The notes under the pieces are model-generated. The model did no database searches and was not told where the DNA came from. It saw nothing but the letters and a program-made list of their open reading frames with translations. Positions 1-64,000 of a stretch of 64,000 bases of DNA are shown here, one piece after another. This stretch comes from a virus, in the IMG/VR virus record IMGVR_UViG_3300029112_000175, positions 1,552 to 65,551 of that record, one strand, 5' to 3'. How positions within the stretch are numbered: the stretch's first letter is position 1; each line of letters begins with the position of its first letter. The translations under genes and the position numbers were made by a program.

Positions 1-587
1 ACCTTCAAATATATCTCAGCATAATACACACCATTTTGTAGTGCTTCCTTATGTGTTGCTACTGCCATATCTACTTTGTTACCTTTAATAGCACCACCAG
101 TATCTTCAGCAATGTATTCTACTCCGTTGATCATAACCGTACTTCCTAAAGGAATGATACGTGGGTCTACGCTTAAAGAACCAGGATGTACTTTTGTACC
201 AAGCTTGGTTAAACCTGTTCCTGTACCACAAATATGTTTATGTGGTTCAATACAATAGTGAGAAACTTTAAACCTTCCTAATGGAATATATTCAGTTTCT
301 GTATCGGACAAATATTCGGATTTTATGTAAGCGTAACCCGCCTCTGTTGTGATCTTGGACCAACCATCTACATCTTCTACTACTTGAAATTCTGTGTTTA
401 GCAGAGTCTTTCCTAAAATAGTAGAGTCTGTGTTCGGTTCCTCTCGAATATTGACGTTGGCAGATGTTGCGTATTTATAAGTGTAGTTTTCCTCGATTAG
501 TGTATTAAGTTCTTCTGCCTGCCCGAAGACAGGCGTACATAATGATAGGGATATCGCAAGCATCCCTGTGGTAAGTAATTTAACCAT
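1..587 (-). CDS. Secreted SH3b + 3D-domain cell-wall binding / lytic-transglycosylase-like protein (partial; C-terminus lies beyond window start)
   Basis: Not in ORF track because it runs off the edge. Manual minus-strand translation from ATG at 585-587 gives MVKLLTTGMLAISLSLCTPVFGQAEE (signal peptide). An SH3b-like block follows (ANVNIREEPNTDSTILGKTLLNTEFQVVEDVDGWSKI). Then a 3D-domain-like block (YCIEPHKHICGTGTG...DTGGAIKGNKVDMAV). No stop before position 1. Confidence 0.5.
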   Translation of the reverse strand, partial: MVKLLTTGMLAISLSLCTPVFGQAEELNTLIEENYTYKYATSANVNIREEPNTDSTILGKTLLNTEFQVVEDVDGWSKITTEAGYAYIKSEYLSDTETEYIPLGRFKVSHYCIEPHKHICGTGTGLTKLGTKVHPGSLSVDPRIIPLGSTVMINGVEYIAEDTGGAIKGNKVDMAVATHKEALQNGVYYAEIYLK

Positions 588-701
588 TTTTATAACTTCC
601 TTTCGTATGTGTATTAACCAGACTGGCTGTTATATATAAACGCTCGTCAGCGCAATTGCTATAAAACCTCTTACAGCCTTATAGCAAGTCGGATATCTAA
701 A

Positions 702-769
702 AGGAGCTGAATGGAATCGAACCACCGACTGTTCATCGAACACGGATACCATATCCTATCTCTCACTCC
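702..769 (-). tRNA. tRNA-like element with noncanonical anticodon hairpin
   Basis: Minus-strand sequence GGAGTGA-GA-GATA-GGATATGG-TATC-C-GTGTTCGATGAACAG-TC-GGTGG-TTCGATT-CCATT-CAGCTCC. The D-arm (GATA/TATC) is perfect, the T-loop TTCGATT is classic, and the acceptor pairs 5 of 7. The middle hairpin is TGTTC-GAT-GAACA, a 3-nt loop rather than a 7-nt anticodon loop. Confidence 0.35.
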
Positions 770-808
770 ACCATCCGACATATTTATATTCTCAGATTTA
801 TTTTATTT

Positions 809-1354
809 TTATCCTCTGAGTGCAGCTTCATGAATATCAGTGGTTGAACCGAAACCACCGTTACGAACTTCGGTTACATTGTCTGTCGTTGTCAAACCAT
901 ACGGCATAAAGATACCCTGAGAAAATCCCTGTCCCTGTGGAACACTGTATGTTTTATTGATGCAGGAATCGTTAGCAAGTTTAATCATGATGTGACCTTC
1001 GTTATCAGAATAAAAGTAATCCATATCTATGATGCCAACTCCATTTGTCAGCTTAATGCCATACTTAAATCCATGACCAGATCTTGGATAAATTGCTAAG
1101 TACCAACCATTTTTAATCTCGCAACGAATACCAGTAGGAATCTTCAAAGTTTCACCTGGTTCAATTGTGAAATCAAATGGTGCAAAGAAATCATGACCGG
1201 CACTGCCTGCAGTTGCTCTGACAGGAAGTTTGATGTGATTATAAAATTCTTCGATTTCTTCATCGAAATACTTATGCCCAAAAGTATCAACCATATCTTT
1301 CTTGAACTGCTCTAAGCTAACCTTTTTAAATTCTGCTACTCTCATGTTCTCCAT
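809..1354 (-). CDS. dut: dUTP diphosphatase (dUTPase) with ~30 aa N-terminal extension
   Basis: Five dUTPase motifs are present: AGSAGHD, PRSGHG, GIIDMDYFYSDNEG, QGFSQG, RNGGFGSTT. Confidence 0.8.
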   Translation of the reverse strand: MENMRVAEFKKVSLEQFKKDMVDTFGHKYFDEEIEEFYNHIKLPVRATAGSAGHDFFAPFDFTIEPGETLKIPTGIRCEIKNGWYLAIYPRSGHGFKYGIKLTNGVGIIDMDYFYSDNEGHIMIKLANDSCINKTYSVPQGQGFSQGIFMPYGLTTTDNVTEVRNGGFGSTTDIHEAALRG

Positions 1355-1357
1355 TTA

Positions 1358-1681
1358 TCATTCCTCCATATATAAAATTTTTCTGTTATCTAATTCAGTG
1401 ACAACCTCATTGAAATTCCTAATAACTTCTTCTCTTACGAGGTCTCTGCAGGTATTAGGTGTATAATAGAATGTCGTATATGAAATTCCTGTATTGGCAT
1501 CAAGTACATCCCATTCAATAGGAAACTCATCGTCTGCGAGATCAATTTTGATAGTTAGTGTAATGCTATCCTTATATAATCTTTCTCTAAAACGAAAAAT
1601 ATTCTTCAATGAATAGGATGGTTTGAAGCCAGCTTTGATAAGCATGTCAGGAGTTACATTTTTGTGTAATCTCAGCTCCAT
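1358..1681 (-). CDS. hypothetical protein
   Basis: ORF in compact minus-strand array; no recognisable motif. Confidence 0.4.
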   Translation of the reverse strand: MELRLHKNVTPDMLIKAGFKPSYSLKNIFRFRERLYKDSITLTIKIDLADDEFPIEWDVLDANTGISYTTFYYTPNTCRDLVREEVIRNFNEVVTELDNRKILYMEE

Positions 1682-2155
1682 TTACTTATTCTCCAAAATA
1701 TTTTTATTTAGATACGAAATGTACTTATCCCATTTACCGATAGAATGAATATATTCTTTACCTTTTAATCCTTTTAGTTTCATATCCGCACGAAGCTGCT
1801 CCCAAGTGAGCTTTTTAGTGACTAATGATTTTAAAAATGAATTGGTGCTATGTGTTAGCTCTATAAAGCGTTCACGAGGTAATTTAGCCACTATTTCTTT
1901 GTAGACAACTAAATCTTCGTCTGGGATAATATAAGTGCTGCGACATAAGTTTTTCGCACTATAAGGACTAATGCCAGCGCCACTTGTTCTAGGTTTTAAT
2001 AATGGGATAATTTTGTCAGAATCGACAAACTTGAATTCGAATGTTACTTCTGCATCAGTTTTCCTGATATTGAAAATCATGCTTGGATCAATCTCATTGA
2101 TTGCTTTGATAATGTTGTTTCCACGACCAATAGACGGGATATATGCTTGTAGCAC
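1682..2155 (-). CDS. hypothetical protein
   Basis: ORF in compact minus-strand array; abuts neighbouring ORF. Confidence 0.4.
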   Translation of the reverse strand: MLQAYIPSIGRGNNIIKAINEIDPSMIFNIRKTDAEVTFEFKFVDSDKIIPLLKPRTSGAGISPYSAKNLCRSTYIIPDEDLVVYKEIVAKLPRERFIELTHSTNSFLKSLVTKKLTWEQLRADMKLKGLKGKEYIHSIGKWDKYISYLNKNILENK

Positions 2156-2328
2156 ATTTCTTCCTTGATAAAAAATCTGAATGTTATTCTGGCAAGCAAT
2201 ATACAGGTCTATATCTTCATATGTTCCATTCAGTTTTCGTGGAAAGTCATTTTTGCTTAGGTCAATAGGAACCAGAATTCTGTAGACTCCTTTAAATTTA
2301 TCTATTAGAAAACTCGTAATCTCACTCC

Positions 2329-2604
2329 TTAATATTCTTCATAATATGTTTCGTGTTTCACCGTTGATTTATTCTTTTCTGCATTCTTTACTTTCTGCAA
2401 GGCTGTTTTCCTGTCCTGAAATACAATTTTATCTAAATCAGTATAATGTAGGAGGTAAGCGTGACGATCACGCTTATCACTCCCTACAAAATAATCATCT
2501 TCCACAGTACGGATAATTAGTTCACAGACTTCAAAAATTCCTGTCTGTGGAATTGCTCTTGCATAGTAAAGGATGTCTTTTTTATGAACATCTTCTTTAG
2601 TCAC
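2329..2604 (-). CDS. hypothetical protein
   Basis: ORF overlapping the nrdG start by 8 nt. Confidence 0.4.
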   Translation of the reverse strand: MTKEDVHKKDILYYARAIPQTGIFEVCELIIRTVEDDYFVGSDKRDRHAYLLHYTDLDKIVFQDRKTALQKVKNAEKNKSTVKHETYYEEY

Positions 2605-3220
2605 AATATAAGACCACCTTTTGTTGTTTTAATGTTTCTGGAATATTGATAACACGCTGATTTTTGCTACCTCGCCACTTCGTTGTTACATCTCTCTGTG
2701 CATCTACATATGGTCCATCTACAAGAACATCTACCATTTTTACAATGTCAATACGCTTTTCTTCCTCTTCTGTTGGAATTGTATTGATAAGCAATGGTTG
2801 TAAAATCTGTTCCAATGTATAACCGGTATATAGCCAGATTGTTTTTGCGGGATATAAAAGGCGGATTTGATCGAAATTTTGTGATGAAAAATCACCCATT
2901 TTACAATGAATTTCAGGGGTCAAATTTGGAGAAGCAGGATATTCAGTGCGAATTTCTTGCAAAAGATCTAAGATACCATCAAGATTTGAAGACGCTAATG
3001 GTTCACCTCCAAGAATTGATATTCTTTTTATATACGGTTTGTCAATTAAATCTAAAAAGTGTTTTTTTGTATCATTATTCCATTCTTTTCCACCATTAAA
3101 ATCCCATGCTGTTGAATTAAAACAGTTGTAACATTGAAAAGGACAGCCTTGGACGAACAAAGATACTCCTATGTTCTCTCCATTTGTAATGTCCATAGAT
3201 CTCATAGAAGCATATCTCAT
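2597..3220 (-). CDS. nrdG: Anaerobic ribonucleoside-triphosphate reductase activating protein (radical SAM)
   Basis: GCPFQCYNCFN cluster motif near the N-terminus. Size is ~207 aa. It sits immediately downstream of nrdD with a start/stop overlap. Confidence 0.8.
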   Translation of the reverse strand: MRYASMRSMDITNGENIGVSLFVQGCPFQCYNCFNSTAWDFNGGKEWNNDTKKHFLDLIDKPYIKRISILGGEPLASSNLDGILDLLQEIRTEYPASPNLTPEIHCKMGDFSSQNFDQIRLLYPAKTIWLYTGYTLEQILQPLLINTIPTEEEEKRIDIVKMVDVLVDGPYVDAQRDVTTKWRGSKNQRVINIPETLKQQKVVLYCD

Positions 3221-5467
3221 TTAAATCTCCTCATCTTCAACATCGTCAAGATGGTAAACACGGTCGTGGATATCTCCATATCTTCCTTGGTTTCCACCAT
3301 TTTTTGCAGTTCCAATATATCCGCATACTCTGAAAGCAATATCCATCGTAGTATTGTCAGTATTCCCACAATTAGGGCATTCCCACTTTAATTTGTTGTT
3401 TTCATCTGCAACTAACGGAATGTCACCATCATATCCACATTTCTCACAATAACAACTCTTAGTATTGATTTCGGCATACATAATATTGTTATAAATGAAC
3501 TTAATTACTTCCAATAAAGCTGGGATGTTATGATTCATACTCGGAACCTCGATGTAAGAAATTGCTCCTCCTGGACTTAATTTCTGGAATTTTGATTCAA
3601 TTCTTAATTTTTCAAATGCAGTAATAGGTTCAAATACAGGAATATGATATGAATTCGTGATATAGTTTCTGTCAAACCCATCTAATTTTACAAAGACATC
3701 ATTTCCAAAACGAGATTTTAAACATTTTGCAAATTTATACGTTGTGCTCTCAATTGGGGATCCATATAAACTATAATCAATATTCTCTTTTTCTTTCCAC
3801 TGGTTGCATTTATCATTTAATGCCTGCATAACTTTTAATCCGAATTCTTCCCCAATGCCTTCATCTGAATGGGAATGACCTGTCATATATTTTACACATT
3901 CATATAAACCAGCATAACCTAATGAGATTGTTGAATATCCATCATATAAAAGTCTGTCAATTTTTTCATGCTTTTTCAATCTTGCATATGCACCATGCTG
4001 CCATAAAATAGGCGCTACATCTGATAAAGTTCCTAACAAACGATCATGCCTTGCTCTTAATGCTTTGTGACATAATTCTGTTCTTTCTTCAAAAATCTCC
4101 CAGAATCTATCGAAATCGCCTTCAGAAGACAAAGCAATGTCCGGTAAACTAATTGTTACTACACCTTGATTGAATCTTCCATAATATTTATGTTTGGTTG
4201 GATCAAAATTTTTAGAATTGGAAATATTCCCACATGTTTTAGAAAAGCGATCTACGGTAAGAAAACTGCGACAACCCATGCAAGTGTAAACATCGCCTTT
4301 TAATTCAAGCATCATTTTTTCAGAGATATAATCAGGAACAAGACGTTTAGAAGAGCATTCGGCAGCTAACTGTGTTAAAGACCAATATGGTGAATCTTCC
4401 TGGATGTTATCATTTTCAAGAACATAGATTAATTTAGGAAATGCGGGTGCAACATATGCCCCGTCTTCATTTTTTACTCCTAAAATTCGCTGACGAAGCA
4501 TTTCTTCGATTAGTAAAGCTAAATCATATTTTTCCTGTTCATTTTTTGCTTCATTTAAGTACATAAAAATACTGATAAATGGGGCCTGTCCGTTGGTTGT
4601 CATAAGAGTTACCAATTGATACTGGATTGTCTGAATTCCTTTTTCAATCTCTTCTTTTAATCGTTTTTCGACAATATTATTAATTAACTGTTCTTTAGAT
4701 AATACATAGATATTTTCAACTAAGGTTAATTCTTCATCTACCTGTTTGCGAATTTTTTGTCTGCTGATATCTACAAATGGAGCCAGATGAGCTAAGGAAA
4801 TACTTTGTCCACCATACTGATTACTAGCAATCTGTGCAATTGCCTGTGTAGCAATATTGCAAGCAGTAGAAAATGCATGTGGTTTTTCAATTAACACTTC
4901 GCTAATTACAGTATTATTCTGAAGCATATCTTCAAGATTAACTAATCCGCAGTTATGCATATGCTGGATAAAGTAATCTGCATCATGAAAATGAATCTGT
5001 CCTTCCATATGAGCCTGAATAATTTCAGGTGAAAGTAAATATCTTTTGGTTGCATCTGTACTTACCGATCCAGCAATATAATCTCTTTTAGTTGGATTTA
5101 ACACGGGATTTTTATTGGCATTTTCGTCTTTCCAATATTCATCAAGGTCTTCTACTAATCTTAAAATTTCATCATCTGTCGTATTACTATTTTCACGCTG
5201 AAATTCTCTGATGCTTCTATAACCCTCATATGCTTTTGCAGTAAGACGCTGTTTTTTTGTGATTAGTTTATCGTAAACCATTGATTCAATTTCGGAAATA
5301 TTTACCTCGTCTTTATCCTTGCATTCTAGTTCAATTTCTGTCGCAATATCCTCTGCAATTTTAGGTTTTACAATGCCTGAGCCATTCTTCATTGCCTTTA
5401 AAATAGCAGAAGAAATTTTAGACTTGTCAAATGGTACTTCTGTACAATCTCTTTTAATAACCTGCAT
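3221..5467 (-). CDS. nrdD: Anaerobic ribonucleoside-triphosphate reductase (class III RNR)
   Basis: N-terminal ATP-cone (VIKRDCTEVPFDKSKI). C-terminal Zn ribbon (CEKCGYDG...CPNCG). Glycyl-radical motif FRVCGYIG. Strong SD AGGAGGATAAG before the ATG. Confidence 0.9.
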   Translation of the reverse strand: MQVIKRDCTEVPFDKSKISSAILKAMKNGSGIVKPKIAEDIATEIELECKDKDEVNISEIESMVYDKLITKKQRLTAKAYEGYRSIREFQRENSNTTDDEILRLVEDLDEYWKDENANKNPVLNPTKRDYIAGSVSTDATKRYLLSPEIIQAHMEGQIHFHDADYFIQHMHNCGLVNLEDMLQNNTVISEVLIEKPHAFSTACNIATQAIAQIASNQYGGQSISLAHLAPFVDISRQKIRKQVDEELTLVENIYVLSKEQLINNIVEKRLKEEIEKGIQTIQYQLVTLMTTNGQAPFISIFMYLNEAKNEQEKYDLALLIEEMLRQRILGVKNEDGAYVAPAFPKLIYVLENDNIQEDSPYWSLTQLAAECSSKRLVPDYISEKMMLELKGDVYTCMGCRSFLTVDRFSKTCGNISNSKNFDPTKHKYYGRFNQGVVTISLPDIALSSEGDFDRFWEIFEERTELCHKALRARHDRLLGTLSDVAPILWQHGAYARLKKHEKIDRLLYDGYSTISLGYAGLYECVKYMTGHSHSDEGIGEEFGLKVMQALNDKCNQWKEKENIDYSLYGSPIESTTYKFAKCLKSRFGNDVFVKLDGFDRNYITNSYHIPVFEPITAFEKLRIESKFQKLSPGGAISYIEVPSMNHNIPALLEVIKFIYNNIMYAEINTKSCYCEKCGYDGDIPLVADENNKLKWECPNCGNTDNTTMDIAFRVCGYIGTAKNGGNQGRYGDIHDRVYHLDDVEDEEI

Positions 5468-5478
5468 CTCTTATCCTC

Positions 5479-5670
5479 CTATTTCCTACATGCATCTACG
5501 ATTGTTCGCCAATCTTCGATGAAAAATTTATAATTATTATCTTCATTGCAGAAATTCGTTAAGTTACTCCAACTTTGGTGATAACTTGGAACTGCTGTAC
5601 ATCGATAACATTTATCTTTCTTTTTGCATTTTTCTGCTAGACACATGGTAATATCAGCCATATATACCAC
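5479..5670 (-). CDS. small Cys-rich hypothetical protein
   Basis: ORF-track start is GTG; an internal ATG (MADITMC...) has SD GAGGTGG. Confidence 0.4.
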   Translation of the reverse strand: MVYMADITMCLAEKCKKKDKCYRCTAVPSYHQSWSNLTNFCNEDNNYKFFIEDWRTIVDACRK

Positions 5671-5671
5671 C

Positions 5672-5812
5672 TCACATATCCTTAATTAGCACTTTAAGTT
5701 TTTCCAAATGCTTATATTTTTCTGACGAATACTTTGTATGATCCTTGGCAATCATCTTGGTCTGTTTTTCACAGATTAACTCAATAAGCAACTTCTTATC
5801 ATTCTTTGTCAT
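5672..5812 (-). CDS. small hypothetical protein (46 aa, not in ORF track)
   Basis: Manual translation gives MTKNDKKLLIELICEKQTKMIAKDHTKYSSEKYKHLEKLKVLIKDM. Its ATG overlaps the TGA of the upstream ORF as ATGA. Confidence 0.35.
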   Translation of the reverse strand: MTKNDKKLLIELICEKQTKMIAKDHTKYSSEKYKHLEKLKVLIKDM

Positions 5813-5994
5813 CTTAACAAACACCCACTTCCTGTTTCTCTAATTTTTAAACACCTATGAGAACTTGGTGTGTCACCACATCCAAATACCCTTCCGATGT
5901 TCTCAATAATATATTCTCTATTATTTAGCATTACAGTGATAAAATCATTTTCCTTAAGTAATTCCTTTGCAAGCATTTCTGAATTAGTGATCAA
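5809..5994 (-). CDS. hypothetical protein
   Basis: ORF in array. Confidence 0.35.
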   Translation of the reverse strand: MITNSEMLAKELLKENDFITVMLNNREYIIENIGRVFGCGDTPSSHRCLKIRETGSGCLLR

Positions 5995-6563
5995 AACTTA
6001 ATATCACCACCGATCAGCTTAAGATATACGTCTGTCCAGTTATATAATCTTTCTCCATACCAATCTTTGTTCCACTCATATAAATCACCAAAACAGAATT
6101 TATACTGAGCATTTGATGTTCTAAGATTGTTAGCATTATCATCGATAAAGATACCGCCATACATATCTACACACGATTTATCATTATGTTTATCTAAATC
6201 TACACCAATGAATTTAATATCAGGGAATTGTGCTTTGATCCAAGCTTCTTTGAGAAGTAAATTAGGTGAATACCCATGAGATACAACTGTTACATCATAG
6301 GCTTTACAGAGAATTGAGATAACTTCTTTTGCCCACGGCATAAAGTTTAGCCTGTCAAAAAATCGCTGCTGATTAAAATAGCAGTCAATATAATCTGGTG
6401 TAGCACATTTACACTCTTTAAAGCACCATGTCTCCACCCTCCACCAAGGGACATACTGAAAATCAGGATAAGCGGCAAAATCTTCATTATATAAAGAAAT
6501 GATTCCTTCAATAGTATTTGTGATCACACCATCAAAATCTAAAAATAATTTCTTTCTTATCAT
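5991..6563 (-). CDS. HAD-family 5'(3')-deoxyribonucleotidase
   Basis: N-terminal DFDGVI motif (DxDx[TV]). Size and pattern match NT5C-like phage nucleotidases. Confidence 0.7.
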   Translation of the reverse strand: MIRKKLFLDFDGVITNTIEGIISLYNEDFAAYPDFQYVPWWRVETWCFKECKCATPDYIDCYFNQQRFFDRLNFMPWAKEVISILCKAYDVTVVSHGYSPNLLLKEAWIKAQFPDIKFIGVDLDKHNDKSCVDMYGGIFIDDNANNLRTSNAQYKFCFGDLYEWNKDWYGERLYNWTDVYLKLIGGDIKF

Positions 6564-7111
6564 ACATGATCCTCCAGATATTCATTAATATAGTTTAATG
6601 TCTGGTCAAGATCGTCATTGTAGTTGTTATAGCAGATTCTATCTACTACAGTTTCAAAGCCTTTAAAATCATCATTATCAGTTTTTACCCTACGCTCTGC
6701 TTCCTTATCATCATCTCCACGATCCTTTAATCTTTTCTTAATGGTAGAATTATTAGCATAGATATAAAGTAACTTATGCTGCACAGAATAATTCTCGGTG
6801 ATGTCTTTGTATCCAGCCGGTGTTACAATCAGCAAATCTTTTGGACCAGCATTTACTACATCTTCTGTCGCTACACCATAATGGCATCTACCAAATTCTG
6901 CATCATATACCTTATATTCTGCAAAAAATCCTTCTTCTATCTTTTTTTCGAACTCTTCTTCGGAAATAAAATGGTAGTCAATTCCATCTACTTCCTTATT
7001 TCTAATAGGTCTTGTAGTGTATGTGACAATTTTCTTGTATCCGAACTTTTTGCAAAGCTCAGATACAATTCTTGTCTTTCCACTACAGGTCTTACCTGCA
7101 ATAAAAATCAT
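6560..7111 (-). CDS. Guanylate kinase-like (d)NMP kinase
   Basis: P-loop GKTCSGKT, then TYTTRPIR (the Gmk TTR..R motif) and an EYKVYD..YG block. Confidence 0.7.
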   Translation of the reverse strand: MIFIAGKTCSGKTRIVSELCKKFGYKKIVTYTTRPIRNKEVDGIDYHFISEEEFEKKIEEGFFAEYKVYDAEFGRCHYGVATEDVVNAGPKDLLIVTPAGYKDITENYSVQHKLLYIYANNSTIKKRLKDRGDDDKEAERRVKTDNDDFKGFETVVDRICYNNYNDDLDQTLNYINEYLEDHV

Positions 7112-7347
7112 ACGTTATCTCTCCACATCTTCATATCTTTATAGAATTTATCCAGGACAACAGGATTAGATGTATTAATAGAAACAATACACTTCTTATT
7201 AAAACCTGCTGAAATTACGCCTAATAATGATTTGGCATCGACAACATAATGGTCAAATCTATAGTCGATGCTCTCTGTATATTCATTACACTGAGCAACA
7301 AATAAACCTGCATCCTGAACATTGTTTAATTGGATTATCATCTCCAT
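7108..7347 (-). CDS. HPr/Crh-like phosphocarrier-fold protein lacking the catalytic His15
   Basis: Alignable to HPr over its full length. GLFVAQ occupies the GIHARPA position, so His15 is Phe and Arg17 is Ala. The Ser46 region KSLLGVISAGFNKKCIVSI matches KSIMGVMSLGIAKGAEITI. Confidence 0.6.
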   Translation of the reverse strand: MEMIIQLNNVQDAGLFVAQCNEYTESIDYRFDHYVVDAKSLLGVISAGFNKKCIVSINTSNPVVLDKFYKDMKMWRDNV

Positions 7348-7362
7348 TTATATATTCTCCTT

Positions 7363-9357
7363 TTACTGATGAATCATTGCCATTAGCTCTTCTTCTGTAA
7401 TGATCGGAATACCTAATGATTTTGCTTTCTTATTCTTCGAGCTGCTAGAATTAATATCATTATTTACGAGGTATGAAGTCTTGGCGCTCACAGTATCAGA
7501 TACCTTACCACCATATGCCAAGATCTCCGCTTTAGCAGCGTCTCGAATGGTATAGTGATTTAAACTACCAGTAATGACAAATGTCCTACCTTCCAACTTT
7601 TTAGAGTCTACGGCATTCATAGCTTCTTTTAGTGGAGATACTGGCAGTTCAAAGATAAACTCTGTAGAAAGATCCATTACATCATCTATATGTTTCTTGA
7701 AATAAGTATTCATAGAGCCAATAAGTGAATCACCTACACCTGGCAGATGTCTGAAATAATCTGCTCCTTCTACAGTCATTACATGAATGAATGTTCCGTA
7801 ATCACTATCTACTGCTTCAGCGATTGCAGCACTTGCTGTCTTACCCAAAAGTGGAATTGAAAGTGAATATAGGAAACGAGATAAAGTTGTATTACGACTT
7901 GCTTCGATAGAGCTAAGAAGTTTATCTACAGACTTTTTGCCAAAACCATCTAAGGTTTTCATTACTTTTTCATGGGAATGTAGATAATAAATATCTTTAA
8001 TGGAAGTGAGCCAACCAAGAGAAATGAATTTTTCGATTGTTGACTCTGACAGGCCATCAATATTTAATGCATTGCGGCTTACTGCGTGAGTAAGTTTTCC
8101 AAGGAGTTTACCTTTACAATCTGGATTAGTACAAAAAAGCTGTTTGGAGTCATTTTCTTTTATAATCTGAGTCTTACCACCACAAATAGGACAAGTATCA
8201 GGAATGTGGATAAATTGAATATTTGCACTACAGCTATCAGTTTTTTCTCCCCATGTCACCTGCGGTATAATTTGGTTTTTCTTGCATACGCCAATTTCCT
8301 GACCTTTGAATGGTTTATGTAAAAGATCAGCCATAATAGAAATGTTATGCAATGAAGCCCTTTCAACAATTGTCTGTTCTAGTTCCACGGGTTCAAAGAC
8401 CGCAACAGGAGTTAAAACGCCAGTCTTACCCATTCCCCATTCAATATCTTTTAATGTGGTTGTAACTTCCTCATCATAAAATTTAAATGCTAAGGAATGT
8501 CTCGGATGATGTCCTGTCATACCAAGAGATTTACCATATTCTACATCATTGTATGTAATAACGAGACCATCGATAGGATATGATTTTTCTTCTGCGACAG
8601 CTTTTAATTCATCAATGATCTTATTAATGTCATCTTTATCACTGTTATAAAGAATGTATGGAACAACTTCAAAACCTTGCTCTTTTGCATAATTAAATCC
8701 ATCAGTAAATCTTGTAAATCCATATGGCACTTTCCATGCAACAAATCTTATATGACGTTCTTTTGCAATCTTACTATCCAGCTGACGTACCGATCCAGAA
8801 GCAAGATTTCTTGGATTCTTATACTTATCGTCCTCTGCTAATTTACTATTGATCTTTTCAAAATCTTCTTTGGTGATAATTGCTTCGCCTTCGATTTCAA
8901 ACTTATGCGTATTTGAAACCTTTAGCGGTAAATTATCAAAGACTTTAGCATTATGAGTGATCAATTCACCAATCTCACCATTGCCACGAGTTTCACCCTG
9001 AATTAAGCTGCCATTCTCAAAAGTACATAGTGTTGTTAATCCGTCTAACTTTAAAGAAATAATACAATCTCTTCCATCAGAAAACTTAACTAGATCATCT
9101 GTTGCTTTGGTTTTGTCCAAAGATAACATTGGATGTGAGTGTGTTATCTTTTCCAGTTTTGACTTTACTTCATACCCTACTGTCTGGGTAGGTGAGTTAC
9201 CATAAATAATATTCGTTTCATGCTCTAACTGCTCTAACTCATCATACAGATTGTCGTATTCATAATCACTCATTGGACTATTTGAGTTATTATAATACTG
9301 ATTACGAGCATCATTTAGAACTGTAATAAGCTCTTTAATTCTCTGTACTTTGTCCAT
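7363..9357 (-). CDS. ligA: NAD-dependent DNA ligase
   Basis: KLDG adenylation motif (ISLKLDGLT). Zn finger CPICGGK...CTNPDC. C-terminal HhH/BRCT region. 664 aa. SD AAGGAGCG before the ATG. Confidence 0.9.
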   Translation of the reverse strand: MDKVQRIKELITVLNDARNQYYNNSNSPMSDYEYDNLYDELEQLEHETNIIYGNSPTQTVGYEVKSKLEKITHSHPMLSLDKTKATDDLVKFSDGRDCIISLKLDGLTTLCTFENGSLIQGETRGNGEIGELITHNAKVFDNLPLKVSNTHKFEIEGEAIITKEDFEKINSKLAEDDKYKNPRNLASGSVRQLDSKIAKERHIRFVAWKVPYGFTRFTDGFNYAKEQGFEVVPYILYNSDKDDINKIIDELKAVAEEKSYPIDGLVITYNDVEYGKSLGMTGHHPRHSLAFKFYDEEVTTTLKDIEWGMGKTGVLTPVAVFEPVELEQTIVERASLHNISIMADLLHKPFKGQEIGVCKKNQIIPQVTWGEKTDSCSANIQFIHIPDTCPICGGKTQIIKENDSKQLFCTNPDCKGKLLGKLTHAVSRNALNIDGLSESTIEKFISLGWLTSIKDIYYLHSHEKVMKTLDGFGKKSVDKLLSSIEASRNTTLSRFLYSLSIPLLGKTASAAIAEAVDSDYGTFIHVMTVEGADYFRHLPGVGDSLIGSMNTYFKKHIDDVMDLSTEFIFELPVSPLKEAMNAVDSKKLEGRTFVITGSLNHYTIRDAAKAEILAYGGKVSDTVSAKTSYLVNNDINSSSSKNKKAKSLGIPIITEEELMAMIHQ

Positions 9358-9550
9358 TTTCGCTCCTTTCTTTCTTATCTAATTGTTCTAACAGATTACT
9401 GCCAAAACAAATAACTCCGTCTATAAAACTTACATATTCCTTATTTTCTACATCATACGCCCATTCTAACGAATCTTTAATAGTGGTAAATAAGGCGTTG
9501 AAAACATCATTTCTTCCCATAGTTTTATTCTCCTTTTTCAACAAAAACAT
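9335..9550 (-). CDS. hypothetical protein
   Basis: ORF in array. Confidence 0.35.
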   Translation of the reverse strand: MFLLKKENKTMGRNDVFNALFTTIKDSLEWAYDVENKEYVSFIDGVICFGSNLLEQLDKKERSENGQSTEN

Positions 9551-9574
9551 CTGATTTTAAGATACAAAATGCCC

Positions 9575-9640
9575 GAACACAAGCGTGTGAACCACTGCGC
9601 CGGATGGTTCTTTGTTCTCTACCCACTTTTTCATAGTATC
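9575..9640 (-). terminator. GC-rich hairpin cluster, candidate intrinsic terminator downstream of 9698..10411
   Basis: GAACCACTGCGCCGGATGGTTC is an inverted repeat and CACAAGCGTGTG is a palindrome. Both sit in an otherwise AT-rich intergenic gap, flanked by T-rich runs. Confidence 0.35.
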
Positions 9641-9697
9641 CTCCACAAAATCTTAATTTTGCTTACCATTCATGCTGCCCTGCTTTAATTTCAAACT

Positions 9698-10411
9698 TCA
9701 ATTCGTCTCTTTATGTGTTTCATAGAAATATTCATTATACAGATCGTATCTCTTCTGGATATCCGCCCAATCTACATCACCATATTTATCTTTTGCCCAA
9801 TTTATAAACCTCTTAATATATCCACATGTTTTGAATTCAGGACAACCAAATCTGTATATGCAGTTTGGTGTGAGTACATCAGATTCTGCCGGATGTGTTT
9901 TATGTAATGTTATTTTAAAATCTTCTGCTAATTCTCTTGCGTCTTTAGTACAACAGAAACATAATCTCTTACGCCAAACATCAATTAAATTCTGCATGTT
10001 AGCGTATCCATCAAAATTTACAGGATTTTTCTGTGGAGCGTCATCTCTGGATAATGGATGATATTCAATATTCTGTTTTGTAGTTTCATCCCATACTGTA
10101 TAACCTTTTTCAGTATTAAGTTCTGAAAATCCTCTATCGTCTCTTGCTGTAGATATAAATTTTTCATATTTGTGACGGCTCATTTCAGTGCTCAACCAAT
10201 ATTTAATTGCTTTCCAAGTCCAATCAAATTCAAGCAATCTAATAGGACTATGCTCAGAAATAAGCAGTTTTTTCTTAAAAATATCTGTAGCATCTTTTTC
10301 TGTAAAATCTTTGTTATCTGTTGTACGGCAATGATTCTTTACTCTTCTCCAATCATCGCCAATCCAATTAAAAACCGTTTTCATTTTCTTCCTTCTCCTC
10401 CCATTTTTCAT
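9698..10411 (-). CDS. Possible flavin-dependent thymidylate synthase (ThyX)-like protein; true start probably the second Met (10384)
   Basis: Weak ThyX-like segments EHSPIRLLEF and SRHKYEKFISTARDDRG (RHR..S..R-like). A strong SD GGAGGAGAAGGAAG precedes the internal ATG (MKTVFNW). Confidence 0.3.
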   Translation of the reverse strand: MKNGRRRKKMKTVFNWIGDDWRRVKNHCRTTDNKDFTEKDATDIFKKKLLISEHSPIRLLEFDWTWKAIKYWLSTEMSRHKYEKFISTARDDRGFSELNTEKGYTVWDETTKQNIEYHPLSRDDAPQKNPVNFDGYANMQNLIDVWRKRLCFCCTKDARELAEDFKITLHKTHPAESDVLTPNCIYRFGCPEFKTCGYIKRFINWAKDKYGDVDWADIQKRYDLYNEYFYETHKETN

Positions 10412-10698
10412 TTAATCTCATTGCTGACCAAGCACTTAACGTACACGGAAGCGCAAGCATTCCAATTACTGTTATTACTAATAGAATACAAATTATTCCC
10501 ATCATGAAATCTAGCATTATATTCTTCACTAGGCACCTCCACCATATGGTATTGTTGTAATTTTATAAATCCAGTTGTTAATGTTGAAAACTAATCCTGT
10601 AGAGATATATTTTCCTGATTTAGTTAAATATCCTACATATTTCTTCTTTAATACTTTTGAATTCATATGTATTTATCCTTTCTGATGAAACTGAACTT

Positions 10699-10944
10699 TT
10701 AGCGCCAAGAAATATTCCAAAAAGATTCATTATACTGAGAATCACTTTTTACTTTATAGCCCATTTTTCGTAATTTTTCTATAATAGCAAAGCTTAACGC
10801 ATCATCTCCACTAATAGAAAATTCTCCTTTGTCTATAGCTGCTCGAATTTCTGAATTGATCTCTGCCATTTTCTGTGATGTTAAATTATCAATACTCTGC
10901 TCTGTCATAGCTTTTGCTTCAGCAGCAGATAATAACTTTTCCAT
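10699..10944 (-). CDS. hypothetical protein
   Basis: ORF in array. Confidence 0.35.
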   Translation of the reverse strand: MEKLLSAAEAKAMTEQSIDNLTSQKMAEINSEIRAAIDKGEFSISGDDALSFAIIEKLRKMGYKVKSDSQYNESFWNISWR

Positions 10945-10995
10945 TTATATGTTCTCCTTTTTAATTGTTTTCTTGGAAATCTAAGCTGAACTGCT

Positions 10996-11343
10996 CTAAG
11001 AATTTTTATTTAAGATACTTCCTTTACTGTCCAAAAAAAATACATAATCGCCATTTTCTTGTTTGTAGTTAGAAATATCATTACTTTTAATGGTGATTTT
11101 TGTTCCCATTTCTAAACAACAATATTCCATAAAGAATTTATTACAAGAAGAAGCTGGAATAATTCTAAATGCATTTTCTCCTGCAACTTTAATATCAAAC
11201 GGAACTTCGACCTTAAAACATGAATCAACAACCTCAAGCACTCTAATTGTATTTAAAATAATATTCTTTTTTCGTAAATCACAATAACTTCCATTAAACA
11301 TTTCGGTTTCGTAAACTTTTACTAATTCTTCATGTTTTTCCAT
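10996..11343 (-). CDS. hypothetical protein
   Basis: ORF in array. Confidence 0.35.
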   Translation of the reverse strand: MEKHEELVKVYETEMFNGSYCDLRKKNIILNTIRVLEVVDSCFKVEVPFDIKVAGENAFRIIPASSCNKFFMEYCCLEMGTKITIKSNDISNYKQENGDYVFFLDSKGSILNKNS

Positions 11344-11375
11344 ACTTTATATTTCCTTATATTTTTAATTTTTCA

Positions 11376-11606
11376 CTAATAATATTTATTGGTAATTCCA
11401 ACTCCATTATTTTTCTGAATATCACTTCTGCTTGCTAAAATTTGATATTTAACCTTACAACAATTATGAGGATTGCCACCGCATTTAGTGATATCGTATC
11501 CATGTTCGCACCAAAAATGTTCATTATATCCTTCATAATAACAGCATTTATCTCCTAATTTGTTCTGCCATTTGTTAGGATCATGCCTTGGTTTGTTCTT
11601 TCCCAC
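11376..11606 (-). CDS. Cys-rich small protein
   Basis: Multiple CC/CxxC pairs. Confidence 0.35.
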   Translation of the reverse strand: MGKNKPRHDPNKWQNKLGDKCCYYEGYNEHFWCEHGYDITKCGGNPHNCCKVKYQILASRSDIQKNNGVGITNKYY

Positions 11607-11609
11607 ACT

Positions 11610-11810
11610 CTACTCCTTTGTATTTAAGTGGCAAATATGCCCTAATGGATTTCCAGCACATTTAATCACACCGATAAAAATCAAATCATCATGTCCTTTT
11701 AATTCTTCTAAATCCTTGTATGCTTCTGCTGCCGTATCTTTTCCTGTACATGTTATACTGTTCCCATACATATCCTTGCAGCAAGCATAATACTTATACT
11801 GCTTTGCCAT
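11610..11810 (-). CDS. Cys-rich small protein
   Basis: ORF abutting neighbours. Confidence 0.35.
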   Translation of the reverse strand: MAKQYKYYACCKDMYGNSITCTGKDTAAEAYKDLEELKGHDDLIFIGVIKCAGNPLGHICHLNTKE

Positions 11811-12271
11811 TATCTCAACTCCATTTCGCCATACTTCAGATCATTATTACTGAATACCTTGCATCCTCTATATTCTCCTAAATAATCTACTCCTAATCCT
11901 GGACTATCCATTGGTGACGCCACTAAAAATGAATCGATCATCTTGCCGTTTACAAATATGTATGGAGATCTTTTCTGTGAATTTTCATATAACTGGATTT
12001 CGGTCATAATTTTCTCCGAGTCAAGAATCGTCTTTAGAATTGAAAACTTTGCCATTTTATCACCGTTCAATCTTGGATTCTTACCAATTGATTTACACAT
12101 CTCTATATAATCATCTACAGCTTTATGGAACTCATCTTCGATTGTAGAAATATTCTCAGAATGAAAACTAACGGAATCATCAATATTGATAATTTCGCCA
12201 CAATAGACATCATCTTCTTGACTGTAGACGATTCTGGTTTTATAACCTTTGTATTCTAAAATTTTATTCAT
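11810..12271 (-). CDS. hypothetical protein
   Basis: ORF in array. Confidence 0.4.
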   Translation of the reverse strand: MNKILEYKGYKTRIVYSQEDDVYCGEIINIDDSVSFHSENISTIEDEFHKAVDDYIEMCKSIGKNPRLNGDKMAKFSILKTILDSEKIMTEIQLYENSQKRSPYIFVNGKMIDSFLVASPMDSPGLGVDYLGEYRGCKVFSNNDLKYGEMELR

Positions 12272-12287
12272 AATTTATTGTGCTTTC

Positions 12288-12506
12288 TTATTTAAAATAT
12301 TTTCTTGGAACAATAGGAAATTTTGTATAAGTATTATTTTGATCTTTAATTAAACCTAATGCTGAAAAATCAGAGATTGGTCTTAAAATATTACACTCTT
12401 TTATATCGCAGTTTGCGCCATATTCACAGGTGTAACAGCTAAAATTCCATGTAGAAAACAGACAATCTTCTGGTTTTTCTGGCATCTTATCTACTATGAT
12501 TTTCAT
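12288..12506 (-). CDS. Cys-rich small protein
   Basis: ORF in array. Confidence 0.35.
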   Translation of the reverse strand: MKIIVDKMPEKPEDCLFSTWNFSCYTCEYGANCDIKECNILRPISDFSALGLIKDQNNTYTKFPIVPRKYFK

Positions 12507-12519
12507 TGTTCTTCACCTT

Positions 12520-12900
12520 CTAATTTAAAATAATCCAACCGTCACGATGTTCTCCATTTTTACTACCTTTATCATCTTCTTTATATGGCCAATGATATGG
12601 CGCATCTGTATAAAATTCTGTATCTTGTGTAAAATGGATTTCATTATAAATTGGATTCCACAAAACACCATCCATCTCTGTAGCACAGCATTCCCAGCCA
12701 CTATTGGACATCAAATGTACATCTTCTGGAACGTTATTTTTCTCAATAATATTTTTCAACTGTTCGTATGTCATAATTCTTCTCCTTCTGTAGTTACCCA
12801 TTTCTTCTCTTTTTTCTTCTCGATCTTTAGCTCTCTGTCGTTTTAGCACTTTGCAATTATTACAATTATTCTTATTTTTACAGAACCAGCAACCATCCAC
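12520..12900 (-). CDS. hypothetical protein with N-terminal Cys cluster
   Basis: N-terminal CWFCKNKNNCNNC cluster. Confidence 0.35.
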   Translation of the reverse strand: MDGCWFCKNKNNCNNCKVLKRQRAKDREEKREEMGNYRRRRIMTYEQLKNIIEKNNVPEDVHLMSNSGWECCATEMDGVLWNPIYNEIHFTQDTEFYTDAPYHWPYKEDDKGSKNGEHRDGWIILN

Positions 12901-12975
12901 ATCTAACCAGAAATAACCTGGTGGTTGTGGTCTTGGTTTTCTTTTTGGTTTTCCCCATTATTTCATTCTCCAAAA

Positions 12976-13323
12976 TTATTTCAAATCAATAATATTATGT
13001 TTCTCAGATCCATCATCATATTTCTTAATTTCTAATGTTCCAATTGTATATTCTCCAATTTGATTAGAATATTTGTTATATATTTCATAACCAGATATAT
13101 CATAATCAACATCTTCATATTCAACTGTAATTTGATAGACTGCAGGATGAGTAATCATTGTTGTCGTCTTACCATTAAAGACTGGTGTGATATACCTTGC
13201 TCTGTGATATTTATCGACTATTTTTACCTGAACGGTATAATTTGTTGTACTGATTAATTTTTTACATCCAGATAAAAGTAAACAGCTAAGACTTACCGCC
13301 AATAAAAATATTCTTAAAATCAT
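12976..13323 (-). CDS. putative lipoprotein
   Basis: Signal peptide with lipobox LLLSGC at the N-terminus. Confidence 0.5.
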   Translation of the reverse strand: MILRIFLLAVSLSCLLLSGCKKLISTTNYTVQVKIVDKYHRARYITPVFNGKTTTMITHPAVYQITVEYEDVDYDISGYEIYNKYSNQIGEYTIGTLEIKKYDDGSEKHNIIDLK

Positions 13324-13350
13324 CTATTAATCCTCCAATGAAAGTGCGAT

Positions 13351-13584
13351 TTAATCTTCTTTCAGATAATCTTTATAAATGAAATATGGTGTACATTGAC
13401 TGGCTAACATTGCCGCAATTGCCATCCCATGTATAATTGCAAGTTTACACTGTTCATCACCTTCAAACACAGTAGAAGCAACCATTTTATTTAACTCATC
13501 AGATGCTATGTAGTCTATGATTTTTCGCTGAAGTTCTACGGGGTCTACAACAATTTTATAATCTGATAAATTGATGTCGTTCAT
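13351..13584 (-). CDS. hypothetical protein
   Basis: ORF in array. Confidence 0.4.
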   Translation of the reverse strand: MNDINLSDYKIVVDPVELQRKIIDYIASDELNKMVASTVFEGDEQCKLAIIHGMAIAAMLASQCTPYFIYKDYLKED

Positions 13585-13764
13585 TTATTCACAACCTTTC
13601 ATATATTTCATGGCATCTACATATTGCATACCTTTTATTTCTTCATACAAACACCATGCATGGTATTTACTGCATAATTTTTCCCAATCCTTTTCGTCTA
13701 CTATGTAATCAGGACATCTGGCGTCACAAAAATCGCAAAATGCATTTCTAATACAATATCCCAT
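13585..13764 (-). CDS. small Cys-rich protein (59 aa, not in ORF track)
   Basis: Manual translation gives MGYCIRNAFCDFCDARCPDYIVDEKDWEKLCSKYHAWCLYEEIKGMQYVDAMKYMKGCE. SD AGGAGAT sits 5 nt upstream. Its stop abuts the ATG of the next gene. Confidence 0.5.
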   Translation of the reverse strand: MGYCIRNAFCDFCDARCPDYIVDEKDWEKLCSKYHAWCLYEEIKGMQYVDAMKYMKGCE

Positions 13765-13774
13765 AATTTATCTC

Positions 13775-13936
13775 CTAAAACCCATGTTTGATCTCCGCAT
13801 AAACTAATACAATATAAATAATCACACAAACTAAAGTTGTAAAAAAGTTATATTTCCCAGTCATTCCATGATTTGCTAGTGCTATACCTAAATTCAGCAT
13901 CATTATGCAGCAGAAAATAATAAAATAAATATTCAT
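13775..13936 (-). CDS. small membrane protein (53 aa, not in ORF track)
   Basis: MNIYFIIFCCIMMLNLGIALANHG...VCVIIYIVLVYAEIKHGF has two hydrophobic segments. SD AAAGGA precedes the ATG. Confidence 0.45.
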   Translation of the reverse strand: MNIYFIIFCCIMMLNLGIALANHGMTGKYNFFTTLVCVIIYIVLVYAEIKHGF

Positions 13937-13947
13937 CTTTGATCCTT

Positions 13948-14118
13948 TCAATGATTGTATTTCATCTCTTTTTCAAAAATAGCCATAGCATCCCTCAATC
14001 CTTGATTATATGCTTGTGCAATTTTATACTCTTCGGATTCTTTAATACCTTTCATAGATGTATCCAAAATCTTCATGGATGTAAAAATTTCTTTTCTGAT
14101 TTGATCTATTTTATCCAT
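13948..14118 (-). CDS. small hypothetical protein (56 aa, not in ORF track)
   Basis: MDKIDQIRKEIFTSMKILDTSMKGIKESEEYKIAQAYNQGLRDAMAIFEKEMKYNH. SD GGAGACGG precedes the ATG. Confidence 0.45.
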   Translation of the reverse strand: MDKIDQIRKEIFTSMKILDTSMKGIKESEEYKIAQAYNQGLRDAMAIFEKEMKYNH

Positions 14119-14130
14119 ATCTGCCGTCTC

Positions 14131-14268
14131 CTATTGCACTTTTGAATATCTACAAGATAATGTATCCGCAACTGTTACATATCCATACCCTGTAGTTGAA
14201 CACTTTTTAAGCTGGCAAGTACCATTGTTTTTATGATAATAAATACATTCTTTACATTTGTTTCCCAT
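14131..14268 (-). CDS. small Cys-rich protein (45 aa, not in ORF track)
   Basis: MGNKCKECIYYHKNNGTCQLKKCSTTGYGYVTVADTLSCRYSKVQ. SD AAAGGTG precedes the ATG. Confidence 0.4.
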   Translation of the reverse strand: MGNKCKECIYYHKNNGTCQLKKCSTTGYGYVTVADTLSCRYSKVQ

Positions 14269-14293
14269 AGAACACCTTTCTCAGAAGCGCAGT

Positions 14294-14440
14294 TTATTCT
14301 TCTTCTAGTACCAAAATTGCTTTATAATATTTGCTATTGCAAGAACTTGCTTCTACTTTGTACCCTTCTGATAAATACTCGTTCATTTTATTTTCAAATT
14401 CTACTCTACTTTCAATTTCTAAAACTACACATTTTTTCAT
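14294..14440 (-). CDS. small hypothetical protein (48 aa, not in ORF track)
   Basis: MKKCVVLEIESRVEFENKMNEYLSEGYKVEASSCNSKYYKAILVLEEE. Strong SD AAGAGGAGAAAAC precedes the ATG. Confidence 0.45.
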   Translation of the reverse strand: MKKCVVLEIESRVEFENKMNEYLSEGYKVEASSCNSKYYKAILVLEEE

Positions 14441-14477
14441 ATTGTTTTCTCCTCTTGGAACTCACATTTCATGTTAA

Positions 14478-15086
14478 CTACAACCATCTTACTACCGGTT
14501 CAGATGTACTTCCTTTCTCCCAAACAAACCAAGCATGACACATAGTTGTCGCCCAACGTTTTCCTGTCTTTGGGTCTTTCTCTAATCCACTATTCCAAGT
14601 CGCCATTCTGTTTCTGAAAACATAAATGTACTTCGGCGGATATTTGTCAAATAACTCCTTCCTCTTAGCACCTTCCAAGAACTGGATTTTGAGAAACATA
14701 GCCATTTGACCATCATCTTCCAGTAACTCCATACCCTTTTCTACAAATTCCTTTGCGAGCGAGTACGGTGGATTTGTGATAATTCCTTCATATTTTTTAT
14801 CAGTTTTATATGTAAGGAAATCAGCAACAATTGTTCCAGGATATCCTCGATCTACTAAGTCCATCCCTGTAATTTCTCTCTTGGTTGTATAAAAATCATT
14901 GATTGCATTAGCGATATGCCCACCACCAACACAAGGCTCCAAAATTGTATGTGCATCAAATGTATATTTAGTCAGCAACATTTTTACTGCTTCTGGATTA
15001 GTTGCATAGTAATCATCTTCAACCCTTCCATTTTCTGGATTGCCGCCTGCAAGCTTTGCACCCGCTAATACTTTCTTGTTGTTCAT
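14478..15086 (-). CDS. DNA N6-adenine methyltransferase (orphan, small)
   Basis: Motif I EPCVGGGH followed by motif IV IITNPPYS. Confidence 0.65.
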   Translation of the reverse strand: MNNKKVLAGAKLAGGNPENGRVEDDYYATNPEAVKMLLTKYTFDAHTILEPCVGGGHIANAINDFYTTKREITGMDLVDRGYPGTIVADFLTYKTDKKYEGIITNPPYSLAKEFVEKGMELLEDDGQMAMFLKIQFLEGAKRKELFDKYPPKYIYVFRNRMATWNSGLEKDPKTGKRWATTMCHAWFVWEKGSTSEPVVRWL

Positions 15087-15169
15087 TTCTTCACCAGAAA
15101 GGTGACATGTCCTTAGTAGCTACCCTAACTTTTTCCTTTCTGATTTGTTATTCTCTTATTTATTAGATG

Positions 15170-15910
15170 TTAATTGCTATATTCTGTTACTCTTTTACTT
15201 CCTATTTCAAAAATGTCTTTATCCTTTTCGAAACAAATATAATTTCTTCCTGTGTTCATAGCTGCAATTGCTGTTGTACAACTACCGGCACAAGAATCCA
15301 AAATCAAATCGCCAGGATTAGAATATGTTTTAATAAGTTCCTCGATCAGAGCAACAGGTTTTTGTGTGCCATGATAGGCTGCTTTTTGAGTATCTTTAGC
15401 AAATGTCCATACTGACTTCGGATATCGTTTTGTAGAGTCATAATCCTGCCATTCGCTCTTACCATAATCCGTTGATTCTTTTGCATTTACATGATGTGCC
15501 GCCTTTAATACTTTTCTTTCATGACCGTCTGTCATTTGAGGATTATATGTAGGTGGTTTCTTGTAGAAAATACAGATATCTTCATGAGAACGTAACGGCA
15601 TTTTCTTGGCATTTAGAAATCCGGTTGGCTGTGTTTTCTGCCAGATAAGATTATATTTCCAAAGCTTACGATTACTCTCCATTAAATCAGCAGTGAACAT
15701 GCCACTCCCAAATAGAATAATTGCACCGTTATCTTTGATAATTCTTTCATACTGTTCCCATAATGACTCAAACGGAATAACCGAATCCCATTTATTGCGA
15801 CTGGTAATTCCGAAAGGAAGATCTGTGATGATTGCATCTATTGATTTATCATCAATTTTCTTCATACCTTCAAGGCAATCTTCATTGTAGATTTTATTGA
15901 TTTCTAACAT
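15170..15910 (-). CDS. DNA methyltransferase (beta-class N6A/N4C, orphan)
   Basis: Motif IV-like ITDLPFG near the N-terminus. Motif I LILDSCAGSCTTAIAA near the C-terminus. This is beta-class MTase architecture. Confidence 0.65.
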   Translation of the reverse strand: MLEINKIYNEDCLEGMKKIDDKSIDAIITDLPFGITSRNKWDSVIPFESLWEQYERIIKDNGAIILFGSGMFTADLMESNRKLWKYNLIWQKTQPTGFLNAKKMPLRSHEDICIFYKKPPTYNPQMTDGHERKVLKAAHHVNAKESTDYGKSEWQDYDSTKRYPKSVWTFAKDTQKAAYHGTQKPVALIEELIKTYSNPGDLILDSCAGSCTTAIAAMNTGRNYICFEKDKDIFEIGSKRVTEYSN

Positions 15911-15984
15911 CTAATACTTAGAGCAAATCATGATTTTACGCTGCAGCAAATCTCTTGCTCCTTTCGTATTGTTATTCTTTTAGT

Positions 15985-16263
15985 TTATTCTGGAATTTTT
16001 GAACAGAAACGCTCATTGATAGATACGACTTCTAATTTGATATGATTTTTGATAAGGTTATCAACTGCTTTATCTAAATTACCATTGACCGCTTTTATTT
16101 CATTTATTACTTTATATATGGCATCTTTCGTATACACTGTCGCATCATCTACAAATTCTTTTGCATCCTTCTCTAAAATAACTTTCACAGGTTTATCGTC
16201 TGCCGTAGGAAGAATGTAAATCTTATGATTTTCAACATCTCTGACTGCTATAATTTCCGTCAT
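15985..16263 (-). CDS. hypothetical protein
   Basis: ORF in array. Confidence 0.4.
   Translation of the reverse strand: MTEIIAVRDVENHKIYILPTADDKPVKVILEKDAKEFVDDATVYTKDAIYKVINEIKAVNGNLDKAVDNLIKNHIKLEVVSINERFCSKIPE
15989..16022 (-). promoter_or_regulatory. Copy 1 of a ~33-nt conserved motif (GGAATTTTTGAACAGAAACGCTCATTGATAGAT), upstream of the methyltransferase gene
   Basis: About 29/33 identity with copy 2 at 47557-47590. It overlaps the C-terminal codons of ORF 15985..16263. Confidence 0.35.
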
Positions 16264-16765
16264 GTTCTAACACCTCTTTAGGGCAAAAAACAATTTCCTT
16301 ACCAGCCTTTTGAGCTTTGCGAATCGTAGACCAAACACCGCCAGATTTGTTTCCGTCCCAAATTGCTAATAATACATCACAATGATCAACCATGTATTGA
16401 TCTCTTACATTATCACAGCCTTTATAGAATTCATCTGATAATTCTACCCATTCATCTGCATACTTCTTCATGTCTTTATAAAATGGATGCGATGAATTAT
16501 AATTTTTACATGGCAGAACACAATGTAACACTAATGGAATAATTCTATTTACTTTTGCTAATGCGGCTACAGTTCCAAATACAAAATCGCTTCCAGAAGC
16601 CATACCACAATAAACTTCCAAATTTTTTCCATTTAAATAAGAAACTTCATTCATTTTAAAAAGCTGTTCTATAATCCATTCTTCAATTTTCTTCCAGGCG
16701 ATATCTGATTCATCTTCTGGCAGTCCTAATCTTTGTGGTCTATGACCTGTTAATGCTACTCTCAT
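16232..16765 (-). CDS. SLOG-superfamily YpsA/DUF1273-like Rossmann protein
   Basis: ALTGHRP resembles the YpsA AITGYKP motif. CGMASGSDFVFGT and DVLLAIWDGNKSGG are also similar to YpsA blocks. Confidence 0.5.
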   Translation of the reverse strand: MRVALTGHRPQRLGLPEDESDIAWKKIEEWIIEQLFKMNEVSYLNGKNLEVYCGMASGSDFVFGTVAALAKVNRIIPLVLHCVLPCKNYNSSHPFYKDMKKYADEWVELSDEFYKGCDNVRDQYMVDHCDVLLAIWDGNKSGGVWSTIRKAQKAGKEIVFCPKEVLEHDGNYSSQRC

Positions 16766-16773
16766 ATATCCTC

Positions 16774-17079
16774 CTATAACAGTACCGCCTTCACATCACC
16801 ACAAGTAATATTGGGTTCATACGATGGTTTTTCTAAAGTGGCTGGTGTTGGCGTTCCTGTGATCTCCTGTCTAGTGGTAGGCAGTGGCGTATTGGTAATA
16901 GTCCAAAGTGGTTTTGGAATAGTCTGTGAGTTCTTACCATCATCATATCCTGCCTGGTAAACCTCATCTAAAATTTCTTTTAATCGTTTCTTATCAATAG
17001 AAACCTGATCGTTTCCAATATCTTCAAAATCAAAATATACTGCTGGCTTCATAAGTACATTCTCCTTCCATATCATCAT
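16774..17079 (-). CDS. hypothetical protein
   Basis: ORF in array. Confidence 0.35.
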   Translation of the reverse strand: MMIWKENVLMKPAVYFDFEDIGNDQVSIDKKRLKEILDEVYQAGYDDGKNSQTIPKPLWTITNTPLPTTRQEITGTPTPATLEKPSYEPNITCGDVKAVLL

Positions 17080-17105
17080 TTTTTAAATTCTTTGCTTCTA
17101 CAAAA

Positions 17106-17396
17106 CTATTGAACAAACCCCTCATTACATTTATCCAATAAACATTTGTTAACAACATCGTCTACTATCTCAAAAAGTTCATGACTCATTCTAAAACAAC
17201 GAAACTTTTTGTTCCTGTCTTTATTGTAATCACTTCTTAATGTACAAAATCCAGCTCTTTTTCTTTTGTTGTTATCCCAATGCTTAGGATCTGCATAAAA
17301 TACCTGTTTATCAGCTTTATATTTTTCCTTGTCGTGTCGTAATTGTTTCTCAATCCTTATTTTTCCATCTTCTAGGGATTTATTATATGGCGTCAT
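17106..17396 (-). CDS. hypothetical protein
   Basis: ORF in array. Confidence 0.35.
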   Translation of the reverse strand: MTPYNKSLEDGKIRIEKQLRHDKEKYKADKQVFYADPKHWDNNKRKRAGFCTLRSDYNKDRNKKFRCFRMSHELFEIVDDVVNKCLLDKCNEGFVQ

Positions 17397-17438
17397 TTAG
17401 CTCCTTCTGCACTCATGAAATTTCTCTTTTGTCTTATT

Positions 17439-17669
17439 CTATTTTCCTCTCATTTTCTTGTTCCATGCTTTTAAGGCATTTTCAGGTGTTTTGCATAATC
17501 CTGTTTTATTGTTATTAAGATCTCCATCTGTCCATTTGCATTCCCAACAAATAATTCTATATCCTCTAGTGTTAGTATTTGGGATAATATCTTTTTCCAC
17601 CACAATTCTTGGAATACAGCCGCATTTCCTACATTTTAATACATGGCTTTCAAAATACTCTTCTGTCAT
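17439..17669 (-). CDS. zinc-ribbon small protein
   Basis: CRKCGC...CWECKW four-Cys pattern. Confidence 0.4.
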   Translation of the reverse strand: MTEEYFESHVLKCRKCGCIPRIVVEKDIIPNTNTRGYRIICWECKWTDGDLNNNKTGLCKTPENALKAWNKKMRGK

Positions 17670-17732
17670 TTATTATCTTCTCCTTTTTTATTTTTTTAAA
17701 TAAAAATAAATTCAAACATCACTTTATCTTTT

Positions 17733-17951
17733 CTATGAAAAAACTTTTCTATTTTCATGAACACTAATCCCAATTGTAGAAACAGCTAATCCATAATATT
17801 TTGAAGCATCAGTCATCGAATCAAAACATTTACCGTCATTTAAACATTTAACTTTCTTTGAAAGAACCTCTTTTGTTCTTTCTATGGCTCTTTCCCAATT
17901 TTTTTCATTACCTAATCTAGTATATGGTAACATGTTATCCCTTCTCTTCAT
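17733..17951 (-). CDS. small protein translationally coupled to the radical-SAM gene
   Basis: Its ATG overlaps the radical-SAM TGA as ATGA, inside the repeated 14-mer TCATTCTGAAACGG. Confidence 0.45.
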   Translation of the reverse strand: MKRRDNMLPYTRLGNEKNWERAIERTKEVLSKKVKCLNDGKCFDSMTDASKYYGLAVSTIGISVHENRKVFS

Positions 17952-18859
17952 TCTGAAACGGCATCATATATCTTACCTACTTCATATTTGTAGTCCTCAA
18001 TCTTAGTTCTTCGGTAATAATCACAATAACAATGTCCATCAGTATCAATTACGTATTCAATACCTTTTGTAAGAATAGATGTATCCGATACTCCATGTAA
18101 GAAAAATACCCTCATGCCATCCTTTCTACGAAGCCTGCACCAATGAGAATCTGTTGTTTCTTCATAATTTATTGTATCAAATTGCCATCTTTCATTTTTA
18201 CTTTCAATAAGGTATTCATCAAATATCTTAAATTCTTTCCAAAAAACATCACATCTAAATCTAACAGAAATAAACCCGCATAATTTAGCCCAAGCAATAA
18301 ACATATCCCTCCATTGCCGAAAATTTTCAATTGGTCTAAATATAACCGCACACGCCGACACTGTAATTCCAATATTGTTTAAAGCTTTAATTATATATGT
18401 ATATTCTCCGATACCGATACAAAATCCTAATATTTCGTTTCTTCTATATGGACTCCAATCATGTACTGAAATATTTACATAATTTACAACATCTTTCATA
18501 TACGGGATAACTGCTTTAAGATTCGATCCATTGGATGTCAATGTCACTCTTAGAACTTTAGATTTAATATCATATTCTTTTAGTTTTATCAGCACATCCT
18601 TTAATAATTCAATATCTAATGTAGGCTCGCCACCAGTTATATCAAGAGAAACTGGATTTTTGTTACCAATCAGAGTAATGATATTGTCAAGCGAGGCCAT
18701 AAAGTTATATAAAAATTGTTCCTTGTCATATGATACTTGTTTATCTTTATTGTAACAAAACGGGCATTTGGCATTGCATCCGCTAGGTATCACTAATTTT
18801 ACAGTAATTACCTTATTGTAGTCTTTTCTTTCTATGTATTTCACATTAATCACCATCAT
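17948..18859 (-). CDS. Radical SAM enzyme of unknown function
   Basis: CNAKCPFC (CxxxCxxC) at residues ~28-35. GGEPT glycine-rich SAM motif. C-terminal Cys residues (HCYCDYY). Confidence 0.7.
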   Translation of the reverse strand: MMVINVKYIERKDYNKVITVKLVIPSGCNAKCPFCYNKDKQVSYDKEQFLYNFMASLDNIITLIGNKNPVSLDITGGEPTLDIELLKDVLIKLKEYDIKSKVLRVTLTSNGSNLKAVIPYMKDVVNYVNISVHDWSPYRRNEILGFCIGIGEYTYIIKALNNIGITVSACAVIFRPIENFRQWRDMFIAWAKLCGFISVRFRCDVFWKEFKIFDEYLIESKNERWQFDTINYEETTDSHWCRLRRKDGMRVFFLHGVSDTSILTKGIEYVIDTDGHCYCDYYRRTKIEDYKYEVGKIYDAVSE

Positions 18860-18976
18860 TCTGAAACGGACGTTTCATTAGTCTTCTGTGAATAACATAT
18901 CGGTAACCGAATCAACATCCCAATTGATCTCACCCATATATTCTCCATTTTCTGTCCATAATTTAGCATTCAACAT
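18856..18976 (-). CDS. small peptide gene(s) immediately upstream of the radical-SAM gene (two overlapping candidate frames)
   Basis: Frame A (18878..18976) gives MLNAKLWTENGEYMGEINWDVDSVTDMLFTED, 32 aa and acidic. Frame B (18856..18969) gives MLNYGQKMENIWVRSIGMLIRLPICYSQKTNETSVSE, 37 aa. Frame B has SD GGAG 9 nt upstream, and its TGA overlaps the radical-SAM ATG. Confidence 0.35.
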
Positions 18977-19037
18977 ATCTCCATTTTCTTCTAATGTTAA
19001 ACGTTTCCCACTCTCTAAAATAAAATCTAATATAATT

Positions 19038-19685
19038 TTACACCTCTATTTTATCGCTAATTGTTTTTAAACTATCCAGAAATTGTTTCATCCAAAGATT
19101 CTTCATTTCAGCATCTTTGATAGCTTCCTGCCAACGTTGATACGCACTTTTTACATTATCTTTTTCGTATTGCTTTTTATCATCTAAATACTCTTGTACT
19201 TCTTCATCTGTCCAAAATAATCCTGCATTATCCATATCTGCACTGCGTTTGTACCTTTGTAGGTCTCTGTCTGAAACAATGCAATAATCAATTTGATCTA
19301 AAGCAAATTTTTTTATTTCTTCATGATCAGCTGTGAGAGGAATCCACTTTAAGATTTCTTCTTTAATTTTTAAGTATTTTTTGTTGTTTTCAACACATTC
19401 TTTATAATACCTTCTGGAAGACTCTGCTTCTCTTTTATAAGCCTCAATTATATCCTGTTTTGCTTCTTCATAAGTCCTCAGCTGAATTTCATTATACCCT
19501 CTTACGGCTTTTTCATATTGCTGTTTATAATACGGATTAACTTCAAAATGAGTAGGTGTAGGAACCGATAATGGTTCATCTCTTAAATCCGAAGCAATTC
19601 CAAAATTTCTTGTACAGAGCTTTAGAAAATCTGCTCCATTTGTAATTGTTCCATCTTTTATAAATTCTGTATAAAGTGTTGGCAT
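19038..19685 (-). CDS. hypothetical protein
   Basis: ORF in array. Confidence 0.4.
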   Translation of the reverse strand: MPTLYTEFIKDGTITNGADFLKLCTRNFGIASDLRDEPLSVPTPTHFEVNPYYKQQYEKAVRGYNEIQLRTYEEAKQDIIEAYKREAESSRRYYKECVENNKKYLKIKEEILKWIPLTADHEEIKKFALDQIDYCIVSDRDLQRYKRSADMDNAGLFWTDEEVQEYLDDKKQYEKDNVKSAYQRWQEAIKDAEMKNLWMKQFLDSLKTISDKIEV

Positions 19686-19697
19686 AAACGTACCTCC

Positions 19698-20246
19698 CTA
19701 CAAAATTTCATCTACAATTCCATATTTGAACGCATCGCATGAATGAATATAAAAATCTTTTTTCTTTTCACGAATATCATCGATATCCTCTTTGGTAAGT
19801 TTGGTTCTTTCGATTACATATTCTTCAATTTCTTTGTTCATTAAATCTTTTTCGGTTCTGTCTTCAACATGATCTTGATATTTTCCACTACTATAATAAT
19901 GCATTTGATGATACATAAATGTAGAATGTTTATAACAATATCTTTTATGCCCAGCAAGAAAAATCTTAAAAGCTGCACTCATTGCGTATCCAGTGCAATA
20001 TGTATAAACAGGAGTCTTACTATTCTGGATTACATCAATTAAACCCCACATATCATAAACAGCACCGCCATATGAATTGATATAGAGTTTAATCGGTTCT
20101 CTCTTATAATCCTTTTCTTTCTTATCTTTTTCATCATCTTCTGCAATTTGATATAAAATACTCCACGTAAGTTGTCCAATAGAAGAATTATCTACATCGT
20201 CTGATAAAAAATATAATCGCTTTTCAATGTTTGTGTATGTATTCAT
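19698..20246 (-). CDS. ClpP-family serine peptidase-like protein
   Basis: YINSYGGAVYDMWGLID...YCTGYAMSAAFKIFLAG gives the Ser site. MYHQMH gives the His site. Spacing is ClpP-like. Confidence 0.55.
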   Translation of the reverse strand: MNTYTNIEKRLYFLSDDVDNSSIGQLTWSILYQIAEDDEKDKKEKDYKREPIKLYINSYGGAVYDMWGLIDVIQNSKTPVYTYCTGYAMSAAFKIFLAGHKRYCYKHSTFMYHQMHYYSSGKYQDHVEDRTEKDLMNKEIEEYVIERTKLTKEDIDDIREKKKDFYIHSCDAFKYGIVDEIL

Positions 20247-20256
20247 TTATACTCCT

Positions 20257-20526
20257 TTAAATACCATTAATTTCCTTAATTAAATCCAATCGCTCATTAC
20301 ATACTCTGTTTATATATGACAGACAAGCATTCTTTAATCTGTAAATTTTTTGGAACTCCCGTTCTATTTCAGCTTCATACTTTTTCTTCTCTTCATCGGT
20401 AAGAGATTCCCACCATTTATTCCGAAGATATTGCCTGTACCATACAATAGCATCCCATCCACGGATTAAATGCCAGTTATTCCTTTTCGTTTCTGCGTAC
20501 CACATCATGTCAAACACCTTCTCCAT
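20257..20526 (-). CDS. hypothetical protein
   Basis: ORF in array. Confidence 0.35.
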   Translation of the reverse strand: MEKVFDMMWYAETKRNNWHLIRGWDAIVWYRQYLRNKWWESLTDEEKKKYEAEIEREFQKIYRLKNACLSYINRVCNERLDLIKEINGI

Positions 20527-21034
20527 ACTCTAACATGTACTGATTAACCATATCTAACCAATCACAAAATTGTGAAACTTCGTCTTTCTTAAGCCAGAAT
20601 CTAAATCCTTGATTCGTCCAATTGTTGAATACCTCAAATTTATAAATATTATGTTTTTTATTATCAAAATCATAACATTTTTTTCTTTCAATTTTCCAAT
20701 CACCAGCAGGTTGTCCCATAGTTGGATAATCAAAAGTTTTACCAGTATTCACAACATCTTTGATTATTGTTGATAAATCTGGTAACATACTGCATTCATC
20801 CATTGACATATCAAAAAGTTTTTTGGTGCTTCTAGGTTGGATACTATTTTGGTCATTGCTTTTATAATATTGTCGAATTATAACCCAAGAATAATATACT
20901 TTATATACCTTTTCCCAATTCGTTGGTGGATCATCATTAAAACTGTGTACATGTGAACTTCTAGGATAGAAACGAATAACGTCCCTATAAAGACACTTAT
21001 CATCATAAATTGTAAAATCAAATTTACGCTTCAT
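20510..21034 (-). CDS. hypothetical protein
   Basis: ORF in array. Confidence 0.4.
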   Translation of the reverse strand: MKRKFDFTIYDDKCLYRDVIRFYPRSSHVHSFNDDPPTNWEKVYKVYYSWVIIRQYYKSNDQNSIQPRSTKKLFDMSMDECSMLPDLSTIIKDVVNTGKTFDYPTMGQPAGDWKIERKKCYDFDNKKHNIYKFEVFNNWTNQGFRFWLKKDEVSQFCDWLDMVNQYMLEYGEGV

Positions 21035-21046
21035 ACACTTATTCTC

Positions 21047-21289
21047 CTACACCATCTCAGGATATTCACTAAACATCTCAAAGAATTTACTCTCATCGTT
21101 CTTATCAGAACACCATAACTCTAATTCTTCACCGTACTCTCCTAGCAGTTTTGCAATAGCAATGTACTGCGTTAGCTTAGATTTGAGATTAAGTTTGTCT
21201 CCATATACCGATGTCAAGATCACATCTCCACTACACTTATCTACTGTTGCCAGAAAGGCTTCTACATCTTTAATATTTTTGATTTTCAT
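21047..21289 (-). CDS. hypothetical protein
   Basis: ORF in array. Confidence 0.35.
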   Translation of the reverse strand: MKIKNIKDVEAFLATVDKCSGDVILTSVYGDKLNLKSKLTQYIAIAKLLGEYGEELELWCSDKNDESKFFEMFSEYPEMV

Positions 21290-21468
21290 TTATTTATTCT
21301 CCTGTTTTTGCAATTTACACTTCCGCCAGCATCAATATCTCCCGTAACATTTCCACATGATACAGAACCTCCGGCATTAATATCACCAACACATCCTGAT
21401 ACATTGCAAGAACCTCCACAACTAATCATTTCTGCATCACCATTAACCGTAACTGATCTATTCTCCAT
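21286..21468 (-). CDS. bactofilin-like beta-helical repeat mini-protein
   Basis: Tandem repeats SGCVGDINAGGSVSC and GNVTGDIDAGGSVNC. Confidence 0.35.
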   Translation of the reverse strand: MENRSVTVNGDAEMISCGGSCNVSGCVGDINAGGSVSCGNVTGDIDAGGSVNCKNRRINK

Positions 21469-21877
21469 CTTTTATAAACTCAACTTCTCCATTACAGTTG
21501 CTACGCATTTCCCAGCCTTTCATAGTAACATAAGTCTGTTTGTATCCATATTTCTTTCTCCACTTTTTGTTTATTCTCTTCTTTTTATGTCTTCTACACT
21601 GAACAACTTTAGAAACCTGAATATCATACTTATCTGGCATTTTTGCTTCATCAAGGCCAAGTATTTTACAAAGTTCATCTGTATCTAACGGTTTTTCGAA
21701 ATTAAGAGCACATGTCCCTCTTTTCCCTCGATTCATAAGTTCACCTTTAAAATTCACAGTATCTTTTTGATTGATTGTAAGATCTATACTCTTAACATCG
21801 TTAGCTTCTCCAAGCTTTTCATTAGTTTCAGCGTTGAACATGCAAAATAAATTTCTACCTTCTGTTTTAACTGGCAT
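21458..21877 (-). CDS. hypothetical basic protein
   Basis: ORF with a Lys/Arg-rich segment. Confidence 0.4.
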   Translation of the reverse strand: MPVKTEGRNLFCMFNAETNEKLGEANDVKSIDLTINQKDTVNFKGELMNRGKRGTCALNFEKPLDTDELCKILGLDEAKMPDKYDIQVSKVVQCRRHKKKRINKKWRKKYGYKQTYVTMKGWEMRSNCNGEVEFIKDGE

Positions 21878-22082
21878 TATTGTCCTCCAAATATTTCTTC
21901 ATAATCTCACATGCGAGTACACATGCTTCATTGATTTTGCTCATAACTTCGTTATCTGATAATCCGTCTTCTCTCATCTGATAAATCACACCTGCAGATG
22001 TTTTAGGGTATAAAATCCAAATCGCTTCTTCTACTGTCATACAATCTTCTCCATATCGTAGTTCTCTCGAATATAGTCGCAT
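21867..22082 (-). CDS. hypothetical protein
   Basis: ORF in array. Confidence 0.3.
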   Translation of the reverse strand: MRLYSRELRYGEDCMTVEEAIWILYPKTSAGVIYQMREDGLSDNEVMSKINEACVLACEIMKKYLEDNNAS

Positions 22083-22252
22083 AATTCATTCATAGTCGTG
22101 ATAATATGCTGATCATCCTTTAATTCAGGATGTAGTTTACAATAACAGGAATTTTCAGGACCATCCTGGCGGAACTTCTGTAGATTAAAACCAATCCACA
22201 ATAATGGGATCTTTGTGAAATTACGAGTTAATAATTTTGAAATGAATTTCAT
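22037..22252 (-). CDS. hypothetical protein
   Basis: ORF in array. Confidence 0.3.
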   Translation of the reverse strand: MKFISKLLTRNFTKIPLLWIGFNLQKFRQDGPENSCYCKLHPELKDDQHIITTMNELCDYIRENYDMEKIV

Positions 22253-22280
22253 TGGTTCGCACCTCCTATAGTATTATTCT

Positions 22281-22820
22281 CTAATGTAAATAATTTTTTA
22301 GATAATATTCAAAGTACCCTCGAATGAATAATCCTGAATACTGATTATTCGGCATAAACATAACTGGAATATTATATTTGAACCAAAAACTATGAATCGA
22401 AGCCCAAAATGACTTCTTATTATATTGTGTGTTATAATTACCAGTTGCTATATCTGAATAATTGGCATTCTCAATCAATAACACTTTTATAGGTGGAGCA
22501 AGGCATAATTCTTTTTCAAATCGATCCCTACCCTGTGTTAAATTGCCGCTGATTTCTTCCAAACTGGCTTTTCGTTCCACTACTACCTGTTTATCAAAGT
22601 ATAAAGCTCTTGGGATAGATAGCTTTTCATTAGCTGGCAGCATGAAGCTATAGTCTCCATAATTAAGTGCTTTCTTTTTATATTTGATTTCTTTTCTGTC
22701 GAAATAATCTGTGATATGATTCGCTTGCTTTTCGCGTGTATCGATAAGGATAGTGATGGAAGAGATTAACTCTTCCATCTCCTTATCTGTATATTTGAAA
22801 TTATTAATCATCTTCCTCAC
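22281..22820 (-). CDS. ERCC4/XPF-type (Hef/Mus81-like) nuclease
   Basis: ILIDTREK, GDYSF and VVVERKASLEEISGNLTQGRDRFEKE fit the GDY...ERK...GR..Q nuclease signature. Confidence 0.45.
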   Translation of the reverse strand: MRKMINNFKYTDKEMEELISSITILIDTREKQANHITDYFDRKEIKYKKKALNYGDYSFMLPANEKLSIPRALYFDKQVVVERKASLEEISGNLTQGRDRFEKELCLAPPIKVLLIENANYSDIATGNYNTQYNKKSFWASIHSFWFKYNIPVMFMPNNQYSGLFIRGYFEYYLKNYLH

Positions 22821-25800
22821 CGTCCTCTACGTCATTTTTAACTACAAATTTTCCAAGCCAATATTCGAATTTATCTGGAACTTCCTTATAAATCTTCTTG
22901 CCAGTTTTAGGATTAACCTCGCCTGTTGGTTCTTTTTTATTTTTCTTTTCAAGGGATGTTATATAAAGAATCGAACCTTCGCTGAATGGATCACGGTTAT
23001 ATGCGCTTGTCCACATCTTGACTGTACGTGTTTTACCGCTATAGATTTCATAGAGGGAAATATTTACAATTGATTTTTTTACATCCAGTTCGGAAACATA
23101 ATAAATTCTTTTGTTCATAGTTGGAACTACAATATTGACAATTCCAAGAATCTCTCTTTGATTATCTAACGTTTCTTTTAATGTCAGCTCTTTGAATGGA
23201 ATTTGAGAAATTAAATAATTTAAAAGTCCTATAGAATCAACTTTATTAAACTGTTTTTCTGTTTCATGACCGTACTCTTTCAGAACTGCTAAAGATATAT
23301 TGTTTTTCTCTGCCTTTTCTTTTGAAATTTGCTTAATTCCATACAATAAATCATAATATGACATAATAGATAAAAGTGTATTAATATCTCCATATTTCTT
23401 GAAATAATTTATTCGAATCAATTTATCTACAATTGTCTTACTAATAGAATTGGATAACAAAGCTGTAATAACATCGACAAATGTACTATATTTTTCATTG
23501 CCTAACTGATACAGAGTTTCTGCAACACCTTCTCCAAAACCTTTTACACTGGATAAATTAGGATATATAATCTTATTCTCTTCATTGATGTTTACTTTTC
23601 TATTATCTGTTCCAAACTCATAGTCACCTAATTTATATCCCCAAAATTTAATTGCTTCTTTTACTAATGCGTCAATCTTATCTTTTTTATTTTTTAACTG
23701 ATAATGTCGGATTGCTTCTTCATAAAAGGTTTTTGTATGATGTGCCTTAAACCATGCTTGATATGCAGAGTCACCGCCCATCGAATAAGCATGGGGGGAA
23801 TTAAATGCATATCGAGAAGAATCCTCTATTACATTCCATACATTTTTAAAATTATTGGTATTATTGAATTCTTCTGCCCAAGAATGATTTAATTCTGTTA
23901 AAAGATGTTCTTTCTTTTCACCTTTTAATTTCTTTTTGGAGATAGATTTAATTACCCCATAAGTTTCACCCATTTTAAGGTGTAGAAAAGATAAAACCTT
24001 CATAATTGATTCCTGGTAAATCATAAAATGTGCGGTATCAGATAATAATTCATCAATCTTTTTTTCACCTGTAGTATATGGCTCTCGATTTAAAAATGTA
24101 TTAAGTAATGAAGCAAATCCTGGACGAATTGCAGCAATAAAACTACTTAACTCTGCAAGATTTTGGGGCTTGTATTTTTTTACACGATTCGTAGTCGCTT
24201 CTTTTTCACATTGATTTATACAACAAGTGATACCCTTTTCATAAATATCCCAAGTTTTTTTATCTCCATCTATCATATGTCTTAATTCATCAAAAGTAGG
24301 AACTTCCATTCCAATTGCATGAAAAAATTTATATGTTAAATAAACGCTATCTACGATAAGAAAATCCTCTTTAACATACCCAAATTCATCTAAATATCCG
24401 CCCTCAATAGCAGCGCAAATTGTTCTCTTTCCAGTAGTTTCAGAAACTGCACTGATTAGACCTACTTCTCTACGGATATCTCCATCAAAAATAAAGTGAC
24501 CACATGCATGAACTTTCAAATTAATAGTGATTCCTTGATATTCATTACTTTGTCGGAATAAATTGATATACTCAGAAGGAATATAATCTTCTACATTAAT
24601 ATTCTCTTTTTCTTCATCGTCTGCATATTTTAATGCTTTATTATATTCATCCAGATATTTTGAAATTTTATTCGCATCTTCTGGTTTTACATCATTTGCA
24701 CCAGCATATAGCTGCCATGCAGCTTTTTCTTTTAATTTTTCAATTGCCATTAATGGATAACAGCCATATTCACCAAGAAGTTTCCTAGATGCTTTTACAA
24801 ATGGTTCTTGGGTCGCAACGTTCAGGTCAATATCCGGCATTTGGCCTGCCAATACACGTTCTTTTGTCAAGAAACGTTCAGGATAAATAGGGATATCTGC
24901 ATTAAATCGATCCACAGTAGTAAGACCCAATAGTTTATTTGTAATAAATGAAGCAGCACTACCTCTGGATGTAGTTGTTAAAATACCTCCTTCATTATTT
25001 ACAGCATCATCAACGATAGCTTTACTTGTTAAGAAATAATCGACAACACCTGCTTCCATTACTTGTTTTGCTTCATATCTGGCACCATCGGCTTTTTCTT
25101 TTGACTTCTCTTTTTCTTTAGAATAAGCTTTATTTAAAATATTTTTATAGATATTACATTTTTCATCATATGTTTTATCCTTGTGGACGCTTGGTATTTT
25201 GAACTTTTTATCAAAAATAATATCCTCACACTCAGATACAAAAACATTTGTATTCATAATTGCAATCAGAATTTCCTCATCCGTCAAAATTCCTTGTTTT
25301 TTAAATCTTTTAATTACTGTCTTTGTATCAGGATAATCCATGTACCAACCTGTTTCTTCTGGATATGTAATATTTTTATATTTAAGAATCTGATCACGTT
25401 TTACTGAATTTTCTTCTGAAATATAATGACTATCAAGACCACAAATAATTTGAATATCATTTTCTTTTGCAATTCTAATAATTTTTTTGTTTAATTCCTT
25501 CTGTATATCAGTGTCATGATATTGGAGTTCTAAAAAGAAATTATCTCCAAAATACTGATGAACTTTTAACCAAATTTTTTCTGCATCACCATAATTCCAA
25601 CCTGCGATACATGCAGATGTGACGATTACATTATCTTTTGGAATATTAAATAATAACTCTAAATCTATCCTGGGTTTATAATAATAACCATCGATGTTTG
25701 CCATAGATAAAGCAAAATTAATATCCTCACGACCTTCCGCATTTTTCGCAGCTATAATCATATGGCAATTCGCACGATCTTTTTCTTTTCTATCTTTTAC

Positions 25801-26127
25801 CCAATAAGCTTCAGTTGAATGAATATATTTTAAATGTTCTGCTTCTGCTACTTTATATACTTGGAATTGGTTGCCCTGAGACCCGTGTTCTCCTGAATAC
25901 AGACATTTTGTATTAAATTCTTTTATTCTCTTTGCATAATTCTCAATAAATTCAGCACAATCTGGTGTTGACGTATTGCTAAAATCTTTATGGCAATGAT
26001 AATTCTCAAGATATAAATTCTTTGCATAATCTTCTGCTGAATATGGAAACTTAAATTTTAATGTTGGAATGATTTTTTTTACTAAATCAAGATCAAAAAT
26101 ACTAATCAGCCTCCCCAATCTCATCAC
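22804..26127 (-). CDS. DnaE-type (Pol III alpha-like, PHP domain) replicative DNA polymerase
   Basis: N-terminal PHP motif NYHCHKDFS...SGEHG. Palm motif LAGQMPDIDLNV corresponds to the MPDFDVDF catalytic aspartates. 1107 aa. Confidence 0.7.
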   Translation of the reverse strand: MMRLGRLISIFDLDLVKKIIPTLKFKFPYSAEDYAKNLYLENYHCHKDFSNTSTPDCAEFIENYAKRIKEFNTKCLYSGEHGSQGNQFQVYKVAEAEHLKYIHSTEAYWVKDRKEKDRANCHMIIAAKNAEGREDINFALSMANIDGYYYKPRIDLELLFNIPKDNVIVTSACIAGWNYGDAEKIWLKVHQYFGDNFFLELQYHDTDIQKELNKKIIRIAKENDIQIICGLDSHYISEENSVKRDQILKYKNITYPEETGWYMDYPDTKTVIKRFKKQGILTDEEILIAIMNTNVFVSECEDIIFDKKFKIPSVHKDKTYDEKCNIYKNILNKAYSKEKEKSKEKADGARYEAKQVMEAGVVDYFLTSKAIVDDAVNNEGGILTTTSRGSAASFITNKLLGLTTVDRFNADIPIYPERFLTKERVLAGQMPDIDLNVATQEPFVKASRKLLGEYGCYPLMAIEKLKEKAAWQLYAGANDVKPEDANKISKYLDEYNKALKYADDEEKENINVEDYIPSEYINLFRQSNEYQGITINLKVHACGHFIFDGDIRREVGLISAVSETTGKRTICAAIEGGYLDEFGYVKEDFLIVDSVYLTYKFFHAIGMEVPTFDELRHMIDGDKKTWDIYEKGITCCINQCEKEATTNRVKKYKPQNLAELSSFIAAIRPGFASLLNTFLNREPYTTGEKKIDELLSDTAHFMIYQESIMKVLSFLHLKMGETYGVIKSISKKKLKGEKKEHLLTELNHSWAEEFNNTNNFKNVWNVIEDSSRYAFNSPHAYSMGGDSAYQAWFKAHHTKTFYEEAIRHYQLKNKKDKIDALVKEAIKFWGYKLGDYEFGTDNRKVNINEENKIIYPNLSSVKGFGEGVAETLYQLGNEKYSTFVDVITALLSNSISKTIVDKLIRINYFKKYGDINTLLSIMSYYDLLYGIKQISKEKAEKNNISLAVLKEYGHETEKQFNKVDSIGLLNYLISQIPFKELTLKETLDNQREILGIVNIVVPTMNKRIYYVSELDVKKSIVNISLYEIYSGKTRTVKMWTSAYNRDPFSEGSILYITSLEKKNKKEPTGEVNPKTGKKIYKEVPDKFEYWLGKFVVKNDVEDGEEDD

Positions 26128-27700
26128 AAACTGCTTTTAACACAAACTTCCTACCCAAAAATCCACTATCAAGTCCACATACCACTTCCAACTTATCATT
26201 CATCATCGCATGATCGTCCATCTCATCAAATGATCCATCAAAATTCCATTTAATAATCAGAAGATAGTCATTCGGCTTAATAGTCAGATGCTTATGGTCG
26301 CTCATATTTCCGATTTCATACTCATTAATGCCATCAATAAATGCACGTATAGGCTTAAAATTTGTACCAGAAATATAATCTATCTTCTTAATATTCTCTA
26401 CTAAACGCCTGGTAACATCGGTTACGTCTAACTGAATATCTACATTAATAACTGGTTCTTTAAATTCTGGAAGATGTGTCTCGATATAAGACAAGAATTT
26501 TTCAAGATTTTCTTTTTTAATTTGGATACCAGCGGCAAGTTCATGACCATCTACTTGTGCCAGTCCACTTTCATTACAAATCGCTCTAAAATCATCGACT
26601 CCTACTGCCCGCATAGAACCGGCATAAATACTTCCAGCATCCTTTAAAACCAAGATAGGACGTTGATACTTTTCAAGAAGTTTATTGCCTAATAATCCTG
26701 AGATTCCATATGGAGTATCAATAAAAACTGTAATTATTTTATTATTTGACTGTTTCTCACATTGCTCTAATACATCTGGTAGTAGTCTCTTTACTTCTTC
26801 ATCCTGATCAGTTTTACATTGCTTTAGCTGTTTCACATAAGCTAATGCTTCTTTATTATCATCCGTCAGAAATGCAGCCATAGCAATTTCATTTCTACCC
26901 ATACGGTTTGCTGCATTGATTAATGGTGCAATACTAAAAGCAATAGCTGTGGAATTAAATTCAAAACTGCCAACAATCTTCTTAATTGCAATAGTTCGAA
27001 TCTTCTCAAGACCTTTCGATACAATATATCGATTTTCCATAACAGTCATATCCATCATATCGCCTACGAGACCTACAGCTCCAAGATCTACTAATTCATC
27101 TGCATAAGATGTATGATTGAAAAAGTCTAAGTATTTACAGAACTTCCATACTACGCCTGCTCCTGATAACTGTGGGTTTCCATAATGCCTCTGAGATGAT
27201 ATCAGAATAACATACTCATCATATGGCTCGGTTTCTTTGATTGCATGGTGATCCAGAATAATGATATCAACACCAACTTCTTTTAATTTCCTGTATTGTG
27301 ATACATCTTTGTCCAAACTATCTACAATAATAAGTAAATCCAATTTCATAAATTGCTGTAGATCCTGACCTATAAGACCATGCTGCTTCCCCTGATCAAT
27401 AAACGTCTGGATATTATTCGTATAATTCCTTGAATAACGTGTCATAATTGCACCAGATCCCACACCATCAGTGTCTGTATCGAACAATATTCCAATCAGT
27501 TCATTATCACGGAATGCTTTAATTACTCTTTGCGCTGCCTCTTCAATTCGATACATCGAATCTAACGGCAATAGATCATCTTCTGTAGGATTAAAGAAAT
27601 GATCAGGATCTGTAATACATCTCTGCTCAAGAATTGTCTCAAGTACCTCTTCTTCATCCATTCCTCTACAATCATTTAAAATATTATAGTTCTTCTTCAT
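26102..27700 (-). CDS. DHH/DHHA1 phosphoesterase (RecJ-like exonuclease)
   Basis: DTDTDGVGSG, IIILDHHAI (DHH) and DGHELAAGI (the GGGH-type DHHA1 motif). Confidence 0.55.
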   Translation of the reverse strand: MKKNYNILNDCRGMDEEEVLETILEQRCITDPDHFFNPTEDDLLPLDSMYRIEEAAQRVIKAFRDNELIGILFDTDTDGVGSGAIMTRYSRNYTNNIQTFIDQGKQHGLIGQDLQQFMKLDLLIIVDSLDKDVSQYRKLKEVGVDIIILDHHAIKETEPYDEYVILISSQRHYGNPQLSGAGVVWKFCKYLDFFNHTSYADELVDLGAVGLVGDMMDMTVMENRYIVSKGLEKIRTIAIKKIVGSFEFNSTAIAFSIAPLINAANRMGRNEIAMAAFLTDDNKEALAYVKQLKQCKTDQDEEVKRLLPDVLEQCEKQSNNKIITVFIDTPYGISGLLGNKLLEKYQRPILVLKDAGSIYAGSMRAVGVDDFRAICNESGLAQVDGHELAAGIQIKKENLEKFLSYIETHLPEFKEPVINVDIQLDVTDVTRRLVENIKKIDYISGTNFKPIRAFIDGINEYEIGNMSDHKHLTIKPNDYLLIIKWNFDGSFDEMDDHAMMNDKLEVVCGLDSGFLGRKFVLKAVCDEIGEAD

Positions 27701-28709
27701 CCATATCTCCTGTCACTGTAATTTCATTTTCTAATATGTACTCAAATTTTTCTATTCCCATATCCGTGGGAGAAACTTTTGGAGCATAATATGATTTTGT
27801 CCAATCCCAATATCCAATTTCAAATTCTGAAAATCTGGAATAATGACGTAAAATGTCTAAATTCTTTTTAATGTTCTCATATTCATATCCCTGGTCGTGC
27901 ATAAAAATAACTTTCTTAGGATGTGCCTCAATTATCAGCTTCGCCTGTTGAGAACTTAAACTGCCACTCATTAGTGCTACTGCATTTCTATATCCATACG
28001 AATGACATTGAAGGACGAACTTTTCGGCTTCTCCAACTAGAATTGTGTTCCCCACAAGATGAGGATAATTCTGGCAATATCCAAATAAAGTGGTGCTGCA
28101 TCTGCCAGGATGAGAATAGAAATATTTCATCTCTCCATCTGGAATATCATAATTAAAGCGTTCCTTGGTCCCGATTAGTTCTCCATACTCATTTCTAATA
28201 GGAATAACAATTCCCTGTGACTCAATATCATATCTAATGCCAAAATACCGTTGGGACGCTAATGAAATGTGATCTTTTAGAAACCTTAGATTACCATTGA
28301 AGGCAAAAGAATTTAGAATATCTTCATCATAAACTTTAGATTTACTTATAATTCGTTTTCGTATCTTCTCATAAAATCCGCCAAAAATTCCTCTTTTATC
28401 AAAATACTCTGAATAATCAGTGATATTAAGAACTTTCTTTACTTCATTTAAAACATCAATGAATTCCACATGACGTTGATTGGTGATATATGAGAAGATA
28501 TCTGTCTGAATATTTCTGGCATAATCATGAACATAAAGCCAGTTATTGTTTTCCAGCTTTATAGTAATACTCTTTTTAGAAGATTGTTCATCTCTTCCGA
28601 ATTGCATATATGTAGGTCTTATTACTATGTTACAGTATCCATAATGCTCTAAAACGTCCTTTATTTTTTCTGGATCTTTTAACAGTTCTTTTTTAATATC
28701 TTCTAACAT
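27684..28709 (-). CDS. putative primase (Toprim-like C-terminal domain)
   Basis: TILVGEAEKFVL...KVIFMHDQGYE resembles the Toprim E...DxD arrangement. Located between exonuclease and helicase. Confidence 0.35.
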   Translation of the reverse strand: MLEDIKKELLKDPEKIKDVLEHYGYCNIVIRPTYMQFGRDEQSSKKSITIKLENNNWLYVHDYARNIQTDIFSYITNQRHVEFIDVLNEVKKVLNITDYSEYFDKRGIFGGFYEKIRKRIISKSKVYDEDILNSFAFNGNLRFLKDHISLASQRYFGIRYDIESQGIVIPIRNEYGELIGTKERFNYDIPDGEMKYFYSHPGRCSTTLFGYCQNYPHLVGNTILVGEAEKFVLQCHSYGYRNAVALMSGSLSSQQAKLIIEAHPKKVIFMHDQGYEYENIKKNLDILRHYSRFSEFEIGYWDWTKSYYAPKVSPTDMGIEKFEYILENEITVTGDMDEEEL

Positions 28710-28737
28710 ATATCACCACCAAGTTGTTATTTTATTT

Positions 28738-29673
28738 CTAATTACTATATACGCTATATTCACCGTACATTTGTTTTTCAGTTTCTTCTTCTATCCTACA
28801 AGCTTCTTCAAATGACTCAAAGCGACCAATATATTTTTTCTTAATAACAACATACCATTTATCTCCCTTTTTCTGAACATTCTTATGACCAGATGTATTA
28901 TGAGAAGGAGTCATTTTATTTAATGCATTTTCCTGTAATTTACAAATTCGAAGTTCAGATTTTCTATTATCATCAACTACATGATGGATATGATCTACTT
29001 CGTACCCATCTGGACAATTCATCACTACTCTATGAAGCCAAACAGTTTTTCTAGTATATGGATCATAGGCTACTACATACCCGTTAGTGTCTTTTCTCCA
29101 ACAATATTCTTTTACTTTGTCATAATCCTCAGTATCAAAAATGAATTTTGAATTATCATAACAAATACCTATCATATACCCATTCCCTATTTGATACTTG
29201 TTATACTTTTTTCGTTGTTTTGACAGACGTTCTGCTGATAATCTATCATGAAGACATCCGCATGATTTAGTTGTCCCATTTTTCAACGCACTATATTGGA
29301 TGTTTTTTGCAATTTTCCCGCATTTGCAAAGACAGTTACAGTAAATTAATGATTTATTCGTCTTTCTACAAGCATCTATAATTGTTAAGTCTCCATATTC
29401 CTCGCCAATCAAGTCATCTAAATCATATTTTGTCATCAAGCCTCTAACAATTTCTTTTTGAAGACATCCACATGACCTTGTAGATCCATCTTTTAAGGCT
29501 GAATATCTTATATGAGATTTGTGACCGCCACATACGCAGTCACAATCACACATAATATGTTTTCCTTCGCGATATGTTTTTACAATTTTTAATCGATCAT
29601 AAACCTCTCCGATTAATTTTGTTTCATCTATTCTTGCTCCCATTATCTTATTTCTCCATGTTTTGGATAACAT
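28738..29673 (-). CDS. HNH endonuclease with duplicated N-terminal Cys-rich repeats
   Basis: GYEVDHIHHVVDDN...N matches the HNH motif. Two repeats CxCxCxCG...YSALK.G.T.SCGCL. Inserted between primase and helicase genes. Confidence 0.65.
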   Translation of the reverse strand: MLSKTWRNKIMGARIDETKLIGEVYDRLKIVKTYREGKHIMCDCDCVCGGHKSHIRYSALKDGSTRSCGCLQKEIVRGLMTKYDLDDLIGEEYGDLTIIDACRKTNKSLIYCNCLCKCGKIAKNIQYSALKNGTTKSCGCLHDRLSAERLSKQRKKYNKYQIGNGYMIGICYDNSKFIFDTEDYDKVKEYCWRKDTNGYVVAYDPYTRKTVWLHRVVMNCPDGYEVDHIHHVVDDNRKSELRICKLQENALNKMTPSHNTSGHKNVQKKGDKWYVVIKKKYIGRFESFEEACRIEEETEKQMYGEYSVYSN

Positions 29674-31205
29674 TGCGCAATTTCTCTAAAAATAGAGTGA
29701 TCACCGTCATATTTTAAAATATATGCTTTTCCGTTATCCTGAGAGTTTGCACCGTTTCGTGCTTTCTCAACAAAAAGACATCTGTATACTCCATTTGGAT
29801 CAACTTTATATTCTTCTTCAATCCACTTATCATTAATCTTCTTTAGTCTAAATGGACGGCAATAATATTTACTTTTTTCATCAAATTCTTCTGGATACAT
29901 ATTTCTCATCAAGAAATAATTCTCCAAAATTTCTTTTAATTGACGGGAGTTCGAAGTGTTCATAGATGAAAGAAATAATTGACCTCTAGTAGATTCAGAA
30001 AGTTGCACGGATGCAAGCATAATCAAATTATATTTCTTTGCCAATTTATGTAAATCTCTACTGTCCCGAATTAAAGCTAAGTCTTGTCTTGCATTTGACA
30101 TGTCTGCTTCTTGCATTTTAAAAGTATCATATAGTACAGTATCATAACCATACCTAAGAACATTTTCTCTAATCTTCTTTTTTACGACACTCATATTCGC
30201 ATCATCAATTGCGATAAATTTAACTTTACCTTTATAATTTTCTCGCCAAAACTTTTGAACAGAGGAAAGCTGCTCTCGATCTTCTTTCGAAATATTTCCA
30301 GCAGTCATTTTCTTTTTAGTAAGCTTAAAATATCTATTATGTTTTCCAAGGAGCCAAACCATGAATTTGATTTTAAATTTTTTTACATTTTCCTCATTAG
30401 AGATGATTAAAATTTTTCTATCATAATGAAGAAGTGCCATAATGATTGTGACATACCAGCTACTCTTTCCACAGCTACTATATCCCCCCATCATACTAAA
30501 TGTACCTTCCAACAGCCCCATTGTCTGCCCAGACAAAAACGGGAAACAGTTGATCTCTTCACCATTCACATCATAGCCAGCAATATCAAATGGGACACCA
30601 TTCTCCTCACCTTCTGCACATGACTCAATAAACTCGTCATCAAAGTCGATTTCTTCTTCTTCAAGAATCTTGCTGGAATATCCTGTGCCGTAAGAATTAA
30701 TTCTTGCATCGTACCAGTCCGTTACCTCTTCTGCTGTCATCTTCCGAAATAGCTTTAGCGGCACCACCGGCTTGTCATTTACCATGATCTCTTTAAGAAG
30801 ATTAAATCCATCATCATGCATATGTAGGAGTATATTCTCTCTATAGAGGATATCTATGTATGTATCGAAATTTTGGACATTTATGATATCTATTTGGTGT
30901 TGAATGGCTTCCCAGCCTCCACAGTCCTCATAACGCCCAATAACGTCCTCATTCATATTGGATAAAATCGTGATTTCATCCAGAGAATAAAAGCCCTTTT
31001 TACGCAGATTTTTGAGCATAGAAAAATAGAAAAGTCCGTCTGCTGTGATAAAATCCTTTTGTTCGAAGGTCGTATCGTCCAAAAGCAGCATATCTTTGAA
31101 GAAACAACTGATAACATTGCCTTCTGCCTCAATTCTTCCTTTTAGAAGTGCCGCTGGATATTTTTCTTTTACACCTGTAATAAACTCAGCCATATTAGTC
31201 TCCAA
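29643..31205 (-). CDS. DnaB-family replicative helicase
   Basis: RecA-fold Walker A GGYSSCGKSS. 520 aa. Adjacent to primase-like gene. Confidence 0.5.
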   Translation of the reverse strand: METNMAEFITGVKEKYPAALLKGRIEAEGNVISCFFKDMLLLDDTTFEQKDFITADGLFYFSMLKNLRKKGFYSLDEITILSNMNEDVIGRYEDCGGWEAIQHQIDIINVQNFDTYIDILYRENILLHMHDDGFNLLKEIMVNDKPVVPLKLFRKMTAEEVTDWYDARINSYGTGYSSKILEEEEIDFDDEFIESCAEGEENGVPFDIAGYDVNGEEINCFPFLSGQTMGLLEGTFSMMGGYSSCGKSSWYVTIIMALLHYDRKILIISNEENVKKFKIKFMVWLLGKHNRYFKLTKKKMTAGNISKEDREQLSSVQKFWRENYKGKVKFIAIDDANMSVVKKKIRENVLRYGYDTVLYDTFKMQEADMSNARQDLALIRDSRDLHKLAKKYNLIMLASVQLSESTRGQLFLSSMNTSNSRQLKEILENYFLMRNMYPEEFDEKSKYYCRPFRLKKINDKWIEEEYKVDPNGVYRCLFVEKARNGANSQDNGKAYILKYDGDHSIFREIAQCYPKHGEIR

Positions 31206-31695
31206 TTTCCTGTTCTATCTGTTCCAGGCTACGTTTTTTCTTCTTTCTTCTGTAACGAACTTCTTCTATATCAACAGATACTTCTACGAGCTTCTTAGGT
31301 TCTTCCACTACAACATTCTCTGAATAGTCATGAAGTTTATTACGCAGAATAGTTGAGAAATATCTGATCTTTCCATATTCTTTACTGGTAAGGCGATGGA
31401 TTACATCATAGAGATAATCGAAATTTTCTTTTAGATATGAAGAAATCATTGTATAGCCGTATGTCTCTATCAATGGATTAATTTCTTTGTATAATGCTGT
31501 ATTTACAATCGTATAACCAAAAATCTGATTAATCAGGTCATACATCATTTTCTTGTCTCCACGTTCTTTCAAAATAGCCAGGTATTCTTCTTCATTGCAG
31601 TAGTAGGCGTTTTTACCGCCCACTACCACTTTGAATGCATCATTCCTGTCAATCTTTTGCCCACAGGCTCTGCACTTGACTAGCAAGATGATCAT
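31195..31695 (-). CDS. hypothetical protein with N-terminal Zn-ribbon
   Basis: CRACGQK...YYCNEEE. Confidence 0.4.
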   Translation of the reverse strand: MIILLVKCRACGQKIDRNDAFKVVVGGKNAYYCNEEEYLAILKERGDKKMMYDLINQIFGYTIVNTALYKEINPLIETYGYTMISSYLKENFDYLYDVIHRLTSKEYGKIRYFSTILRNKLHDYSENVVVEEPKKLVEVSVDIEEVRYRRKKKKRSLEQIEQEIGD

Positions 31696-32849
31696 CCTTT
31701 CATCATGTCATAAATTTTCTTAAGTCCTTCTTCGTCTACGTCATTTAACTTACCGTATTCAGTAATTACTTTCTTAACGTCAGCCTTTATGTCCTTATCA
31801 GTACATTCTTTAAACATAGTACGAATTGTATCTGCAAGGTCTTCTGGATAATCTCTTGTTTCGTCTACAGTATCATCAATATCTTCCTTCTCTTCCTCAT
31901 CGAATGGAAGTTCTTCGTCCATATAATCTGGTTCTGGAATTGCCGTTGGAGTTTCTTTTACTGGGGCGGATGGGTTAGAATTTTTAGATGTGAATTCATT
32001 TTTCTTAGAATTCTTAATGGCATCTTTTAATGCTGTACGAAGAGCATCTGCATCAAGAGGAATTTCATTAACAATGCCAGCAAATCTGGACTTACTATCT
32101 ACACTATATGAATCGTCTCTAAATACAATCTTCCTCTTCTCGTCTTTTACCTTATTTACAGTAATTTCTTTGTGGTTAATGATATTTGTTCTGCCAGTAC
32201 CTTCAGCCTCAATAGATCTGTCTACACAAGCAACACCAACAACATGAACTTTTGTCTTAAAATCGTTGAAGTATCTCTGAGCCATATTAGATGTCAGTGT
32301 TGTATATGCTGCGCTTGTTACAGGATCAATAATGTCTTTTGTTTTTGAGTGACAGGTGTACCAAACTTTCACACCAACCTTACCTAATGCCCTTACTTTG
32401 TCATAAATCATATCAAATACGACATCATAACCTGCGCCAAATCCACCCTGAACACTATTTAAAGTCTTTGCGGGTTTAAAATTCTTATTGCCAAGATTTT
32501 CTTTGTTCCAATCTGCAATCGCTTGAGTTTCCGTACAAGCAATGAGCTGATCAAGTGTATCTACAATAACTACTCTTAAATCTGGATATTCGGTGTTTTT
32601 ATTTTTTACAATGTCATTGCAAATCTCAACGAACTTCTTATATGTTGGGACATCTTCGTATGTAACACCATCAATAGCAGAAACACCTTCTTCATCGCCT
32701 GTATTCAGTAATAAATATCCATCAGGGCCAAATTCTTTTTCACAAAGTTCACTGATTACGGTTGTCTTACCAACACCAGATTCACCACAAATCATGATAG
32801 AATAATCGTATAAGTTGTCACTGATCTTACTTCTCTTTCCAAATGCCAT
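31692..32849 (-). CDS. RecA-like AAA ATPase (Sak4-like) with acidic C-terminal region
   Basis: Walker A ICGESGVGKTT. Walker B VVIVDTLD. Confidence 0.5.
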   Translation of the reverse strand: MAFGKRSKISDNLYDYSIMICGESGVGKTTVISELCEKEFGPDGYLLLNTGDEEGVSAIDGVTYEDVPTYKKFVEICNDIVKNKNTEYPDLRVVIVDTLDQLIACTETQAIADWNKENLGNKNFKPAKTLNSVQGGFGAGYDVVFDMIYDKVRALGKVGVKVWYTCHSKTKDIIDPVTSAAYTTLTSNMAQRYFNDFKTKVHVVGVACVDRSIEAEGTGRTNIINHKEITVNKVKDEKRKIVFRDDSYSVDSKSRFAGIVNEIPLDADALRTALKDAIKNSKKNEFTSKNSNPSAPVKETPTAIPEPDYMDEELPFDEEEKEDIDDTVDETRDYPEDLADTIRTMFKECTDKDIKADVKKVITEYGKLNDVDEEGLKKIYDMMKG

Positions 32850-32915
32850 ATGTATATTCTCCTTTAAATTCGTATTTATTTTGTTTTATAAAAGAAAGGG
32901 CTTAAGCCCAGCCTC

Positions 32916-34133
32916 TTACAGCTCATCATCGTCAGTTGCACTTTCTTCTTCAAATAAGTTCTCATCATCAGAAGATTCTGTTTCAATTGGCTTAATTACC
33001 ATATCATCAGAAGTATAGATTGTATCCTGACGCCCTTTGGTAAATCCTCTGGCTGGTTTTAAAAACTGATATTCTTTAACTCTGTCACCATATACACTTC
33101 CGCCTAATTCAGCTCGAATATCATCCATAGTAATCAGCCCGCAATCTAAGTCTTCTCGCTGATCCTCAGTCAGCATGTCCTCTGTAATCTCTACCTTCTG
33201 AGCACCGTTCAGCATATTGACGATTACTCCGTACTCCTTATATGTATCGTCATCTACCATGAATTTGTGCTTAAGAGACTCAATTCTTCTCTTACCCTTG
33301 TCATCAGCATTTGGATCAACAGGAATAGTAATTGTAACTGGCACTGGGATATTCGCCTTACGGTTGTTCTCATACTCCATCATGAAACCACTCACATAAT
33401 ACTTACCCTTTTCTTCAACGCTCATCTCATCAAGAGCATCTGCACCATAGATAATATTAAATGTTGCTGTTGAACACTCTTCTGCATCATCTGCTGCTAA
33501 ATAAATACGATTTGGGATATAAGACTCATAGACCTGCTGCTTAGAATCAGAATACTGATATTCACCATTGCCACGAATAAAGAACTTCTTATCTGTATAC
33601 TTACCACTGTCAATTACTTTTTTGATGAATTCTGCAAAATCCCATTCAGAGATAAACTCATGTCTCTTCTTAATACTCTTCTTTAAAGCTTCATCCGCTT
33701 CTTCTTTAGAAGTGAGACCAACTTCTTTAAGCTGTTCATCGGTAACTTCCTTACCCTCACGGATACCATCTACCATGTTCTGAAGCTTATATCTTCTACC
33801 AGGTAATTCCAGATCTACGATAAACTTTTTGAACTCTGCAATCTCAGCAAGTTTCGGAGAAGTAAGTCTTTCCTTAAATGGGATTCTAATTGATTCACCT
33901 TTTACTTTCTTACCGTTCTCATCTACACTGCCCTTAGTAAAACTAAACACATCACCGTGTCCATCTTCAAAAGCACCGGCGGTTACAGTAAGCATGTGAC
34001 GATTATCACCACAAGTTACATTAAACATAAGCTGTCTGCGAACCCAACCAGACGGATATGTTTTTTCGCTCCATGGATGAAACTTCTCTGTCTCCTTAGA
34101 AATACTCAGTTTTCCTGTCATTTCGAAATTCAT
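32916..34133 (-). CDS. hypothetical protein with acidic C-terminal tail (possible ssDNA-binding); start corrected
   Basis: The ORF track extends to 34385, but the first 84 codons read like translated AT-rich spacer. Internal ATG at 34131-34133 (MNFEMTGK...) is preceded by a perfect SD TAGGAGGA 8 nt upstream. C-terminus is DDENLFEEESATDDDEL. Confidence 0.45.
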   Translation of the reverse strand: MNFEMTGKLSISKETEKFHPWSEKTYPSGWVRRQLMFNVTCGDNRHMLTVTAGAFEDGHGDVFSFTKGSVDENGKKVKGESIRIPFKERLTSPKLAEIAEFKKFIVDLELPGRRYKLQNMVDGIREGKEVTDEQLKEVGLTSKEEADEALKKSIKKRHEFISEWDFAEFIKKVIDSGKYTDKKFFIRGNGEYQYSDSKQQVYESYIPNRIYLAADDAEECSTATFNIIYGADALDEMSVEEKGKYYVSGFMMEYENNRKANIPVPVTITIPVDPNADDKGKRRIESLKHKFMVDDDTYKEYGVIVNMLNGAQKVEITEDMLTEDQREDLDCGLITMDDIRAELGGSVYGDRVKEYQFLKPARGFTKGRQDTIYTSDDMVIKPIETESSDDENLFEEESATDDDEL

Positions 34134-34136
34134 AAA

Positions 34137-34404
34137 ATGAATCCTCCTAATATAATAATTTTTATTAATAACCAATTTATCTAAACGCCTTCTCAGGCGG
34201 AACACAGAAGGTAAATCTATAAGATAAACATCTATGTTAAACAGTGGTTTTTGAGTATAAGAACCCAAGGGTATGCTGTTCTTCCACCCATACAAATGTT
34301 TTCCGTATTTATTCTCTTGTTCTGTCTCGATTTTTATATAATTTTTGTGACATTTTGTTTTGGAATTTTGAACTGATTTGTTCAAGACTGATTAGATATT
34401 TTAA
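34137..34404 (-). terminator. intergenic region with GC hairpin (CGCCTTCTCAGGCGG), likely terminator after 34405..34713
   Basis: Inverted repeat CCTTCT...AGAAGG / CGCC..GGCG followed by TTTAG on the minus strand. Confidence 0.3.
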
Positions 34405-34713
34405 TTACTTTTTACTTGCTTCCCATAAACATTCCAATATATTAGTTTTGTTTTTATCTTGAAATTTATAGTCCATTTCATAATCTGTAAAACTAATTGT
34501 TACCTTTTTCTTATGCTCAATTTTCCCAGTTATAGGATTCCATTCATCCCAACAAGTAATTTCTATCTTTGCATTATTTAAATTTGAAATATCAATTCCA
34601 ATATTTATACTTTCTGATTTGTCTTTAATAGTGCCTTTCGCATCTATATGCATGTTCTCTAATTTATCAAGAATAATATCTGATAAGTTTATAAGATCCT
34701 CTATCTTTCTCAC
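34405..34713 (-). CDS. hypothetical protein
   Basis: ORF in array. Confidence 0.4.
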   Translation of the reverse strand: MRKIEDLINLSDIILDKLENMHIDAKGTIKDKSESINIGIDISNLNNAKIEITCWDEWNPITGKIEHKKKVTISFTDYEMDYKFQDKNKTNILECLWEASKK

Positions 34714-34788
34714 CTCCTCAAAATCCGAATGAAACAGTGATTTACTGTGACTGCTTCACTTACTTATTCTCCCGTTTTATAAATTTAT

Positions 34789-35019
34789 TTAAGATAAACT
34801 TTCTTCAACCAATATATTTAATTTTTTCCAACAAGAAATACATATATGGAATGGCTGACTTTGTAATCTGAACGATTTTAGATATATGATTTTTTCATTA
34901 CTTAATTCTTTATCACAAATTTTACATCTACATTTTTTAGTATTTCTTACTTCAAATTCGTTAAATTCATGTATAAAACTTTTATCCATTTTCCCCCTCC
35001 ATATATGTTTATTCTCCAT
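34789..35019 (-). CDS. zinc-ribbon small protein
   Basis: CRCKIC...CISCW. Confidence 0.4.
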   Translation of the reverse strand: MENKHIWRGKMDKSFIHEFNEFEVRNTKKCRCKICDKELSNEKIIYLKSFRLQSQPFHICISCWKKLNILVEESLS

Positions 35020-35067
35020 TCGATTTTCATTTATATTGGAAATTGTTAGCTGAATCGCTAAGATTAA

Positions 35068-35571
35068 TTATTCAAGATTTTTCATCTTGCAAATAACATT
35101 CTTATTCCTGATTGTTTCTGCTAAATTATTCAAACCAAGCTGAGTATCTATGTGATATGTATCAACAAATCTTGGTTGACTCTTATCATCATGAATTGCA
35201 TCTTTATATGTTTTAATAAATTTTTCTATCCCAACTTCATCACGATATTGACTCATTTCTTTCTCATAGATCGGATTATAAGATTGAGTAATTGGAGGTT
35301 CGTTTCCACAATGACCACCTGCTCTAATATTTAGCTCTTTATATTTCTCATATATTTTGTTTGCTATATCCAACGGCATATCTCCATCGCAAACCCAATA
35401 TGTCCAAGCTCTATAAAATACAAAGCCATTTAAGATACCAATATATCTTGTTTTTACTTCTGTATTCATATAATACGGTAATCTAAATACTGGAATATTT
35501 GCTAACCGAAGTTCTTCTTTTACTTTGTCATCAATTGTTCCATCATATTCATGTCTTGCAAAATTATCCAT
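35068..35571 (-). CDS. hypothetical protein
   Basis: ORF in array. Confidence 0.4.
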   Translation of the reverse strand: MDNFARHEYDGTIDDKVKEELRLANIPVFRLPYYMNTEVKTRYIGILNGFVFYRAWTYWVCDGDMPLDIANKIYEKYKELNIRAGGHCGNEPPITQSYNPIYEKEMSQYRDEVGIEKFIKTYKDAIHDDKSQPRFVDTYHIDTQLGLNNLAETIRNKNVICKMKNLE

Positions 35572-35597
35572 TTTCTCACCTCCAACTATACATTCTC

Positions 35598-35921
35598 TTA
35601 TTTTCTTCGCTCTTTTCTATCAACTACATGCTTATGACCTTTAGGACAAACACTATATAAAATATCAGCATATCCATCTACATAATCGTTACCACCTGAA
35701 TTAATAGGATCTTCATACACGCAAATCTTTGTAGGAATAGTTTCTTTCTCTGAAAAGAAAGATTTTGTAAGATAATAGTCCTTGCACTCCTCACAATATG
35801 TAAGTTTACCATTGATGATGTTTTTCGCTGTTTTGATATCATCTTCATATTGTTTTAAAGCATCTAATTTTTCACTATCTCTTGCTCTTGAAATAATGAT
35901 GTCTTCGATATTTTTTAACAT
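35598..35921 (-). CDS. hypothetical protein
   Basis: ORF in array. Confidence 0.4.
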   Translation of the reverse strand: MLKNIEDIIISRARDSEKLDALKQYEDDIKTAKNIINGKLTYCEECKDYYLTKSFFSEKETIPTKICVYEDPINSGGNDYVDGYADILYSVCPKGHKHVVDRKERRK

Positions 35922-35963
35922 TTTTCTTACCTCCCATAGCCAAGAAATGTCCGTTTCATTCGA

Positions 35964-36209
35964 TTATAAATCAACATCTTCCATGACTGCTCTTGCTTCA
36001 AGAATCGCAATATAATCAGTCATAGCCTTAATTTGCATATTATATGTACTTCTTGGGCAAGTTGGCTCAAAACTTAATGTCCCCTCATCCCATTTTGTAA
36101 GCATTGATTTAAGACCTCTATATCTTGTAACCAGCTGATAATACTCAGCTTTAAACCTTTCCTTATAGTCGTTGCTATTCATCATTTCTACTGTATCTTT
36201 TAATGTCAT
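35964..36209 (-). CDS. hypothetical protein
   Basis: ORF in array. Confidence 0.35.
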   Translation of the reverse strand: MTLKDTVEMMNSNDYKERFKAEYYQLVTRYRGLKSMLTKWDEGTLSFEPTCPRSTYNMQIKAMTDYIAILEARAVMEDVDL

Positions 36210-36229
36210 AATTATATTCTCCTTTATTT

Positions 36230-37108
36230 TTACTCTTCACCAACAAAAACTAATCTATCAATATATTCTCTACCTTCGCCCTTGAAAATAGGGATATCTA
36301 TATCAATAATCCACTCATTTTCAGACTTAGAAGTATCTCTTAACTGCGCAGTTGTCATGACACTATCAGTTTCAATAACAATCTTATTTCTTACACAACA
36401 GCTTCCTCTCTTCTGATAAGTCGGTAAATCGTTCCAGTTAATACCTTTCTGAGTAATAAGCATATCCTGAATATCATTGCATGATTTATTCTGTAATTCT
36501 TTATGTGAGAAATTAGCTTGACCTACCATCTGAATTGAGTTATGAGAAGCGTCTAATTGCCTCCAATATACGAGATTTGTTACTTCTTCTTTTGGAATAT
36601 TGAAACAACGAGCATCGAACATTGCACCTTTGTCAACTGCTTTTGTGTAAATTTGACACATTTCATATTCTGGTGTACCTTTCCCATACCACCCATTGAT
36701 TTCATGTTCTGTTGCATAACACTGTTCAAAATCCTCTACATTCTTGGAAAAAGCTTTATTAAAAGCCATCGTAGCCATACTTGCCGCAATACTACAAATC
36801 TTCTGTACTTCATAATCAAACCATGCTGAAGATGTGAGCTTCTTATAATCAACAAGAATCAATGTAATCTCATCTGACTGCGTGTAACCAAGAACACAGC
36901 CCTGAATATTCTCGCATAAGTATTTCATTGTTTCCTGCATTGACTTAATTAACACTTCATCAAACGGCTTATGGAATCCTCTTGTGAATGTATGGAACGC
37001 CTTTCCATCAATTCTGATAGCAACTGGACACCTTCTCATTAATTTTGTCTTAGGAATCTGCTCATAAAATGTCTTCATGCGACAGCCTAAATCATCATGT
37101 ACTGGCAT
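36230..37108 (-). CDS. Thg1-like protein (tRNA-His guanylyltransferase family, 3'-5' nucleotidyltransferase)
   Basis: N-terminal block FYEQ...RCPVAIRIDGKAFHTFTRGFHKPFDEVLIKSMQETMKYL...GYTQSDEITLIL aligns closely with eukaryotic Thg1 (YVVVRLDGRNFHRFA..KPND..AYGQSDEYSF). SD AGAGAGGT precedes the ATG. Confidence 0.75.
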   Translation of the reverse strand: MPVHDDLGCRMKTFYEQIPKTKLMRRCPVAIRIDGKAFHTFTRGFHKPFDEVLIKSMQETMKYLCENIQGCVLGYTQSDEITLILVDYKKLTSSAWFDYEVQKICSIAASMATMAFNKAFSKNVEDFEQCYATEHEINGWYGKGTPEYEMCQIYTKAVDKGAMFDARCFNIPKEEVTNLVYWRQLDASHNSIQMVGQANFSHKELQNKSCNDIQDMLITQKGINWNDLPTYQKRGSCCVRNKIVIETDSVMTTAQLRDTSKSENEWIIDIDIPIFKGEGREYIDRLVFVGEE

Positions 37109-37147
37109 ATATGTACCTCTCTTTCAATATTTTATTCTCCTTTATAA

Positions 37148-37561
37148 CTACCATCTGCTCGTATATCTACTATCTATAAACAGCTCTTCTTTTGGTCTTG
37201 GATCTTTCAAATCACGACTATCTAATCTAAGACTATTACCATAATATCCATTCCACGAACCACAACCTCTTACATTTACCCTTCCATCAAAAAAGATACT
37301 AGTAATTTGATAAGCAGGTTTATCACAACATTGCCAATAACTGATTTTGAAGCAGTTATCCTTATTTACATTCTCTAAATGTTCTGGCACAGATCCCCAA
37401 ATTTCACACTCGTCATTGATTTGCTTTAACGTATATCCTTCATTAAGCATATCATTAGCTTTTTCAATTCTTTTGTGTCTTGTTTCACAAGCTAAAGCAT
37501 CATCAGGTGTGTCAAATAATTTTCCACATTCAGAACATTTATATTTAATTACTTTCTCCAA
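37148..37561 (-). CDS. hypothetical protein with N-terminal Zn-ribbon
   Basis: CSECGK...CETRH. Confidence 0.4.
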   Translation of the reverse strand: MEKVIKYKCSECGKLFDTPDDALACETRHKRIEKANDMLNEGYTLKQINDECEIWGSVPEHLENVNKDNCFKISYWQCCDKPAYQITSIFFDGRVNVRGCGSWNGYYGNSLRLDSRDLKDPRPKEELFIDSRYTSRW

Positions 37562-37590
37562 GATTTTACCTCTTCATAAGAAATCAAATT

Positions 37591-38097
37591 TTACTGCGAG
37601 TTTTTACTTTCTAAGTAATCTTCTCTTAATATCTCATACGATTTCTTATCATAATATTCTCCGTCATAGCACTTAAATTCCTTACGCCAGGTTCCAATAA
37701 TTCTTCCATTGTATTTTTTAATCATTTTGTCATACGACTTTTCAATTGGATTTCCAATTACAACACAAAACGTAAGTTTGCGAAATTTAAACTTGTCGAA
37801 GATATCCTGTAATGCACGACCAAGATCCATCCCGAATGTCGTCTTGTTATCTGAAAAATTGTAAATGCACAATCCATTACAACTATTATCTTGACGAGAC
37901 ACATTATATCTTATATAGCCAATTACATTTCCGTCTTTATCAACAGATACAAACTGATGTTTATTCCATGTATTACCTTCAATTTTTTCTTCTTCACAAT
38001 ATGTATTTGCATGTACAAATTTATACTTATCTGTAAACCATGTATCTACAAGCTTTTTCTGCAACTCTTCTTTATGTTTAATTGCTAAATCTAACAC
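37591..38097 (-). CDS. hypothetical protein (possible GNAT-like fold)
   Basis: Weak resemblance only. Confidence 0.3.
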   Translation of the reverse strand: MLDLAIKHKEELQKKLVDTWFTDKYKFVHANTYCEEEKIEGNTWNKHQFVSVDKDGNVIGYIRYNVSRQDNSCNGLCIYNFSDNKTTFGMDLGRALQDIFDKFKFRKLTFCVVIGNPIEKSYDKMIKKYNGRIIGTWRKEFKCYDGEYYDKKSYEILREDYLESKNSQ

Positions 38098-38143
38098 CTT
38101 TTCATCTCCTCGTATGAAACCGATATTTCTTGTTTAATTTGTT

Positions 38144-38182
38144 ACTGTATATAGTAGTTTTATCTGACTACTATATACAGTA
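38144..38182 (-). promoter_or_regulatory. perfect 16-bp inverted repeat TACTGTATATAGTAGT-N7-ACTACTATATACAGTA
   Basis: Sits in the 128-bp gap between 38226..38633 and 37591..38097. T-run on the plus side. Confidence 0.45.
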
Positions 38183-38225
38183 TACGTTTTTATTAAATAT
38201 ACTACTTATAGTATTATTCTCTCTT

Positions 38226-38633
38226 TTACTTCAATAAAGCAGCAATCTCATCAATTTCCAGCTCTGTTTTCTTATCATCAGAAAGCAACTTGTCCAACTT
38301 GCTCTCCATTTTCTTCAAATCAGACTCTTCTTTCTTCAGACCAGATACCTCCAACTTACTCTTAATATCTTTAATCCATGCTGTCACACTATATCCTGAA
38401 ATTTCAAAATCAGCCATATTAAGATCCTTTGCAGACATTAAATATGAATTCAATCTAATCAAAAGTAATAATAATGCATCATCTGAACACACATTTAGAT
38501 TAATTGTTATTCCATCCATATTAAGAACGCAATTTGTTTCAGGAATAAATCTGATCTTCTTCTCAGAAATTGATTTCTTCTTGACTTCAATCTGTTTCTT
38601 TAATTCTAAAATTCTGTCATCGTTTTTACTCAT
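38226..38633 (-). CDS. hypothetical protein
   Basis: ORF in array. Confidence 0.4.
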   Translation of the reverse strand: MSKNDDRILELKKQIEVKKKSISEKKIRFIPETNCVLNMDGITINLNVCSDDALLLLLIRLNSYLMSAKDLNMADFEISGYSVTAWIKDIKSKLEVSGLKKEESDLKKMESKLDKLLSDDKKTELEIDEIAALLK

Positions 38634-39793
38634 TTAATTTCGTACTCCTTTTTATATTCTCTACCATTTGCTAAATATTTTTGAATATACATCGGCTTCA
38701 TCACTTCAAAAATCTTTTTTATCGTAACTGGAATCATATGCTTTTCTTCAATATCTTTGTATGGATAACGGTTTGATTTAACCATTTTAAATGTAGTCGG
38801 GAAAATATTGGTTACTTCATGCCTACTCGTATTATCTTTCATACGAACAATAAATAAGTTATTATTTTTGTCTTCTGGATAAATCTCAAACTCATATTTA
38901 TTTCTACCGTAATATTCACTTATAAATTGTCTTTCGCTCCAACGACCAGAAGATGATCTTTTCTCAAACTCTTCAAAAGTGAGATATTTGTATTCATTTT
39001 TTGAACTGTCGTATGGAGAATACTCACAGTTTCTTTCTAAATTATTGTAAATATTTGCATATTTTTCACTGCATTTGTTATCAATACATTTGATAAATTT
39101 ATTCTTTGGTAAAGATTTATAATGTTCAAAAATACCATTATGCCAAAACCAAAAATGCTTACCTTTACTTGTTCCTTCCCAATAGTCAAAAGCTTCAAAT
39201 TTACCCATATAAATCCAGTTCTCATTATCTTTTGTAAGATATGTAGCACCGATAATTAAATCTTTTGCTTTAATGGTTTCATTGTTATGGATAATTTTAT
39301 TAAACTCACTAATTTGCTTATAGTCAGGTGACTCAACTGGCATAAGAACTAAATCCTTACCATCCCATCCATATATAAATTCTCCTTCAAGCCCCTTACC
39401 CTTGATACAATTCGCATTTTCAAGAATGTACAATAAATTTTCAATGGTAATTTCAAACTCAAATCCTCTTGGATCATATACTCTACAATAAGCATGTCGG
39501 TAATCCCATCCTGTAGAGTAATCACCAGCTTTCTTATTTAGTACAAATCCTTCTGTTGGGACATTATCAAATTCATCATTCGGAATTTTATCGTCACGCC
39601 AACTATTCCATGATGCTTCTTTTCGCAGTTTGCCTTTTTCATCATAGTAAATAACATAGGCAAGTTTTCCTGTATAAGTTCCTGAACGATTTTGATATCC
39701 AACATTTATCGTTTTAGGAACAAAAATGCTACTGTTCAATCTATTATCTTCTCCTTGCTTTGCGTAAACCTTATGTATACAATCTATTAACAT
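38630..39793 (-). CDS. hypothetical protein
   Basis: 387 aa ORF; no motif recognised. Confidence 0.45.
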   Translation of the reverse strand: MLIDCIHKVYAKQGEDNRLNSSIFVPKTINVGYQNRSGTYTGKLAYVIYYDEKGKLRKEASWNSWRDDKIPNDEFDNVPTEGFVLNKKAGDYSTGWDYRHAYCRVYDPRGFEFEITIENLLYILENANCIKGKGLEGEFIYGWDGKDLVLMPVESPDYKQISEFNKIIHNNETIKAKDLIIGATYLTKDNENWIYMGKFEAFDYWEGTSKGKHFWFWHNGIFEHYKSLPKNKFIKCIDNKCSEKYANIYNNLERNCEYSPYDSSKNEYKYLTFEEFEKRSSSGRWSERQFISEYYGRNKYEFEIYPEDKNNNLFIVRMKDNTSRHEVTNIFPTTFKMVKSNRYPYKDIEEKHMIPVTIKKIFEVMKPMYIQKYLANGREYKKEYEIK

Positions 39794-39842
39794 ATAGTAA
39801 CTATCTGATTGATTACTCTTTCAAAATACTTTCTATATACTA

Positions 39843-40109
39843 TTATTTTCTTCCACGAATAAGATTAAATTGAATTGTGTATTTGTCATTTTCTGTACTC
39901 AAAGCTGCTAAATAACCATCTACAAACACATTCAATAAACGAGAGCATCTTGGACACAACTCCCTTTTTACTGGTTCAACAGTTTCTCCGAATGGCATTA
40001 TTTTATTACCAGCCTTGTCTGTCGCATATCTTTGCACTCGCTTTGGTAACATATATTCTGTTACCGAATTTGTTTCTTTGTTACATACATCACAATATGT
40101 TCTTGTCAT
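39843..40109 (-). CDS. zinc-ribbon small protein
   Basis: CDVCNK...CPRCS. Confidence 0.4.
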   Translation of the reverse strand: MTRTYCDVCNKETNSVTEYMLPKRVQRYATDKAGNKIMPFGETVEPVKRELCPRCSRLLNVFVDGYLAALSTENDKYTIQFNLIRGRK

Positions 40110-40247
40110 AAAATTCCTCCGCTTTATCCTTATATCGCCTTTGCAATCGACTTAACCTAATTATCAAAATATTTTACAATTAATCTTTTCTTGACTAGGC
40201 TCAATCCTTTATTAAATTCAAAAGTATCATCCTTATAGCATGTGGTT

Positions 40248-40439
40248 TCAATTTTCAAACAATTCATCATAAAGGTCATTTAATTTATTCTCTTTTTGCG
40301 AAAACAAATAATAAACTTTTCCAATATATGTAGAAATTCGTAGTGCCAAATAGAAAACTCCAAATAAAACTATAAGAGCTATTGCGACACCAATACAAAA
40401 TACAATAATTGCACCTAAACCAAATAACAATGTCAACAC
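40248..40439 (-). CDS. small membrane protein
   Basis: Two hydrophobic helices. Confidence 0.4.
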   Translation of the reverse strand: MLTLLFGLGAIIVFCIGVAIALIVLFGVFYLALRISTYIGKVYYLFSQKENKLNDLYDELFEN

Positions 40440-40446
40440 CTCACTA

Positions 40447-41433
40447 CTACTGCATATTTACGATTGGAGTAGCACTACCCTGAACCTGTGGGACTTCACC
40501 TTTCCACTTCTCGATTTTCTGCTTTTCAATCAGTTCAGGAGTAAGAGATGCTGCAATCTTAGCATTAGCAGTTGCTTCTGCCTCAGATTTAATTCTCATA
40601 GCTTCAGCTTCACCTTCTGCCTGAATCTTTTTCTGCTCTGCAACAATAGAAGCCTTTTCTTTTTCCTGTTCTGCTGCAATAAGAGCAACTTCCTTATCCT
40701 TATCAGCCTGAACCTTCGCAGTTTTTGCCTCAATATTAGCGAGTTCTAATTCCTGCTGTGCAGTTACTTTCTTCTGAATTGCAGCAGATGTTTCAGAATC
40801 TGTGGAAATATTGGTAAAGTTTACTGTGTCAATGATAATTCCATATGGCTCGAATTTCTGTTTTAAATATACATCAAGTGCTTCGTTCAGTTCCTGACGC
40901 TTATCACCGAATACATCAGTTACAGGATACTTAGCAGTTACTTCCTGCGTCCATGCTCTCATCTTTGGTTTAATAAATGTATCTTTAATAGACTTTCCAG
41001 GCTGTCCTTTAAACATAATAAATGTATCTGCAATCTTTGTCTGATCAAACTTATATGAAAATTCAAGATCAACTTTTAACGACTTACCATCAGATGTTGG
41101 AGTGGAAAAACTTTCGTCTGCTGGGGAATCCCCTTTTTCTTCTGATGTAAGATAAGACTGTTCAATACCAATAGAATATGTAGTTACTTTTTTTGTTGGA
41201 GCCACAAAATGCCATCCCTGTGTGATAACTTCTCCATCAACTCCTCCATTCATACTGTTGTATACGATTCCCACATATCCAGCTGGAATTTTCTCTGTAC
41301 ACTTAATTCCTACAAACAGACCACCAGCAATTAATACTGCTAAACCTACTCCACCAATTAAACCTTTACTCATTCTCTTTATTCTCCTCTTTCTTTTCTT
41401 TTTCGTTACCTTTAAGTGCTTTTTTAACATCAT
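40447..41433 (-). CDS. SPFH/Band-7 (stomatin/prohibitin/HflK-like) membrane protein
   Basis: Basic N-terminus then a TM helix (LIGGVGLAVLIAGGLFVGI). SPFH core (AGYVGIV...). Long Ala/Glu/Lys-rich coiled coil. Confidence 0.6.
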   Translation of the reverse strand: MMLKKHLKVTKKKRKRRIKRMSKGLIGGVGLAVLIAGGLFVGIKCTEKIPAGYVGIVYNSMNGGVDGEVITQGWHFVAPTKKVTTYSIGIEQSYLTSEEKGDSPADESFSTPTSDGKSLKVDLEFSYKFDQTKIADTFIMFKGQPGKSIKDTFIKPKMRAWTQEVTAKYPVTDVFGDKRQELNEALDVYLKQKFEPYGIIIDTVNFTNISTDSETSAAIQKKVTAQQELELANIEAKTAKVQADKDKEVALIAAEQEKEKASIVAEQKKIQAEGEAEAMRIKSEAEATANAKIAASLTPELIEKQKIEKWKGEVPQVQGSATPIVNMQ

Positions 41434-41539
41434 TCCAAAGAAGTTCTAAAATTGCACCTACAGGTTTAAAAATTGCTGCCAACAGAAACCATAATATGAT
41501 TGCTGCCACAATAACTAAAGGAAACATAATTGGATTCAT

Positions 41540-41857
41540 TTATTTCTTCTCCTTCTTTACAAAACTACTCTTATTACCAATTCTCTTAACATTGTCCATT
41601 AGTTTCAGATTGTCATTAATCATAAGAGCCAGCGCCTGATCCTCAGTAAATCCAACATTCAGATAGGCATCATACATATTCTTCTTAACCTTTGCTACAA
41701 TTGCAGGATACTCAGTATTTTCAGAATAATCCTTATATACATTGACAAATTCCTGTGCTACTCCATAAGCCACTGGTTTGTACTTCTCGACATACATCTT
41801 CGCTGCTTCTAACAGTACATCAGGATTTTCTAATAACTTTGCTAATAACTCTTCCAT
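41540..41857 (-). CDS. hypothetical protein
   Basis: ORF in array. Confidence 0.4.
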   Translation of the reverse strand: MEELLAKLLENPDVLLEAAKMYVEKYKPVAYGVAQEFVNVYKDYSENTEYPAIVAKVKKNMYDAYLNVGFTEDQALALMINDNLKLMDNVKRIGNKSSFVKKEKK

Positions 41858-42017
41858 TTACTTATTCTCCTTCTTCTCATTCTTTTTTGTTTCTTTCTTA
41901 GCTGCCATTTTCTCCTTAGCAAGTTCATTATTAAGCTTTGCCATAATGCTTCCCATCTTACCAATTGACTTACATGTGATTCCCATACTGTTTTCCTCTT
42001 TTCTTTTTTTTAATTAT

Positions 42018-42788
42018 TTACAATACCTGTACGATCTGCTCATACAGGATCATATCCTTATCATTGATTGCTCTATTGACATGCATATGTCCCATGAACC
42101 AATACTTATATTCGGTTTCTGCTCTAATATTCTCCAAATACTTCGTAAGAATATCCTGTTCATACAAACCTTGTCCTAACAATGCAATAACTGATGCAGG
42201 CGGACTATGAGTGATAATATAATCTACTACATTATTATTCTCTTTTAATTTGTCCAATCCATATTGCATTTCCTGATCAGTTGGAAGTTCTTCTTCCCAC
42301 CAAGTCAGATCTTTTACACGGTACATCCATTTACCGTTTACTTCCAATTCCTTGGCTTGTTCTCGCCAATCCTCATCGTTATAATCAAGAATACCATCTG
42401 AAATATCGTGCGAACTTGCACCACCGAATGTAAAGAATTTTTTACCCTGAATATTGAAAACCTCACCACGCATCATATGTAGAACATGTGGTCTAATTTC
42501 ATGAATCATACCACCATGCCATTCTTTTACAGGATATGTAGCCATTCTTTTATGGTTCTCATGGTTCCCATCTACAAATAGTGTTGTGAATGGTTTATCT
42601 TCTAACCAGTCTAACCAATAATGCTCTGATTTTCTTTCACAATCACGCTGCCATACAAGACCAAAATCACCACAGATGATTACAAAATTTTCATCCTTGT
42701 TTCCGCTAAAATCTTTTTGTTCATAGAAACAATCTTTACTGAACCTGCTTACATCCGCATGGCAATCGCCTGTTACAAATACACTCAA
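42018..42788 (-). CDS. calcineurin-like metallophosphoesterase
   Basis: VFVTGDCHAD, IICGDFG, FVDGNHENH and a GGASSHD..THSPP motif series. Confidence 0.65.
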   Translation of the reverse strand: MSVFVTGDCHADVSRFSKDCFYEQKDFSGNKDENFVIICGDFGLVWQRDCERKSEHYWLDWLEDKPFTTLFVDGNHENHKRMATYPVKEWHGGMIHEIRPHVLHMMRGEVFNIQGKKFFTFGGASSHDISDGILDYNDEDWREQAKELEVNGKWMYRVKDLTWWEEELPTDQEMQYGLDKLKENNNVVDYIITHSPPASVIALLGQGLYEQDILTKYLENIRAETEYKYWFMGHMHVNRAINDKDMILYEQIVQVL

Positions 42789-42817
42789 TATTTATCACTC
42801 CTTTTTATTTTTATTAC

Positions 42818-42886
42818 TTCCTCATCTTGGACTCGAACCAAGTTTTGCAGAGTGAGCTGCCGTGCTTCCTATTACACCAATGAGAA
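42818..42886 (-). tRNA. tRNA-like gene; anticodon loop noncanonical (6-nt loop CUCACU), identity undetermined
   Basis: Minus-strand sequence TTCTCAT-TG-GTGT-AATAGGAA-GCAC-G-GCAG-CTCACT-CTGC-AAAA-CTTGG-TTCGAGT-CCAAG-ATGAGGA-A. Acceptor stem is perfect at 7 bp. T-arm is CTTGG/CCAAG with loop TTCGAGT. D-arm has a GG loop. No encoded CCA. Confidence 0.5.
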
Positions 42887-43034
42887 ACCATAAACGTTTT
42901 ATTAAGTGGCTCTGTTGCTTAAGTCTGCGCATCAACCAAGCAATAACAATCCGATGGGAAATTTGTTTTTAAAGTTTTACATCCTCTTGCCACCGTTCTG
43001 CGACTTTCCACATCACAGATGAATCAGAGCCAAC

Positions 43035-43106
43035 GGCGAATACCGGATTTGAACCGATACTTCTGAGATCAAACCTCAGTGTACTACCTGATTATACTAA
43101 TTCGCT
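43035..43106 (-). tRNA. tRNA-Gln (anticodon UUG)
   Basis: Anticodon stem CTGAG/CTCAG with loop GTTTGAT, giving U33, UUG and A37. T-arm ATCGG/CCGGT with loop TTCAAAT. D-arm GTAT/GTAC with GG loop. Acceptor GCGAAT/ATTCGC. No encoded CCA. Confidence 0.7.
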
Positions 43107-43142
43107 AGATGTGACTGATTTCTCAGCCACTTATTTATTCTC

Positions 43143-43409
43143 TTATTCCTTCTGAAGATTTACTAATGCTTCATTATAATATCCAATCTGATCCATCATT
43201 TCACGTAAATGTTCAATAAACATTTCATAAGACTTTGCATAAGCAGGATATGTCTCGATCCACTGTAAAGACTCTTTGATACTTTCGCATTCCTGAATTT
43301 TTAACAGCGTATCTTTATCATCTTTATAGATATTCTCTAGTTCTTTCATAATCTCATCTGCACTTAATCCTTTTAACATTTCTACTTCATTTTCAGTCAA
43401 CTTTCTCAT
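43143..43409 (-). CDS. hypothetical protein
   Basis: ORF in array. Confidence 0.4.
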   Translation of the reverse strand: MRKLTENEVEMLKGLSADEIMKELENIYKDDKDTLLKIQECESIKESLQWIETYPAYAKSYEMFIEHLREMMDQIGYYNEALVNLQKE

Positions 43410-43424
43410 ATTGTCTTTCCTCTC

Positions 43425-43685
43425 TTATTCTTTATTTTTATTCCATTTAACTACAACCAGTCTTACAATTGCGCCACCCCATGCAATAAACCAAATCACT
43501 GGACCAGCAAAACAGAACTTCAAGAAATTCCATCCGATTATTCCCCATGTTAATGCTCCTGATCCGTATGCAGCATAGCAGTCAAGAATTGGTTTAATTA
43601 ACATCAGCCATCCACCTACATACAAACCAATAAGAAATCCTAAAACTAAAATTACATCTCCAATTTTATTTCTCATCTTTATCAT
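43425..43685 (-). CDS. small membrane protein
   Basis: Hydrophobic helices. Confidence 0.4.
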   Translation of the reverse strand: MIKMRNKIGDVILVLGFLIGLYVGGWLMLIKPILDCYAAYGSGALTWGIIGWNFLKFCFAGPVIWFIAWGGAIVRLVVVKWNKNKE

Positions 43686-43896
43686 CTTCTCCTAATTTTT
43701 CTACTTTCTTATACAGAAAGTGCCATGTATATAATAGTACATCACTTATAATAATAGACGTCAGAAACACTGTCATATTATCATCAATGCAAATCATATA
43801 ATATTCTGCAAAGAAAATAATAATCATTATTGTAGCCTGTACTACACCAGCAGCAATAATATACAATAGCTGTTTAGTTTTATTATTTAATTCCAT
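43666..43896 (-). CDS. small membrane protein
   Basis: Hydrophobic helices. Confidence 0.4.
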   Translation of the reverse strand: MELNNKTKQLLYIIAAGVVQATIMIIIFFAEYYMICIDDNMTVFLTSIIISDVLLYTWHFLYKKVEKLGEDDKDEK

Positions 43897-44146
43897 CTAA
43901 ACTTACTCTCCTATTCCATGCCTCAATTGCCTTACCGGCAGTAAAAGCCTCCTCTATTGGATCACCATTTGCTAATGAATTATATAATATTGACTTATAA
44001 GTAGTTCTTTCGCATCCACATGTGCCACCTCTTGCATGGCAACTATTACATCTCACAGAATATATACTTCTGCCATTTCTTGATTTCTTGTCAACTTTCA
44101 ATTTATTACTGCCGCAAAACGGACAAGGTTTTAATGTCTGTTCCAT
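43883..44146 (-). CDS. Lar-family restriction-alleviation-like Zn-ribbon protein
   Basis: N-terminal KPCPFCGS...C.SC pattern typical of the Lar family. Confidence 0.45.
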   Translation of the reverse strand: MEQTLKPCPFCGSNKLKVDKKSRNGRSIYSVRCNSCHARGGTCGCERTTYKSILYNSLANGDPIEEAFTAGKAIEAWNRRVSLDGIK

Positions 44147-44273
44147 ATATTTATTCTCCTTTAGTAAACTTTTTGGTAAGGAAATATATGTCCCTACCAG
44201 AAATATTCTCTAAATTATTTTCCACCAATAGTCATAAACTTTTTTATAAAAACGACCTCTATGTATTATGGTT

Positions 44274-44696
44274 TTATCTTTCCTCACAGCACGATTTGCC
44301 ATCTTTTTGTAATATCCGGCTAAATTTCCATGTCCTTTTTTTAGAAAGCCAGCATCTCTTATATCGTGCGATTTCGCCTAATGTATATGAGCCATTTTGG
44401 AAATTCCATTTTTCTAAAGGTTTACCATTTCGATCAACTGGATATACAGGCGAAGGATACCTTTTAAGATTATCAGAAAGAAATTTTAGATGTGTCTTAT
44501 ATTTATTCTCTGAATTTTTCCAATCACGGGATTTTTTCTTCTTATAATCGGTGGCTGTAAGTCTAATTTTTCTGGATGAAAGATGAGTTTCATCGGAAAT
44601 TTTTTCTATATATTGTGGTAATTCATCTTCAAATATACAATATATAGTATTGCATTTTTGATAAACACCAAAATATGGACAGCTATCACACAACAT
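44274..44696 (-). CDS. hypothetical protein
   Basis: ORF in array. Confidence 0.4.
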   Translation of the reverse strand: MLCDSCPYFGVYQKCNTIYCIFEDELPQYIEKISDETHLSSRKIRLTATDYKKKKSRDWKNSENKYKTHLKFLSDNLKRYPSPVYPVDRNGKPLEKWNFQNGSYTLGEIARYKRCWLSKKRTWKFSRILQKDGKSCCEER

Positions 44697-44703
44697 ATAT
44701 TTT

Positions 44704-45144
44704 TCACCACCACAAATGTCTAAAATATTTAGAAAACAGCTCTAGTCCTTCTTTAATTGCTTCATTCCGTCTATCCTGCTCTGTATCTCGATTATTTTCA
44801 ATCTCTTTGGCCCAATCGTCTATACGAAAATGAAATAATGTTTTTTTATCTTTATCTATTTCTATATGAATGCCATCCGAATAATCATATCTCGGATCAT
44901 CAACCCACCAATCATCATCCGTAACGATATACTCAAAAGCAGTAATCATCTTCTGTAAAATATCTTGCCACTTATTCATAGTATCTGCTTCATCATAACC
45001 AGGAAAACCTAAACTATTTTCTTTGAATTTAATTAGCCTTGGCAGTACAAACTTCGCCACAGTATAATCCAAATTCCATAATTCTTTCGGAGCAATATAT
45101 TGGCCATGTTTCTTAAGCCATTTCTTTCTTGTTCTCTGTCTCAT
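44704..45144 (-). CDS. hypothetical protein
   Basis: Its ATG overlaps the upstream reading frame's TGA as ATGA. Confidence 0.4.
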   Translation of the reverse strand: MRQRTRKKWLKKHGQYIAPKELWNLDYTVAKFVLPRLIKFKENSLGFPGYDEADTMNKWQDILQKMITAFEYIVTDDDWWVDDPRYDYSDGIHIEIDKDKKTLFHFRIDDWAKEIENNRDTEQDRRNEAIKEGLELFSKYFRHLWW

Positions 45145-45421
45145 TCTTTATATTCCTCCAATTCATACAATCCATTGATCTTATTATCCAACTCAGCCAC
45201 TTCTTGTCTTAATTTATTTGCTTTTTTCTTACTATCTGTTTTAATATATTCAGTCCATTTTTTCTTACGTAAGTTTGTCACTTCCTTGTACAACTCATCG
45301 CAGTCTTTTTCATCTACAACTGCCAGCTCAATCTTCTCTCCACAATTGCCAGCTTCTGAGCGATAGTGGATTTACCACTACCACTCAGCCCAACAAGTAA
45401 CATCAATTTAGGTTTATTCAT
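45141..45421 (-). pseudogene. P-loop nucleotide/polynucleotide-kinase-like gene remnant, frameshifted
   Basis: ATG at 45419-45421 gives MNKPKLMLLVGLSGSGKSTIAQKLAIVERRLSWQL, then TAG. The -1 frame continues ...EKIELAVVDEKDCDELYKEVTNLRKKKWTEYIK...EYKE and ends in a TGA overlapping the next ATG. No intact ORF of 60 aa or more. Confidence 0.45.
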
Positions 45422-46733
45422 TAACCGTCTCCTTATATAATTCTTCTGCTTCTTCCATATCAGGTGCATCAGATGTGTCCTTAATTAAACCCTCACATAC
45501 TTTAAATTCAAACACTTTGTCCTTAAAAGCAGTAAATGTAGGTCTATTATCAATACGAATAACTACACCCTCTGCAATATGTGTTTTGCCAATCTCATCT
45601 GCTGGCATTCCATCAATATATTTATGTACTCTTTCCTGGAGATCTTCTGGTGTTGTAAAAATAAACTTTTCTAAGTCAGGTACATGCTTAACTCCAAGCT
45701 TATCGCACCATACTTTAACAGTTTCCCAAGGAACTTCAAACACAGTTCCATCTGCTGTTGTTGCGGTCATTCGATATACATACATTTCATTTTCGCCAGG
45801 TTTACAACCATAAGAGAATGTTGTAGTATCTCCGAATTTCTTAGTGAATTCTTTTTCTTTTACACCTCTATTAGAAACAGACCCCATAATTGGAGTAGAT
45901 TCATTTACCCATCCTACAATCTCATAAAAAACCGATAATCCTTCTGGAAGTCTGTCTTTTAATAAATCATGATATTTTTTTCTAAAACTATTATCAGAAT
46001 AATATCCATCATTCTTAGTCATATCCTTTAGCACAACTCTTCTGCTACCAGATACCACAGAAACTTCTTTAAAGATTTTCGGCGGCATATGTAATAATTT
46101 TCTCAGCCGATTAGTTTTCTTTGTAACCTTGACTGTTTTCATTGTCCTGGCTGAAGTACCGTGGAGTTTGCGAGTAATATAAATAGTATCTCCTGGTTTA
46201 AAAGCAGACATATTGTATGCAAGCTGTGCAGTATCTTTATGCTCTTCAAAGAATGGATAAGATACAGTTTCTTTAGAATTTTTATGACTCTTTTTGGAAC
46301 TTCCAGTATTATTTCTTACTCGATTTTTACCTTTGGGAATATATTTACGACAAATCTCATGACCATCCAGAACAGTGATCTGATCACCATCTTTTAATTT
46401 AGAAATGTTAGTGTATTTAGAAAGTGTTTCAATTGGTAATACAAGACCTTCAGATTTTTCTCCTCGAAGTCTGATGGCTGTTACATTTCTTTTATCAGGG
46501 TCCATATAGCCACCAGTATTATTACCATTTTCATCTTTTACTCTTATCAAATTGTTCTCTGTTGCATATTCTAATGAAAGCTGTCCATCAGAAGGAAAGA
46601 AAATAACTTTCTGACCTTCTTTATAACTTAAATCTACAATTACATTCTGCCCAAATACTTCTACACACTGCAGCCTATCTGCATTACTGTGTTTTCTCAA
46701 ACCTTTTAACGTTGTTACATAAGCACAATACAT
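45414..46733 (-). CDS. ATP-dependent RNA ligase (Rnl2-like nucleotidyltransferase) with N-terminal Myf/EMAP-type tRNA-binding OB domain
   Basis: N-terminal YVTTLKGLRKHSNADRLQCVEVFGQNVIVD...IRLRGEKSEGLVLPIETL matches the tRNA_bind (HPNADKL...LRGVxSEGM) pattern. Ligase motifs: I ITRKLHGTSAR, III FYEIVGW, IV IAEGVVIRID, V FKDKVFEFK. Confidence 0.6.
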   Translation of the reverse strand: MYCAYVTTLKGLRKHSNADRLQCVEVFGQNVIVDLSYKEGQKVIFFPSDGQLSLEYATENNLIRVKDENGNNTGGYMDPDKRNVTAIRLRGEKSEGLVLPIETLSKYTNISKLKDGDQITVLDGHEICRKYIPKGKNRVRNNTGSSKKSHKNSKETVSYPFFEEHKDTAQLAYNMSAFKPGDTIYITRKLHGTSARTMKTVKVTKKTNRLRKLLHMPPKIFKEVSVVSGSRRVVLKDMTKNDGYYSDNSFRKKYHDLLKDRLPEGLSVFYEIVGWVNESTPIMGSVSNRGVKEKEFTKKFGDTTTFSYGCKPGENEMYVYRMTATTADGTVFEVPWETVKVWCDKLGVKHVPDLEKFIFTTPEDLQERVHKYIDGMPADEIGKTHIAEGVVIRIDNRPTFTAFKDKVFEFKVCEGLIKDTSDAPDMEEAEELYKETVNE

Positions 46734-46803
46734 AAGTTCCTCTTACCTTAGTAAGTAGTGCGCACTTTATCCTATAGGAACTTTTCTATTTTTTCCTTTC
46801 TTC

Positions 46804-47505
46804 TTAATTTTCTAATTTGTTACCTTTAGCTTCATTACAAGGCTTACACATTGTTTGATAGTTACTAATATCATCAATACCACCTTTTGAGCGTGGTAAA
46901 ATATGATCTTTTGTCATTAAAATTTCTGTACCATTATCATCAACTGCATATAAATTCAGATGATATGCTTTATCTTGTAAATGTCTTTCTTTTGCAAAAT
47001 ATTTTCCTTCAATTCCACAAATTGCGCATTTACAACCTTTTGTGAAAAAAGTCTGATATCTTTGACTGTTACCCTTAATCAAATCTCCATCGAAATCAAT
47101 CTTTACATTTCTCTTATCTTTTTCAAATAGAATGTCTTTTACTTTTTCTCTAACTTCATCAATGGAATATACTTCTTTGCGAATCAAGTCCTCGTGTTTT
47201 TGTTTTTGCTTTAGTTTTGATTTGCAAAATTGCTTAGTTAATAAAGTATTACAAATATCTTCATTACTCAAAATAATTAACAAATCTTTTACTGTTTTAA
47301 TCTGGTTAGGAATATAATCAGAAAGTAAATGTCTATTCCAAACAATCTTAAAAATTTCTGTATCCAAATTTGGTGATAATGGATTATTGTTCTTGGGAAA
47401 ACTCGTATTTAAGAAATCTTCAATAGTTTTATATTTGTCTAATAACTCCTTATCATTAAAACGATAATGAAATTTAAGACCTTTAAAAAAATTCTTTTTG
47501 CTCAT
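46804..47505 (-). CDS. HNH endonuclease
   Basis: C-terminal DHILPRSKGGIDDISNYQTMCKPCNEAKGN. Confidence 0.65.
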   Translation of the reverse strand: MSKKNFFKGLKFHYRFNDKELLDKYKTIEDFLNTSFPKNNNPLSPNLDTEIFKIVWNRHLLSDYIPNQIKTVKDLLIILSNEDICNTLLTKQFCKSKLKQKQKHEDLIRKEVYSIDEVREKVKDILFEKDKRNVKIDFDGDLIKGNSQRYQTFFTKGCKCAICGIEGKYFAKERHLQDKAYHLNLYAVDDNGTEILMTKDHILPRSKGGIDDISNYQTMCKPCNEAKGNKLEN

Positions 47506-47556
47506 AGTGACATCTCCTTTAAAATTTTATTGTCACTTATATATTCTCTCTTTTAT

Positions 47557-47590
47557 TTGGAAATTGTGAACAGAAACGCTCTTAGATAAA
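47557..47590 (-). promoter_or_regulatory. Copy 2 of the ~33-nt conserved motif (GGAAATTGTGAACAGAAACGCTCTTAGATAAAA), in the leader of the HNH gene
   Basis: See copy 1 at 15989-16022. Confidence 0.35.
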
Positions 47591-47618
47591 ATCAACAAGA
47601 AATGCTTCTTTATTAAGA

Positions 47619-47891
47619 TTATTTATTAGTAGCCTTTTTCAAAAATTCTTCCATACTATCAGCATTTTTATCAGTGATACTTTTTAATTTTTCATAACAT
47701 TTTTCAGTCATCATAAGTGTATTATTAACCAAAATTATTTTAGTGTTATCTGGTACAATTTTCATACCGTATTTTTTCAACCACTTTTTATTAACACGCT
47801 TTTTCTTATTGATTCTTTTTTGAATATTTTTAGTGATATACTCAGTTATGAGAATTTTATAACCTAAATCTTCGATTGTTTGTATGTTCAT
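47619..47891 (-). CDS. hypothetical protein
   Basis: ORF in array. Confidence 0.35.
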   Translation of the reverse strand: MNIQTIEDLGYKILITEYITKNIQKRINKKKRVNKKWLKKYGMKIVPDNTKIILVNNTLMMTEKCYEKLKSITDKNADSMEEFLKKATNK

Positions 47892-48327
47892 TTATTCTTC
47901 CATCCGATCTACGATACTCTATAACTAATTCTTCGTCCTTAATGATACACGTTTCTTTCATTATCCAATCTTCATATCTATTATCTTGAAGTAGCTGTTG
48001 ATATAAATTTATCCAACCCTGTGCAGAAAATTTATATCTCCACTTATAATTTATCCATTTTTCATTATTGAACGGTTTAAGTGCAACTAATTCTATACAT
48101 TTGCGACATTTCTTATAAAGGTTAATTGCGTACCAATCTGACCATTTTTTGTTATAAACATTTATAAATGCTTCAGTCGGATCATACCTACTTCTCATAT
48201 CAGTAAGAGTTCTGTCATACAGCTCAGTTTTTGCGTTGTATAAAACATGAAGTAAAAAATAAATATCCTCATAGTCACTATTTAATTTTTTGACACTATT
48301 TTCTAAATCCCAATATATTTTTCTCAC
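47857..48327 (-). CDS. hypothetical protein
   Basis: ORF in array. Confidence 0.4.
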   Translation of the reverse strand: MRKIYWDLENSVKKLNSDYEDIYFLLHVLYNAKTELYDRTLTDMRSRYDPTEAFINVYNKKWSDWYAINLYKKCRKCIELVALKPFNNEKWINYKWRYKFSAQGWINLYQQLLQDNRYEDWIMKETCIIKDEELVIEYRRSDGRINEHTNNRRFRL

Positions 48328-48373
48328 CTACTTCCATAGCCAAATGAAATGTGCGTTTCTTTCTAATGCAATT

Positions 48374-48427
48374 TATATACCATATATAGCATATATTATA
48401 TTTTGCAATTACTATATATGGTATATT
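48374..48427 (-). promoter_or_regulatory. 15-bp inverted repeat TATATACCATATATAG-N22-CTATATATGGTATATT
   Basis: Sits in the 240-bp gap upstream of 47857..48327. Shares a TATATAG/CTATATA core with the 38144-38182 palindrome. Confidence 0.4.
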
Positions 48428-48567
48428 GATAGAGTTAGTAGGCTATGACACCTACCAACTCTTGAATTATTTATTCTTCTTACGTTTTCCTACGATAAAA
48501 CCTACTCCAAAGCATACACCAAGACAGATTAAGAAAACACCAATATTTAGTACAATCATTTATTCTC

Positions 48568-50178
48568 CTATTCGATACACTTAAAAGATACATCTGTTCT
48601 ACGATTCATAGCCTTATGTTCATCTGTATCATTATCTACTATAGGTTTACTAGATCCATTACCTACAGTAATAATTCTATCAGCAGAAATTCCATTTAAT
48701 ACAAAATACTGTTTTACAGTTTCTGCTCTCTGCTGAGATAACATCTTATTGGCAGTATCTTCAGGATCAGAATATGGATTAGGGTCAGTATTACCAGCAA
48801 TCTCAATAATTGTTCCATCCAGAACTTTCGCAATACTGATAAAGTCATCTAATTTCTGAGTAGCTTCAGCGGAGTCAGTAAACTTTGCGGTATTAATAAT
48901 AAAGTTTACCGTTGCAGATTTCTGTAATAATGCAGTAGTATCAAGTACCTCCTGTTTATTCTCTTCTGTGACAGTTACATTTACATCAGTCTTTGTAATA
49001 TCCTGTGCATCGTACTTAGTTTCCAGTTTAGAAACATAAGTATTATCAAAAATAGTATTTAATAAATCCCTATTTACAGTTTCACCAATAGATTCCCAAA
49101 CTCCACACATATCAGAAAAAATTGTCTTTGCAGTTCCATTAAGTAAACTCATGTTATCAGCATATGTGCATAATTTTGCAGATTCACAATTTCCTAAAAT
49201 ATCCTCATCAGAGGCAGTAGAAAACATCGGCATGACAGACTTAATAGTAGTTAAATCAGTAGTGTATAAATCAGCCGCCTGAAAAGCGCCATCAATAAAT
49301 GCAGTTACAGTATCTGGATATTTCTTTGCAAAATCATCATTAAATAAAATTCCATCCATAATTAAACTGGAAGAACTTGCAGTGCTAAATAGGATATGTG
49401 CATCAGACATATTCTGTGCCTGAGTTAAATATGGTTCCCATGTTGCAGCTACATCAATCTGGCCTGCAAAGAAAGCTTTTGCTGCTTCATCTGGTGTTTC
49501 AAAATATACAAGATTATTAATAATAGAATCTTTTTCTTCCTGGGTTAAATCAGACTGGTTTACAAACCAAACCACTAAAGAATGAGCCTCTGAGAACTGT
49601 GGAACGCCAATTTTTGCATTTACTAAATCAGATACAGAATTAATAGAAGATTTTGTGATAATGCCATCTCCACCATTAGAGAAATTGCTGATGTATGGCA
49701 TAATTACATTTAGGCCTGCGTCCTGAAACTTTTTAGATAAGAAAGCGGTTCTGTTAATGGTATAGCCTGCTGCATCTAATTTCCCACTAATTAAAGCGTT
49801 GCTAGACTGGGTTGCATCATTGATGATGCTAATATTTACTTTTATTCCAAGTTTGTCATAGATGGAACCTGGTTGTGTGGTAAGCCCGTTGTTGGCGTCA
49901 ATAATTGGTTTCCAACCGATCCACTCATCAAGAGACACATTGATTGTTTTATCATCTACCTTATCAGTGTTAATTACGTTACCATCATCATCCGCTGCTA
50001 CAGGAGCTGCCATCTCTGGCTGTTTAGAGGTGTTTTCTGTCTTTGTAGTTTCTTTTTTACTGTGTTTAATAAATCCTGTTTTTAATCCTAAAACTACACC
50101 GCCACCAATTAATGCCATGATAAGAATCATGATCAATACTTTTGCTGCTTTAGTCAGCCGAAATCTTCTTGTACTCAT
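48568..50178 (-). CDS. Membrane-anchored NMT1/SsuA-like substrate-binding domain fused to C-terminal OmpA/MotB peptidoglycan-binding domain
   Basis: N-terminal TM helix (VLIMILIMALIGGGVVLGL). Central periplasmic-binding-protein-like region. C-terminal OmpA signature NTDPN...AMNRRTDVSF. Confidence 0.5.
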   Translation of the reverse strand: MSTRRFRLTKAAKVLIMILIMALIGGGVVLGLKTGFIKHSKKETTKTENTSKQPEMAAPVAADDDGNVINTDKVDDKTINVSLDEWIGWKPIIDANNGLTTQPGSIYDKLGIKVNISIINDATQSSNALISGKLDAAGYTINRTAFLSKKFQDAGLNVIMPYISNFSNGGDGIITKSSINSVSDLVNAKIGVPQFSEAHSLVVWFVNQSDLTQEEKDSIINNLVYFETPDEAAKAFFAGQIDVAATWEPYLTQAQNMSDAHILFSTASSSSLIMDGILFNDDFAKKYPDTVTAFIDGAFQAADLYTTDLTTIKSVMPMFSTASDEDILGNCESAKLCTYADNMSLLNGTAKTIFSDMCGVWESIGETVNRDLLNTIFDNTYVSKLETKYDAQDITKTDVNVTVTEENKQEVLDTTALLQKSATVNFIINTAKFTDSAEATQKLDDFISIAKVLDGTIIEIAGNTDPNPYSDPEDTANKMLSQQRAETVKQYFVLNGISADRIITVGNGSSKPIVDNDTDEHKAMNRRTDVSFKCIE

Positions 50179-50190
50179 ATATGTTCTCTC

Positions 50191-50928
50191 CTACTTATTA
50201 TATTTTTTCTTTAAAGAATCCAGATAATCATTACTACTATTTTTTCTCGCTTCAACTTCTGCTTTTGCTAATTTGGTAGACATTTTATTTTCATGAACTA
50301 CCCTAGAACCTTCTACAATAGCATTAAGATCTTTATTTTTTTCTCTTACAGAATCAAGCATTTTATCAGTAGCAGTGACATTTTTCAATTCGTCCATGTC
50401 ATCATAGACTTCCTGCAACTGTTTCTTTACTTTCATATTCTCTACAACTTCTTTACTCTCACGCTTCAATTTTCTGAGATTCTGTTCGCAGCGTTCTTGA
50501 GTTTCTTTCGCAGCAGCTGTTGCTTTTTCATACGCAGCCACAAGCTCCGTACAACGATTAATATCGGCAATAACTTCTTCTCTTTCTTCTGCTTTCAACT
50601 GTGCCAGATCCATCTTGCCCGCTTTTACTAAAGACTCACAATCAGTTTCCGTCTTCTTTAACTTATTTTTAAGAACTTCCATGTCCTTTTTAGCATTGCT
50701 TAGTTTACCAGCAGCAAGCTTATAAGCATTATCAGCTTTGTTGTAGGAATCTTGTGCCTGACTAATTTTCTCACCATAGATAGCTTCTGCTCCTTCTGGT
50801 GTAGTAGCCATATCTTTAATGAATAGTCTTGTCCATCCCATTAAAAGTGTTCTTGCTTCTGGGAACATAATTAGAATTACAACAAAAAGAAAAATAACCA
50901 CGCCAACAACAATAGTTTTCAGATCCAT
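50191..50928 (-). CDS. PspA/IM30-like coiled-coil membrane-stress protein
   Basis: N-terminal TM helix, then a PspA-like helical pattern (...EGAEAIYGEKISQAQDSYNKADNAYKLAAGKLSNAKKDMEVLKNKL...). Confidence 0.4.
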   Translation of the reverse strand: MDLKTIVVGVVIFLFVVILIMFPEARTLLMGWTRLFIKDMATTPEGAEAIYGEKISQAQDSYNKADNAYKLAAGKLSNAKKDMEVLKNKLKKTETDCESLVKAGKMDLAQLKAEEREEVIADINRCTELVAAYEKATAAAKETQERCEQNLRKLKRESKEVVENMKVKKQLQEVYDDMDELKNVTATDKMLDSVREKNKDLNAIVEGSRVVHENKMSTKLAKAEVEARKNSSNDYLDSLKKKYNK

Positions 50929-51464
50929 TAGACCTCACCTCCTACAAATGAAATCAACTTATTAATTCTATTTGCTTCAACAACAATAGTTTCAGTAGAA
51001 GCTTTTAACTCGGCCTGTTCCTGTGCAATATTTTTTTCTAATTCTGCAATTGTTTCTTTAGCTGCTTCAATTCTTTCCTGATAATCAGCAATCAAACTGT
51101 CTTTTTCAGAAGTAATTTTATTTAAAGCAGCGTTTAAAACTTCTACTCTTTTATTGCCATCTGCGACAACTTCTTCTGATGTAAGACCAAATACTCCAAG
51201 GGCAGATAACACACTGTTCTTTTTTGTTTCAGTAACCATTTCTTTTGGCAGAGCATTCATCAAATCTTCAATCTTAAAGATGGATTTAGACTGATCGTAT
51301 AATTCATTCTGTGCGTAAATATCAGATACAAGCGTTTCTGTATTTACCACATCAAGATTGATATTCGCGTCTTCTTCATAAATTGAGTCGCTTGTTTCTA
51401 ATCTCTGTTCCATTAGAGTGTCATCAACTTCTTCAACTAATCCAAGTTTTTTTAATAATCCCAT
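50928..51464 (-). CDS. coiled-coil hypothetical protein
   Basis: ORF abutting neighbours. Confidence 0.4.
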   Translation of the reverse strand: MGLLKKLGLVEEVDDTLMEQRLETSDSIYEEDANINLDVVNTETLVSDIYAQNELYDQSKSIFKIEDLMNALPKEMVTETKKNSVLSALGVFGLTSEEVVADGNKRVEVLNAALNKITSEKDSLIADYQERIEAAKETIAELEKNIAQEQAELKASTETIVVEANRINKLISFVGGEV

Positions 51465-51479
51465 ATTGTCTCTCCTCTT

Positions 51480-52091
51480 TTATAAATTTATAATCACATC
51501 ACACATTTTCTTTGCTTCTTCATTACTGTGTGTAACTATGATCACTGTATTATTCTCTACTTTATGTTGTTTTAACACGAGATTCTGCATTGTAGTTCTA
51601 GTTTGCGGATCAAGTGCAGATAACGGTTCATCCATTAATATAATTGCCGGTTTTGTAAATAATGTTCTGGCTAAAGCTAATCGTTGTCGCTGCCCTCCAG
51701 ATAATTGTTTCGGAAACTTTTTTTCGTAATTTTCAAGACCGACCTGTTTTAAAAAATCTTTTGCCAATTTAACATCTTCTTTTGTAACAGATCTTTTTAT
51801 TTTAACTGGCAATAAAATATTCTCTAAACAGTTCATCCAATCAAATGAAGTATAATTTTGGTGCATCATGAAAATATTGTTCTTTGAAGCTTTGGTTATT
51901 TTTTCTCCATCTACAATTATTTCACCATTTAATGGCTTCATTAATCCGGCAATTGTTCTAAGCAACGTTGTTTTTCCACAGCCAGATTCTCCTAAAATTC
52001 CATAAATTTTTTTATCGAATTTCATTGAATAATTTTTTAGTAATGGCTTATCTCTACTATAGCCAGTGGTTAGATCTTTTAATTTAATCAT
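51480..52091 (-). CDS. ABC transporter ATP-binding protein (NitT/TauT-type)
   Basis: Walker A GESGCGKTT. Signature LSGGQRQRLALAR. Walker B IILMDEPLSALD. Confidence 0.75.
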   Translation of the reverse strand: MIKLKDLTTGYSRDKPLLKNYSMKFDKKIYGILGESGCGKTTLLRTIAGLMKPLNGEIIVDGEKITKASKNNIFMMHQNYTSFDWMNCLENILLPVKIKRSVTKEDVKLAKDFLKQVGLENYEKKFPKQLSGGQRQRLALARTLFTKPAIILMDEPLSALDPQTRTTMQNLVLKQHKVENNTVIIVTHSNEEAKKMCDVIINL

Positions 52092-52830
52092 CTAAATACC
52101 TCCATTTAAATGCCCATTTAATTATTCTCTTACTAGCCCAATCAAATATGACGCTGATAATCATAATTACCATAATTGCCATAAAAACCATATCCGTTCT
52201 TCCTCTTGAGGAGCTTTGCTGAATAATCCATCCCAATCCGTAATGTGCATTAATTGTTTCTGCCACGGCAATGTATGTAAAACCGATACCGTACATCATT
52301 ACGAAGCTATTTAATATACTTGGCAGTGAAGCAGGAAGCTGAATTTTATATACAGTTTGTAGTTTATTCATTCCTATAGTCAAACCCGTATCAATCAAAT
52401 CCTGATTCACTTCTTCCAAACAGAGAATTACAGATGGCATCATATATACGAATGTTGCGATAAATAAGAACACAATCTTCATAAGTTCATCAATCCCAAA
52501 CCACATAATAAGTAAAGGATAAAATGCTGTAACTGGGATATATCTTAATGCACTGATAATTGGATTTAAAAAATCTTTTATTAATGGAATATTGAAAATT
52601 AATAGAGCTATTGGTAAAGAAATTATTGATGAAAGAATTGCTGCTATAGTCACTCTAAAAAAAGAATATTTAATCGCAATAAATATTTCTCCATTACATA
52701 TCAATACATATAAATTCCTAAATACGCTTTTAGGACTTGGTACAAAAATAGGATTATAATATCGTGCAGTAGTTGACCAGATCAAAAAAATACACAGAAT
52801 CAATAAAAATCTTTTTAATATATTTTTCAT
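52084..52830 (-). CDS. ABC transporter permease (TauC/SsuC-like)
   Basis: Six predicted TM segments. EAA-like loop IAVAETINAHYGLGW. Confidence 0.55.
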   Translation of the reverse strand: MKNILKRFLLILCIFLIWSTTARYYNPIFVPSPKSVFRNLYVLICNGEIFIAIKYSFFRVTIAAILSSIISLPIALLIFNIPLIKDFLNPIISALRYIPVTAFYPLLIMWFGIDELMKIVFLFIATFVYMMPSVILCLEEVNQDLIDTGLTIGMNKLQTVYKIQLPASLPSILNSFVMMYGIGFTYIAVAETINAHYGLGWIIQQSSSRGRTDMVFMAIMVIMIISVIFDWASKRIIKWAFKWRYLDD

Positions 52831-52933
52831 TTTGTTTTCTTTCTATAAATTTATGCCCAATGAAACGATCATTTCAACATAATTTTTGTTTCCAAAAACC
52901 CTTTATTTAAGCCATTTTTTAGATGTTAATTTT

Positions 52934-53203
52934 TTATTTTTCAATAACCTCAAACTCATATACGGAATTTCGTGTTTCTACCACTATCTTTCCATCTTCA
53001 AAAATAAAATCTTCCACTGCTGATGTAACAAGACATCTATCTGTCTGATCATCCCATAATAAGAAAAATGATCCATGAACTTTAACAGAGTGTTGATAGA
53101 TCCATTCGCCAGACATAGAAGGATGATTCTGTCTTAATTCTTCCATAAATTCTGTTTTCTCATTACCATCTTTATCTTTAACTGAAATGATTTTTAACTT
53201 CAT
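52934..53203 (-). CDS. hypothetical protein (start corrected to internal Met)
   Basis: The ORF track starts at 53254, overlapping the upstream gene by 47 nt. Internal ATG at 53201-53203 (MKLKIISVKD...) has SD GGAGAA 8 nt upstream. Confidence 0.4.
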   Translation of the reverse strand: MKLKIISVKDKDGNEKTEFMEELRQNHPSMSGEWIYQHSVKVHGSFFLLWDDQTDRCLVTSAVEDFIFEDGKIVVETRNSVYEFEVIEK

Positions 53204-53207
53204 ATAT

Positions 53208-53606
53208 TTATTCTCCATTTCCAACAACATTCTCAATGTTATGCAACATTTCAAGAATCTCTACTGCATTTCCACTAAACATATTGCCAGTGGTTTTAAT
53301 CTCATACTGCCACTTGTTTTTATCAGAAATGGTGATAACTGGAATGCTGCCGTACAAAACTGTTCCTGCCGGTATGCTCCATGCTGGTGTATACCATGAT
53401 CCTTTGCAGTGCCATTCATTTTTAAGAACCTTTAATTGCTGCTGACAATTCTTGTTATATGATCTCATGCCAGCTCTATTGACTGGATATACTCTCGGAT
53501 ACTCCACGCCTTCGATGTACAATGGTTCAAACTTGTTTACAACAAGTAAAACTCCATCTGTAATTCTGTAAATATCCTGATATTCTGTCTGTACTACTGC
53601 CTTCAT
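53208..53606 (-). CDS. hypothetical protein
   Basis: ORF in array. Confidence 0.4.
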   Translation of the reverse strand: MKAVVQTEYQDIYRITDGVLLVVNKFEPLYIEGVEYPRVYPVNRAGMRSYNKNCQQQLKVLKNEWHCKGSWYTPAWSIPAGTVLYGSIPVITISDKNKWQYEIKTTGNMFSGNAVEILEMLHNIENVVGNGE

Positions 53607-53610
53607 ATGC

Positions 53611-54825
53611 TCACCTCAATTCAATCAGATACTTAATAGTACATTGCTCTTCTTTGTAAACAATAATCTCATCATTACGCAGCATATCTCCCGCATGAGC
53701 GTGTAAACAATTCGCACCAGGACAAACGGATTGAAGTTTACTGTAATCAAAGCTGTAATATTTACTATCGAAGGAATACACATCATATGGTTTACCATAA
53801 GCTACATCCATTAATGCCATAAAACCAAAATTGGAATCACCTCTAACCCAATAGCTTCCACTCAAACTGGTATAACCAAGAGATTTTCTAGCTTTTGGTG
53901 CATAATAAATACCATACCCAAACATCTTACCCGTGATGACAGCATTAGTTGGTTTTAAGACAAGACCACTATTGATGATGAACCACCAATTTTCATTCCT
54001 GCTACCATGGAACAATAACTTTGTCTCCGTAATATTATTCTCTTTTACAAAATCATCAAAACGTTTCTGCGTCTTAAGGTTTTTGACTTTCCATGCCTTA
54101 TGGAATTTATCAGAGCATGATCCAAGTGCATCTTTAATAATAGCGATATCCTTTTTATCACATTCTTCGAATACCAGTCCCAACTGCTCAAGAATTGTAT
54201 TCTTGATTTTTACATCATTTTCCGCTTTTGTTTCTTCAATGACCTGTTTCTGTACGACCTGTCCTTTCATAACATCGAGCAGATCCTGTTCTTTTTGAAT
54301 AATCTCAGAGAAATTATTGCTAGACTTAGCAAGATAATCTGAAACGTATCCCATTTTTCTAGGAATAACAGTAAAGAGTTTTAACAGAATATTATTAAAT
54401 TCTTCAACTTCTTTAATATCAAGTAAACTTGTCAAAACATCTTGTGCTTCATCCACCATTGCCTGAGTTACTTTGTTAGAAGAAATCGTATAATTGTCGC
54501 TGATAGCTTTTCGTGCCATTGCTTGTAATCGTTCTACAATCTCAGCAATAACTTTATTTTCAATTTCTTTATATTCTGAGTTTTTAGGTTTTTCAACCTG
54601 AATTAAGTCTTCTACAAGTTCACTCTGATCAACATAGCCTTTGCGAAGTTTTTCTTTATATTTTGATTCCCACTGACTCATAGAATACTCTCTATGTTGT
54701 GGACTGCTTCCTACCCTTCCGTATTCAGCAGTCCAACTATCTCCATGAGGAATCTGTTTATAATATTTATTATTATTCGCAGAAGCAGTGACCATCACTA
54801 AATATCTTGGTTTGATCTCTGCCAT
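53611..54825 (-). CDS. PARP-like ADP-ribosyltransferase (WGR domain + helical domain + H-Y-E catalytic domain)
   Basis: N-terminal WGR-like HGDSWTAEYGRVGSS. C-terminal LLFHGSRNENWWFIINSGL...TGKMFGYGIYYAPKARKS...DEIIVYKEE aligns with PARP1 LLWHGSR...TGYMFGKGIYFAD...NEYIVY. His, Tyr and the catalytic Glu are all present. Confidence 0.75.
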   Translation of the reverse strand: MAEIKPRYLVMVTASANNNKYYKQIPHGDSWTAEYGRVGSSPQHREYSMSQWESKYKEKLRKGYVDQSELVEDLIQVEKPKNSEYKEIENKVIAEIVERLQAMARKAISDNYTISSNKVTQAMVDEAQDVLTSLLDIKEVEEFNNILLKLFTVIPRKMGYVSDYLAKSSNNFSEIIQKEQDLLDVMKGQVVQKQVIEETKAENDVKIKNTILEQLGLVFEECDKKDIAIIKDALGSCSDKFHKAWKVKNLKTQKRFDDFVKENNITETKLLFHGSRNENWWFIINSGLVLKPTNAVITGKMFGYGIYYAPKARKSLGYTSLSGSYWVRGDSNFGFMALMDVAYGKPYDVYSFDSKYYSFDYSKLQSVCPGANCLHAHAGDMLRNDEIIVYKEEQCTIKYLIELR

Positions 54826-54834
54826 ATATTCTCC

Positions 54835-55272
54835 TTATAATGTACAAACTAAAATCTCAATATCAGTATCAAAAAATACATCCTCTAACATTTCATATAC
54901 TCGATCCCATTCAAGCTGATCGAGGCCACACCCAATACGTGGCATTGCGATTTTAGTGATGTCATATTCTTCACAATAATCACGCATATCCACTAAAGTA
55001 TCATATAATGTTTCATATATAGGTTTGTGATAGCAACGAGGCTTTGTAACCAGATTAAATACGTTGTCAATGAGTAATGCTTTTCCTACATTATCGTATT
55101 TTTCTCCTTCTGGAATTGGATACTGACTATGTAATTTATATCTCATGTTATATACATCTACAAACTGCTTTGCAATACCAGCACCTAACGCATAATCACC
55201 ACTGATACAATGGGCCAAATAATAACCCTGTGGTACTGTAAATAAATCTCTCTGTTCTTCTTTAATATTCAT
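54835..55272 (-). CDS. macro-domain-like protein (ADP-ribose binding/hydrolase)
   Basis: LAHCISGDYALGAGIAKQF and IAMPRIGCGLDQLEW resemble macro-domain Gly-rich loops. Immediately upstream of, and co-directional with, the PARP gene. Confidence 0.5.
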   Translation of the reverse strand: MNIKEEQRDLFTVPQGYYLAHCISGDYALGAGIAKQFVDVYNMRYKLHSQYPIPEGEKYDNVGKALLIDNVFNLVTKPRCYHKPIYETLYDTLVDMRDYCEEYDITKIAMPRIGCGLDQLEWDRVYEMLEDVFFDTDIEILVCTL

Positions 55273-55315
55273 ATTATTTTCCTCCTATGAAATAAAACTT
55301 TCAGTTGGTTATTCT

Positions 55316-55612
55316 CTAAACAATAATTATTTCATTATATCTACGCAAAAGCTCTTCTCTATTTTCTATAACATATCTTTTTGCGTAATTATATCTTGAT
55401 TTTTTTATATTTCCTTTAAGAACACTACCATCAATTAGACTAATAACAGCCTCTTTGTCTTGATATTGAATATGAACATGCGGGAGATTATGACCGTTTT
55501 CTTTTGTGTGCATAATTATTTTGATGCCAAAATCGCTATATAATATGTTATAATAACGTTCATCTTCAAATATATATATTGCAAATTTTAGTCCATACTC
55601 TCCCATATTCAT
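55316..55612 (-). CDS. DUF4160-like small protein
   Basis: NGHNLPHVHIQY motif. Confidence 0.4.
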   Translation of the reverse strand: MNMGEYGLKFAIYIFEDERYYNILYSDFGIKIIMHTKENGHNLPHVHIQYQDKEAVISLIDGSVLKGNIKKSRYNYAKRYVIENREELLRRYNEIIIV

Positions 55613-55635
55613 TTCTCCTTTTTGTATCTATTCTA

Positions 55636-56361
55636 TTACTCTAAATTCTCTCTTGAAAATAACTGACATGCGATTCCGCAATCTTCCATTACTTCAAGAT
55701 CCATACGTCCACGTTTAGGATCAAGTTCATCCAGGAATACACCTTTGATACAGCTATGACCAATTTCTCTTTCCTCCTTGGCTCTGCGTTCAAAAACTTC
55801 GGGGAAATCTACTCGAATTTTATTCCAGTAGCCCATGCCACCTTTTACGCATCCAACGCAATTGTTGTTAGGATAACCTAACTCATACATCATTGGTCTC
55901 TTTAATCCAAGTTTCTTCGCCAATGCATGACAATCTTCTTTCGTAAATTTATTCTCGATTAATGGAAATTCATGATCATAATCTGTCATGGTATTTACTA
56001 AACGATCAGCTCTACGCTGCTCATTCATATCATATCCCCATACATAAATATGGTGATCTGGATGTTCTTTCTCCCATTGTTTTCGCACTTCTTTCTTTAA
56101 AAACTTAGTACAAGGCGCACCATATGGTGTATTAATACAACGAGTCTTCATAATCACATCATCAACATCTTTAAATCTGGTAGATTGCAATATTGTGATC
56201 TTTCTACCAAGAAGTTTCTCGCAATCATGCAGAAATCTCAGACTATCAGGATGCTGATTAGGAACGTGAGTATAAATAATCTCATCTACGTCCTTTGCTA
56301 AATAACATGCTACAAAACTACTAATTCCTGTACTAAACCAACAAACTTTCACACCAGCCAC
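55636..56361 (-). CDS. PAPS-reductase-family (PP-loop ATP pyrophosphatase, CysH-like) protein
   Basis: N-terminal VKVCWFSTGISSFVACYL (PP-loop-like). C-terminal Cys pair NNCVGCVKGG. Confidence 0.5.
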   Translation of the reverse strand: MAGVKVCWFSTGISSFVACYLAKDVDEIIYTHVPNQHPDSLRFLHDCEKLLGRKITILQSTRFKDVDDVIMKTRCINTPYGAPCTKFLKKEVRKQWEKEHPDHHIYVWGYDMNEQRRADRLVNTMTDYDHEFPLIENKFTKEDCHALAKKLGLKRPMMYELGYPNNNCVGCVKGGMGYWNKIRVDFPEVFERRAKEEREIGHSCIKGVFLDELDPKRGRMDLEVMEDCGIACQLFSRENLE

Positions 56362-56548
56362 AAACCAAAATCCTTGGTACGCGGCAATATAACAATCGGC
56401 TTGGATGCATTATTAAGTGCTTAGTGAGGCACAGCCACTCCGTTCTACTTTACGCTATCATTCACCAGACTAATCTGATAGCAACCTAGTTTCACTAGGA
56501 TAAGGTGTTCTCCTCTCTCGTTATATTATTTTTCATTATTTAATTTCC
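56362..56548 (-). ncRNA. 187-nt structured leader / candidate cis-regulatory RNA upstream of the PAPS-reductase-like gene
   Basis: Unusually long non-coding gap for this genome. Several hairpins on the minus strand (CCTAGTGAAACTAGG, CTATCAGA...TGATAG, AGTGGCTGTGCCTCACT). No ORF. Confidence 0.25.
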
Positions 56549-56917
56549 TTAATACAATTCTCTCTCACACCCACAGTCAGGAAAGAAACCTTCACAGTCT
56601 TTTACATATTCTCTATAGTCGACAACGCCATGTTCCAAATCATTCATCCAGTTAATGATTTCATGTAAAACCTCTGTAAATCGATCCTGACCAGGATAAT
56701 AAGCACATCCAACAAAATAATCATCATAGTCCAAAACTGACACCTGGATAACATATTGCTTCTCTGAAAAATACTTATCTTTCCAAACAATTAGATACAT
56801 AAATGGTTTTCTGCAGAAACATCCGTTCCAGTCAAAATGGACGCTACTTTCTACGCAAAGCCATTCGTACTCTTTCTTCTGACTGCGAGTAGATATTGCT
56901 TCTATTTTCATATTCAC
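56549..56917 (-). CDS. Cys-rich hypothetical protein
   Basis: ORF in array. Confidence 0.4.
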   Translation of the reverse strand: MNMKIEAISTRSQKKEYEWLCVESSVHFDWNGCFCRKPFMYLIVWKDKYFSEKQYVIQVSVLDYDDYFVGCAYYPGQDRFTEVLHEIINWMNDLEHGVVDYREYVKDCEGFFPDCGCERELY

Positions 56918-57161
56918 CCTCTATTTAATTGTTTTATATTGGATTTCTGAGCGAAATACTCATGATATTCTATAGAATTATTCTCTACTCAACTATGTAT
57001 TTGAATGATAATGGACAACCAAATTCTAATTCACCACCAAAACAATCTTTGTTATCTAACAAACACTCATATTCACTATAACCAGTATCATATTCATAAT
57101 ATGAACATTTACAATATTCACAGTCTTCCCAATCGTTTTCAAAAACTTCTTTTTCCATATC

Positions 57162-57749
57162 TTACGCCTGTTTATCTGCGATGCATTTAATATTGTTCTC
57201 AATCTGTCTATATGTATCATTTGCGCTGAGAATACTTAAAACAGCATTAGACAACATGGACTTGGTAGAATTATCAAAAGTTTCTTTCATTGTTGTATTT
57301 ACCTGTTTACGAATATCATCCATAAATGTATCTAATTCTTTTTTAATTTCTTCAGAAGGATCAAACTGACGAGAAATATATGTCTCAAAGCTTACTTCTT
57401 CGTAATTATTTGTATAACGACCGTAACTATCCTGCTTCTTTAATTTTAGTTTTTTCGAATCTAACTTTTCCTTCAGCTGCTGCTTAATATACTGCTCTAC
57501 TGTATATTCCTGCTCAGGTTCATTATCCCAATAAGATCCGCCTATCTTAATTTTCTTTGTTGTAATATACTCGTCAACAAAGTGCTGGAAATTCTCAGAA
57601 ACCTGTGCATTGATAGTATCTTTCATTAAATTATCAGCAGTCTTTTTTACAATATCAGCAATCTGTTCTTTTACAACATTTTCAAGATTTTTTTCTAATG
57701 TTGTCTGTACTATATTCTCAAGATTATCCAACTCAAGTGTTACTTTCAT
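57162..57749 (-). CDS. hypothetical protein
   Basis: ORF in array. Confidence 0.4.
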   Translation of the reverse strand: MKVTLELDNLENIVQTTLEKNLENVVKEQIADIVKKTADNLMKDTINAQVSENFQHFVDEYITTKKIKIGGSYWDNEPEQEYTVEQYIKQQLKEKLDSKKLKLKKQDSYGRYTNNYEEVSFETYISRQFDPSEEIKKELDTFMDDIRKQVNTTMKETFDNSTKSMLSNAVLSILSANDTYRQIENNIKCIADKQA

Positions 57750-57961
57750 ATCGTTATTCTCCTTTCGTATGAAAACAAAATTTCAAATTTCTTTCAATTT
57801 TTGATCTACTATAATATCAAAATCGCGACTTATTTCTTTTATGAATTGTTCTTTGCAATTTTGTATATTATTCGCTTCAAATTTAATAATGATTCCATTA
57901 TTAGGCTGCATATCTATCCTGTAGATTCCAAGACCTTCGTATTTTATATCTTTTATCCACA

Positions 57962-58186
57962 TTATTCTTCCTCGACTTCTTCGATTTTAAACGGCTGTCC
58001 ATCATAGTCTGCATCCTCTAAACTATAATCATCCAGCACAAAATCAAGATAATCTGTATAACTGTCATTTCTTAACTTATCTAAAGTGTCTTCTTTTGAT
58101 TCTGCTTCGATAATCCCTTCTCTGTGTCCATACCTCAGATAACCCTGTACATAATTTGCATCCTGTGTGACTCTAAATTTCTTCAT
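57962..58186 (-). CDS. hypothetical acidic protein
   Basis: ORF in array. Confidence 0.35.
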   Translation of the reverse strand: MKKFRVTQDANYVQGYLRYGHREGIIEAESKEDTLDKLRNDSYTDYLDFVLDDYSLEDADYDGQPFKIEEVEEE

Positions 58187-58436
58187 CTTTATTCTCCTTT
58201 CATTTTAAATCGCCACTAATGCAGCCTATAATTGCGCAAACAACGTAAAAATGATTTGTATTTAATGGAATATTAGGCAAAAATGATTTTAAAGCATCAA
58301 TAAAAATCTCATCTACATCAAACCATGTTAAAATCCATGCAGTTATTAAACCGTAAATTATTCCTTCTAACATTAGATCTCTCCTTTTACAACTCTCTCA
58401 TTAACACTTGCCATAAATTCATTTACTGCATTATAA

Positions 58437-59399
58437 TCAGGATTCTCTGGTAAAGAAGTATTTTTTCTTATCATAAGCTAATCTTTTATCCAACTCATCC
58501 ACCAACTCATAAAATTCAGGAATCGGCTGATCGTTACCGTCCAGATATTTACCATTGCGAATATCCATCAATAAGTCATGTTCTTTTCCTCTGTATGTAA
58601 CAATTTTTTCATTCTCTAAAATGTCAAAACACATATAATAAAGACGAACTAAATGCATCATGTGTTTTCCTAGTTTTCCATGTTCGATAGCATTCTGATT
58701 ACGCTTCCCAATCTTCGCATAATCTTTTACTACACAGTTCATTTCAGACCACATTGCTTTATAATCTCTCAATGGATAATGTTTAAAATTCATATCCATG
58801 AAAATTTCTGTATTATAATCTTCTTTATCTGACTTATCAATATAGAGCTTAAGTGAATCTTCTGGATAATAAGCATATTTGCTAGGAAATGTATATACGG
58901 CATTCATAATACTATTGAGAATATGTTGTTCTCTTTCTTCTTGCCCTACTACTCTTGCCGCCTTATTACTTAAACGCCGAAGCTGCTGGTTCGCATAACC
59001 ACCAAAAGAATACACAGCTTTCCTGGATAAAAATAAATGGGCATTATCTAATAATTCCTGACCAATCGGTGTTACGTATAAATAATGCTCAGGCTTTAAT
59101 CCTAACAACTCAATAGTATTAGGATTTACATTCAGTAATAACGAAACTAACTTATTGAACGAATATATTGTTGTATCAGTCTGTTCATTTACGAACTGTT
59201 CAAAATTCTGATTAGTCAAAATATCCATCTTGCTATTTAAGGCACAGCCGCGGCAATCCAAGTCCGAATTCTCTACATTAGTGCCATAGGCATAACTACC
59301 ACCCAAACCAAGAAGAATAATATTCTTTCCAAGATGCTCATTGGTTCTTAGAAAATCATATTCTCCACTACTGACTTTTTTCTTAATCTCATCAATCAT
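58437..59399 (-). CDS. Pol-beta-superfamily nucleotidyltransferase
   Basis: LLGLGGSYAYGTNVENSDLDCRG matches the GS-x(9-13)-DxD minimal NTase motif. A helical C-terminal domain follows. Confidence 0.5.
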   Translation of the reverse strand: MIDEIKKKVSSGEYDFLRTNEHLGKNIILLGLGGSYAYGTNVENSDLDCRGCALNSKMDILTNQNFEQFVNEQTDTTIYSFNKLVSLLLNVNPNTIELLGLKPEHYLYVTPIGQELLDNAHLFLSRKAVYSFGGYANQQLRRLSNKAARVVGQEEREQHILNSIMNAVYTFPSKYAYYPEDSLKLYIDKSDKEDYNTEIFMDMNFKHYPLRDYKAMWSEMNCVVKDYAKIGKRNQNAIEHGKLGKHMMHLVRLYYMCFDILENEKIVTYRGKEHDLLMDIRNGKYLDGNDQPIPEFYELVDELDKRLAYDKKKYFFTRES

Positions 59400-59668
59400 A
59401 TATTCACCTATTTATTCTCTTATTTATGGAAATTTTAAGCGATCTGCTTCAAGAAATTTTATTTAACTGCATAACAATCAGACTTTTTATCATAGATACC
59501 AATTATATCATCTACATTGGCAAATCGTATTTTTGCTCTTTTACCTCTAATCATACAAAGGCCAGAATCGTCTACCTTTCTAACTTTACCATGCAATACA
59601 GGTCTCATGCCTTTCTGACGAAATGCCACCCATTTATCAACAAAGTAAGAGTTTGTGCGAATCTTCTC

Positions 59669-60340
59669 CTAAAATCCTGTCTGGTGTGTTTCAAAATTAA
59701 TATTTCCTTTACCAATTACACTAACTTCGTCATCAATAATTTCAAAGTTTACTTCTCCATCAAAATCCTTGATCAATGTGGTTGTCCATGGTTTGGTAAT
59801 ATAATCATCATAGTCTGGATTATACTTCAGAACTTCATCCAGAAGAAATACTGCCACCCCACCTACATCGGCGCAAAATTCTCCAAGTTTCTCTTTGGTA
59901 TCAGAGTTATAAGTTGTACAACTCCAATCACCATATAAAGTATCACGACTAATATATGTATGAATTCCAAGGACTTCCATATTTTCACCTAAATTAGACT
60001 TTTCCCAATCATCCTTATTTAGCTCATAATACTTATTCAATGCTTCTTTGTATTTCTTATTGCATTCCTCATATATCTTAGATACATAATGTGTTCTTGG
60101 ATGTTTCTTACGATATTCAGGATCTGTATAGCCCAAAACTTTATCTATCTGTTCTAGCACCTTTATCATTTCTGGACATTCTTTGCTAATATCAATTACT
60201 TCTCTCACTGCATCAGGATACTTTTCAATATCTGTCCCATAGGTAAAATAATCATCTCTTTTCGGATATTCTCCAACTTGCTCTTTTTCCTTACAGATAT
60301 AACACGGATCTGTGATGATAATATCTCCTTTAAATCTCAT
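59669..60340 (-). CDS. hypothetical protein
   Basis: ORF in array. Confidence 0.4.
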   Translation of the reverse strand: MRFKGDIIITDPCYICKEKEQVGEYPKRDDYFTYGTDIEKYPDAVREVIDISKECPEMIKVLEQIDKVLGYTDPEYRKKHPRTHYVSKIYEECNKKYKEALNKYYELNKDDWEKSNLGENMEVLGIHTYISRDTLYGDWSCTTYNSDTKEKLGEFCADVGGVAVFLLDEVLKYNPDYDDYITKPWTTTLIKDFDGEVNFEIIDDEVSVIGKGNINFETHQTGF

Positions 60341-60505
60341 CTACCCACCTTCAATATATTTAAAACATCTTTATCAGTTAATGGTCTTACTGTACCATCA
60401 GATTCTTTTATCATTGGTTTGTCGTATTTATCCGATAACTCTAAACCATATTTCTCGCATAGGCGATAGAATAGATCTCTGTCAAATGATTTACTATCTA
60501 CCATT

Positions 60506-60694
60506 TTAATTCCCACCTGTTATTAACCATGCGGCGATAATTAACATTGACATTAAAATTGCTTCGCCTAAGCATATTTGAACTTTTTCTTTGAAATCAA
60601 AATCGTAGCCACATATTATTACAATAAAAATTGTTACGACTAACATCATTAACCAATATCCTACAAGTTCCATAATACTATTCTCCAATCGCAA
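60506..60694 (-). CDS. small membrane protein
   Basis: Two hydrophobic helices. Confidence 0.4.
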   Translation of the reverse strand: MRLENSIMELVGYWLMMLVVTIFIVIICGYDFDFKEKVQICLGEAILMSMLIIAAWLITGGN

Positions 60695-60955
60695 TCCATA
60701 ATTTTCGTTTTTTACTTACCTTTAATCCATCAATAAAATCTAAATGGTCCAAAGTGACTACCAACTGTGGCTTATTCCTACGGATCTCACTGATAGACGG
60801 ATAAATACCAATATCCACAAGAATTCTTGGCAAGAAACGCTCTTCTGTATAATAAGTTTCTCTTTTTCTATTCTATTCCAGTCATCTTCGTCTAAAGCAA
60901 ATAAATGCTGTGGCTCTACAACCGGCTTTCCTATTACAATATTCTCTACATACAT
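60678..60955 (-). pseudogene. small gene split by a -1 frameshift at an A-run (GAAAAAG)
   Basis: Frame 1 gives MYVENIVIGKPVVEPQHLFALDEDDWNRIEKEK. The -1 frame then reads a protein-like sequence RETYYTEERFLPRILVDIGIYPSISEIRRNKPQLVVTLDHLDFIDGLKVSKKRKLWIAIGE to TAG at 60678. Confidence 0.4.
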
Positions 60956-60966
60956 TGCTTTTCACC

Positions 60967-61320
60967 TCAAAATTGCTTTCCTTCTGAATTGTATTTCTCT
61001 TGTACCTTTGCAAAATTAGAGACACAATTTTCGAAAGACTCTCTTGGTGTATCGCCATAGCCAAGGATACTAGAGCAACCAAAATCACGACTCATTACCC
61101 TATAACATGTTTCCCATAGATGTTCTTCACCCCAAATGATGTTTGTACGTCTTGTAACGTATTTCTCACCTTTTTCTCTCCAAGGGCTATTCAGAAACAT
61201 AGCCCATTCTTTTAATTCTTCCTCTGGTATTTTATTCTTATTTTTATCATAGAAATCGACAAAATTATTTGTATAATAATAAACTTCGTCTTCAACATCA
61301 TACATACCTGCAATCATCAT
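60967..61320 (-). CDS. hypothetical protein
   Basis: ORF in array. Confidence 0.4.
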   Translation of the reverse strand: MMIAGMYDVEDEVYYYTNNFVDFYDKNKNKIPEEELKEWAMFLNSPWREKGEKYVTRRTNIIWGEEHLWETCYRVMSRDFGCSSILGYGDTPRESFENCVSNFAKVQEKYNSEGKQF

Positions 61321-61330
61321 AATTTATCAC

Positions 61331-61471
61331 CTACCATTCTCCTAACCATCGTCCAAATAAGATTAAAAATGTAAGCCAACAAATATAATAAACAATTAAT
61401 GTTGGCATCATCGTATAATCCTTTCCAGTTTTAAGACAATAGTTCTTCCATTTGTTCCATAATCTTCTCAT
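61331..61471 (-). CDS. small membrane protein (start corrected)
   Basis: Internal ATG at 61469-61471 (MRRLWNKW...) has SD GGAGAAAT. This removes the overlap with the upstream ORF. Confidence 0.35.
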   Translation of the reverse strand: MRRLWNKWKNYCLKTGKDYTMMPTLIVYYICWLTFLILFGRWLGEW

Positions 61472-61496
61472 TATATTTCTCCATGAAACACGTATT

Positions 61497-62174
61497 TCAA
61501 CAATCAAAATTGAAAATAATTCGTACATCTTCCTCTGTACCACCATCAGGAACAAGTTCTTCTAACGCTGGAATTGTGTCCTTTAAAAAATTGTAACAAC
61601 ACTCTCTATATGTAATTGGTTTGAAATCCACTTGTACATAATATTTAAGTCGATCATTTCTACTGATAGTTTTATTTAAAATCTTGTCCATAGTATCCGC
61701 CGATACTACAACAATATCCCACCCAGAAGTATCTCCACTCCAGCTATCTGGATTCTTTCCTATTCTTTTCATTTCTATATACTGAGCTTCACTAATAACA
61801 CCTACATGAATGACTTTCTGATCCCAATCATAATCTTTCAATTCCTTTAATGTATAATATGAGTTTGCATATCCATCATTCCATAAAAGTTCTTTTACTT
61901 CGTCTGTAATATCTTCTGGCAGTCCTTTAGGTGTACTAATTGGATTAAACCCATAAGAAGTCCTACATCCAGCGAAACCAGTTCCATTTCTTACATCTGC
62001 AAGAATTGCAAATAAATCATAATTTCGACCATCATAAGGTCGATCAGTATATGGCCGATTCCATTCGTCAATTACTCTATCTTCGCGATACCAAGGATTT
62101 TTAAATACACTTTCTACCTTTGTCCATTTCTTATTTTTACGAACTTCTGCAAACATAGTAATATCTGTTCCCAT
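61497..62174 (-). CDS. hypothetical protein
   Basis: ORF in array. Confidence 0.45.
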   Translation of the reverse strand: MGTDITMFAEVRKNKKWTKVESVFKNPWYREDRVIDEWNRPYTDRPYDGRNYDLFAILADVRNGTGFAGCRTSYGFNPISTPKGLPEDITDEVKELLWNDGYANSYYTLKELKDYDWDQKVIHVGVISEAQYIEMKRIGKNPDSWSGDTSGWDIVVVSADTMDKILNKTISRNDRLKYYVQVDFKPITYRECCYNFLKDTIPALEELVPDGGTEEDVRIIFNFDC

Positions 62175-62189
62175 ATTTATTCCTTTCTC

Positions 62190-62519
62190 TTAATCAACAA
62201 ATTCAATCTTCTCACCTACAAAATGTGCCAACTTTTCATTTATATCTACTGGATATTTTTTAATAACATAATAATCAGTATATATAAATATCTTTGTGAT
62301 AATATTCTCATCATTAATCCAAATTCCACCCACAGTACCTCCAGGAATTCTAATTGCAAGACACTTGTCCTTTATCATTGAATCATTGGCCAGAATATAA
62401 TGCTTCCAGTATTGATCTAGTGATAATCCAAGAAACTGATCTATTTCTCGTGTTAGATCACAATAGTATTCTTGAAGACCTGAGCGATTTTCGTTTGGAA
62501 ATCTATTTGTTAATAACAT
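62190..62519 (-). CDS. hypothetical protein
   Basis: ORF in array. Confidence 0.4.
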   Translation of the reverse strand: MLLTNRFPNENRSGLQEYYCDLTREIDQFLGLSLDQYWKHYILANDSMIKDKCLAIRIPGGTVGGIWINDENIITKIFIYTDYYVIKKYPVDINEKLAHFVGEKIEFVD

Positions 62520-62544
62520 AATCTGCCCCTTATAAAACCAACAT

Positions 62545-63012
62545 TTAATCGGCTTCTGTTTTCATATTCTTTTCATACCATGCATCTAAAGTAACCAATA
62601 GCATTTCACCTTTTTCGGTAAGCCAACAACCTGTGATACTACTACCATGCTCTATGAATTCATGTTCATCTAAAATATACATCATGAACTGAAGCAATCC
62701 AAATTGATTGTTGTCATTGTAATCAACATGTAAATCTCTTTTATACCTATTAAGAACTTCGGTATATTCAAGTTTATTTTCTCTCCAATCCTGACGAATA
62801 TATAAAAATTTTCTGATTACTTCATATGTATATTCAGGGCGTCCACAACCACATAAGTCTAAATCTTCATACATCCAATAGCTCATAAGTGGTTCGATTA
62901 ATGATTCCTCATACCAATCTTCTCTACAGCCATTAACAACAGTATAATTTGGCACCATACAACAGTCTGGATTATTTTTTACTATCCATTCTGCAATTTC
63001 ACTTAATCTCAT
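62545..63012 (-). CDS. hypothetical protein
   Basis: ORF in array. Confidence 0.4.
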   Translation of the reverse strand: MRLSEIAEWIVKNNPDCCMVPNYTVVNGCREDWYEESLIEPLMSYWMYEDLDLCGCGRPEYTYEVIRKFLYIRQDWRENKLEYTEVLNRYKRDLHVDYNDNNQFGLLQFMMYILDEHEFIEHGSSITGCWLTEKGEMLLVTLDAWYEKNMKTEAD

Positions 63013-63016
63013 GTTT

Positions 63017-64000
63017 TTACCTCAATCTAATATCTTCTCTTGTTTCTCCATCAGAATAATATATATTCCAACCTTTAAATAGGCTAATCAATTCTTCGTC
63101 GTCCCAGTCACATTCATTGCAATGCATAAGTGCTAATGATTTCTTATTTCCAAAATCTCCTACATCCTTACTGCATCTGTTATACAATTCTTTTAAATCT
63201 AATGTTCCATATCTCAATGTATCCTGGAATGGATTTGGTATATTAGTTTTATCAAAAATATATTTGTTGATCTGATTTTTATCACACTCTGATGGAAATT
63301 TTCCTGTACCATGCCGTGTAAGATATGTACGAGACACATAACAAGTTTCAATGTTTATCTCTTCATTCCATTCACCATTTTCAATTATTCTCTTGGGATT
63401 TTTAATACCTGTATTAGATGGTGTTAGATGTGGAAAATATTCTGTGTTATTCTGATCAAGCAATAAACCTTGTGCAGCTTCAAATACAATATTATCAAAC
63501 TGATTTAAGAAATAATTATCTGATATAGCCAATGAGTGATTATTCATAAAATCCCAATCATCTAAAAAGTGTTCAAATATACCATTATCAAGGAATATTC
63601 TTGACCATTCATCTGTTAATATAATATTCTCTCTTTCAAATTGTTCTAAGTAATATTCCCTGATATGATCATCTACATCAGTTATACCAGCTTTATATCT
63701 TTTGATAGTTTCAAAAATTCCCAAGCCACAACTACCATGTTTATTTTTTCCACGATTTTCCTCTATAATCTGATTTGCCATCATATCAAAAGGTGTAGTC
63801 AACATACAATCTTGATTGATATAAACATTTGGGATATATCCTAATTTCATCAACTCATCATATTCCTGCTTAAAAATAATTGGATTAACAATAAAATCCT
63901 CAGATAAATATGTACTTGCATGAGTGAATGTTCCAGATCCAAAATGATGAAAGACATGTCTGATTCCATCAGGCGTTGTTACGGTATGTCCTCTCTGAGC
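63017..64000 (-). CDS. Adenylosuccinate-synthetase (PurA)-family protein, divergent (partial; N-terminus beyond window end)
   Basis: The ORF stays open in frame to the window edge; the ORF track begins at a TTG. The upstream translation AQRGHTVTTPDGIRHVFHHFGSG matches PurA GGHNAGHTLV..LHLIPSG. ENRGKNKHGSCGLGIFETIKR matches GTTGRGIGPAYEDK. FEAAQGLLLDQNNTEYFPHLTPSNT matches [24 protein letters not shown]. Confidence 0.6.
   Translation of the reverse strand, partial: AQRGHTVTTPDGIRHVFHHFGSGTFTHASTYLSEDFIVNPIIFKQEYDELMKLGYIPNVYINQDCMLTTPFDMMANQIIEENRGKNKHGSCGLGIFETIKRYKAGITDVDDHIREYYLEQFERENIILTDEWSRIFLDNGIFEHFLDDWDFMNNHSLAISDNYFLNQFDNIVFEAAQGLLLDQNNTEYFPHLTPSNTGIKNPKRIIENGEWNEEINIETCYVSRTYLTRHGTGKFPSECDKNQINKYIFDKTNIPNPFQDTLRYGTLDLKELYNRCSKDVGDFGNKKSLALMHCNECDWDDEELISLFKGWNIYYSDGETREDIRLR

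What the first reader, a model, noticed from the sequence alone, without database searches (positions are those of the whole stretch)
7108..7347. Crh-like HPr homolog lacking His15 but keeping the Ser46 region
This 79-aa protein aligns along its whole length with HPr. The active-site GIHARPA is GLFVAQ, so His15 is Phe and Arg17 is Ala. The HprK/P target region KS(I/L)(M/L)GV... is conserved.

This mirrors Bacillus Crh, which cannot take part in PTS phosphotransfer but acts in carbon catabolite control through Ser46-P and CcpA. A phage copy could mimic HPr-Ser-P to rewire host catabolite regulation, or sequester HprK/P. The gene sits inside the nucleotide-metabolism operon, between the guanylate-kinase-like gene and ligA.
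Basis: partly seen in the sequence, partly recalled or inferred. Interest (0 to 1): 0.65.

Follow-up and report, generated by a model that had tools for sequence, protein, structure and literature searches.

The report
Short His-less HPr-like phage protein
A large gut phage carries a small, strongly conserved copy of the bacterial sugar-signalling protein HPr that has lost the histidine loop needed for sugar transport but kept the regulatory serine; it belongs to a very large, uncharacterised family of such proteins in Clostridia, so it is most likely a host-derived regulator, with its target still unknown.

Summary
The 79-aa ORF at 7108-7347 (-) is a real gene. It has a Shine-Dalgarno site, a 4-bp overlap with the next gene, and dN/dS of 0.07-0.12. 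It has an HPr fold: Pfam PF00381 scores 23.9 bits against a cut-off of 23, the AF2 model has pLDDT 92, and every top PDB fold match is HPr or Crh.

GLFVAQ is the middle of helix A (HPr 20-25). The G-I-H tripeptide is deleted, and Asn9 sits at the helix N-cap where His15 would be. The Lys-Ser-(I/L)-(M/L)-Gly motif (K39-S40) does align with K45-S46.

The protein is not a Crh orthologue. It belongs to a distinct short (73-84 aa), His-less HPr-like family:
- It scores 64.7 bits against a bacterial-only family profile.
- The family has about 2,700 50%-identity clusters at E≤1e-10 and is widespread in Clostridia, often at a conserved housekeeping locus and sometimes in sugar operons.
- At least 15 lineages of mostly large gut phages carry it, usually directly after a DNA ligase in the nucleotide-metabolism block.

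PTS phosphotransfer is excluded. A regulatory role through the Ser40/helix-B face is inferred; host HprK/P is the best candidate partner. CcpA co-repression looks doubtful. This is a new variant of a known kind, of moderate interest.

The parts
7108..7347 (-). Gene for the 79-aa short His-less HPr-like protein (sHPr)
   Evidence: ORF. Pfam PF00381 at 23.9 bits. 64.7 bits, E=3e-21, full length, on a bacterial-only family HMM. AF2 pLDDT 92.3. Foldseek top hits are HPr/Crh. dN/dS is 0.07-0.12 against its closest relatives.
7357..7362 (-). Shine-Dalgarno AAGGAG, 9 nt upstream of the ATG and immediately after the ligA stop codon (TAA, 7363-7365)
   Evidence: Read directly from the sequence.
7312..7329 (-). 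Codons L7-D12: the shortened b1-aA turn that replaces the HPr active-site loop G13-I-H-A-R-P18. Asn9 is the helix N-cap in the His15 slot.
   Evidence: MAFFT shows a 3-residue gap exactly at G-I-H. The model helix starts at residue 10. Family-wide, position 9 is S, T or N in 368 of 385 sequences.
7210..7239 (-). Codons D37-S46 (DAKSLLGVIS): the Ser46-type motif at the start of helix B. The Ser40 codon is 7228-7230 and the Lys39 codon is 7231-7233.
   Evidence: Aligned with HPr/Crh V-N-A-K-S-I-M-G. Ser40 is present in 385/385, Lys39 in 383/385 and Gly43 in 384/385 family sequences. Part of that set was retrieved with this motif.
7108..7111 (-). ATGA overlap: the sHPr stop codon overlaps the start codon of the guanylate-kinase-like gene (translational coupling)
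   Evidence: Coordinates and sequence. The same 4-bp overlap occurs in relatives L180-L184.
6560..7111 (-). Downstream neighbour: guanylate-kinase-like P-loop kinase (183 aa)
   Evidence: Pfam Guanylate_kin, E=1.2e-18.
7363..9357 (-). Upstream neighbour: NAD-dependent DNA ligase LigA (664 aa)
   Evidence: Pfam DNA_ligase_aden, OB, ZBD and BRCT. The order ligase -> sHPr is conserved in most related phages, even where LigA is replaced by an ATP-dependent ligase.
2597..6563 (-). Rest of the co-oriented nucleotide-metabolism block: NT5C deoxynucleotidase (5991-6563), small ORFs, NrdD (3221-5467) and an NrdG-like activase (2597-3220)
   Evidence: Pfam. No terminator-like site on the minus strand between ligA and nrdD.

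Best explanation
**What it is (shown).** This is a phage copy of a distinct subfamily of the HPr superfamily, here called sHPr. Members are 73-84 aa and have an HPr fold. The loop between strand 1 and helix A is 3 residues shorter and carries no histidine, arginine or proline. The motif D-A-K-S-(I/L)-(M/L)-G-(I/V)-x-S at the start of helix B is near-invariant. The family is very large in Clostridia. The window's gene belongs to an old phage-specific branch, inherited with the ligase/nucleotide-metabolism block of large human-gut phages.

**How it most likely works (inferred).** It cannot take part in PEP-dependent phosphotransfer. It acts as a small regulatory adaptor that uses the conserved helix-A/helix-B face. 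Ser40 is the likely switch, phosphorylated and dephosphorylated by the host HPr kinase/phosphorylase. That would let the phage read, or compete within, the host's HPr-Ser signalling. It would stand in for the host's own sHPr and bias carbon and energy metabolism while the neighbouring genes supply deoxynucleotides.

**Confidence by step.** Fold and family membership are about 0.95. Loss of the PTS role is about 0.95. A regulatory protein-binding role through the Ser40 face is about 0.6. HprK/P as the specific partner is about 0.35-0.4. The overall figure given (0.45) refers to the mechanistic statement as a whole.
For: **The gene is real and constrained**
- It has an SD site and a 4-bp overlap with the next gene.
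- dN/dS is 0.07-0.12, with synonymous sites saturated in the deeper comparisons.
- The exact protein is found on 157 public contigs up to 225 kb.

**Fold**
- AF2 pLDDT is 92.3.
- The PDB fold matches with probability near 1 are HPr or Crh, including HPr in its complexes with HprK/P and CcpA.

**Family**
- The window protein scores 64.7 bits on a bacterial-only profile, against 23.9 bits on Pfam HPr.
- A profile search gives 2,738 50%-identity clusters at E<=1e-10.
- Members occur in Lachnospiraceae, Oscillospiraceae and other Clostridia.
- NCBI names them only 'HPr family phosphocarrier protein'.

**Motif**
- K-S-I/L-M/L-G-I/V matches the Firmicute HPr/Crh motif around Ser46 more closely than E. 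coli HPr does (K-S-L-F-K).
- Ser40 and Ser46 are invariant in 385 unique members.
- The hydrophobic positions equivalent to Ile47, Met48 and Met51, which CcpA contacts (PMC10287919), stay hydrophobic here (L41, L42, I45).

**Link to carbohydrate metabolism in bacteria**
- Paralogues sit 4-30 bp from a PfkB sugar kinase in an alpha-galactoside/galactose operon, from a GH94 cellobiose phosphorylase, and between an MFS_2 sugar transporter and a GH5 enzyme.

**Recurrence in phages**
- There are 73 IMG/VR loci in about 15 clusters, mostly on contigs above 100 kb.

**Precedent**
- Crh is a His-less HPr paralogue regulated at Ser46.
- F. prausnitzii HPr2(Ser-P) is a transcriptional co-activator (PMC11906611).
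Against: - No experiment or docking links any sHPr to HprK/P.
- Ser46 is also conserved in E. coli HPr, which has no HprK, because it caps helix B. Conservation of K-S alone therefore does not prove phosphorylation.
- From my own recollection of the HprK/P-HPr complex (PDB 1KKL), the region around His15 also contacts the kinase. That loop is remodelled here.
- The window's clade departs from the family consensus in helix B (LLGVISAGF against IMGIFSLDL).
- In 55 of 80 representative genomes the core bacterial sHPr locus lies among RNA-modification and translation genes (MtaB-like, IreB, RuvX, RNase J, ThiI, RsmE, PrmA), not sugar genes.
- In phages the gene always travels with DNA/nucleotide genes, which could point to a different partner.
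- The invariance counts are inflated, because the IMG/VR and GTDB sets were fished with the KS[IL]MG pattern.
- I found no HprK or other PTS gene among the 20 larger window ORFs scanned. The window was not scanned exhaustively.
Confidence: 0.45

Rival explanations
1. The protein is a phosphorylation-independent adaptor for a phage or host enzyme. It binds and modulates an enzyme directly. Precedents are unphosphorylated Crh with methylglyoxal synthase, and HPr with GapA, glycogen phosphorylase, Rsd or LsrK. The target could be a product of its own gene block, such as the translationally coupled guanylate-kinase-like kinase, NrdD/NrdG or the ligase.
For: - The order ligase -> sHPr -> ThyX/Gmk-like/NT5C -> NrdD/NrdG is conserved across many phage lineages, even where LigA is swapped for an ATP-dependent ligase.
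- The window clade has the 4-bp overlap with the kinase gene.
- In bacteria, small-molecule kinases (PfkB, PRK family) sit directly upstream of some copies.
- PDB contains several HPr-enzyme complexes that use the same face (one search lists glycogen phosphorylase, Rsd and FruR complexes).
Against: - Synteny in phage modules often reflects co-inheritance, not interaction.
- The immediate downstream gene differs between lineages (Gmk-like, ThyX, orf237).
- Enterocloster phages place the gene next to a SleB-like hydrolase and RecA instead.
- This does not explain why Lys-Ser is invariant, unless the serine is purely structural.
Confidence: 0.25
2. The protein is a decoy or inhibitor of host HprK/P. 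It binds the kinase/phosphorylase through the conserved Ser46-type helix without productive signalling. This lowers HPr-Ser-P and lifts catabolite repression or inducer exclusion during infection.
For: - The motif shared with HprK/P substrates is retained.
- The phage-specific branch has diverged from the bacterial consensus in the second half of helix B and in helix A (K14->G). This would fit a protein that keeps one contact and has lost another.
Against: - Bacteria themselves encode the family as a conserved core gene, so a purely inhibitory role is not the ancestral one.
- A stoichiometric decoy would need high expression, and there are no expression data.
- No binding evidence exists.
Confidence: 0.12
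3. The protein is a Crh-type co-repressor. Ser40-P sHPr binds host CcpA and imposes constitutive catabolite repression.
For: - Fold matches include HPr and Crh in CcpA complexes (1ZVV, 1RZR, 2FEP).
- The Ile47/Met48/Met51 equivalents remain hydrophobic (PMC10287919).
Against: - The b1-a1 turn and His15, which contribute to CcpA binding (PMC10287919, PMC3526391), are deleted or replaced, and Arg17 is Gln.
- The protein is not a Crh orthologue.
- In the gut clostridial species F. prausnitzii, the CcpA homologue did not bind HPr2-Ser-P (PMC11906611).
Confidence: 0.08
4. The gene is a decaying or functionless passenger picked up from a host.
For: - The catalytic histidine is lost.
- The Pfam score is marginal.
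Against: - dN/dS is 0.07-0.12.
- The same architecture is conserved in thousands of bacterial and about 15 phage lineages.
- Translation signals are intact.
- The model is confident and compact.
Confidence: 0.02

Closest known systems
Crh (catabolite repression HPr) of Bacillus subtilis
   Same: - It has an HPr fold.
- It has no phosphorylatable His15.
- It keeps the K-S-I-M-G Ser46 motif.
- It is a small single-domain protein that works by protein-protein interaction.
   Different: - Crh is 85 aa and keeps the full G-L-Q-A-R-P-A loop, with only His->Gln. Here the loop is 3 residues shorter and lacks Arg17 and Pro18.
- Crh aligns with the sHPr profile only from residue 19 onward and scores 37.8 bits, against 64.7 bits for the window protein.
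- From my own knowledge, Crh is restricted to Bacillales and sits in the yvc (rapZ-yvcK-whiA) operon. The sHPr core locus in Clostridia is divergent from an MtaB-like gene.
HPr (PtsH) of Firmicutes, PF00381 / TIGR01003
   Same: - Same fold: TM 0.6-0.7 to solved HPr structures.
- Same Ser46 motif.
- The Pfam hit is just above the gathering score.
   Different: - There is no His15 and no active-site loop, so no EI -> HPr -> EIIA phosphotransfer is possible.
- It falls far below the NCBIfam cut-offs: 16 against 47.9 bits for TIGR01003.
- It is 6-9 residues shorter.
HPr2 of Faecalibacterium prausnitzii (regulatory HPr paralogue; PMC11906611)
   Same: It is a gut-clostridial HPr paralogue specialised for regulation, acting through Ser46 phosphorylation as a FruR co-activator. 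It shows that Clostridia split the transport and signalling roles between HPr paralogues.
   Different: HPr2 still has His15 and is of normal length. That paper does not mention a short His-less paralogue.
Phage proteins already annotated as HPr-like
   Same: These are the same family or fold in phages:
- Enterocloster phage PMBT24 WDQ45469.1, annotated 'phosphocarrier protein HPR'.
- Gut-virome proteins A0A8S5S213 and A0A8S5PSI8, with TM 0.76-0.77.
   Different: These are automatic labels only. The PMBT24 genome paper does not discuss the gene. Identity to the window protein is 23-31%.

Membership tests
PTS phosphocarrier HPr (PF00381 / TIGR01003) | Open-faced b-a-b-b-a-b-a HPr fold | tested here: met
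   The AF2 model has pLDDT 92.3 with elements b1(2-6), aA(10-20), b2(27-31), b3(34-37), aB(38-43), b4(52-57) and aC(62-71). Foldseek PDB top hits are all HPr/Crh, with probability 1.0.
PTS phosphocarrier HPr (PF00381 / TIGR01003) | Profile score above the curated cut-off | tested here: inconclusive
   Pfam gives 23.9 bits against 23.0, which just passes. NCBIfam TIGR01003 gives 16 against 47.9, PRK13780 gives 20.2 against 110, and PRK13782 gives 18.1 against 123.
PTS phosphocarrier HPr (PF00381 / TIGR01003) | Phosphorylatable His15 in the G-[IL]-H-[AT]-R-P-A loop at the N-cap of helix A | tested here: not met
   There is a 3-residue deletion at G-I-H, with Asn9 at the N-cap and Gln11/Asp12 in place of Arg17/Pro18. 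Only 16 of 385 family members have any His in the 12 residues before F16.
PTS phosphocarrier HPr (PF00381 / TIGR01003) | Accepts phosphate from Enzyme I and passes it to EIIA | not testable with these tools
   This needs biochemistry. It is expected to be negative because the histidine is absent.
Crh (Bacillales catabolite repression HPr) | Ser46 in a K-S-I-M-G context | tested here: met
   K39-S40-L41-L42-G43 aligns with K45-S46-I47-M48-G49.
Crh (Bacillales catabolite repression HPr) | Full-length active-site loop with Gln in place of His15 (G-L-Q-A-R-P-A) | tested here: not met
   The loop is shortened and Arg and Pro are absent.
Crh (Bacillales catabolite repression HPr) | Orthology: closest relatives are Crh proteins | tested here: not met
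   The closest relatives are 75-80 aa proteins of phages and Clostridia. The window protein scores 64.7 bits on the sHPr profile, and Crh scores 37.8 bits there over a partial alignment.
Crh (Bacillales catabolite repression HPr) | Phosphorylated by HprK/P at Ser46, and the Ser-P form binds CcpA | not testable with these tools
   No multimer modelling or biochemistry was available. The CcpA-contacting b1-a1 turn (PMC10287919) is remodelled.
Short His-less HPr-like proteins of Clostridia and their phages (unnamed; annotated 'HPr family phosphocarrier protein') | Full-length match to a profile built from bacterial members only | tested here: met
   64.7 bits, E=3e-21, residues 2-75 of 79 against profile positions 3-75 of 78.
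Short His-less HPr-like proteins of Clostridia and their phages (unnamed; annotated 'HPr family phosphocarrier protein') | Length 73-84 aa, with a short b1-aA turn L-N-[STN]-[IV]-x-[DK] followed by F-V in helix A | tested here: met
   The window has L7-N8-N9-V10-Q11-D12 ... F16-V17. In the family, L is present in 360, S/T/N in 368, F in 383 and V in 363 of 385 sequences.
Short His-less HPr-like proteins of Clostridia and their phages (unnamed; annotated 'HPr family phosphocarrier protein') | Motif D-A-K-S-[IL]-[ML]-G-[IV]-x-S | tested here: met
   The window has D37-A38-K39-S40-L41-L42-G43-V44-I45-S46.

The most novel reading that the evidence does not exclude
Clostridia have a third, so far unstudied class of HPr protein: short, His-less and serine-centred. 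It is a conserved core regulator. Large gut phages captured it long ago and keep a diverged copy as a molecular mimic. That copy plugs into the host's HPr-kinase/HPr-Ser signalling node, or into the unknown partner of the host sHPr, to redirect carbon and energy flow towards nucleotide and DNA synthesis. The same phage may carry a second, more derived HPr-fold protein (21047-21289) with its own invariant Lys-Ser at the start of helix B, which would suggest a small viral toolkit aimed at this node.
Probability: 0.3. Interest if true: 0.7.

Novelty: new variant of a known kind. Interest (0 to 1): 0.45.

Why it matters
HPr-Ser phosphorylation is the central carbon-status signal of Firmicutes. I could find no description of a virus targeting it.

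If the phage protein is a substrate, mimic or decoy in that pathway, it would be a new kind of host-takeover factor in abundant human-gut phages. It would also give a handle on a family of several thousand clostridial proteins that are currently mislabelled 'phosphocarrier' although they cannot carry phosphate on histidine.

For annotation, the practical point is this: proteins of this family should not be counted as PTS components or as evidence of PTS capacity in genomes, MAGs or viral 'auxiliary metabolic gene' surveys.

Tried and rejected
Rejected by phmmer against PDB, MAFFT, hmmsearch and the model.
2. **A true PTS phosphocarrier.** Rejected, because there is no His and no loop.
3. **A Crh orthologue.** Rejected.
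4. **PHROGs.** Gave only one weak hit, to an unannotated family (phrog_19839, E=0.017).
5. **NCBIfam.** Gave only sub-threshold HPr hits.
6. **Literature.** Searches for a His-less HPr in Clostridia/Lachnospiraceae and for phage-encoded HPr found nothing specific. The PMBT24 paper does not mention its 'phosphocarrier' gene.
7. **Structural literature.** I could not obtain the HprK/P-HPr complex paper or the Deutscher 2006 review. Statements about the kinase interface therefore rest on my own recollection and are marked as such.
8. **Promoter/terminator scan of 2000-12000.** Gave counts at or below chance, with no boundary inside the block.
9. **A phage-borne HprK or other PTS gene.** Looked for among 20 larger ORFs and found none. 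Smaller ORFs were not scanned.
10. **Bacterial neighbourhood as a clue to function.** The dominant locus (MtaB-like, IreB, RuvX, RNase J, ThiI, RsmE, PrmA) looks like conserved housekeeping synteny and gives no specific hypothesis.
11. **The second HPr-like hit in the window (21047-21289).** Followed up only as far as fold level.
Full report
**1. What is at the coordinates**

The window is phage DNA of about 33% G+C, and nearly all ORFs lie on the minus strand. PHROG and Pfam hits identify a replication and nucleotide-metabolism region. It contains DNA polymerase, a RecJ-like exonuclease, a DnaB-like helicase, RNA ligase, NrdD with an NrdG-like activase, an NT5C deoxynucleotidase, a guanylate-kinase-like kinase and NAD-dependent LigA.

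The ORF at 7108..7347 (-) encodes 79 aa:
MEMIIQLNNVQDAGLFVAQCNEYTESIDYRFDHYVVDAKSLLGVISAGFNKKCIVSINTSNPVVLDKFYKDMKMWRDNV

- An AAGGAG Shine-Dalgarno site lies 9 nt before its ATG, directly after the ligA stop codon.
- Its stop codon overlaps the start of the kinase gene (ATGA).
- No terminator-like site interrupts the minus strand between ligA and nrdD.
- The exact protein occurs on 157 public contigs, the longest 225 kb.
- Its closest relatives come from human-gut metagenomes, are 76-87% identical, and have the same gene order.
- Against them dN/dS is 0.07 and 0.12, and synonymous sites are saturated in the deeper pairs.

It is therefore a real gene under strong purifying selection.

**2. Is it HPr-like?**

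Yes, on three lines of evidence.
- Pfam PTS-HPr (PF00381) matches at E=4.3e-5 with 23.9 bits, just above the gathering score of 23. The NCBIfam HPr models match only far below their cut-offs.
- phmmer against all PDB sequences returns only HPr and Crh chains at E of 0.01-1. All are in one register: query residues 10-59 against HPr 16-65.
- An AlphaFold2 model built on a 56-sequence alignment has pLDDT 92.3 and the HPr topology: b1 2-6, aA 10-20, b2 27-31, b3 34-37, aB 38-43, b4 52-57, aC 62-71. Its Foldseek matches in PDB are HPr and Crh from many species, with probability 1.0, TM 0.6-0.7 and rmsd about 3 A. They include HPr bound to HprK/P (1KKL) and HPr/Crh bound to CcpA (1RZR, 1ZVV, 2FEP).

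**3.

The Ser46 part is right. D37-A38-K39-S40-L41-L42-G43-V44 aligns with V/N-A/L-K45-S46-I47-M48-G49-V50.

The active-site part is wrong.
- G14-L15-F16-V17-A18-Q19 aligns with HPr residues 20-25 (T/A-V/L-L/F-V-Q-T/E), which is the middle of helix A. It does not align with G13-I-H-A-R-P-A.
- MAFFT with B. subtilis HPr, Crh and E. coli HPr puts a 3-residue gap exactly at G13-I14-H15 in all phage sequences.
- In the model, helix A starts at residue 10. Asn9 therefore sits at the N-cap, where His15 sits in HPr. Gln11 and Asp12 stand where Arg17 and Pro18 would be.

The conclusion 'no His15' survives. The loop, however, is remodelled rather than point-substituted, which matters for the comparison with Crh.

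**4. What family is it?**

A single-sequence search found only close relatives. tblastn against phage genomes found two groups of homologues:
- a 176-kb human-faecal phage (MT835469, 38% identity, syntenic);
- the roughly 100-kb Enterocloster bolteae phages PMBT24 and CB457/CB473 (26-32%), where one copy is annotated 'phosphocarrier protein HPR'.

A profile of these sequences retrieved at least 7,971 proteins of 75-80 aa. Many lie on bacterial contigs of up to 278 kb. An index-free profile search of 1.84 billion representatives gave 2,738 50%-identity clusters at E<=1e-10.

The consensus is MKxFxIxLNSINDVKxFVNxVxKYxxDIDLxSGRYVVDAKSIMGIFSLDLSKPI.... The only names attached are 'HPr family phosphocarrier protein' and 'HPr-like phosphotransfer protein'.

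A profile built from 139 bacterial members alone gives these scores:

| Protein | Score (bits) | Note |
|---|---|---|
| Window protein | 64.7 | full length, E=3e-21 |
| B. subtilis Crh | 37.8 | aligns only from residue ~19-22 onward |
| B. subtilis HPr | 35.6 | aligns only from residue ~19-22 onward |
| E. coli HPr | 16.0 | aligns only from residue ~19-22 onward |

The family is thus a distinct branch of the HPr superfamily, defined by a different N-terminal strand and turn.

In 385 unique members the conservation is as follows.
- The His15 slot is Ser, Thr or Asn in 368.
- Any His within the 12 residues before the conserved Phe occurs in only 16.
- Lys39, Ser40, Gly43 and Ser46 are present in 383, 385, 384 and 385.

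One caveat applies. The IMG/VR and GTDB subsets were retrieved with a KS[IL]MG pattern, so those counts are partly circular. The alignment-based sets show the same invariance.

**5. Where the family lives**

*Bacteria.* Representative genomes carrying it are Lachnospiraceae (Roseburia, Blautia, Agathobacter, Lacrimispora), Oscillospiraceae/Ruminococcaceae, Defluviitaleaceae, Pseudobacteroides and many unnamed Clostridia.
- In 55 of 80 loci the gene is transcribed divergently from an MtaB-like radical-SAM methylthiotransferase, which is followed by IreB, RuvX, a DUF1292-like acidic protein and RNase J. ThiI, a cysteine desulfurase, RsmE and PrmA lie on the other side. This is a conserved housekeeping position, typical of an old core gene.
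- Other copies are embedded in carbohydrate operons. One lies 4 bp after a PfkB kinase in an alpha-galactosidase/GalT cluster. One lies 13 bp after a GH94 cellobiose phosphorylase. One lies between an MFS_2 glycoside transporter and a GH5 enzyme.

*Phages.* IMG/VR holds 73 loci, most on contigs of 100-216 kb from gut samples. They fall into about 15 clusters at 60% identity.
- The window's clade and five others are closest to each other (43-56% identity) and only 35-44% identical to bacterial members. They share the order ligase -> sHPr -> ThyX or orf237 or Gmk-like -> NT5C -> NrdD -> NrdG.
- The ligase is LigA in some phages and an ATP-dependent ligase in otherwise near-identical ones.
- This pattern indicates one old acquisition followed by vertical descent.
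- Other viral clusters are 52-67% identical to bacterial proteins and look like later, separate acquisitions.
- BFVD contains three gut-virome proteins with this fold, carrying automatic HPr-type labels.

**6. Mechanism**

*Shown.* The protein has an HPr fold. It has no histidine and no active-site loop, so it cannot relay phosphate from Enzyme I. It is under strong constraint, and the helix-B motif is conserved.

*Inferred.* The protein works through the helix-A/helix-B face, the surface that HPr uses for CcpA (PMC10287919) and, from general knowledge of the family, for its other partners. Ser40 is the likely control point. Three observations support a serine-centred regulatory role with host HprK/P as the most likely enzyme:
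- The motif K-S-(I/L)-(M/L)-G-(I/V) is the Firmicute type shared by the two known HprK/P substrates, HPr and Crh, and differs from E. coli HPr (K-S-L-F-K).
- The positions equivalent to Ile47, Met48 and Met51 stay hydrophobic.
- Several bacterial paralogues sit in non-PTS sugar operons.

Published precedent shows that Clostridia do separate transport and signalling HPr functions. In F. prausnitzii, HPr2(Ser-P) co-activates FruR (PMC11906611).

Several points weaken this inference.
- Ser46 also caps helix B and is conserved where no HprK exists.
- The loop that also contributes to partner contacts is remodelled.
- The window clade's helix B (LLGVISAGF) departs from the consensus.
- The core bacterial locus and the phage context are not sugar-related.

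His15 and the b1-a1 turn contribute to CcpA binding (PMC3526391, PMC10287919), and the F. prausnitzii CcpA homologue did not bind HPr2-Ser-P (PMC11906611).

A reasonable rival is a phosphorylation-independent adaptor for an enzyme of its own gene block, given the strict synteny and the translational coupling to the kinase gene. A decoy of HprK/P is a further possibility. Decay is excluded by the selection data.

**7. Comparison with what is known, and novelty**

By function the nearest analogue is Crh. By descent the protein is not Crh and not PtsH. It belongs to an unnamed short His-less branch that databases label 'HPr family phosphocarrier protein'.

I found no paper that describes this branch or any phage HPr-like gene. 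The library searched is limited, so absence there is not proof.

I rate it a new variant of a known kind. Interest is moderate. The fold and the Crh-type logic are familiar, and automatic annotation already flags such phage genes. On the other hand, the family is large, unstudied and mislabelled, and a viral effector at the HPr-Ser node would be new.

**8. Side observations**

A second ORF in the window (21047-21289, 80 aa) hits the family profile weakly (E=0.006; hhalign probability 51%).
- It has no Pfam match and has 133 close homologues. The one homologue whose contigs were inspected, P0333, lies in phage-like contexts.
- Its model has pLDDT 91.8 and an HPr-like topology lacking strand 1.
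- Its best PDB matches are the domain-swapped Crh dimer and then HPr.
- Asn34, Lys36 and Ser37 are invariant, and Ser37 lies just before helix B.

The window also encodes:
- an ABC importer (an NMT1/THI5-like binding protein fused to an OmpA-like domain, an ATPase and a permease);
- a Thg1-like protein, an SPFH protein and a truncated adenylosuccinate-synthetase-like protein;
- a 404-aa protein that looks by eye like a WGR plus PARP-catalytic protein.

Noticed in passing
window 21047-21289 (-): An 80-aa ORF (MKIKNIKDVEAFL...NLKSKLTQYIAIAKLLG...ELELWC...) may be a second, more derived HPr-fold protein. It hits the sHPr profile weakly (E=0.006), hhalign gives 51%, and there is no Pfam match. It has 133 close homologues; the one inspected (P0333) lies in phage-like contexts. 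The AF2 model (pLDDT 91.8) shows HPr topology without strand 1. The best PDB fold matches are the domain-swapped Crh dimer (1MO1/1MU4) and then HPr. Invariant N34, K36 and S37 lie just before helix B, like Ser46.
   Followed up: partly
L086-L098 (IMG/VR), gene at about 6001-6240 of each locus: In one group of IMG/VR phage contigs (83-217 kb where not fragmentary), an sHPr of a different sequence type (MKLQKQIILDNVDKVKAFV...) lies about 2 kb beyond NrdG. Other contigs with a similar NT5C-NrdD-NrdG block (L059-L064) have the ligase-adjacent type instead. If both occur in one genome, those phages carry two copies flanking the nucleotide block. The loci were too short to show both on one contig.
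   Followed up: partly
L030-L054 versus L032/L036-L048 (IMG/VR): Phages with nearly identical sHPr genes carry either an NAD-dependent LigA or an ATP-dependent DNA ligase in the same position immediately upstream. This looks like non-orthologous replacement of the ligase.
   Followed up: no
window 48568-52830 (-): The phage encodes an ABC importer: a 536-aa NMT1/THI5-like (NitT/TauT-type) substrate-binding protein fused to a C-terminal OmpA-like domain, two coiled-coil-like ORFs, a 203-aa ABC ATPase and a 248-aa BPD_transp_1 permease. The substrate is unknown.
   Followed up: partly
window 53611-54825 (-): A 404-aa protein that PHROGs labels 'polymerase' (phrog_23333). By eye it has a WGR-like N-terminus and a PARP-type catalytic signature (...LLFHGSRNENWW...GYGIYYA...), so it may be an ADP-ribosyltransferase. 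This was not tested with Pfam.
   Followed up: no
window 36230-37108 (-), 40447-41433 (-), 63017-63853 (-): A Thg1-like tRNA-His guanylyltransferase homologue, an SPFH/Band-7 protein, and a 278-aa protein matching only the middle of adenylosuccinate synthetase. An SPFH gene also follows a bacterial sHPr paralogue in L123.
   Followed up: no
window 9698-10411 (-): A 237-aa ORF with no Pfam or PHROG hit. In related phages (L061-L063, L066) its homologue (54-62% identity) sits immediately after sHPr, where other relatives have ThyX. It may be an unrecognised nucleotide-metabolism enzyme.
   Followed up: no
L100-L179 (bacterial genomes), about 6 kb around each sHPr gene: In 55 of 80 Clostridia genomes sHPr is a lone gene transcribed divergently from mtaB-ireB-ruvX-DUF1292-rnj, with thiI, nifS, rsmE and prmA on the other side. 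This conserved core locus is unexplained.
   Followed up: partly
L001, L003, L004 (Enterocloster phages), residues 7-9 of the sHPr homologue: These homologues read ...IHFHTPEEVK..., with His residues one and three positions before the helix-A N-cap Thr. They are the few family members with histidines near the former active-site position. The significance is unknown.
   Followed up: no
window 42817-42887 (-) and 43033-43107 (-): Two tRNA genes: tRNA-Gln(UUG), and a tRNA with an unusual two-base anticodon call by ARAGORN.
   Followed up: no

Follow-up and report, generated by a model that had tools for sequence, protein, structure and literature searches.

A phage radical SAM gene that is probably a single-gene cassette gained and lost at a short direct repeat

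Introduction

A radical SAM (rSAM) gene lying among small open reading frames (ORFs) in a phage genome raises the question of whether the enzyme acts on the peptides encoded beside it or whether the arrangement has another origin. Such a locus is found in the 64-kb stretch of DNA analysed here as a whole (the window), which comes from a large phage of gut Clostridia. An earlier interpretation of the letters alone (the sequence-only reading) compared it with peptide-modifying, RiPP-like loci and alternatively with a conserved coupling or regulatory element, and the sequence facts on which it drew are all present. The locus belongs to a hyperplastic early region with all genes on the minus strand and with a ClpP-like protease, DNA methyltransferases and a Lar-like gene as neighbours. 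Comparison with related phages indicates that this uncharacterised rSAM gene is probably a single-gene cassette gained or lost at a short direct repeat in phages of gut Clostridia, and that the small ORFs are unrelated passengers and not peptide substrates. What the locus shows is the usual mosaicism of phage genomes, here around an enzyme whose chemistry is uncharacterised.

The radical SAM gene and its family

The 303-aa ORF with the motifs CNAKCPFC and GGEPT, described in the sequence-only reading, was found by direct reading at 17948-18859 on the minus strand.

17948..18844, minus strand: rSAM gene, probable coding sequence of 298 aa from GTG 18844-18842 (303 aa in the mechanical ORF, which extends to ATG 18859)
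18849..18854, minus strand: Shine-Dalgarno (SD) sequence GGTGAT, 4 nt 5' of the rSAM GTG start, by direct sequence reading

The protein belongs to the radical SAM superfamily, as evidenced by its match to PF04055 (56.1 bits, cut-off 29.5), by a CX3CX2C motif (C28/C32/C35) that is invariant in 120 of 120 aligned homologs, and by a (beta/alpha) TIM-barrel core with the GGE SAM-binding motif; its AF2 model has a pLDDT of 95. Codon 18844-18842, which is GTG in the window and ATG in 4 near-identical strains, aligns with Met1 in most homologs, and these start there with ATG or GTG after GAGGTGAT. The SD-GTG layout of the window also parallels the GAGGTGAT-N3-GTG of 26 IMG/VR homologs. Judged from the sequence, the working start is likely to be GTG 18844-18842 and not the ATG 18859 of the ATGA overlap.

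The family comprises 197 homologs of about 300 aa, conserved over the full length and all unnamed, "hypothetical protein" being the sole public name of its members. In a search of 1.84 billion representatives 39 clusters were found at 1e-30 or below and 354 at 1e-10 or below, and the hosts are Clostridia and Bacilli, including a prophage of Eubacterium segne BX4 (L084). A query of IMG/VR with the single protein returned nothing, while the alignment-based search recovered homologs. Among GenBank phages there was no near DNA match, and the protein matches were only core-level ones of about 27% to rSAMs of jumbo phages. The BFVD fold search gave no characterised close structure (best TMq 0.69, unnamed), profile matches in the PDB were confined to the core, and the literature search for a characterised phage rSAM of such kind yielded nothing relevant.

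The assignment to an unknown family by the sequence-only reading is upheld, since the protein fits no named family and QueE, NrdG, MoaA and viperin all remain below curated cut-offs. QueE, named by that reading as an example of a well-known non-peptide family, was rejected at 23.9 bits against a cut-off of 260. Among named HMMs, MoaA (GTP 3',8-cyclase, PDB 1tv7) ranks first or second for the protein and its distant relatives, and it resembles the phage protein in length (about 300-340 aa) and in having a full rSAM barrel with a C-terminal extension. However, the scores are 45.6 bits against 284 for TIGR02666 and 35.6 against 325 for TIGR02668, the profile similarity ends at about residue 177, and the phage-borne rSAM gene is stand-alone with no molybdopterin genes nearby. 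MoaA carries a C-terminal three-cysteine auxiliary cluster through which GTP is bound. Its three-cysteine motif is absent from the phage protein, and the C-terminal cysteines of the phage family are scattered, differently spaced and individually dispensable. Viperin/pVip (PDB 5vsl), whose products are 3'-deoxy-3',4'-didehydro nucleotides, is a single-cluster rSAM of similar size with a nucleoside triphosphate as substrate, and the PADLOC scan matched only the pVip core (47 bits with the pVip models); yet NF038283 gives 40.6 bits against a cut-off of 180, the matches span residues 21-149 only and do not take in the C-terminal extension by which viperin binds CTP, the gene lies in a phage and not in a host defence island, and the conserved residues of the C-terminal half are not related by sequence to those of viperin.

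The top NCBIfam match is NrdG2 (45.9 bits), and the window contains an NrdD gene (3221-5467), so that a glycyl-radical activase, for instance for the phage NrdD, comes into consideration. A bona fide NrdG at 2597-3220 (148 bits, cut-off 126), however, adjoins NrdD, the NrdG2 match covers the generic core only and is far under the cut-off of 131, and the full barrel and conserved 125-aa C-terminal half are absent from activases. An activase role is thereby hardly credible.

The SPASM/twitch RiPP maturases (SuiB, CteB, SkfB, PapB and the SCIFF maturase) share with the window the superficial picture of an rSAM gene among small ORFs, but they have 380-460 aa against about 300 aa. The NCBIfam models of RiPP maturases (PapB, SCIFF, CcpM, nif11, ryptide and others) gave 27-43 bits against cut-offs of 340-855, every score being 8- to 20-fold under its cut-off. 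No SPASM match was obtained with Pfam, and neither the SPASM spacing CX2CX5CX3C nor at least three invariant twitch cysteines are present. In 121 members the C-terminal cysteines are found at C203 in 107, at C241 in 105, at C277 in 84 and at C279 in 108, and they are replaced one by one, as in the patterns CLCC, CCLC, HCLA and NCAA. As most members retain 3-4 of them, an auxiliary cluster may be present in many members of the family. No RiPP recognition element (RRE, a PqqD-like module for leader binding) was detected in the protein, whose core begins at about residue 18 with no N-terminal domain before it.

The flanking small open reading frames

The RiPP-like reading takes the rSAM as a peptide maturase and the flanking 32/37-aa and 72-aa ORFs as its translationally coupled precursors. 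The small ORFs around the gene and the ATGA overlaps are real, the overlaps being seen at both junctions by direct reading. The upstream side contains the following features.

18878..19033, minus strand: p51, a very acidic protein of 51 aa, a real conserved gene with ATA as codon 1 here
18880..19058, minus strand: variable segment with an alternative tail of the 215-aa gene (...SDKIEV-stop), an SD and p51
19038..19685, minus strand: 215-aa gene (phrog_8905, unknown function), the upstream neighbour

Of the two upstream peptides, the 37-aa ORF (18856-18969) exists as a frame and is not a gene, its last 7 codons (NETSVSE-stop) being the cut-off C-terminus of an upstream 217-aa gene. The 32-aa ORF (18878-18976) exists and is acidic as reported, but it is only the C-terminal two thirds of p51. 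Homologs of p51 (P0122-P0128) have 50-53 aa, are 70-94% identical and cover 93-94% of the 54-codon frame; in L106 the start is ATG. The p51 gene occurs without the rSAM gene in L106-L113, L115 and L116, and the two stand together in one lineage only (37 rSAM lineages, 4 p51 lineages). At a single locus, L114, a p51 homolog lies beside another, unrelated rSAM, which can be counted in favour of RiPP. A functional link of p51 with the rSAM suggested by this locus was rejected: the rSAM there is of a different type (24% core identity) and three sister loci are without it.

By nucleotide alignment and blastn breakpoints the variable segment is missing from the sister strains L080-L083 and L102, while L079, L104 and L105 carry at this point another insert with a 75-aa ORF; p51 is in this way lost in sister strains. 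The 215-aa gene has homologs only in L007, the window-type strains and L106-L110. As a conserved partner of the rSAM it was rejected, being missing from most lineages and from L105, and the upstream gene of L005 belongs to a different PHROG.

On the downstream side one ORF adjoins the rSAM gene.

17733..17951, minus strand: 72-aa ORF, probable start ATG 17933 after AAGGGA

The ORF exists as the sequence-only reading described it, yet it is a +1T-frameshifted copy of an 84/78-aa ORFan, with the extra T within the run 17738-17743. A search of 5.8 billion proteins gave a single homolog of the ORF, which belongs to this very phage type, and the ORF is internally deleted in L102 and L104. It is likely to start at ATG 17933 and not at the ATG 17951 of the ATGA overlap. 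Translational coupling through the ATGA overlaps, assumed in the sequence-only reading, is unlikely, because both the rSAM gene and the downstream ORF have their own SD and a start a few bases further on.

The 72/84-aa ORF weakly resembles the I-TevI DNA-binding domain (17 bits where the cut-off is 27), a PHROG HTH and the C-terminal end of phrog_4538, which brings in homing-endonuclease mobility, in which the ORF would be a relic DNA-binding module, the rSAM gene would have moved by co-conversion and the repeat would be a by-product. Decay of the ORF in several strains is what a relic would show, and a GIY-YIG gene lies near the rSAM gene in L001 and L002. However, every match is sub-threshold and none is to a nuclease domain, L007 and the IMG/VR group carry the rSAM cassette without the downstream ORF, and the model predicts no direct repeat exactly bracketing the rSAM gene, which leaves the explanation improbable.

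Across 95 loci of 37 lineages no recurrent neighbour of the rSAM gene was found: neighbour families are each limited to 6 lineages or fewer, and none of the small ORFs is conserved. The p51 gene and the 72/84-aa ORF are each tied to the rSAM gene in one lineage only. Small ORFs not conserved beside the gene in relatives are what the sequence-only reading itself had named as speaking against its proposal, and, with no conserved peptide partner, no SPASM/twitch and no RRE, the RiPP-like interpretation is largely refuted and now very improbable. The flanking ORFs are a relic-tail artefact, a real p51 found elsewhere without the rSAM gene, and a decaying ORFan. For annotation the lesson is that mechanically called small ORFs can mimic a RiPP cluster and that comparison of sister strains resolves the matter.

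The repeated 14-mer and the hairpin

The 14-mer TCATTCTGAAACGG is exact at 17948-17961 and 18856-18869, as the sequence-only reading stated, and occurs nowhere else in the 64-kb window with up to 2 mismatches allowed.

17948..17961, minus strand: 3' copy of the 14-mer (coding strand CCGTTTCAGAATGA), last rSAM codons A-V-S-E-stop
18856..18869, minus strand: 5' copy, left over from the final codons of the 217-aa gene (S-V-S-E-stop) and included in the junction/leader that precedes the rSAM gene
18862..18877, minus strand: palindrome TGAAACG-TC-CGTTTCA, left edge of the block common to all rSAM contexts of the lineage
18846..18878, minus strand: mini-ORF of 10 codons (MKRPFQNDGD-stop), running from the hairpin to 1 nt short of the GTG; function uncertain

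In L080-L083 and L102 the 217-aa gene runs in frame through the 14-mer (...ISNETSVSE-stop). At the position of the 3' copy the rSAM proteins of relatives end in DAVLE-stop, DAVME-stop, DAVTE-stop or DAVSD-stop, and L007 reads CCGTTTTGGAGTGA. The two copies agree at 14/14 positions in each of the ten window-type assemblies.

That two adjacent genes share their final 11 nt and TGA by chance in an AT-rich genome might be thought of, as exact 14-mer direct repeats are frequent in the window (90 pairs observed against 38 +/- 7 expected, and 7 against 2 expected for pairs less than 1.5 kb apart). The register, however, is exceptional: among 4851 pairs drawn from 99 gene ends none exceeded 12/14, which was the best match, and the 5' copy agreed with other gene ends at 9/14 at most. 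The same core, moreover, lies on either side of the rSAM gene in L007, an independent lineage, and is present once at empty sites, and coincidence is extremely improbable.

The upstream-junction hairpin of the sequence-only reading is likewise there, as the palindrome TGAAACG-NN-CGTTTCA, and a functional regulatory or coupling element kept by selection (a leader hairpin with a mini-ORF, or a palindromic operator) can be considered. The palindrome is kept in four contexts, namely the window type, L007, L008 (loop GT) and the empty sites, where a C->T change is RNA-compatible and preserves a G.U pair. The mini-ORF ends right at the rSAM start both in the window and in L008, where it reads MKRSFHEVVIV-stop and overlaps the rSAM ATG, and in L007 it is fused in frame. 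The identity of the copies in the ten assemblies and the L008 leader, which folds better than shuffles (z -2.96), point the same way. On the other side, the fold energy of the window hairpin is ordinary (z -0.14) and the hairpin has no U-tract, Rfam gave no match in 16500-20500, and the promoter/terminator scan remained at background level with no excess. The 3' copy has no complementary arm nearby and therefore forms no hairpin at the 3' junction. A fixed-spacing hairpin-to-start pattern had 0 matches among the rSAM loci, because the spacing varies between lineages, and in most homologous rSAM loci the motif is absent altogether. In rSAM-less phages a different gene follows the element, which is therefore not rSAM-specific. 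A selected regulatory element is accordingly an unlikely account of the repeat; it is compatible with a recombination joint and does not replace it. What stands of the conserved junction element proposed earlier is that the 5' copy lies within a junction/leader conserved in several lineages, while the duplication is better explained by insertion or deletion of a gene whose boundaries the repeat marks than by a regulatory device.

Filled and empty sites

In the rSAM-less L106-L111 the order is p215-p51-tgaaatgtCCGTTTCAGAAgaagg..ATG(p84m), with a single core CCGTTTCAGAA between the upstream and the next gene, while L007 has the layout ..gaaacgtCCGTTTCAGAA-rSAM-gatgCCGTTTTGGAGtga..ATG(p85m). Across the junctions compared, the window type has two copies with 14/14 identity and L007 two with 10/14, and L106, L107, L109 and L111 have one. 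The repeat thus flanks a variable gene and is single-copy where this gene is absent. The left flank of L106 equals the 5' flank of the window, and its right flank agrees with the 3' flank of L007 at 102 of 120 nt. Blastn collinearity with L106, L109 and L111 breaks at window position 18846 and resumes at about 17399-17408, which delimits the following block.

17400..18845, minus strand: exchanged block of the rSAM gene, the 72-aa ORF and the Lar-like 76-aa gene, which replaces p84m + 119 aa of the rSAM-less L106-L111

By these alignments the duplicated 14-mer is probably a recombination joint. Since one core copy is present without the rSAM gene and one on each side with it, the gene would have been either inserted with duplication of a short sequence or lost through recombination between the repeats. 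The left copy of the window type would derive from the former SVSE-stop of the 217-aa gene, and the right copy would be the variable AVSE-stop of the rSAM gene. The filled/empty inference is composite, because L106 differs from the window downstream too (p84m instead of the HTH ORFan) and L007 differs upstream (no p51), and no strictly isogenic filled/empty pair was found. The DAV-x-E C-terminus conserved in close relatives partly explains the 3' copy, so that the similarity may be partly gene-intrinsic. In IMG/VR there were 0 matches to the exact empty-site junction of the window type (CGTCCGTTTCAGAATGAAGAGAAG) and 0 to its circle/tandem junction (ATGCCGTTTCAGAATGATGGTGATT).

Cassette behaviour is also seen in closely related loci. 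The 26 loci with an rSAM gene of at least 91% nucleotide identity show 4 upstream and 9 downstream contexts, and among the ten near-identical assemblies 3 arrangements are seen upstream and 3 downstream, with both 14-mers in every one. In the IMG/VR group an intergenic motif, AGAGAATAAATATNTGTGAGGT, recurs on both sides of the rSAM gene.

For T4-type phages, mobile cassettes bounded by PeSLs are described in hyperplastic regions (Arbiol et al. 2010, PMC2839356; Comeau et al. 2014, PMC4122927), and close relatives among these phages are described as differing by insertions, deletions and replacements of such cassettes (PMC2839356). Non-essential genes of the hyperplastic regions are gained, lost and swapped at short repeated junctions, as at the present locus; but the window repeat is only 11-14 nt long, partly coding and present in 2 copies per 64 kb, and, while the PeSL repeat consists of a promoter and a terminator stem-loop, the window repeat has no sigma-70 promoter or terminator signature. 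For phage biology the locus offers a clean case, resolved to the base, in which a gene was gained or lost at a boundary repeat of 11-14 nt within a hyperplastic region of gut Firmicutes phages.

Possible activity of the enzyme

The main question raised by the locus is the enzyme itself, a member of a conserved unannotated rSAM family with a predicted MoaA/viperin-like fold and an invariant, sequence-unique C-terminal pocket. Invariant in the C-terminal half are R200, R202, R242, R244, R250, K265, E233, D237, E268, Y269, Y278 and D280. With the one [4Fe-4S] cluster of the CX3CX2C motif the enzyme would cleave SAM to a 5'-deoxyadenosyl radical, which would take hydrogen from a substrate bound by the conserved C-terminal half, and it would need neither an auxiliary cluster nor a peptide partner of its own. 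As a tentative best guess, less probable than the alternatives taken together, the substrate is a phosphate-bearing nucleotide or nucleic acid; a host or phage macromolecule is possible.

The gene moves among phages on its own, as is usual for counter-defence and DNA-modification functions. The enzyme would serve in genome or RNA modification or in counter-defence, early in infection. Rather speculatively, the ~300-aa family might be a phage-specific branch of MoaA/viperin-like rSAMs with a new activity (on a nucleotide, DNA/RNA or a host macromolecule), serving as a freely exchangeable counter-defence or genome-modification cassette of gut Clostridia phages. If so, its members might modify a nucleobase or a sugar in a new way, or might destroy or imitate a defence signal. 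The identity of the substrate could add a new radical-SAM reaction to the biochemistry of phage-host conflict, the novelty of the chemistry being conjectural here. The inference on the substrate is a weak one, and the N-terminal extensions of distant family members, which are HEAT repeats and not RRE, would fit a macromolecule better than a small nucleotide.

Gene neighbourhood and search for a partner

At this locus, ordinary phage mosaicism surrounds an uncharacterised radical-SAM (rSAM) enzyme, the substrate of which is the only interesting point left. Every gene between 15 and 22 kb of the window lies on the minus strand, and around rSAM the gene content is that of a typical early or host-takeover region, as listed here.

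14478-15910, minus strand: two DNA methyltransferases
16232-16765, minus strand: YpsA/SLOG-like protein
17439-17669, minus strand: Lar-like restriction-alleviation protein (weak match)
19698-20246, minus strand: ClpP-like protease

In 95 loci of 37 rSAM lineages, ORFs of 30 aa or longer that lie on the same strand as the rSAM gene and no more than 3 kb from it were clustered. The most widespread neighbour families were Thg1-like (6/37 lineages) and N6/N4 methyltransferase (5/37); none exceeded 6 of the 37, and no small ORF recurred beside the gene in this set. The 26 IMG/VR-type loci in which rSAM nucleotide identity is 91% or higher show 4 upstream and 9 downstream contexts, variously combined, and rSAM behaves like a module of one gene. 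The sequence-only reading had likened the small ORFs around rSAM to a RiPP-like arrangement and named a lack of their conservation in relatives as what would refute it; they are not conserved across these loci, and the RiPP interpretation is not supported, as neither SPASM/RRE features in the protein nor a conserved partner were found.

The repeated 14-mer as a probable recombination joint

All elements claimed earlier are there: the ORFs, two exact copies of the 14-mer TCATTCTGAAACGG (17948-17961 and 18856-18869), an ATGA overlap at each junction, and a palindrome (18862-18877). On the coding strand the 14-mer is CC GTT TCA GAA TGA, so that a 37-aa ORF and rSAM both end V-S-E-stop. In the AT-rich, strand-skewed window 90 pairs of exact 14-mer repeats occur versus 38 +/- 7 expected, with 7 pairs at most 1.5 kb apart versus 2 expected; the exact repeat as such is nothing unusual for the window, while its register is. 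When 99 gene-sized ORFs were compared pairwise over their final 14 nt (4851 pairs), the best match was 12/14, and the 5' copy matched other gene ends at 9/14 at best.

The related rSAM-less phages L106-L111, with 84-98% identity to the window on either flank, have the order ClpP-p215-p51 (p215, the 215-aa upstream neighbour; p51, an acidic 51-aa protein gene), followed by tgaaatgtCCGTTTCAGAAgaagg(c/t)gaataaATG and the membrane protein gene p84m. In the locus L007, where rSAM is 85% identical to that of the window, the layout is ...gatgaaacgtCCGTTTCAGAAagaggtg-rSAM-gatgCCGTTTTGGAGtgagataaataaATG and then a homolog of p84m (75% identity). On its left, L106 has the window 5' flank, and its right flank matches the L007 3' flank (102/120 nt) and not the L007 5' flank; from these matches, one core copy lies at the rSAM-less junction and one on each side at rSAM junctions. 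The alternative in the sequence-only reading, a conserved element at the junctions, was right in part. Such a pattern is the signature of either insertion with a short target or microhomology duplication, or deletion between short direct repeats. By inference, rSAM would have been either gained in the first of these ways or lost in the second.

The rSAM tail after YDAV is variable across the family, which fits a 3' copy donated by the local junction. The window block of rSAM, a 72-aa ORF and the Lar-like 76-aa gene (17400-18845) stands in for p84m and a 119-aa gene of L106. A comparable pattern is seen in the IMG/VR group, where the intergenic motif AGAGAATAAATATNTGTGAGGT recurs on both sides of rSAM. 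According to PMC2839356, non-essential genes in the hyperplastic regions of T4-type phages are shuffled via repeats; however, those repeats are promoter-terminator units, which the window repeat is not.

Upstream side, hairpin and downstream side

The upstream side was resolved by comparison with near-identical strains, in which rSAM identity is 99%. The counterpart of the 215-aa gene has 217 aa in L080-L083 and L102, runs through the hairpin and 14-mer, and ends ...LDSLEIISNETSVSE*, its stop TGA being that of the ATGA overlap. A 179-nt segment (18880-19058) truncates this tail in the window, as in contig L103, which is identical to it, and the 37-aa ORF turned out not to be a gene: it is an out-of-frame run across the insert, with the relic NETSVSE* at its end. 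Another insert occupies the same point in L079, L104, and L105, with a 75-aa ORF in frame with the relic tail. This ORF (L079:1986-2213, L104, L105) reads MNYCNANF... and is fused to HETSVSE*; in L105 it directly follows a 174-aa gene, the ClpP-like and 215-aa genes being missing.

The window insert carries p51 as a real gene: a 54-codon open frame matches the 50-53-aa homologs P0122-P0128 (70-94% identical, start MLDFILESGKR...).

18878-19033, minus strand: p51, conserved very acidic 51-aa phage protein family (MLDFILESGKR...WTENGEYMGEINWD...)

Its start position is ATA (19033-19031) in the window and likewise in L103, and ATG in L106. The gene occurs without any rSAM in L106-L113, L115, and L116, while at L114:763-1494 an unrelated 243-aa radical-SAM gene (core-only identity 24%) lies directly upstream of the p51 homolog and is replaced by a 156-aa gene in three sister loci.

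Whichever of five upstream contexts precedes it, the shared block has its exact start at ATGAAACG. The palindrome is retained, with an altered loop in L008 and a G.U-compatible substitution at empty sites, and the mini-ORF from the hairpin terminates at the rSAM start in both the window and L008, so that a function in translation or RNA processing is possible; however, fold stability in the window is ordinary (z -0.14), Rfam gave no match to the element, and it also lies 5' of a different gene in rSAM-less phages.

Downstream, five sister strains have the 72-aa ORF as one of 84 aa (78 aa if read from Met7, behind the SD AAGGGA), and the frameshift in the window is one surplus T in a T-run. The ORF has a single homolog in a 5.8-billion-protein collection, from the same phage type, carries an internal deletion in L102 and L104, and resembles I-TevI-type DNA-binding and HTH modules below threshold.

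The radical-SAM enzyme

The N-terminus MKYIER... of most homologs aligns to codon 6 of the mechanical 303-aa ORF (17948-18859). At that start codon the 26 IMG/VR loci have GTG preceded by GAGGTGAT, the window reads GGTGAT-TAAT-GTG, and four near-identical strains have ATG instead. Judged by these starts, the working CDS is most likely 17948-18844 (298 aa) with a putative GTG start, and translation probably does not begin at the ATG within the ATGA overlap.

The proposal that the enzyme is of unknown family was borne out, since no NCBIfam model came near its cut-off.

NCBIfam scores of the rSAM protein (bits/cut-off)
NrdG2: 45.9/131
MoaA: 45.6/284
PapB: 42.8/340
Viperin: 40.6/180
QueE: 23.9/260

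The Pfam match was the generic Radical_SAM/Fer4_12 core alone (residues 24-173), to which PHROGs and PADLOC matches were likewise confined. The same 5.8-billion-protein collection contained 197 homologs; among the 120 listed, identity was 51-99%, nearly all had 295-310 aa, and none was named, the sole public name found being "MAG TPA: hypothetical protein [Caudoviricetes sp.]". The 50%-identity representatives (1.84 billion) gave 39 clusters at <=1e-30 and 354 at <=1e-10. Members are found in IMG/VR contigs of 50-245 kb and also in Clostridia, Bacilli, and Erysipelotrichaceae genomes or MAGs, including Eubacterium segne BX4.

The family is conserved along its whole length, with CX3CX2C invariant, GGEPT/GNEPT conserved, and R200, R202, E233, T235, D237, S238, W240, R242, R244, R250, K265, E268, Y269, Y278, and D280 of the C-terminal half kept in at least 95% of members. 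An obligatory SPASM/twitch cluster is excluded, because many members have lost C203, C241, C277, or C279 by individual substitutions. The AlphaFold2 model is confident (pLDDT 95.3). For distant halo members the best named models were MoaA and viperin (50-60 bits), with margins so small that a substrate class is just suggested; the protein is an uncharacterised MoaA/viperin-like enzyme, anything on its substrate being conjecture. Some 40-45%-identical members have N-terminal extensions of ~110 aa with HEAT repeats, which hint at a macromolecular substrate or partner of distant members. Extensions in distant members (31-51% identical) measure ~110 aa in L089-L093 and L096, ~62 aa in L058 and L062-L064, and 81 aa in L072/L073.

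A role as ribonucleotide reductase activase is ruled out, since the window encodes its own NrdD-NrdG pair.

2597-5467, minus strand: gene pair of NrdD, an anaerobic ribonucleotide reductase (ATP-cone and glycyl-radical domain, 584 bits), and beside it a genuine NrdG (148 bits, exceeding the cut-off for this activase)

In L005/L006 a stretch of 4.5 kb contains three radical-SAM-like genes (3349-3999, 4001-4909, 6809-7708): the family member is abutted by a 216-aa phrog_17662 protein that weakly resembles rSAM enzymes, and an additional 299-aa Radical_SAM protein follows 1.9 kb downstream.

Other features of the window

Of the 9-mer AGAGAATAA, the coding (minus) strand has 19 copies and the opposite strand one (for example 15148-15156, 22274-22282, 38214-22, 55309-17, and 59412-20); with at most one mismatch the counts are 83 versus 12. 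Seven of the 19 sites are outside ORFs of at least 60 aa, the non-ORF share of the strand being ~10%. In IMG/VR relatives (L013-L036) its core lies on both sides of rSAM and recurs 4-6 times per 9 kb, on the coding strand only; a role as phage promoter or intergenic signal is possible.

Two further genes were recorded.

53611-54825, minus strand: 404-aa protein, PARP catalytic domain (80 bits) and weak WGR domain
63017-63853, minus strand: 278-aa ORF, weak adenylosuccinate synthase similarity (42 bits, far below cut-off)

A PARP catalytic domain is unusual in a phage. The 278-aa ORF is, by this similarity, a conceivable candidate for a PurZ-like enzyme in 2-aminoadenine DNA synthesis.

Follow-up and report, generated by a model that had tools for sequence, protein, structure and literature searches.

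A phage-encoded Thg1-like protein with a constrained catalytic core and two hypervariable cassettes

The DNA analysed here, a viral stretch of 64,000 nucleotides referred to below as the window, probably comes from a large uncultivated phage whose host belongs to the gut Lachnospiraceae. Judged by family comparison, one of its open reading frames (ORFs) is a real gene for an intact Thg1-like protein (TLP), a member of a family of RNA polymerases that work in the reverse, 3'-5', direction. By analogy with characterised relatives, the product is probably a catalytically competent bacterial-type TLP that rebuilds 5'-truncated tRNAs during infection and is encoded by a free-standing accessory gene. 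Two segments of the protein are replaced wholesale between alleles that are otherwise nearly identical. These hypervariable cassettes are the sole unusual trait of an otherwise ordinary phage TLP and represent a new observation.

An intact member of the Thg1 family

The ORF extends without interruption from an ATG start over exactly the interval given in Table 1 and specifies 292 amino acids plus a stop codon. A GAGAGG ribosome-binding site is located ~7 nt 5' of the start, and a scan of the surroundings of the gene for promoters and terminators returned sites no more frequent than in shuffled sequence. An earlier, sequence-only reading, which gave no strand, had recognised a Thg1-like protein from three blocks in the N-terminal portion, and this identification is borne out. 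The three motifs are present at V29-T42 (VAIRIDGKAFHTFT), K47-E51 (KPFDE) and G74-L85 (GYTQSDEITLIL), and the Thg1 profile match is far beyond chance: residues 10-172 match positions 3-130 of the 130 in Pfam PF04446 with E = 1.4e-30 and 106.4 bits, well over the curated cut-off of 29.2. The PHROG family 4717, 'tRNA-His guanylyltransferase', gives a full-length profile match (E = 1.3e-88, 297.9 bits), and the Thg1-like protein of Bacillus thuringiensis (BtTLP, PDB 4kgk) is matched at E = 8.8e-61 by residues 5-123 and 162-289. The C-terminal Thg1C profile (PF14413 in the superfamily) scores 24.1 bits, just under its cut-off of 26.3; despite this sub-threshold score, the C-terminal domain is recognisable from the alignment of residues 162-289 with BtTLP 126-239 (E = 9e-26). 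None of the NCBIfam models matched the protein, and an NR entry that is 86% identical to it is labelled 'tRNAHis guanylyltransferase [Bacteriophage sp.]'.

Table 1. Position of the TLP gene, its parts and the RNA-related genes of the window
Feature	Coordinates	Strand	Remarks
Complete ORF, Thg1-like protein (TLP), 3'-5' nucleotidyltransferase	36230..37108	(-)	Pfam, PHROG and PDB matches
N-terminal catalytic palm domain, residues 10-172 (Pfam Thg1)	36593..37081	(-)	Carries E16, R32, D34, H39, K47, S78, D79, E80, R167
C-terminal Thg1C/'fingers' region, residues 162-289	36242..36625	(-)	Carries R183 and TLP-type M194
Hypervariable cassette 1, residues 121-160	36629..36748	(-)	~38-aa insertion relative to BtTLP, connecting palm helix alpha2 and strand beta4
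Hypervariable cassette 2, residues ~241-265	36323..36388 (residues ~241-262)	(-)	Predicted beta-hairpin
Calcineurin-like metallophosphoesterase, possible 3'-end healing enzyme	42018..42788	(-)	DxH, GNHE and GH motifs
tRNA-like sequence, 6-nt anticodon loop	42817..42887	(-)	ARAGORN call only, no Rfam support; dubious
tRNA-Gln(UUG)	43034..43106	(-)	A1.C72 mismatch, G73, no encoded CCA; Rfam tRNA 54.2 bits
P-loop (AAA_33-type) kinase remnant, 35 codons	45314..45421	(-)	Only residues 1-25 of a ~294-330-aa kinase survive
RNA ligase, N-terminal OB-fold and nucleotidyltransferase domain	45414..46733	(-)	Motif I K-L-H-G; PF09414 42.6 bits; PHROG 968 E = 1.4e-71
Macro-domain protein	54835..55272	(-)	Directly downstream of PARP-WGR protein (53611-54825)
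RlaP-family nucleotidyltransferase ('RNA repair pathway DNA polymerase beta family')	58437..59399	(-)	PF10127 49.6 bits, cut-off 23

A complete active site under purifying selection

BtTLP (PDB 4KGK/4KGM; PMC3701042) is the best match among solved structures and aligns nearly end to end with the TLP of the window. The carboxylate triad D34/D79/E80 corresponds to D30/D75/E76 of BtTLP and D29/D76/E77 of human THG1, and all the metal-binding Asp and Glu residues are in place. Residues E16, R32, D34, H39, K47 and S78 align with BtTLP E12, R28, D30, H35, K43 and S74, as do D79, E80, R167, R183 and M194 with D75, E76, R131, R147 and M158. The residues for 5' activation and nucleotidyl transfer in BtTLP (E12, R28, H35, K43, S74, R131 and R147), the roles of which are described in PMC3701042, all have identical counterparts here, and the identity extends to the TLP-type methionine (158 in BtTLP, 194 here). 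The two proteins differ in an insertion of ~38 residues, placed between BtTLP residues 119 and 126, in the longer beta-hairpin region of the window protein, and in origin, the window protein being encoded by a phage that infects another group of hosts.

Across 79 close relatives and 124 distant representatives the catalytic residues are invariant or nearly so. The three carboxylates are kept in 77-79 of the 79 close relatives, and D34N or D79N occurs in a few metagenomic relatives (3/79 loci, and P0025, P0028 and P0118). Measured on 78 relatives, dN/dS of the core is ~0.07 at dS ~0.4, the mark of strong purifying selection on this part of the enzyme. These data bear on the idea of a degenerate, non-catalytic copy (a pseudoenzyme or decoy) or of a bacterial gene misread as phage. 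The substitutions at D34 and D79 and the presence of close relatives on contigs of Lachnospiraceae isolate assemblies would fit such a view, but here every catalytic residue is present and the core is constrained. No PADLOC defence-system model matches the TLP, and the neighbours yield only two weak, uninformative matches. The window itself is a phage replication and nucleotide-metabolism region, with PHROG matches to a DNA polymerase, a DnaB helicase, a primase-like Toprim-domain protein, NrdD/G and an NAD-dependent DNA ligase, and the relatives lie on IMG/VR viral contigs. A degenerate copy, or a bacterial gene misread as phage, is highly improbable.

An AlphaFold2 monomer model has low confidence (mean pLDDT 48, pTM 0.34, from an alignment of 36 sequences all >=82% identical). 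At this quality neither a fold search nor the placement of the insertion is feasible, and the structural reading of the TLP rests on sequence homology only. As a member of the Thg1/TLP superfamily the protein would be expected to form a homotetramer.

A bacterial-type TLP

The eukaryotic Thg1 enzymes (human THG1, PDB 3OTB, and those of yeast and Candida) share the palm domain and its carboxylates with the window protein. Set against the BtTLP match, their similarity is far lower: E = 1.3e-8 for human THG1 and 4e-12 for other eukaryotic chains. The HINNLYN region is missing, since 'DASHNSI' plus a gap stands where human THG1 has 'DCHINNLYNTVFW', and where ScThg1 uses an Asn, N161, for adenylylation the window protein has M194. 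The lack of HINNLYN, the replacement of Asn by Met and the weak similarity to eukaryotic Thg1 (E = 1e-8) indicate that the protein is not a tRNA-His-specific, non-templated G-1 adder. On these alignments it is a repair-type, that is bacterial-type, TLP and not a eukaryotic tRNA-His-specific Thg1.

The same comparison weighs on a second explanation, in which the TLP is dedicated to the maturation of host or phage tRNA-His and adds or restores G-1 opposite C73 for charging by histidyl-tRNA synthetase. Database family names point to this activity; the capacity to add G-1 is documented for BtTLP, the nearest enzyme characterised, which even complements a thg1 deletion in yeast (PMC6471195), and the TLP of Methanosarcina acetivorans (MaTLP) has a second, anticodon-dependent mode of binding tRNA-His (PMC4820378), but TLPs act on many tRNAs (PMC3701042). 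The HINNLYN-type region that serves anticodon recognition in eukaryotic Thg1 is absent. The 64-kb window contains no tRNA-His gene, nor do the 10 kb on either side of the TLP in any of 83 related loci. G-1 is normally encoded by bacterial tRNA-His genes, so activity on tRNA-His would be redundant unless G-1 had been lost. A dedicated role in tRNA-His maturation is unlikely.

Occurrence in phages

The sequence-only reading had regarded a viral copy as unusual, which is incorrect. At least 162 GenBank phage records hold homologues by tblastn, many of them already annotated as tRNA-His guanylyltransferase, a dedicated PHROG family exists and phage copies have featured in earlier papers. Comparative genomics placed phage Thg1 in RNA repair in 2010 (PMC2904730) and again in 2021 (PMC7824862), and a 2013 description of a Bacillus phage genome mentions the gene (PMC3601020). 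From IMG/VR, 297 relatives were retrieved (tblastn, E<=1e-3) on contigs of ~90-200 kb, a number that comprises those findable via peptide patterns taken from this one protein.

Members of PHROG 4717 include Fusobacterium phage Fnu1 gp147, Bacillus phages Bc431v3 gp143 and BM15/Hobo, Pseudomonas phage 201phi2-1 and the Lak megaphages. Their TLPs show 31-55% full-length similarity to the window protein, have already been read as tRNA modification or repair enzymes (PMC3601020, PMC7824862) and share its setting, a free-standing gene in a large phage, surrounded by genes of early, replication and accessory function. What sets the window TLP apart is that its gut clade is uncultivated and has hypervariable cassettes. 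A megablast search of the 34-40 kb region against GenBank phages gave no match, which indicates a phage devoid of a close sequenced isolate, and the TLP is <60% identical to any GenBank phage record. Among phages of the gut Lachnospiraceae type, the TLP travels as a module of one gene, and the lineages that exchange it have replication genes with identities of only 20-30%. BtTLP, the best-studied bacterial TLP, is itself a member of the phage-associated clade, with 75-80% identity between its N-terminal 118 residues and the TLPs of B. cereus-group myophages.

Two hypervariable cassettes

Residues 121-160 and ~241-265 are the segments exchanged between alleles. Consensus frequency in cassette 1 is 0.35-0.47, compared with >0.9 in the core. 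This cassette occurs as 25 types in 79 sequences, the type being decoupled from core identity, and nucleotide identity within it falls to 6-56% in genes that are 90-99% identical elsewhere. Two related loci, L002 and L008, show the low nucleotide identity (36-46%) at cassette 2 only.

The insertion that forms cassette 1 is not unique to this protein: among 124 family representatives the site is between 8 and 83 residues long. A diversity-generating retroelement was also considered as the source of the variation and rejected, because the variants are of unequal length and show no sequence relationship to one another, instead of differing at adenine-templated positions.

Cassette 2 appears to correspond to a known functional element. 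MaTLP, solved with tRNA (PDB 5AXK-5AXN; PMC4820378), belongs to the same fold family, although the similarity is only distant (E = 5e-12). Its flexible C-terminal beta-hairpin, which binds the tRNA elbow and measures the length of the acceptor stem, aligns with window residues ~239-268. The hairpin predicted at residues 242-256 aligns weakly with the MaTLP hairpin region (R198-R215), in a segment that is hypervariable and on a model that is poor; the conserved R215 is not confidently placed, and the hairpin of the window protein is, in contrast to that of MaTLP, a swapped module.

Such exchange admits a bolder interpretation, in which the TLP is a horizontally traded counter-defence enzyme whose two modules, serving specificity or evasion, are swapped by recombination under diversifying selection. 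Swaps of the helical insertion between alpha2 and beta4 and of the elbow-reading hairpin could give the enzyme a new set of damaged tRNAs as targets; alternatively, they could allow escape from host inhibitors or immune sensors that recognise the TLP. We put this forward tentatively, as a possibility that has the odds against it.

Neighbouring RNA-repair genes

The sequence-only reading had placed an RNA ligase, a kinase remnant and a tRNA cluster 6 kb from the TLP. These neighbours exist, at distances slightly larger than stated: 5.7-5.9 kb for one bona fide tRNA-Gln and one dubious tRNA-like sequence, and 8.2-8.3 kb for the kinase remnant and ligase. An element similar to the dubious tRNA-like sequence of Table 1 occurs in L008 at 5164-5234. 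The ligase found no sequence match among solved structures, and the kinase that corresponds to the remnant is intact in relatives, where it is of the AAA_33 type and adjoins the RNA ligase.

The proposal of a broader tRNA-repair toolkit holds as far as content is concerned, with the ligase, metallophosphoesterase, dead kinase, RlaP and Macro proteins all encoded in the window, but fails on linkage. A tblastn search with 15 window proteins and the kinase-remnant peptide, covering +/-10 kb around the TLP of related loci, located the ligase in 1/80, the phosphoesterase in 6/80 and the kinase in 3/80; tRNAs lie within 10 kb of the TLP in 10/60 loci scanned. Clustering of all ORFs from 81 loci disclosed no conserved partner gene or operon, no neighbour family being present in more than 34/81. 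What does recur near the TLP in relatives is a set of genes for replication and for nucleotide or DNA modification (PurA/PurZ-like, PAPS-reductase-like, LemA), and the isolate phages Fnu1 and Hobo carry the TLP gene among small hypothetical genes. The toolkit is a co-occurrence in one window and not a conserved unit.

The T4-type healing-and-sealing pathway, formed by a polynucleotide kinase-phosphatase and an RNA ligase, offers a parallel in its theme of tRNA damage, and the window has a predicted ligase and phosphoesterase as a linked module of this sort would require. The resemblance ends there. The T4-type pathway mends breaks in the anticodon loop whereas a TLP rebuilds missing 5' nucleotides; ligase, kinase and phosphoesterase are unlinked to the TLP in relatives; and the intact 5'-polynucleotide kinase that such a module would also require has been deleted from the window. 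With the kinase reduced to 25 recognisable codons, a 5'-OH end could not be phosphorylated by a nearby phage-encoded enzyme.

The neighbourhood is also relevant to the question of whether the substrate is a tRNA. The TLP might instead extend or activate the 5' ends of small or broken phage or host RNAs (as App- or Gpp-RNA), thereby feeding a ligase or altering RNA stability. A role of Thg1 in ligation via 5'-App ends was proposed in PMC2904730, which noted links to RNA ligases, substrates other than tRNA are considered for certain TLPs in a 2019 review (PMC6471195), and the two hypervariable surface modules could redirect substrate choice. Against this stand the lack of a conserved partner gene, the predicted tRNA-elbow hairpin, kept in position though variable, and the fact that all TLPs characterised so far use tRNA-like acceptor stems. 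A non-tRNA substrate seems improbable to us.

Proposed function and implications

We infer the substrate, timing and biological purpose of the TLP to be those of tRNA 5'-end repair. BtTLP repairs 5'-truncated tRNAs using ATP or GTP (PMC3701042), and the binding of MaTLP to the acceptor stem and elbow does not depend on the anticodon (PMC4820378). By analogy, the phage enzyme would use ATP or GTP to activate an RNA end that bears a 5'-monophosphate and then add nucleotides in the 3'-5' direction, with the 3' strand of the acceptor stem as template. Truncated tRNAs would thus be rebuilt irrespective of their anticodon, and host tRNAs, phage tRNAs or both would be kept functional in infection; G-1 of tRNA-His opposite C73 could be among the nucleotides restored. 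The TLP would act outside any fixed repair operon.

This tRNA-repair role draws support from the other RNA-repair genes of the window (RNA ligase, metallophosphoesterase, RlaP and Macro). Counting against it are the linkage to ligase, kinase and tRNAs, which is not conserved, the deletion of the kinase here and the nature of the recurrent neighbours, which are replication and nucleotide- or DNA-modification genes. We know of no host nuclease that truncates tRNA 5' ends in this phage system, nor of an established in vivo role for bacterial-type TLPs, which reviews describe as 'of unknown function' outside protist mitochondria.

The spread of TLPs in large phages argues for tRNA 5'-end damage in infection, an idea that earlier literature already contains. 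The exchange of cassettes on a constrained core leads to a concrete hypothesis about the determinants of substrate or partner specificity in these enzymes. If the interpretation of the cassettes as specificity or evasion modules is true, it would place 3'-5' RNA polymerisation within the tRNA arms race between phages and their hosts.

Identity and subtype of the Thg1-like protein

The gene encoding the 292-residue Thg1-like protein, here TLP, starts with ATG, and GAGAGG lies upstream of this codon (see the table for positions). The sequence-only reading had assigned it to the Thg1 family on three motifs, all of which are found in the product: VAIRIDGKAFHTFT at residues 29–42, KPFDE at 47–51 and GYTQSDEITLIL at 74–85. 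A profile search agrees with this assignment, as Pfam Thg1 (PF04446) matches at 106.4 bits, with a curated cut-off of 29.2 (E=1.4e-30); Pfam Thg1C scores 24.1 bits, slightly below its cut-off of 26.3. PHROG 4717, 'tRNA-His guanylyltransferase', matches at E=1.3e-88, and the top solved structure is the Bacillus thuringiensis Thg1-like protein, BtTLP (PDB 4kgk, E=8.8e-61), aligned over residues 5–123 and 162–289 of TLP. NCBIfam contains no model for the family. On these profile and structure-database searches, family membership is beyond doubt.

Active-site residues were assigned from HMMER alignments to BtTLP and human THG1, with roles taken from PMC3701042. By alignment, every functionally assigned reference residue, metal-binding residues included, is present in TLP: the carboxylate triad D34, D79 and E80 (BtTLP D30, D75 and E76; human D29, D76 and E77), the incoming-NTP site R32, R167, R183 and E16 (BtTLP R28, R131, R147 and E12) and the activation site H39, K47 and S78 (BtTLP H35, K43 and S74). 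The enzymatic identity is close to certain, as judged from sequence. D34N or D79N occurs in a few metagenomic relatives (3/79 IMG/VR alleles; proteins P0025, P0028 and P0118), which may reflect sequencing errors or a natural loss of activity.

The residue at the subtype position, M194, corresponds to BtTLP M158 and is Asn in eukaryotic Thg1, and the 'DCHINNLYNTVFW' region of human THG1 is replaced in TLP by DASHNSI followed by a gap. Similarity to BtTLP reaches 1e-60, whereas eukaryotic Thg1 chains yield E-values of 1e-8 to 1e-12; the archaeal M. acetivorans enzyme, MaTLP, gives E=5e-12. Taken together, the methionine, the replaced region and the similarity ranking identify the protein, at the level of its sequence, as a TLP-type enzyme; the TLP-type residues and the far closer BtTLP match rule out a tRNA-His-specific Thg1 identity on the same grounds.

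In vitro, TLP-type enzymes rebuild 5′-truncated tRNAs by Watson–Crick templated 3′–5′ addition, and activation uses ATP or GTP (PMC3701042, PMC4820378). We infer the substrate and purpose of the phage protein from such homologs. It is probably catalytically active and, during infection, probably repairs the 5′ ends of tRNAs: ATP or GTP would serve to activate a 5′-phosphate, and nucleotides would then be added with the 3′ acceptor strand as template. A non-tRNA substrate, or 5′-activation of RNA destined for ligation, seems rather unlikely.

Distribution among phages

The viral copy had been regarded as unusual, a view that the databases contradict. Homologs are present in 162 GenBank phage records, many annotated as tRNA-His guanylyltransferase, which include Bacillus, Prevotella Lak megaphages, Caulobacter, Mycobacterium and Erwinia phages and Fusobacterium phage Fnu1; TLP is less than 60% identical to any of these records. 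In metagenomes it is abundant: a cluster 99% identical to TLP has 358 member sequences, an NR entry 86% identical is named 'MAG TPA: tRNAHis guanylyltransferase [Bacteriophage sp.]', tblastn at E<=1e-3 detects relatives in 297 IMG/VR stretches, of which the best 80, on contigs mostly of 90–200 kb, were retained, and an exhaustive HMMER scan resolves the family into 5,533 clusters at 50% identity.

Thg1 was noted in phage 201phi2-1 in 2010 by Anantharaman et al., when a tRNA repair role was proposed from bacterial linkage with polynucleotide kinase, Macro and RNA ligase genes (PMC2904730). The gene was pointed out in the 2013 genome description of Bc431v3 (PMC3601020), and Iyer et al. listed Thg1 among jumbo-phage RNA-repair enzymes in 2021 (PMC7824862); a 2019 specialist Thg1 review nowhere mentions phages (PMC6471195). 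The N-terminal 118 residues of BtTLP share 75–80% identity with TLPs from myophages of the B. cereus group (Hobo, BM15, Bcp1 and others), so the reference 'bacterial' enzyme belongs to the phage-associated clade and may itself be of phage origin. The identification is correct but, as a discovery, ordinary: the phage gene family is already recognized and annotated, and the repair role put forward for it is already in the literature.

Genomic setting and RNA-repair neighbours

The window (G+C 33%, nearly all genes on the minus strand) represents the arm of a large phage that serves replication and nucleotide metabolism, with genes for DNA polymerase, DnaB helicase, a Toprim-domain primase-like protein, a DHH phosphoesterase, an AAA_24 ATPase, NrdD/NrdG, NAD-dependent DNA ligase and a methyltransferase. 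A megablast search of positions 34–40 kb against GenBank phages returned no match, and the helicase shares only 24–29% identity with the helicases of Clostridioides phages and other phages of Firmicutes. TLP relatives with 59–68% identity come from contigs of Lachnospiraceae assemblies, among them Roseburia, Robinsoniella, Blautia and Eubacterium plexicaudatum, which points to this family as the host group. A scan for promoters and terminators around the TLP gene gave no signal exceeding background; an inverted repeat nearby is terminator-like on the plus strand by a simple scan. Two HNH endonuclease genes fit a region that is strongly mosaic.

Positions of the TLP gene and other features (in the window, or in a related IMG/VR locus where one is named)
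Feature	Position	Strand	Remarks
HNH endonuclease gene	28738-29673	-	between primase-like and helicase genes
TLP gene	36230-37108	-	exactly one ORF; 292 codons plus stop
Cassette 2	36323-36388	-	TLP residues ~241-265
Cassette 1	36629-36748	-	TLP residues 121-160
Inverted repeat	38143-38182		40 nt, 17-pair stem, 6-nt loop; in gap between ORFs 37591-38097 and 38226-38633
Metallophosphoesterase	42018-42788		motifs intact
tRNA-like sequence	42817-42887	-	ARAGORN call only; adjoins tRNA-Gln
Similar element	L008 5164-5234		near tRNAs
tRNA call	L093 3554-3630		4-base anticodon (ttaa)
tRNA-Gln(UUG)	43034-43106	-	A1.C72 mismatch atop acceptor stem, G73, CCA not encoded
Kinase remnant	45314-45421	-	35-codon ORF, Walker A motif at start, overlaps ligase stop
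Intact kinase in relatives	L030 537-1421; L031 2994-3896; L008 217-1209		294-330 aa
RNA ligase	45414-46733		N-terminal OB domain, motif I KLHG
HNH endonuclease gene	46804-47505	-	just upstream (transcription direction) of RNA ligase gene
ABC-transporter parts	48568-52830	-	
Substrate-binding protein	48568-50178	-	fused to OmpA-like domain
PspA/IM30-like protein	50191-50928		weak match
ABC ATPase	51480-52091	-	
ABC permease	52084-52830	-	
PARP-WGR, then Macro-domain protein	53611-55272	-	PARP catalytic and WGR domains; Macro directly after
RlaP-family 'RNA repair' nucleotidyltransferase	58437-59399	-	3 kb beyond Macro gene
Adenylosuccinate-synthetase-like gene	63017-63853	-	matches PHROG 1211
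363-aa homologous family	L016 6896-7987		~3 kb upstream of TLP in this and 20 other related loci

The RNA ligase, kinase remnant and tRNA cluster named in the sequence-only reading exist, the last as one tRNA-Gln(UUG) gene and one tRNA-like sequence, and RNA repair is a strong theme of the window. Of the kinase that directly follows the RNA ligase gene, only the first 25 recognizable residues are left; three related loci have, at this position, an intact P-loop kinase of the AAA_33 type whose C terminus carries an HD-like motif. The PARP-WGR, Macro and RlaP genes add an NAD/ADP-ribose and RNA-repair theme to the same arm, which also holds ABC-transporter parts with a PspA/IM30-like gene nearby. 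The tRNA-like sequence, with a 6-nt anticodon loop ('2-base anticodon') and a good acceptor stem and T arm, went unrecognized by Rfam even at E<=1; candidate readings are a pseudo-tRNA, a decoy and a non-standard decoder. PHROG 1211, which we take to be the PurZ family, is labelled '2-aminooxy adenylosuccinate synthetase' in PHROGs, and the matching gene may hint at 2-aminoadenine DNA.

These neighbours had been read as a phage tRNA-repair toolkit that includes TLP. The genes are there, but their linkage to TLP is not conserved among relatives. Within 10 kb of TLP, the best 80 of the 297 IMG/VR relatives have an RNA ligase in one locus, a kinase in three and a metallophosphoesterase in six; any tRNA occurs in 10/60 IMG/VR loci and in 7/23 genome and isolate-phage loci. 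The commonest tRNA near TLP is tRNA-Gln(UUG), present in nine of the ten IMG/VR loci having any. No tRNA-His lies within this distance in the 83 loci scanned, and TLP is without the anticodon-recognition region; both points weaken the reading of TLP as an enzyme dedicated to G-1 addition to tRNA-His, which we consider improbable. Clustering all ORFs of 81 loci revealed no neighbour family in more than 34. Recurrent neighbours are replication genes, PurA/PurZ-like adenylosuccinate synthetase, a PAPS-reductase-like protein and LemA, and in isolates Fnu1 and Hobo the gene sits amid small hypothetical genes. The toolkit linkage is specific to the window.

Gene exchange and hypervariable cassettes

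Nucleotide similarity between the window and its relatives is confined almost exactly to the TLP ORF and ∼30 nt upstream of it. The protein is 84–86% identical in phages whose DnaB is 20–29% identical to that of the window, and as low as 74–76% identical in phages with 80% identical DnaB. This mismatch, with similarity limited to the ORF, indicates that the gene is exchanged between lineages as a single-gene module, although its presence in every locus compared follows from the choice of loci that carry it.

Variation within the gene is sharply bimodal, with a constrained core (consensus frequency >0.9; dN/dS ∼0.07 at dS ∼0.4) and hypervariable segments. Residue conservation, purifying selection and context all speak against an inactive or non-phage copy, which is most improbable. 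In residues 121–160, cassette 1, consensus frequency falls to 0.35–0.47, length varies, and dN and dS are both near saturation. Compared with BtTLP this segment inserts ∼38 aa between helix alpha2 of the palm and strand beta4, and it is predicted to be helical even in a poor model. The site spans 8–83 residues in 124 representatives and varies subfamily-wide, so the insertion is not unique to the window TLP.

The 79 sequences fall into 25 types of cassette 1, with no correlation between type and core identity (r=0.18): 82 pairs combine cores >=97% identical with cassettes <40% identical, and 47 pairs show the reverse, with cores <90% and cassettes >=85% identical. By sliding nucleotide identity, loci L005, L009, L012 and L030 are ∼83–99%, mostly 90–99%, identical to the window outside codons 121–160, dropping to 6–56% in three 30-nt windows over codons 121–150 and to 33–73% over codons 151–160. 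Loci L002 and L008 have the cassette 1 of the window (86–99%) and diverge across codons ∼241–260 (36–46%), with partial recovery (66%) up to codon 270. This second cassette aligns weakly with the flexible beta-hairpin of MaTLP, which contacts the tRNA elbow, gauges the length of the acceptor stem and is, according to the study authors, poorly conserved (PMC4820378). A diversity-generating retroelement is an unlikely source of the cassettes, as the variants are of different lengths and show no sequence relationship. The notable feature of this gene is cassette-like replacement on a constrained core, and the swapping of these two surface segments alone might merit closer study.
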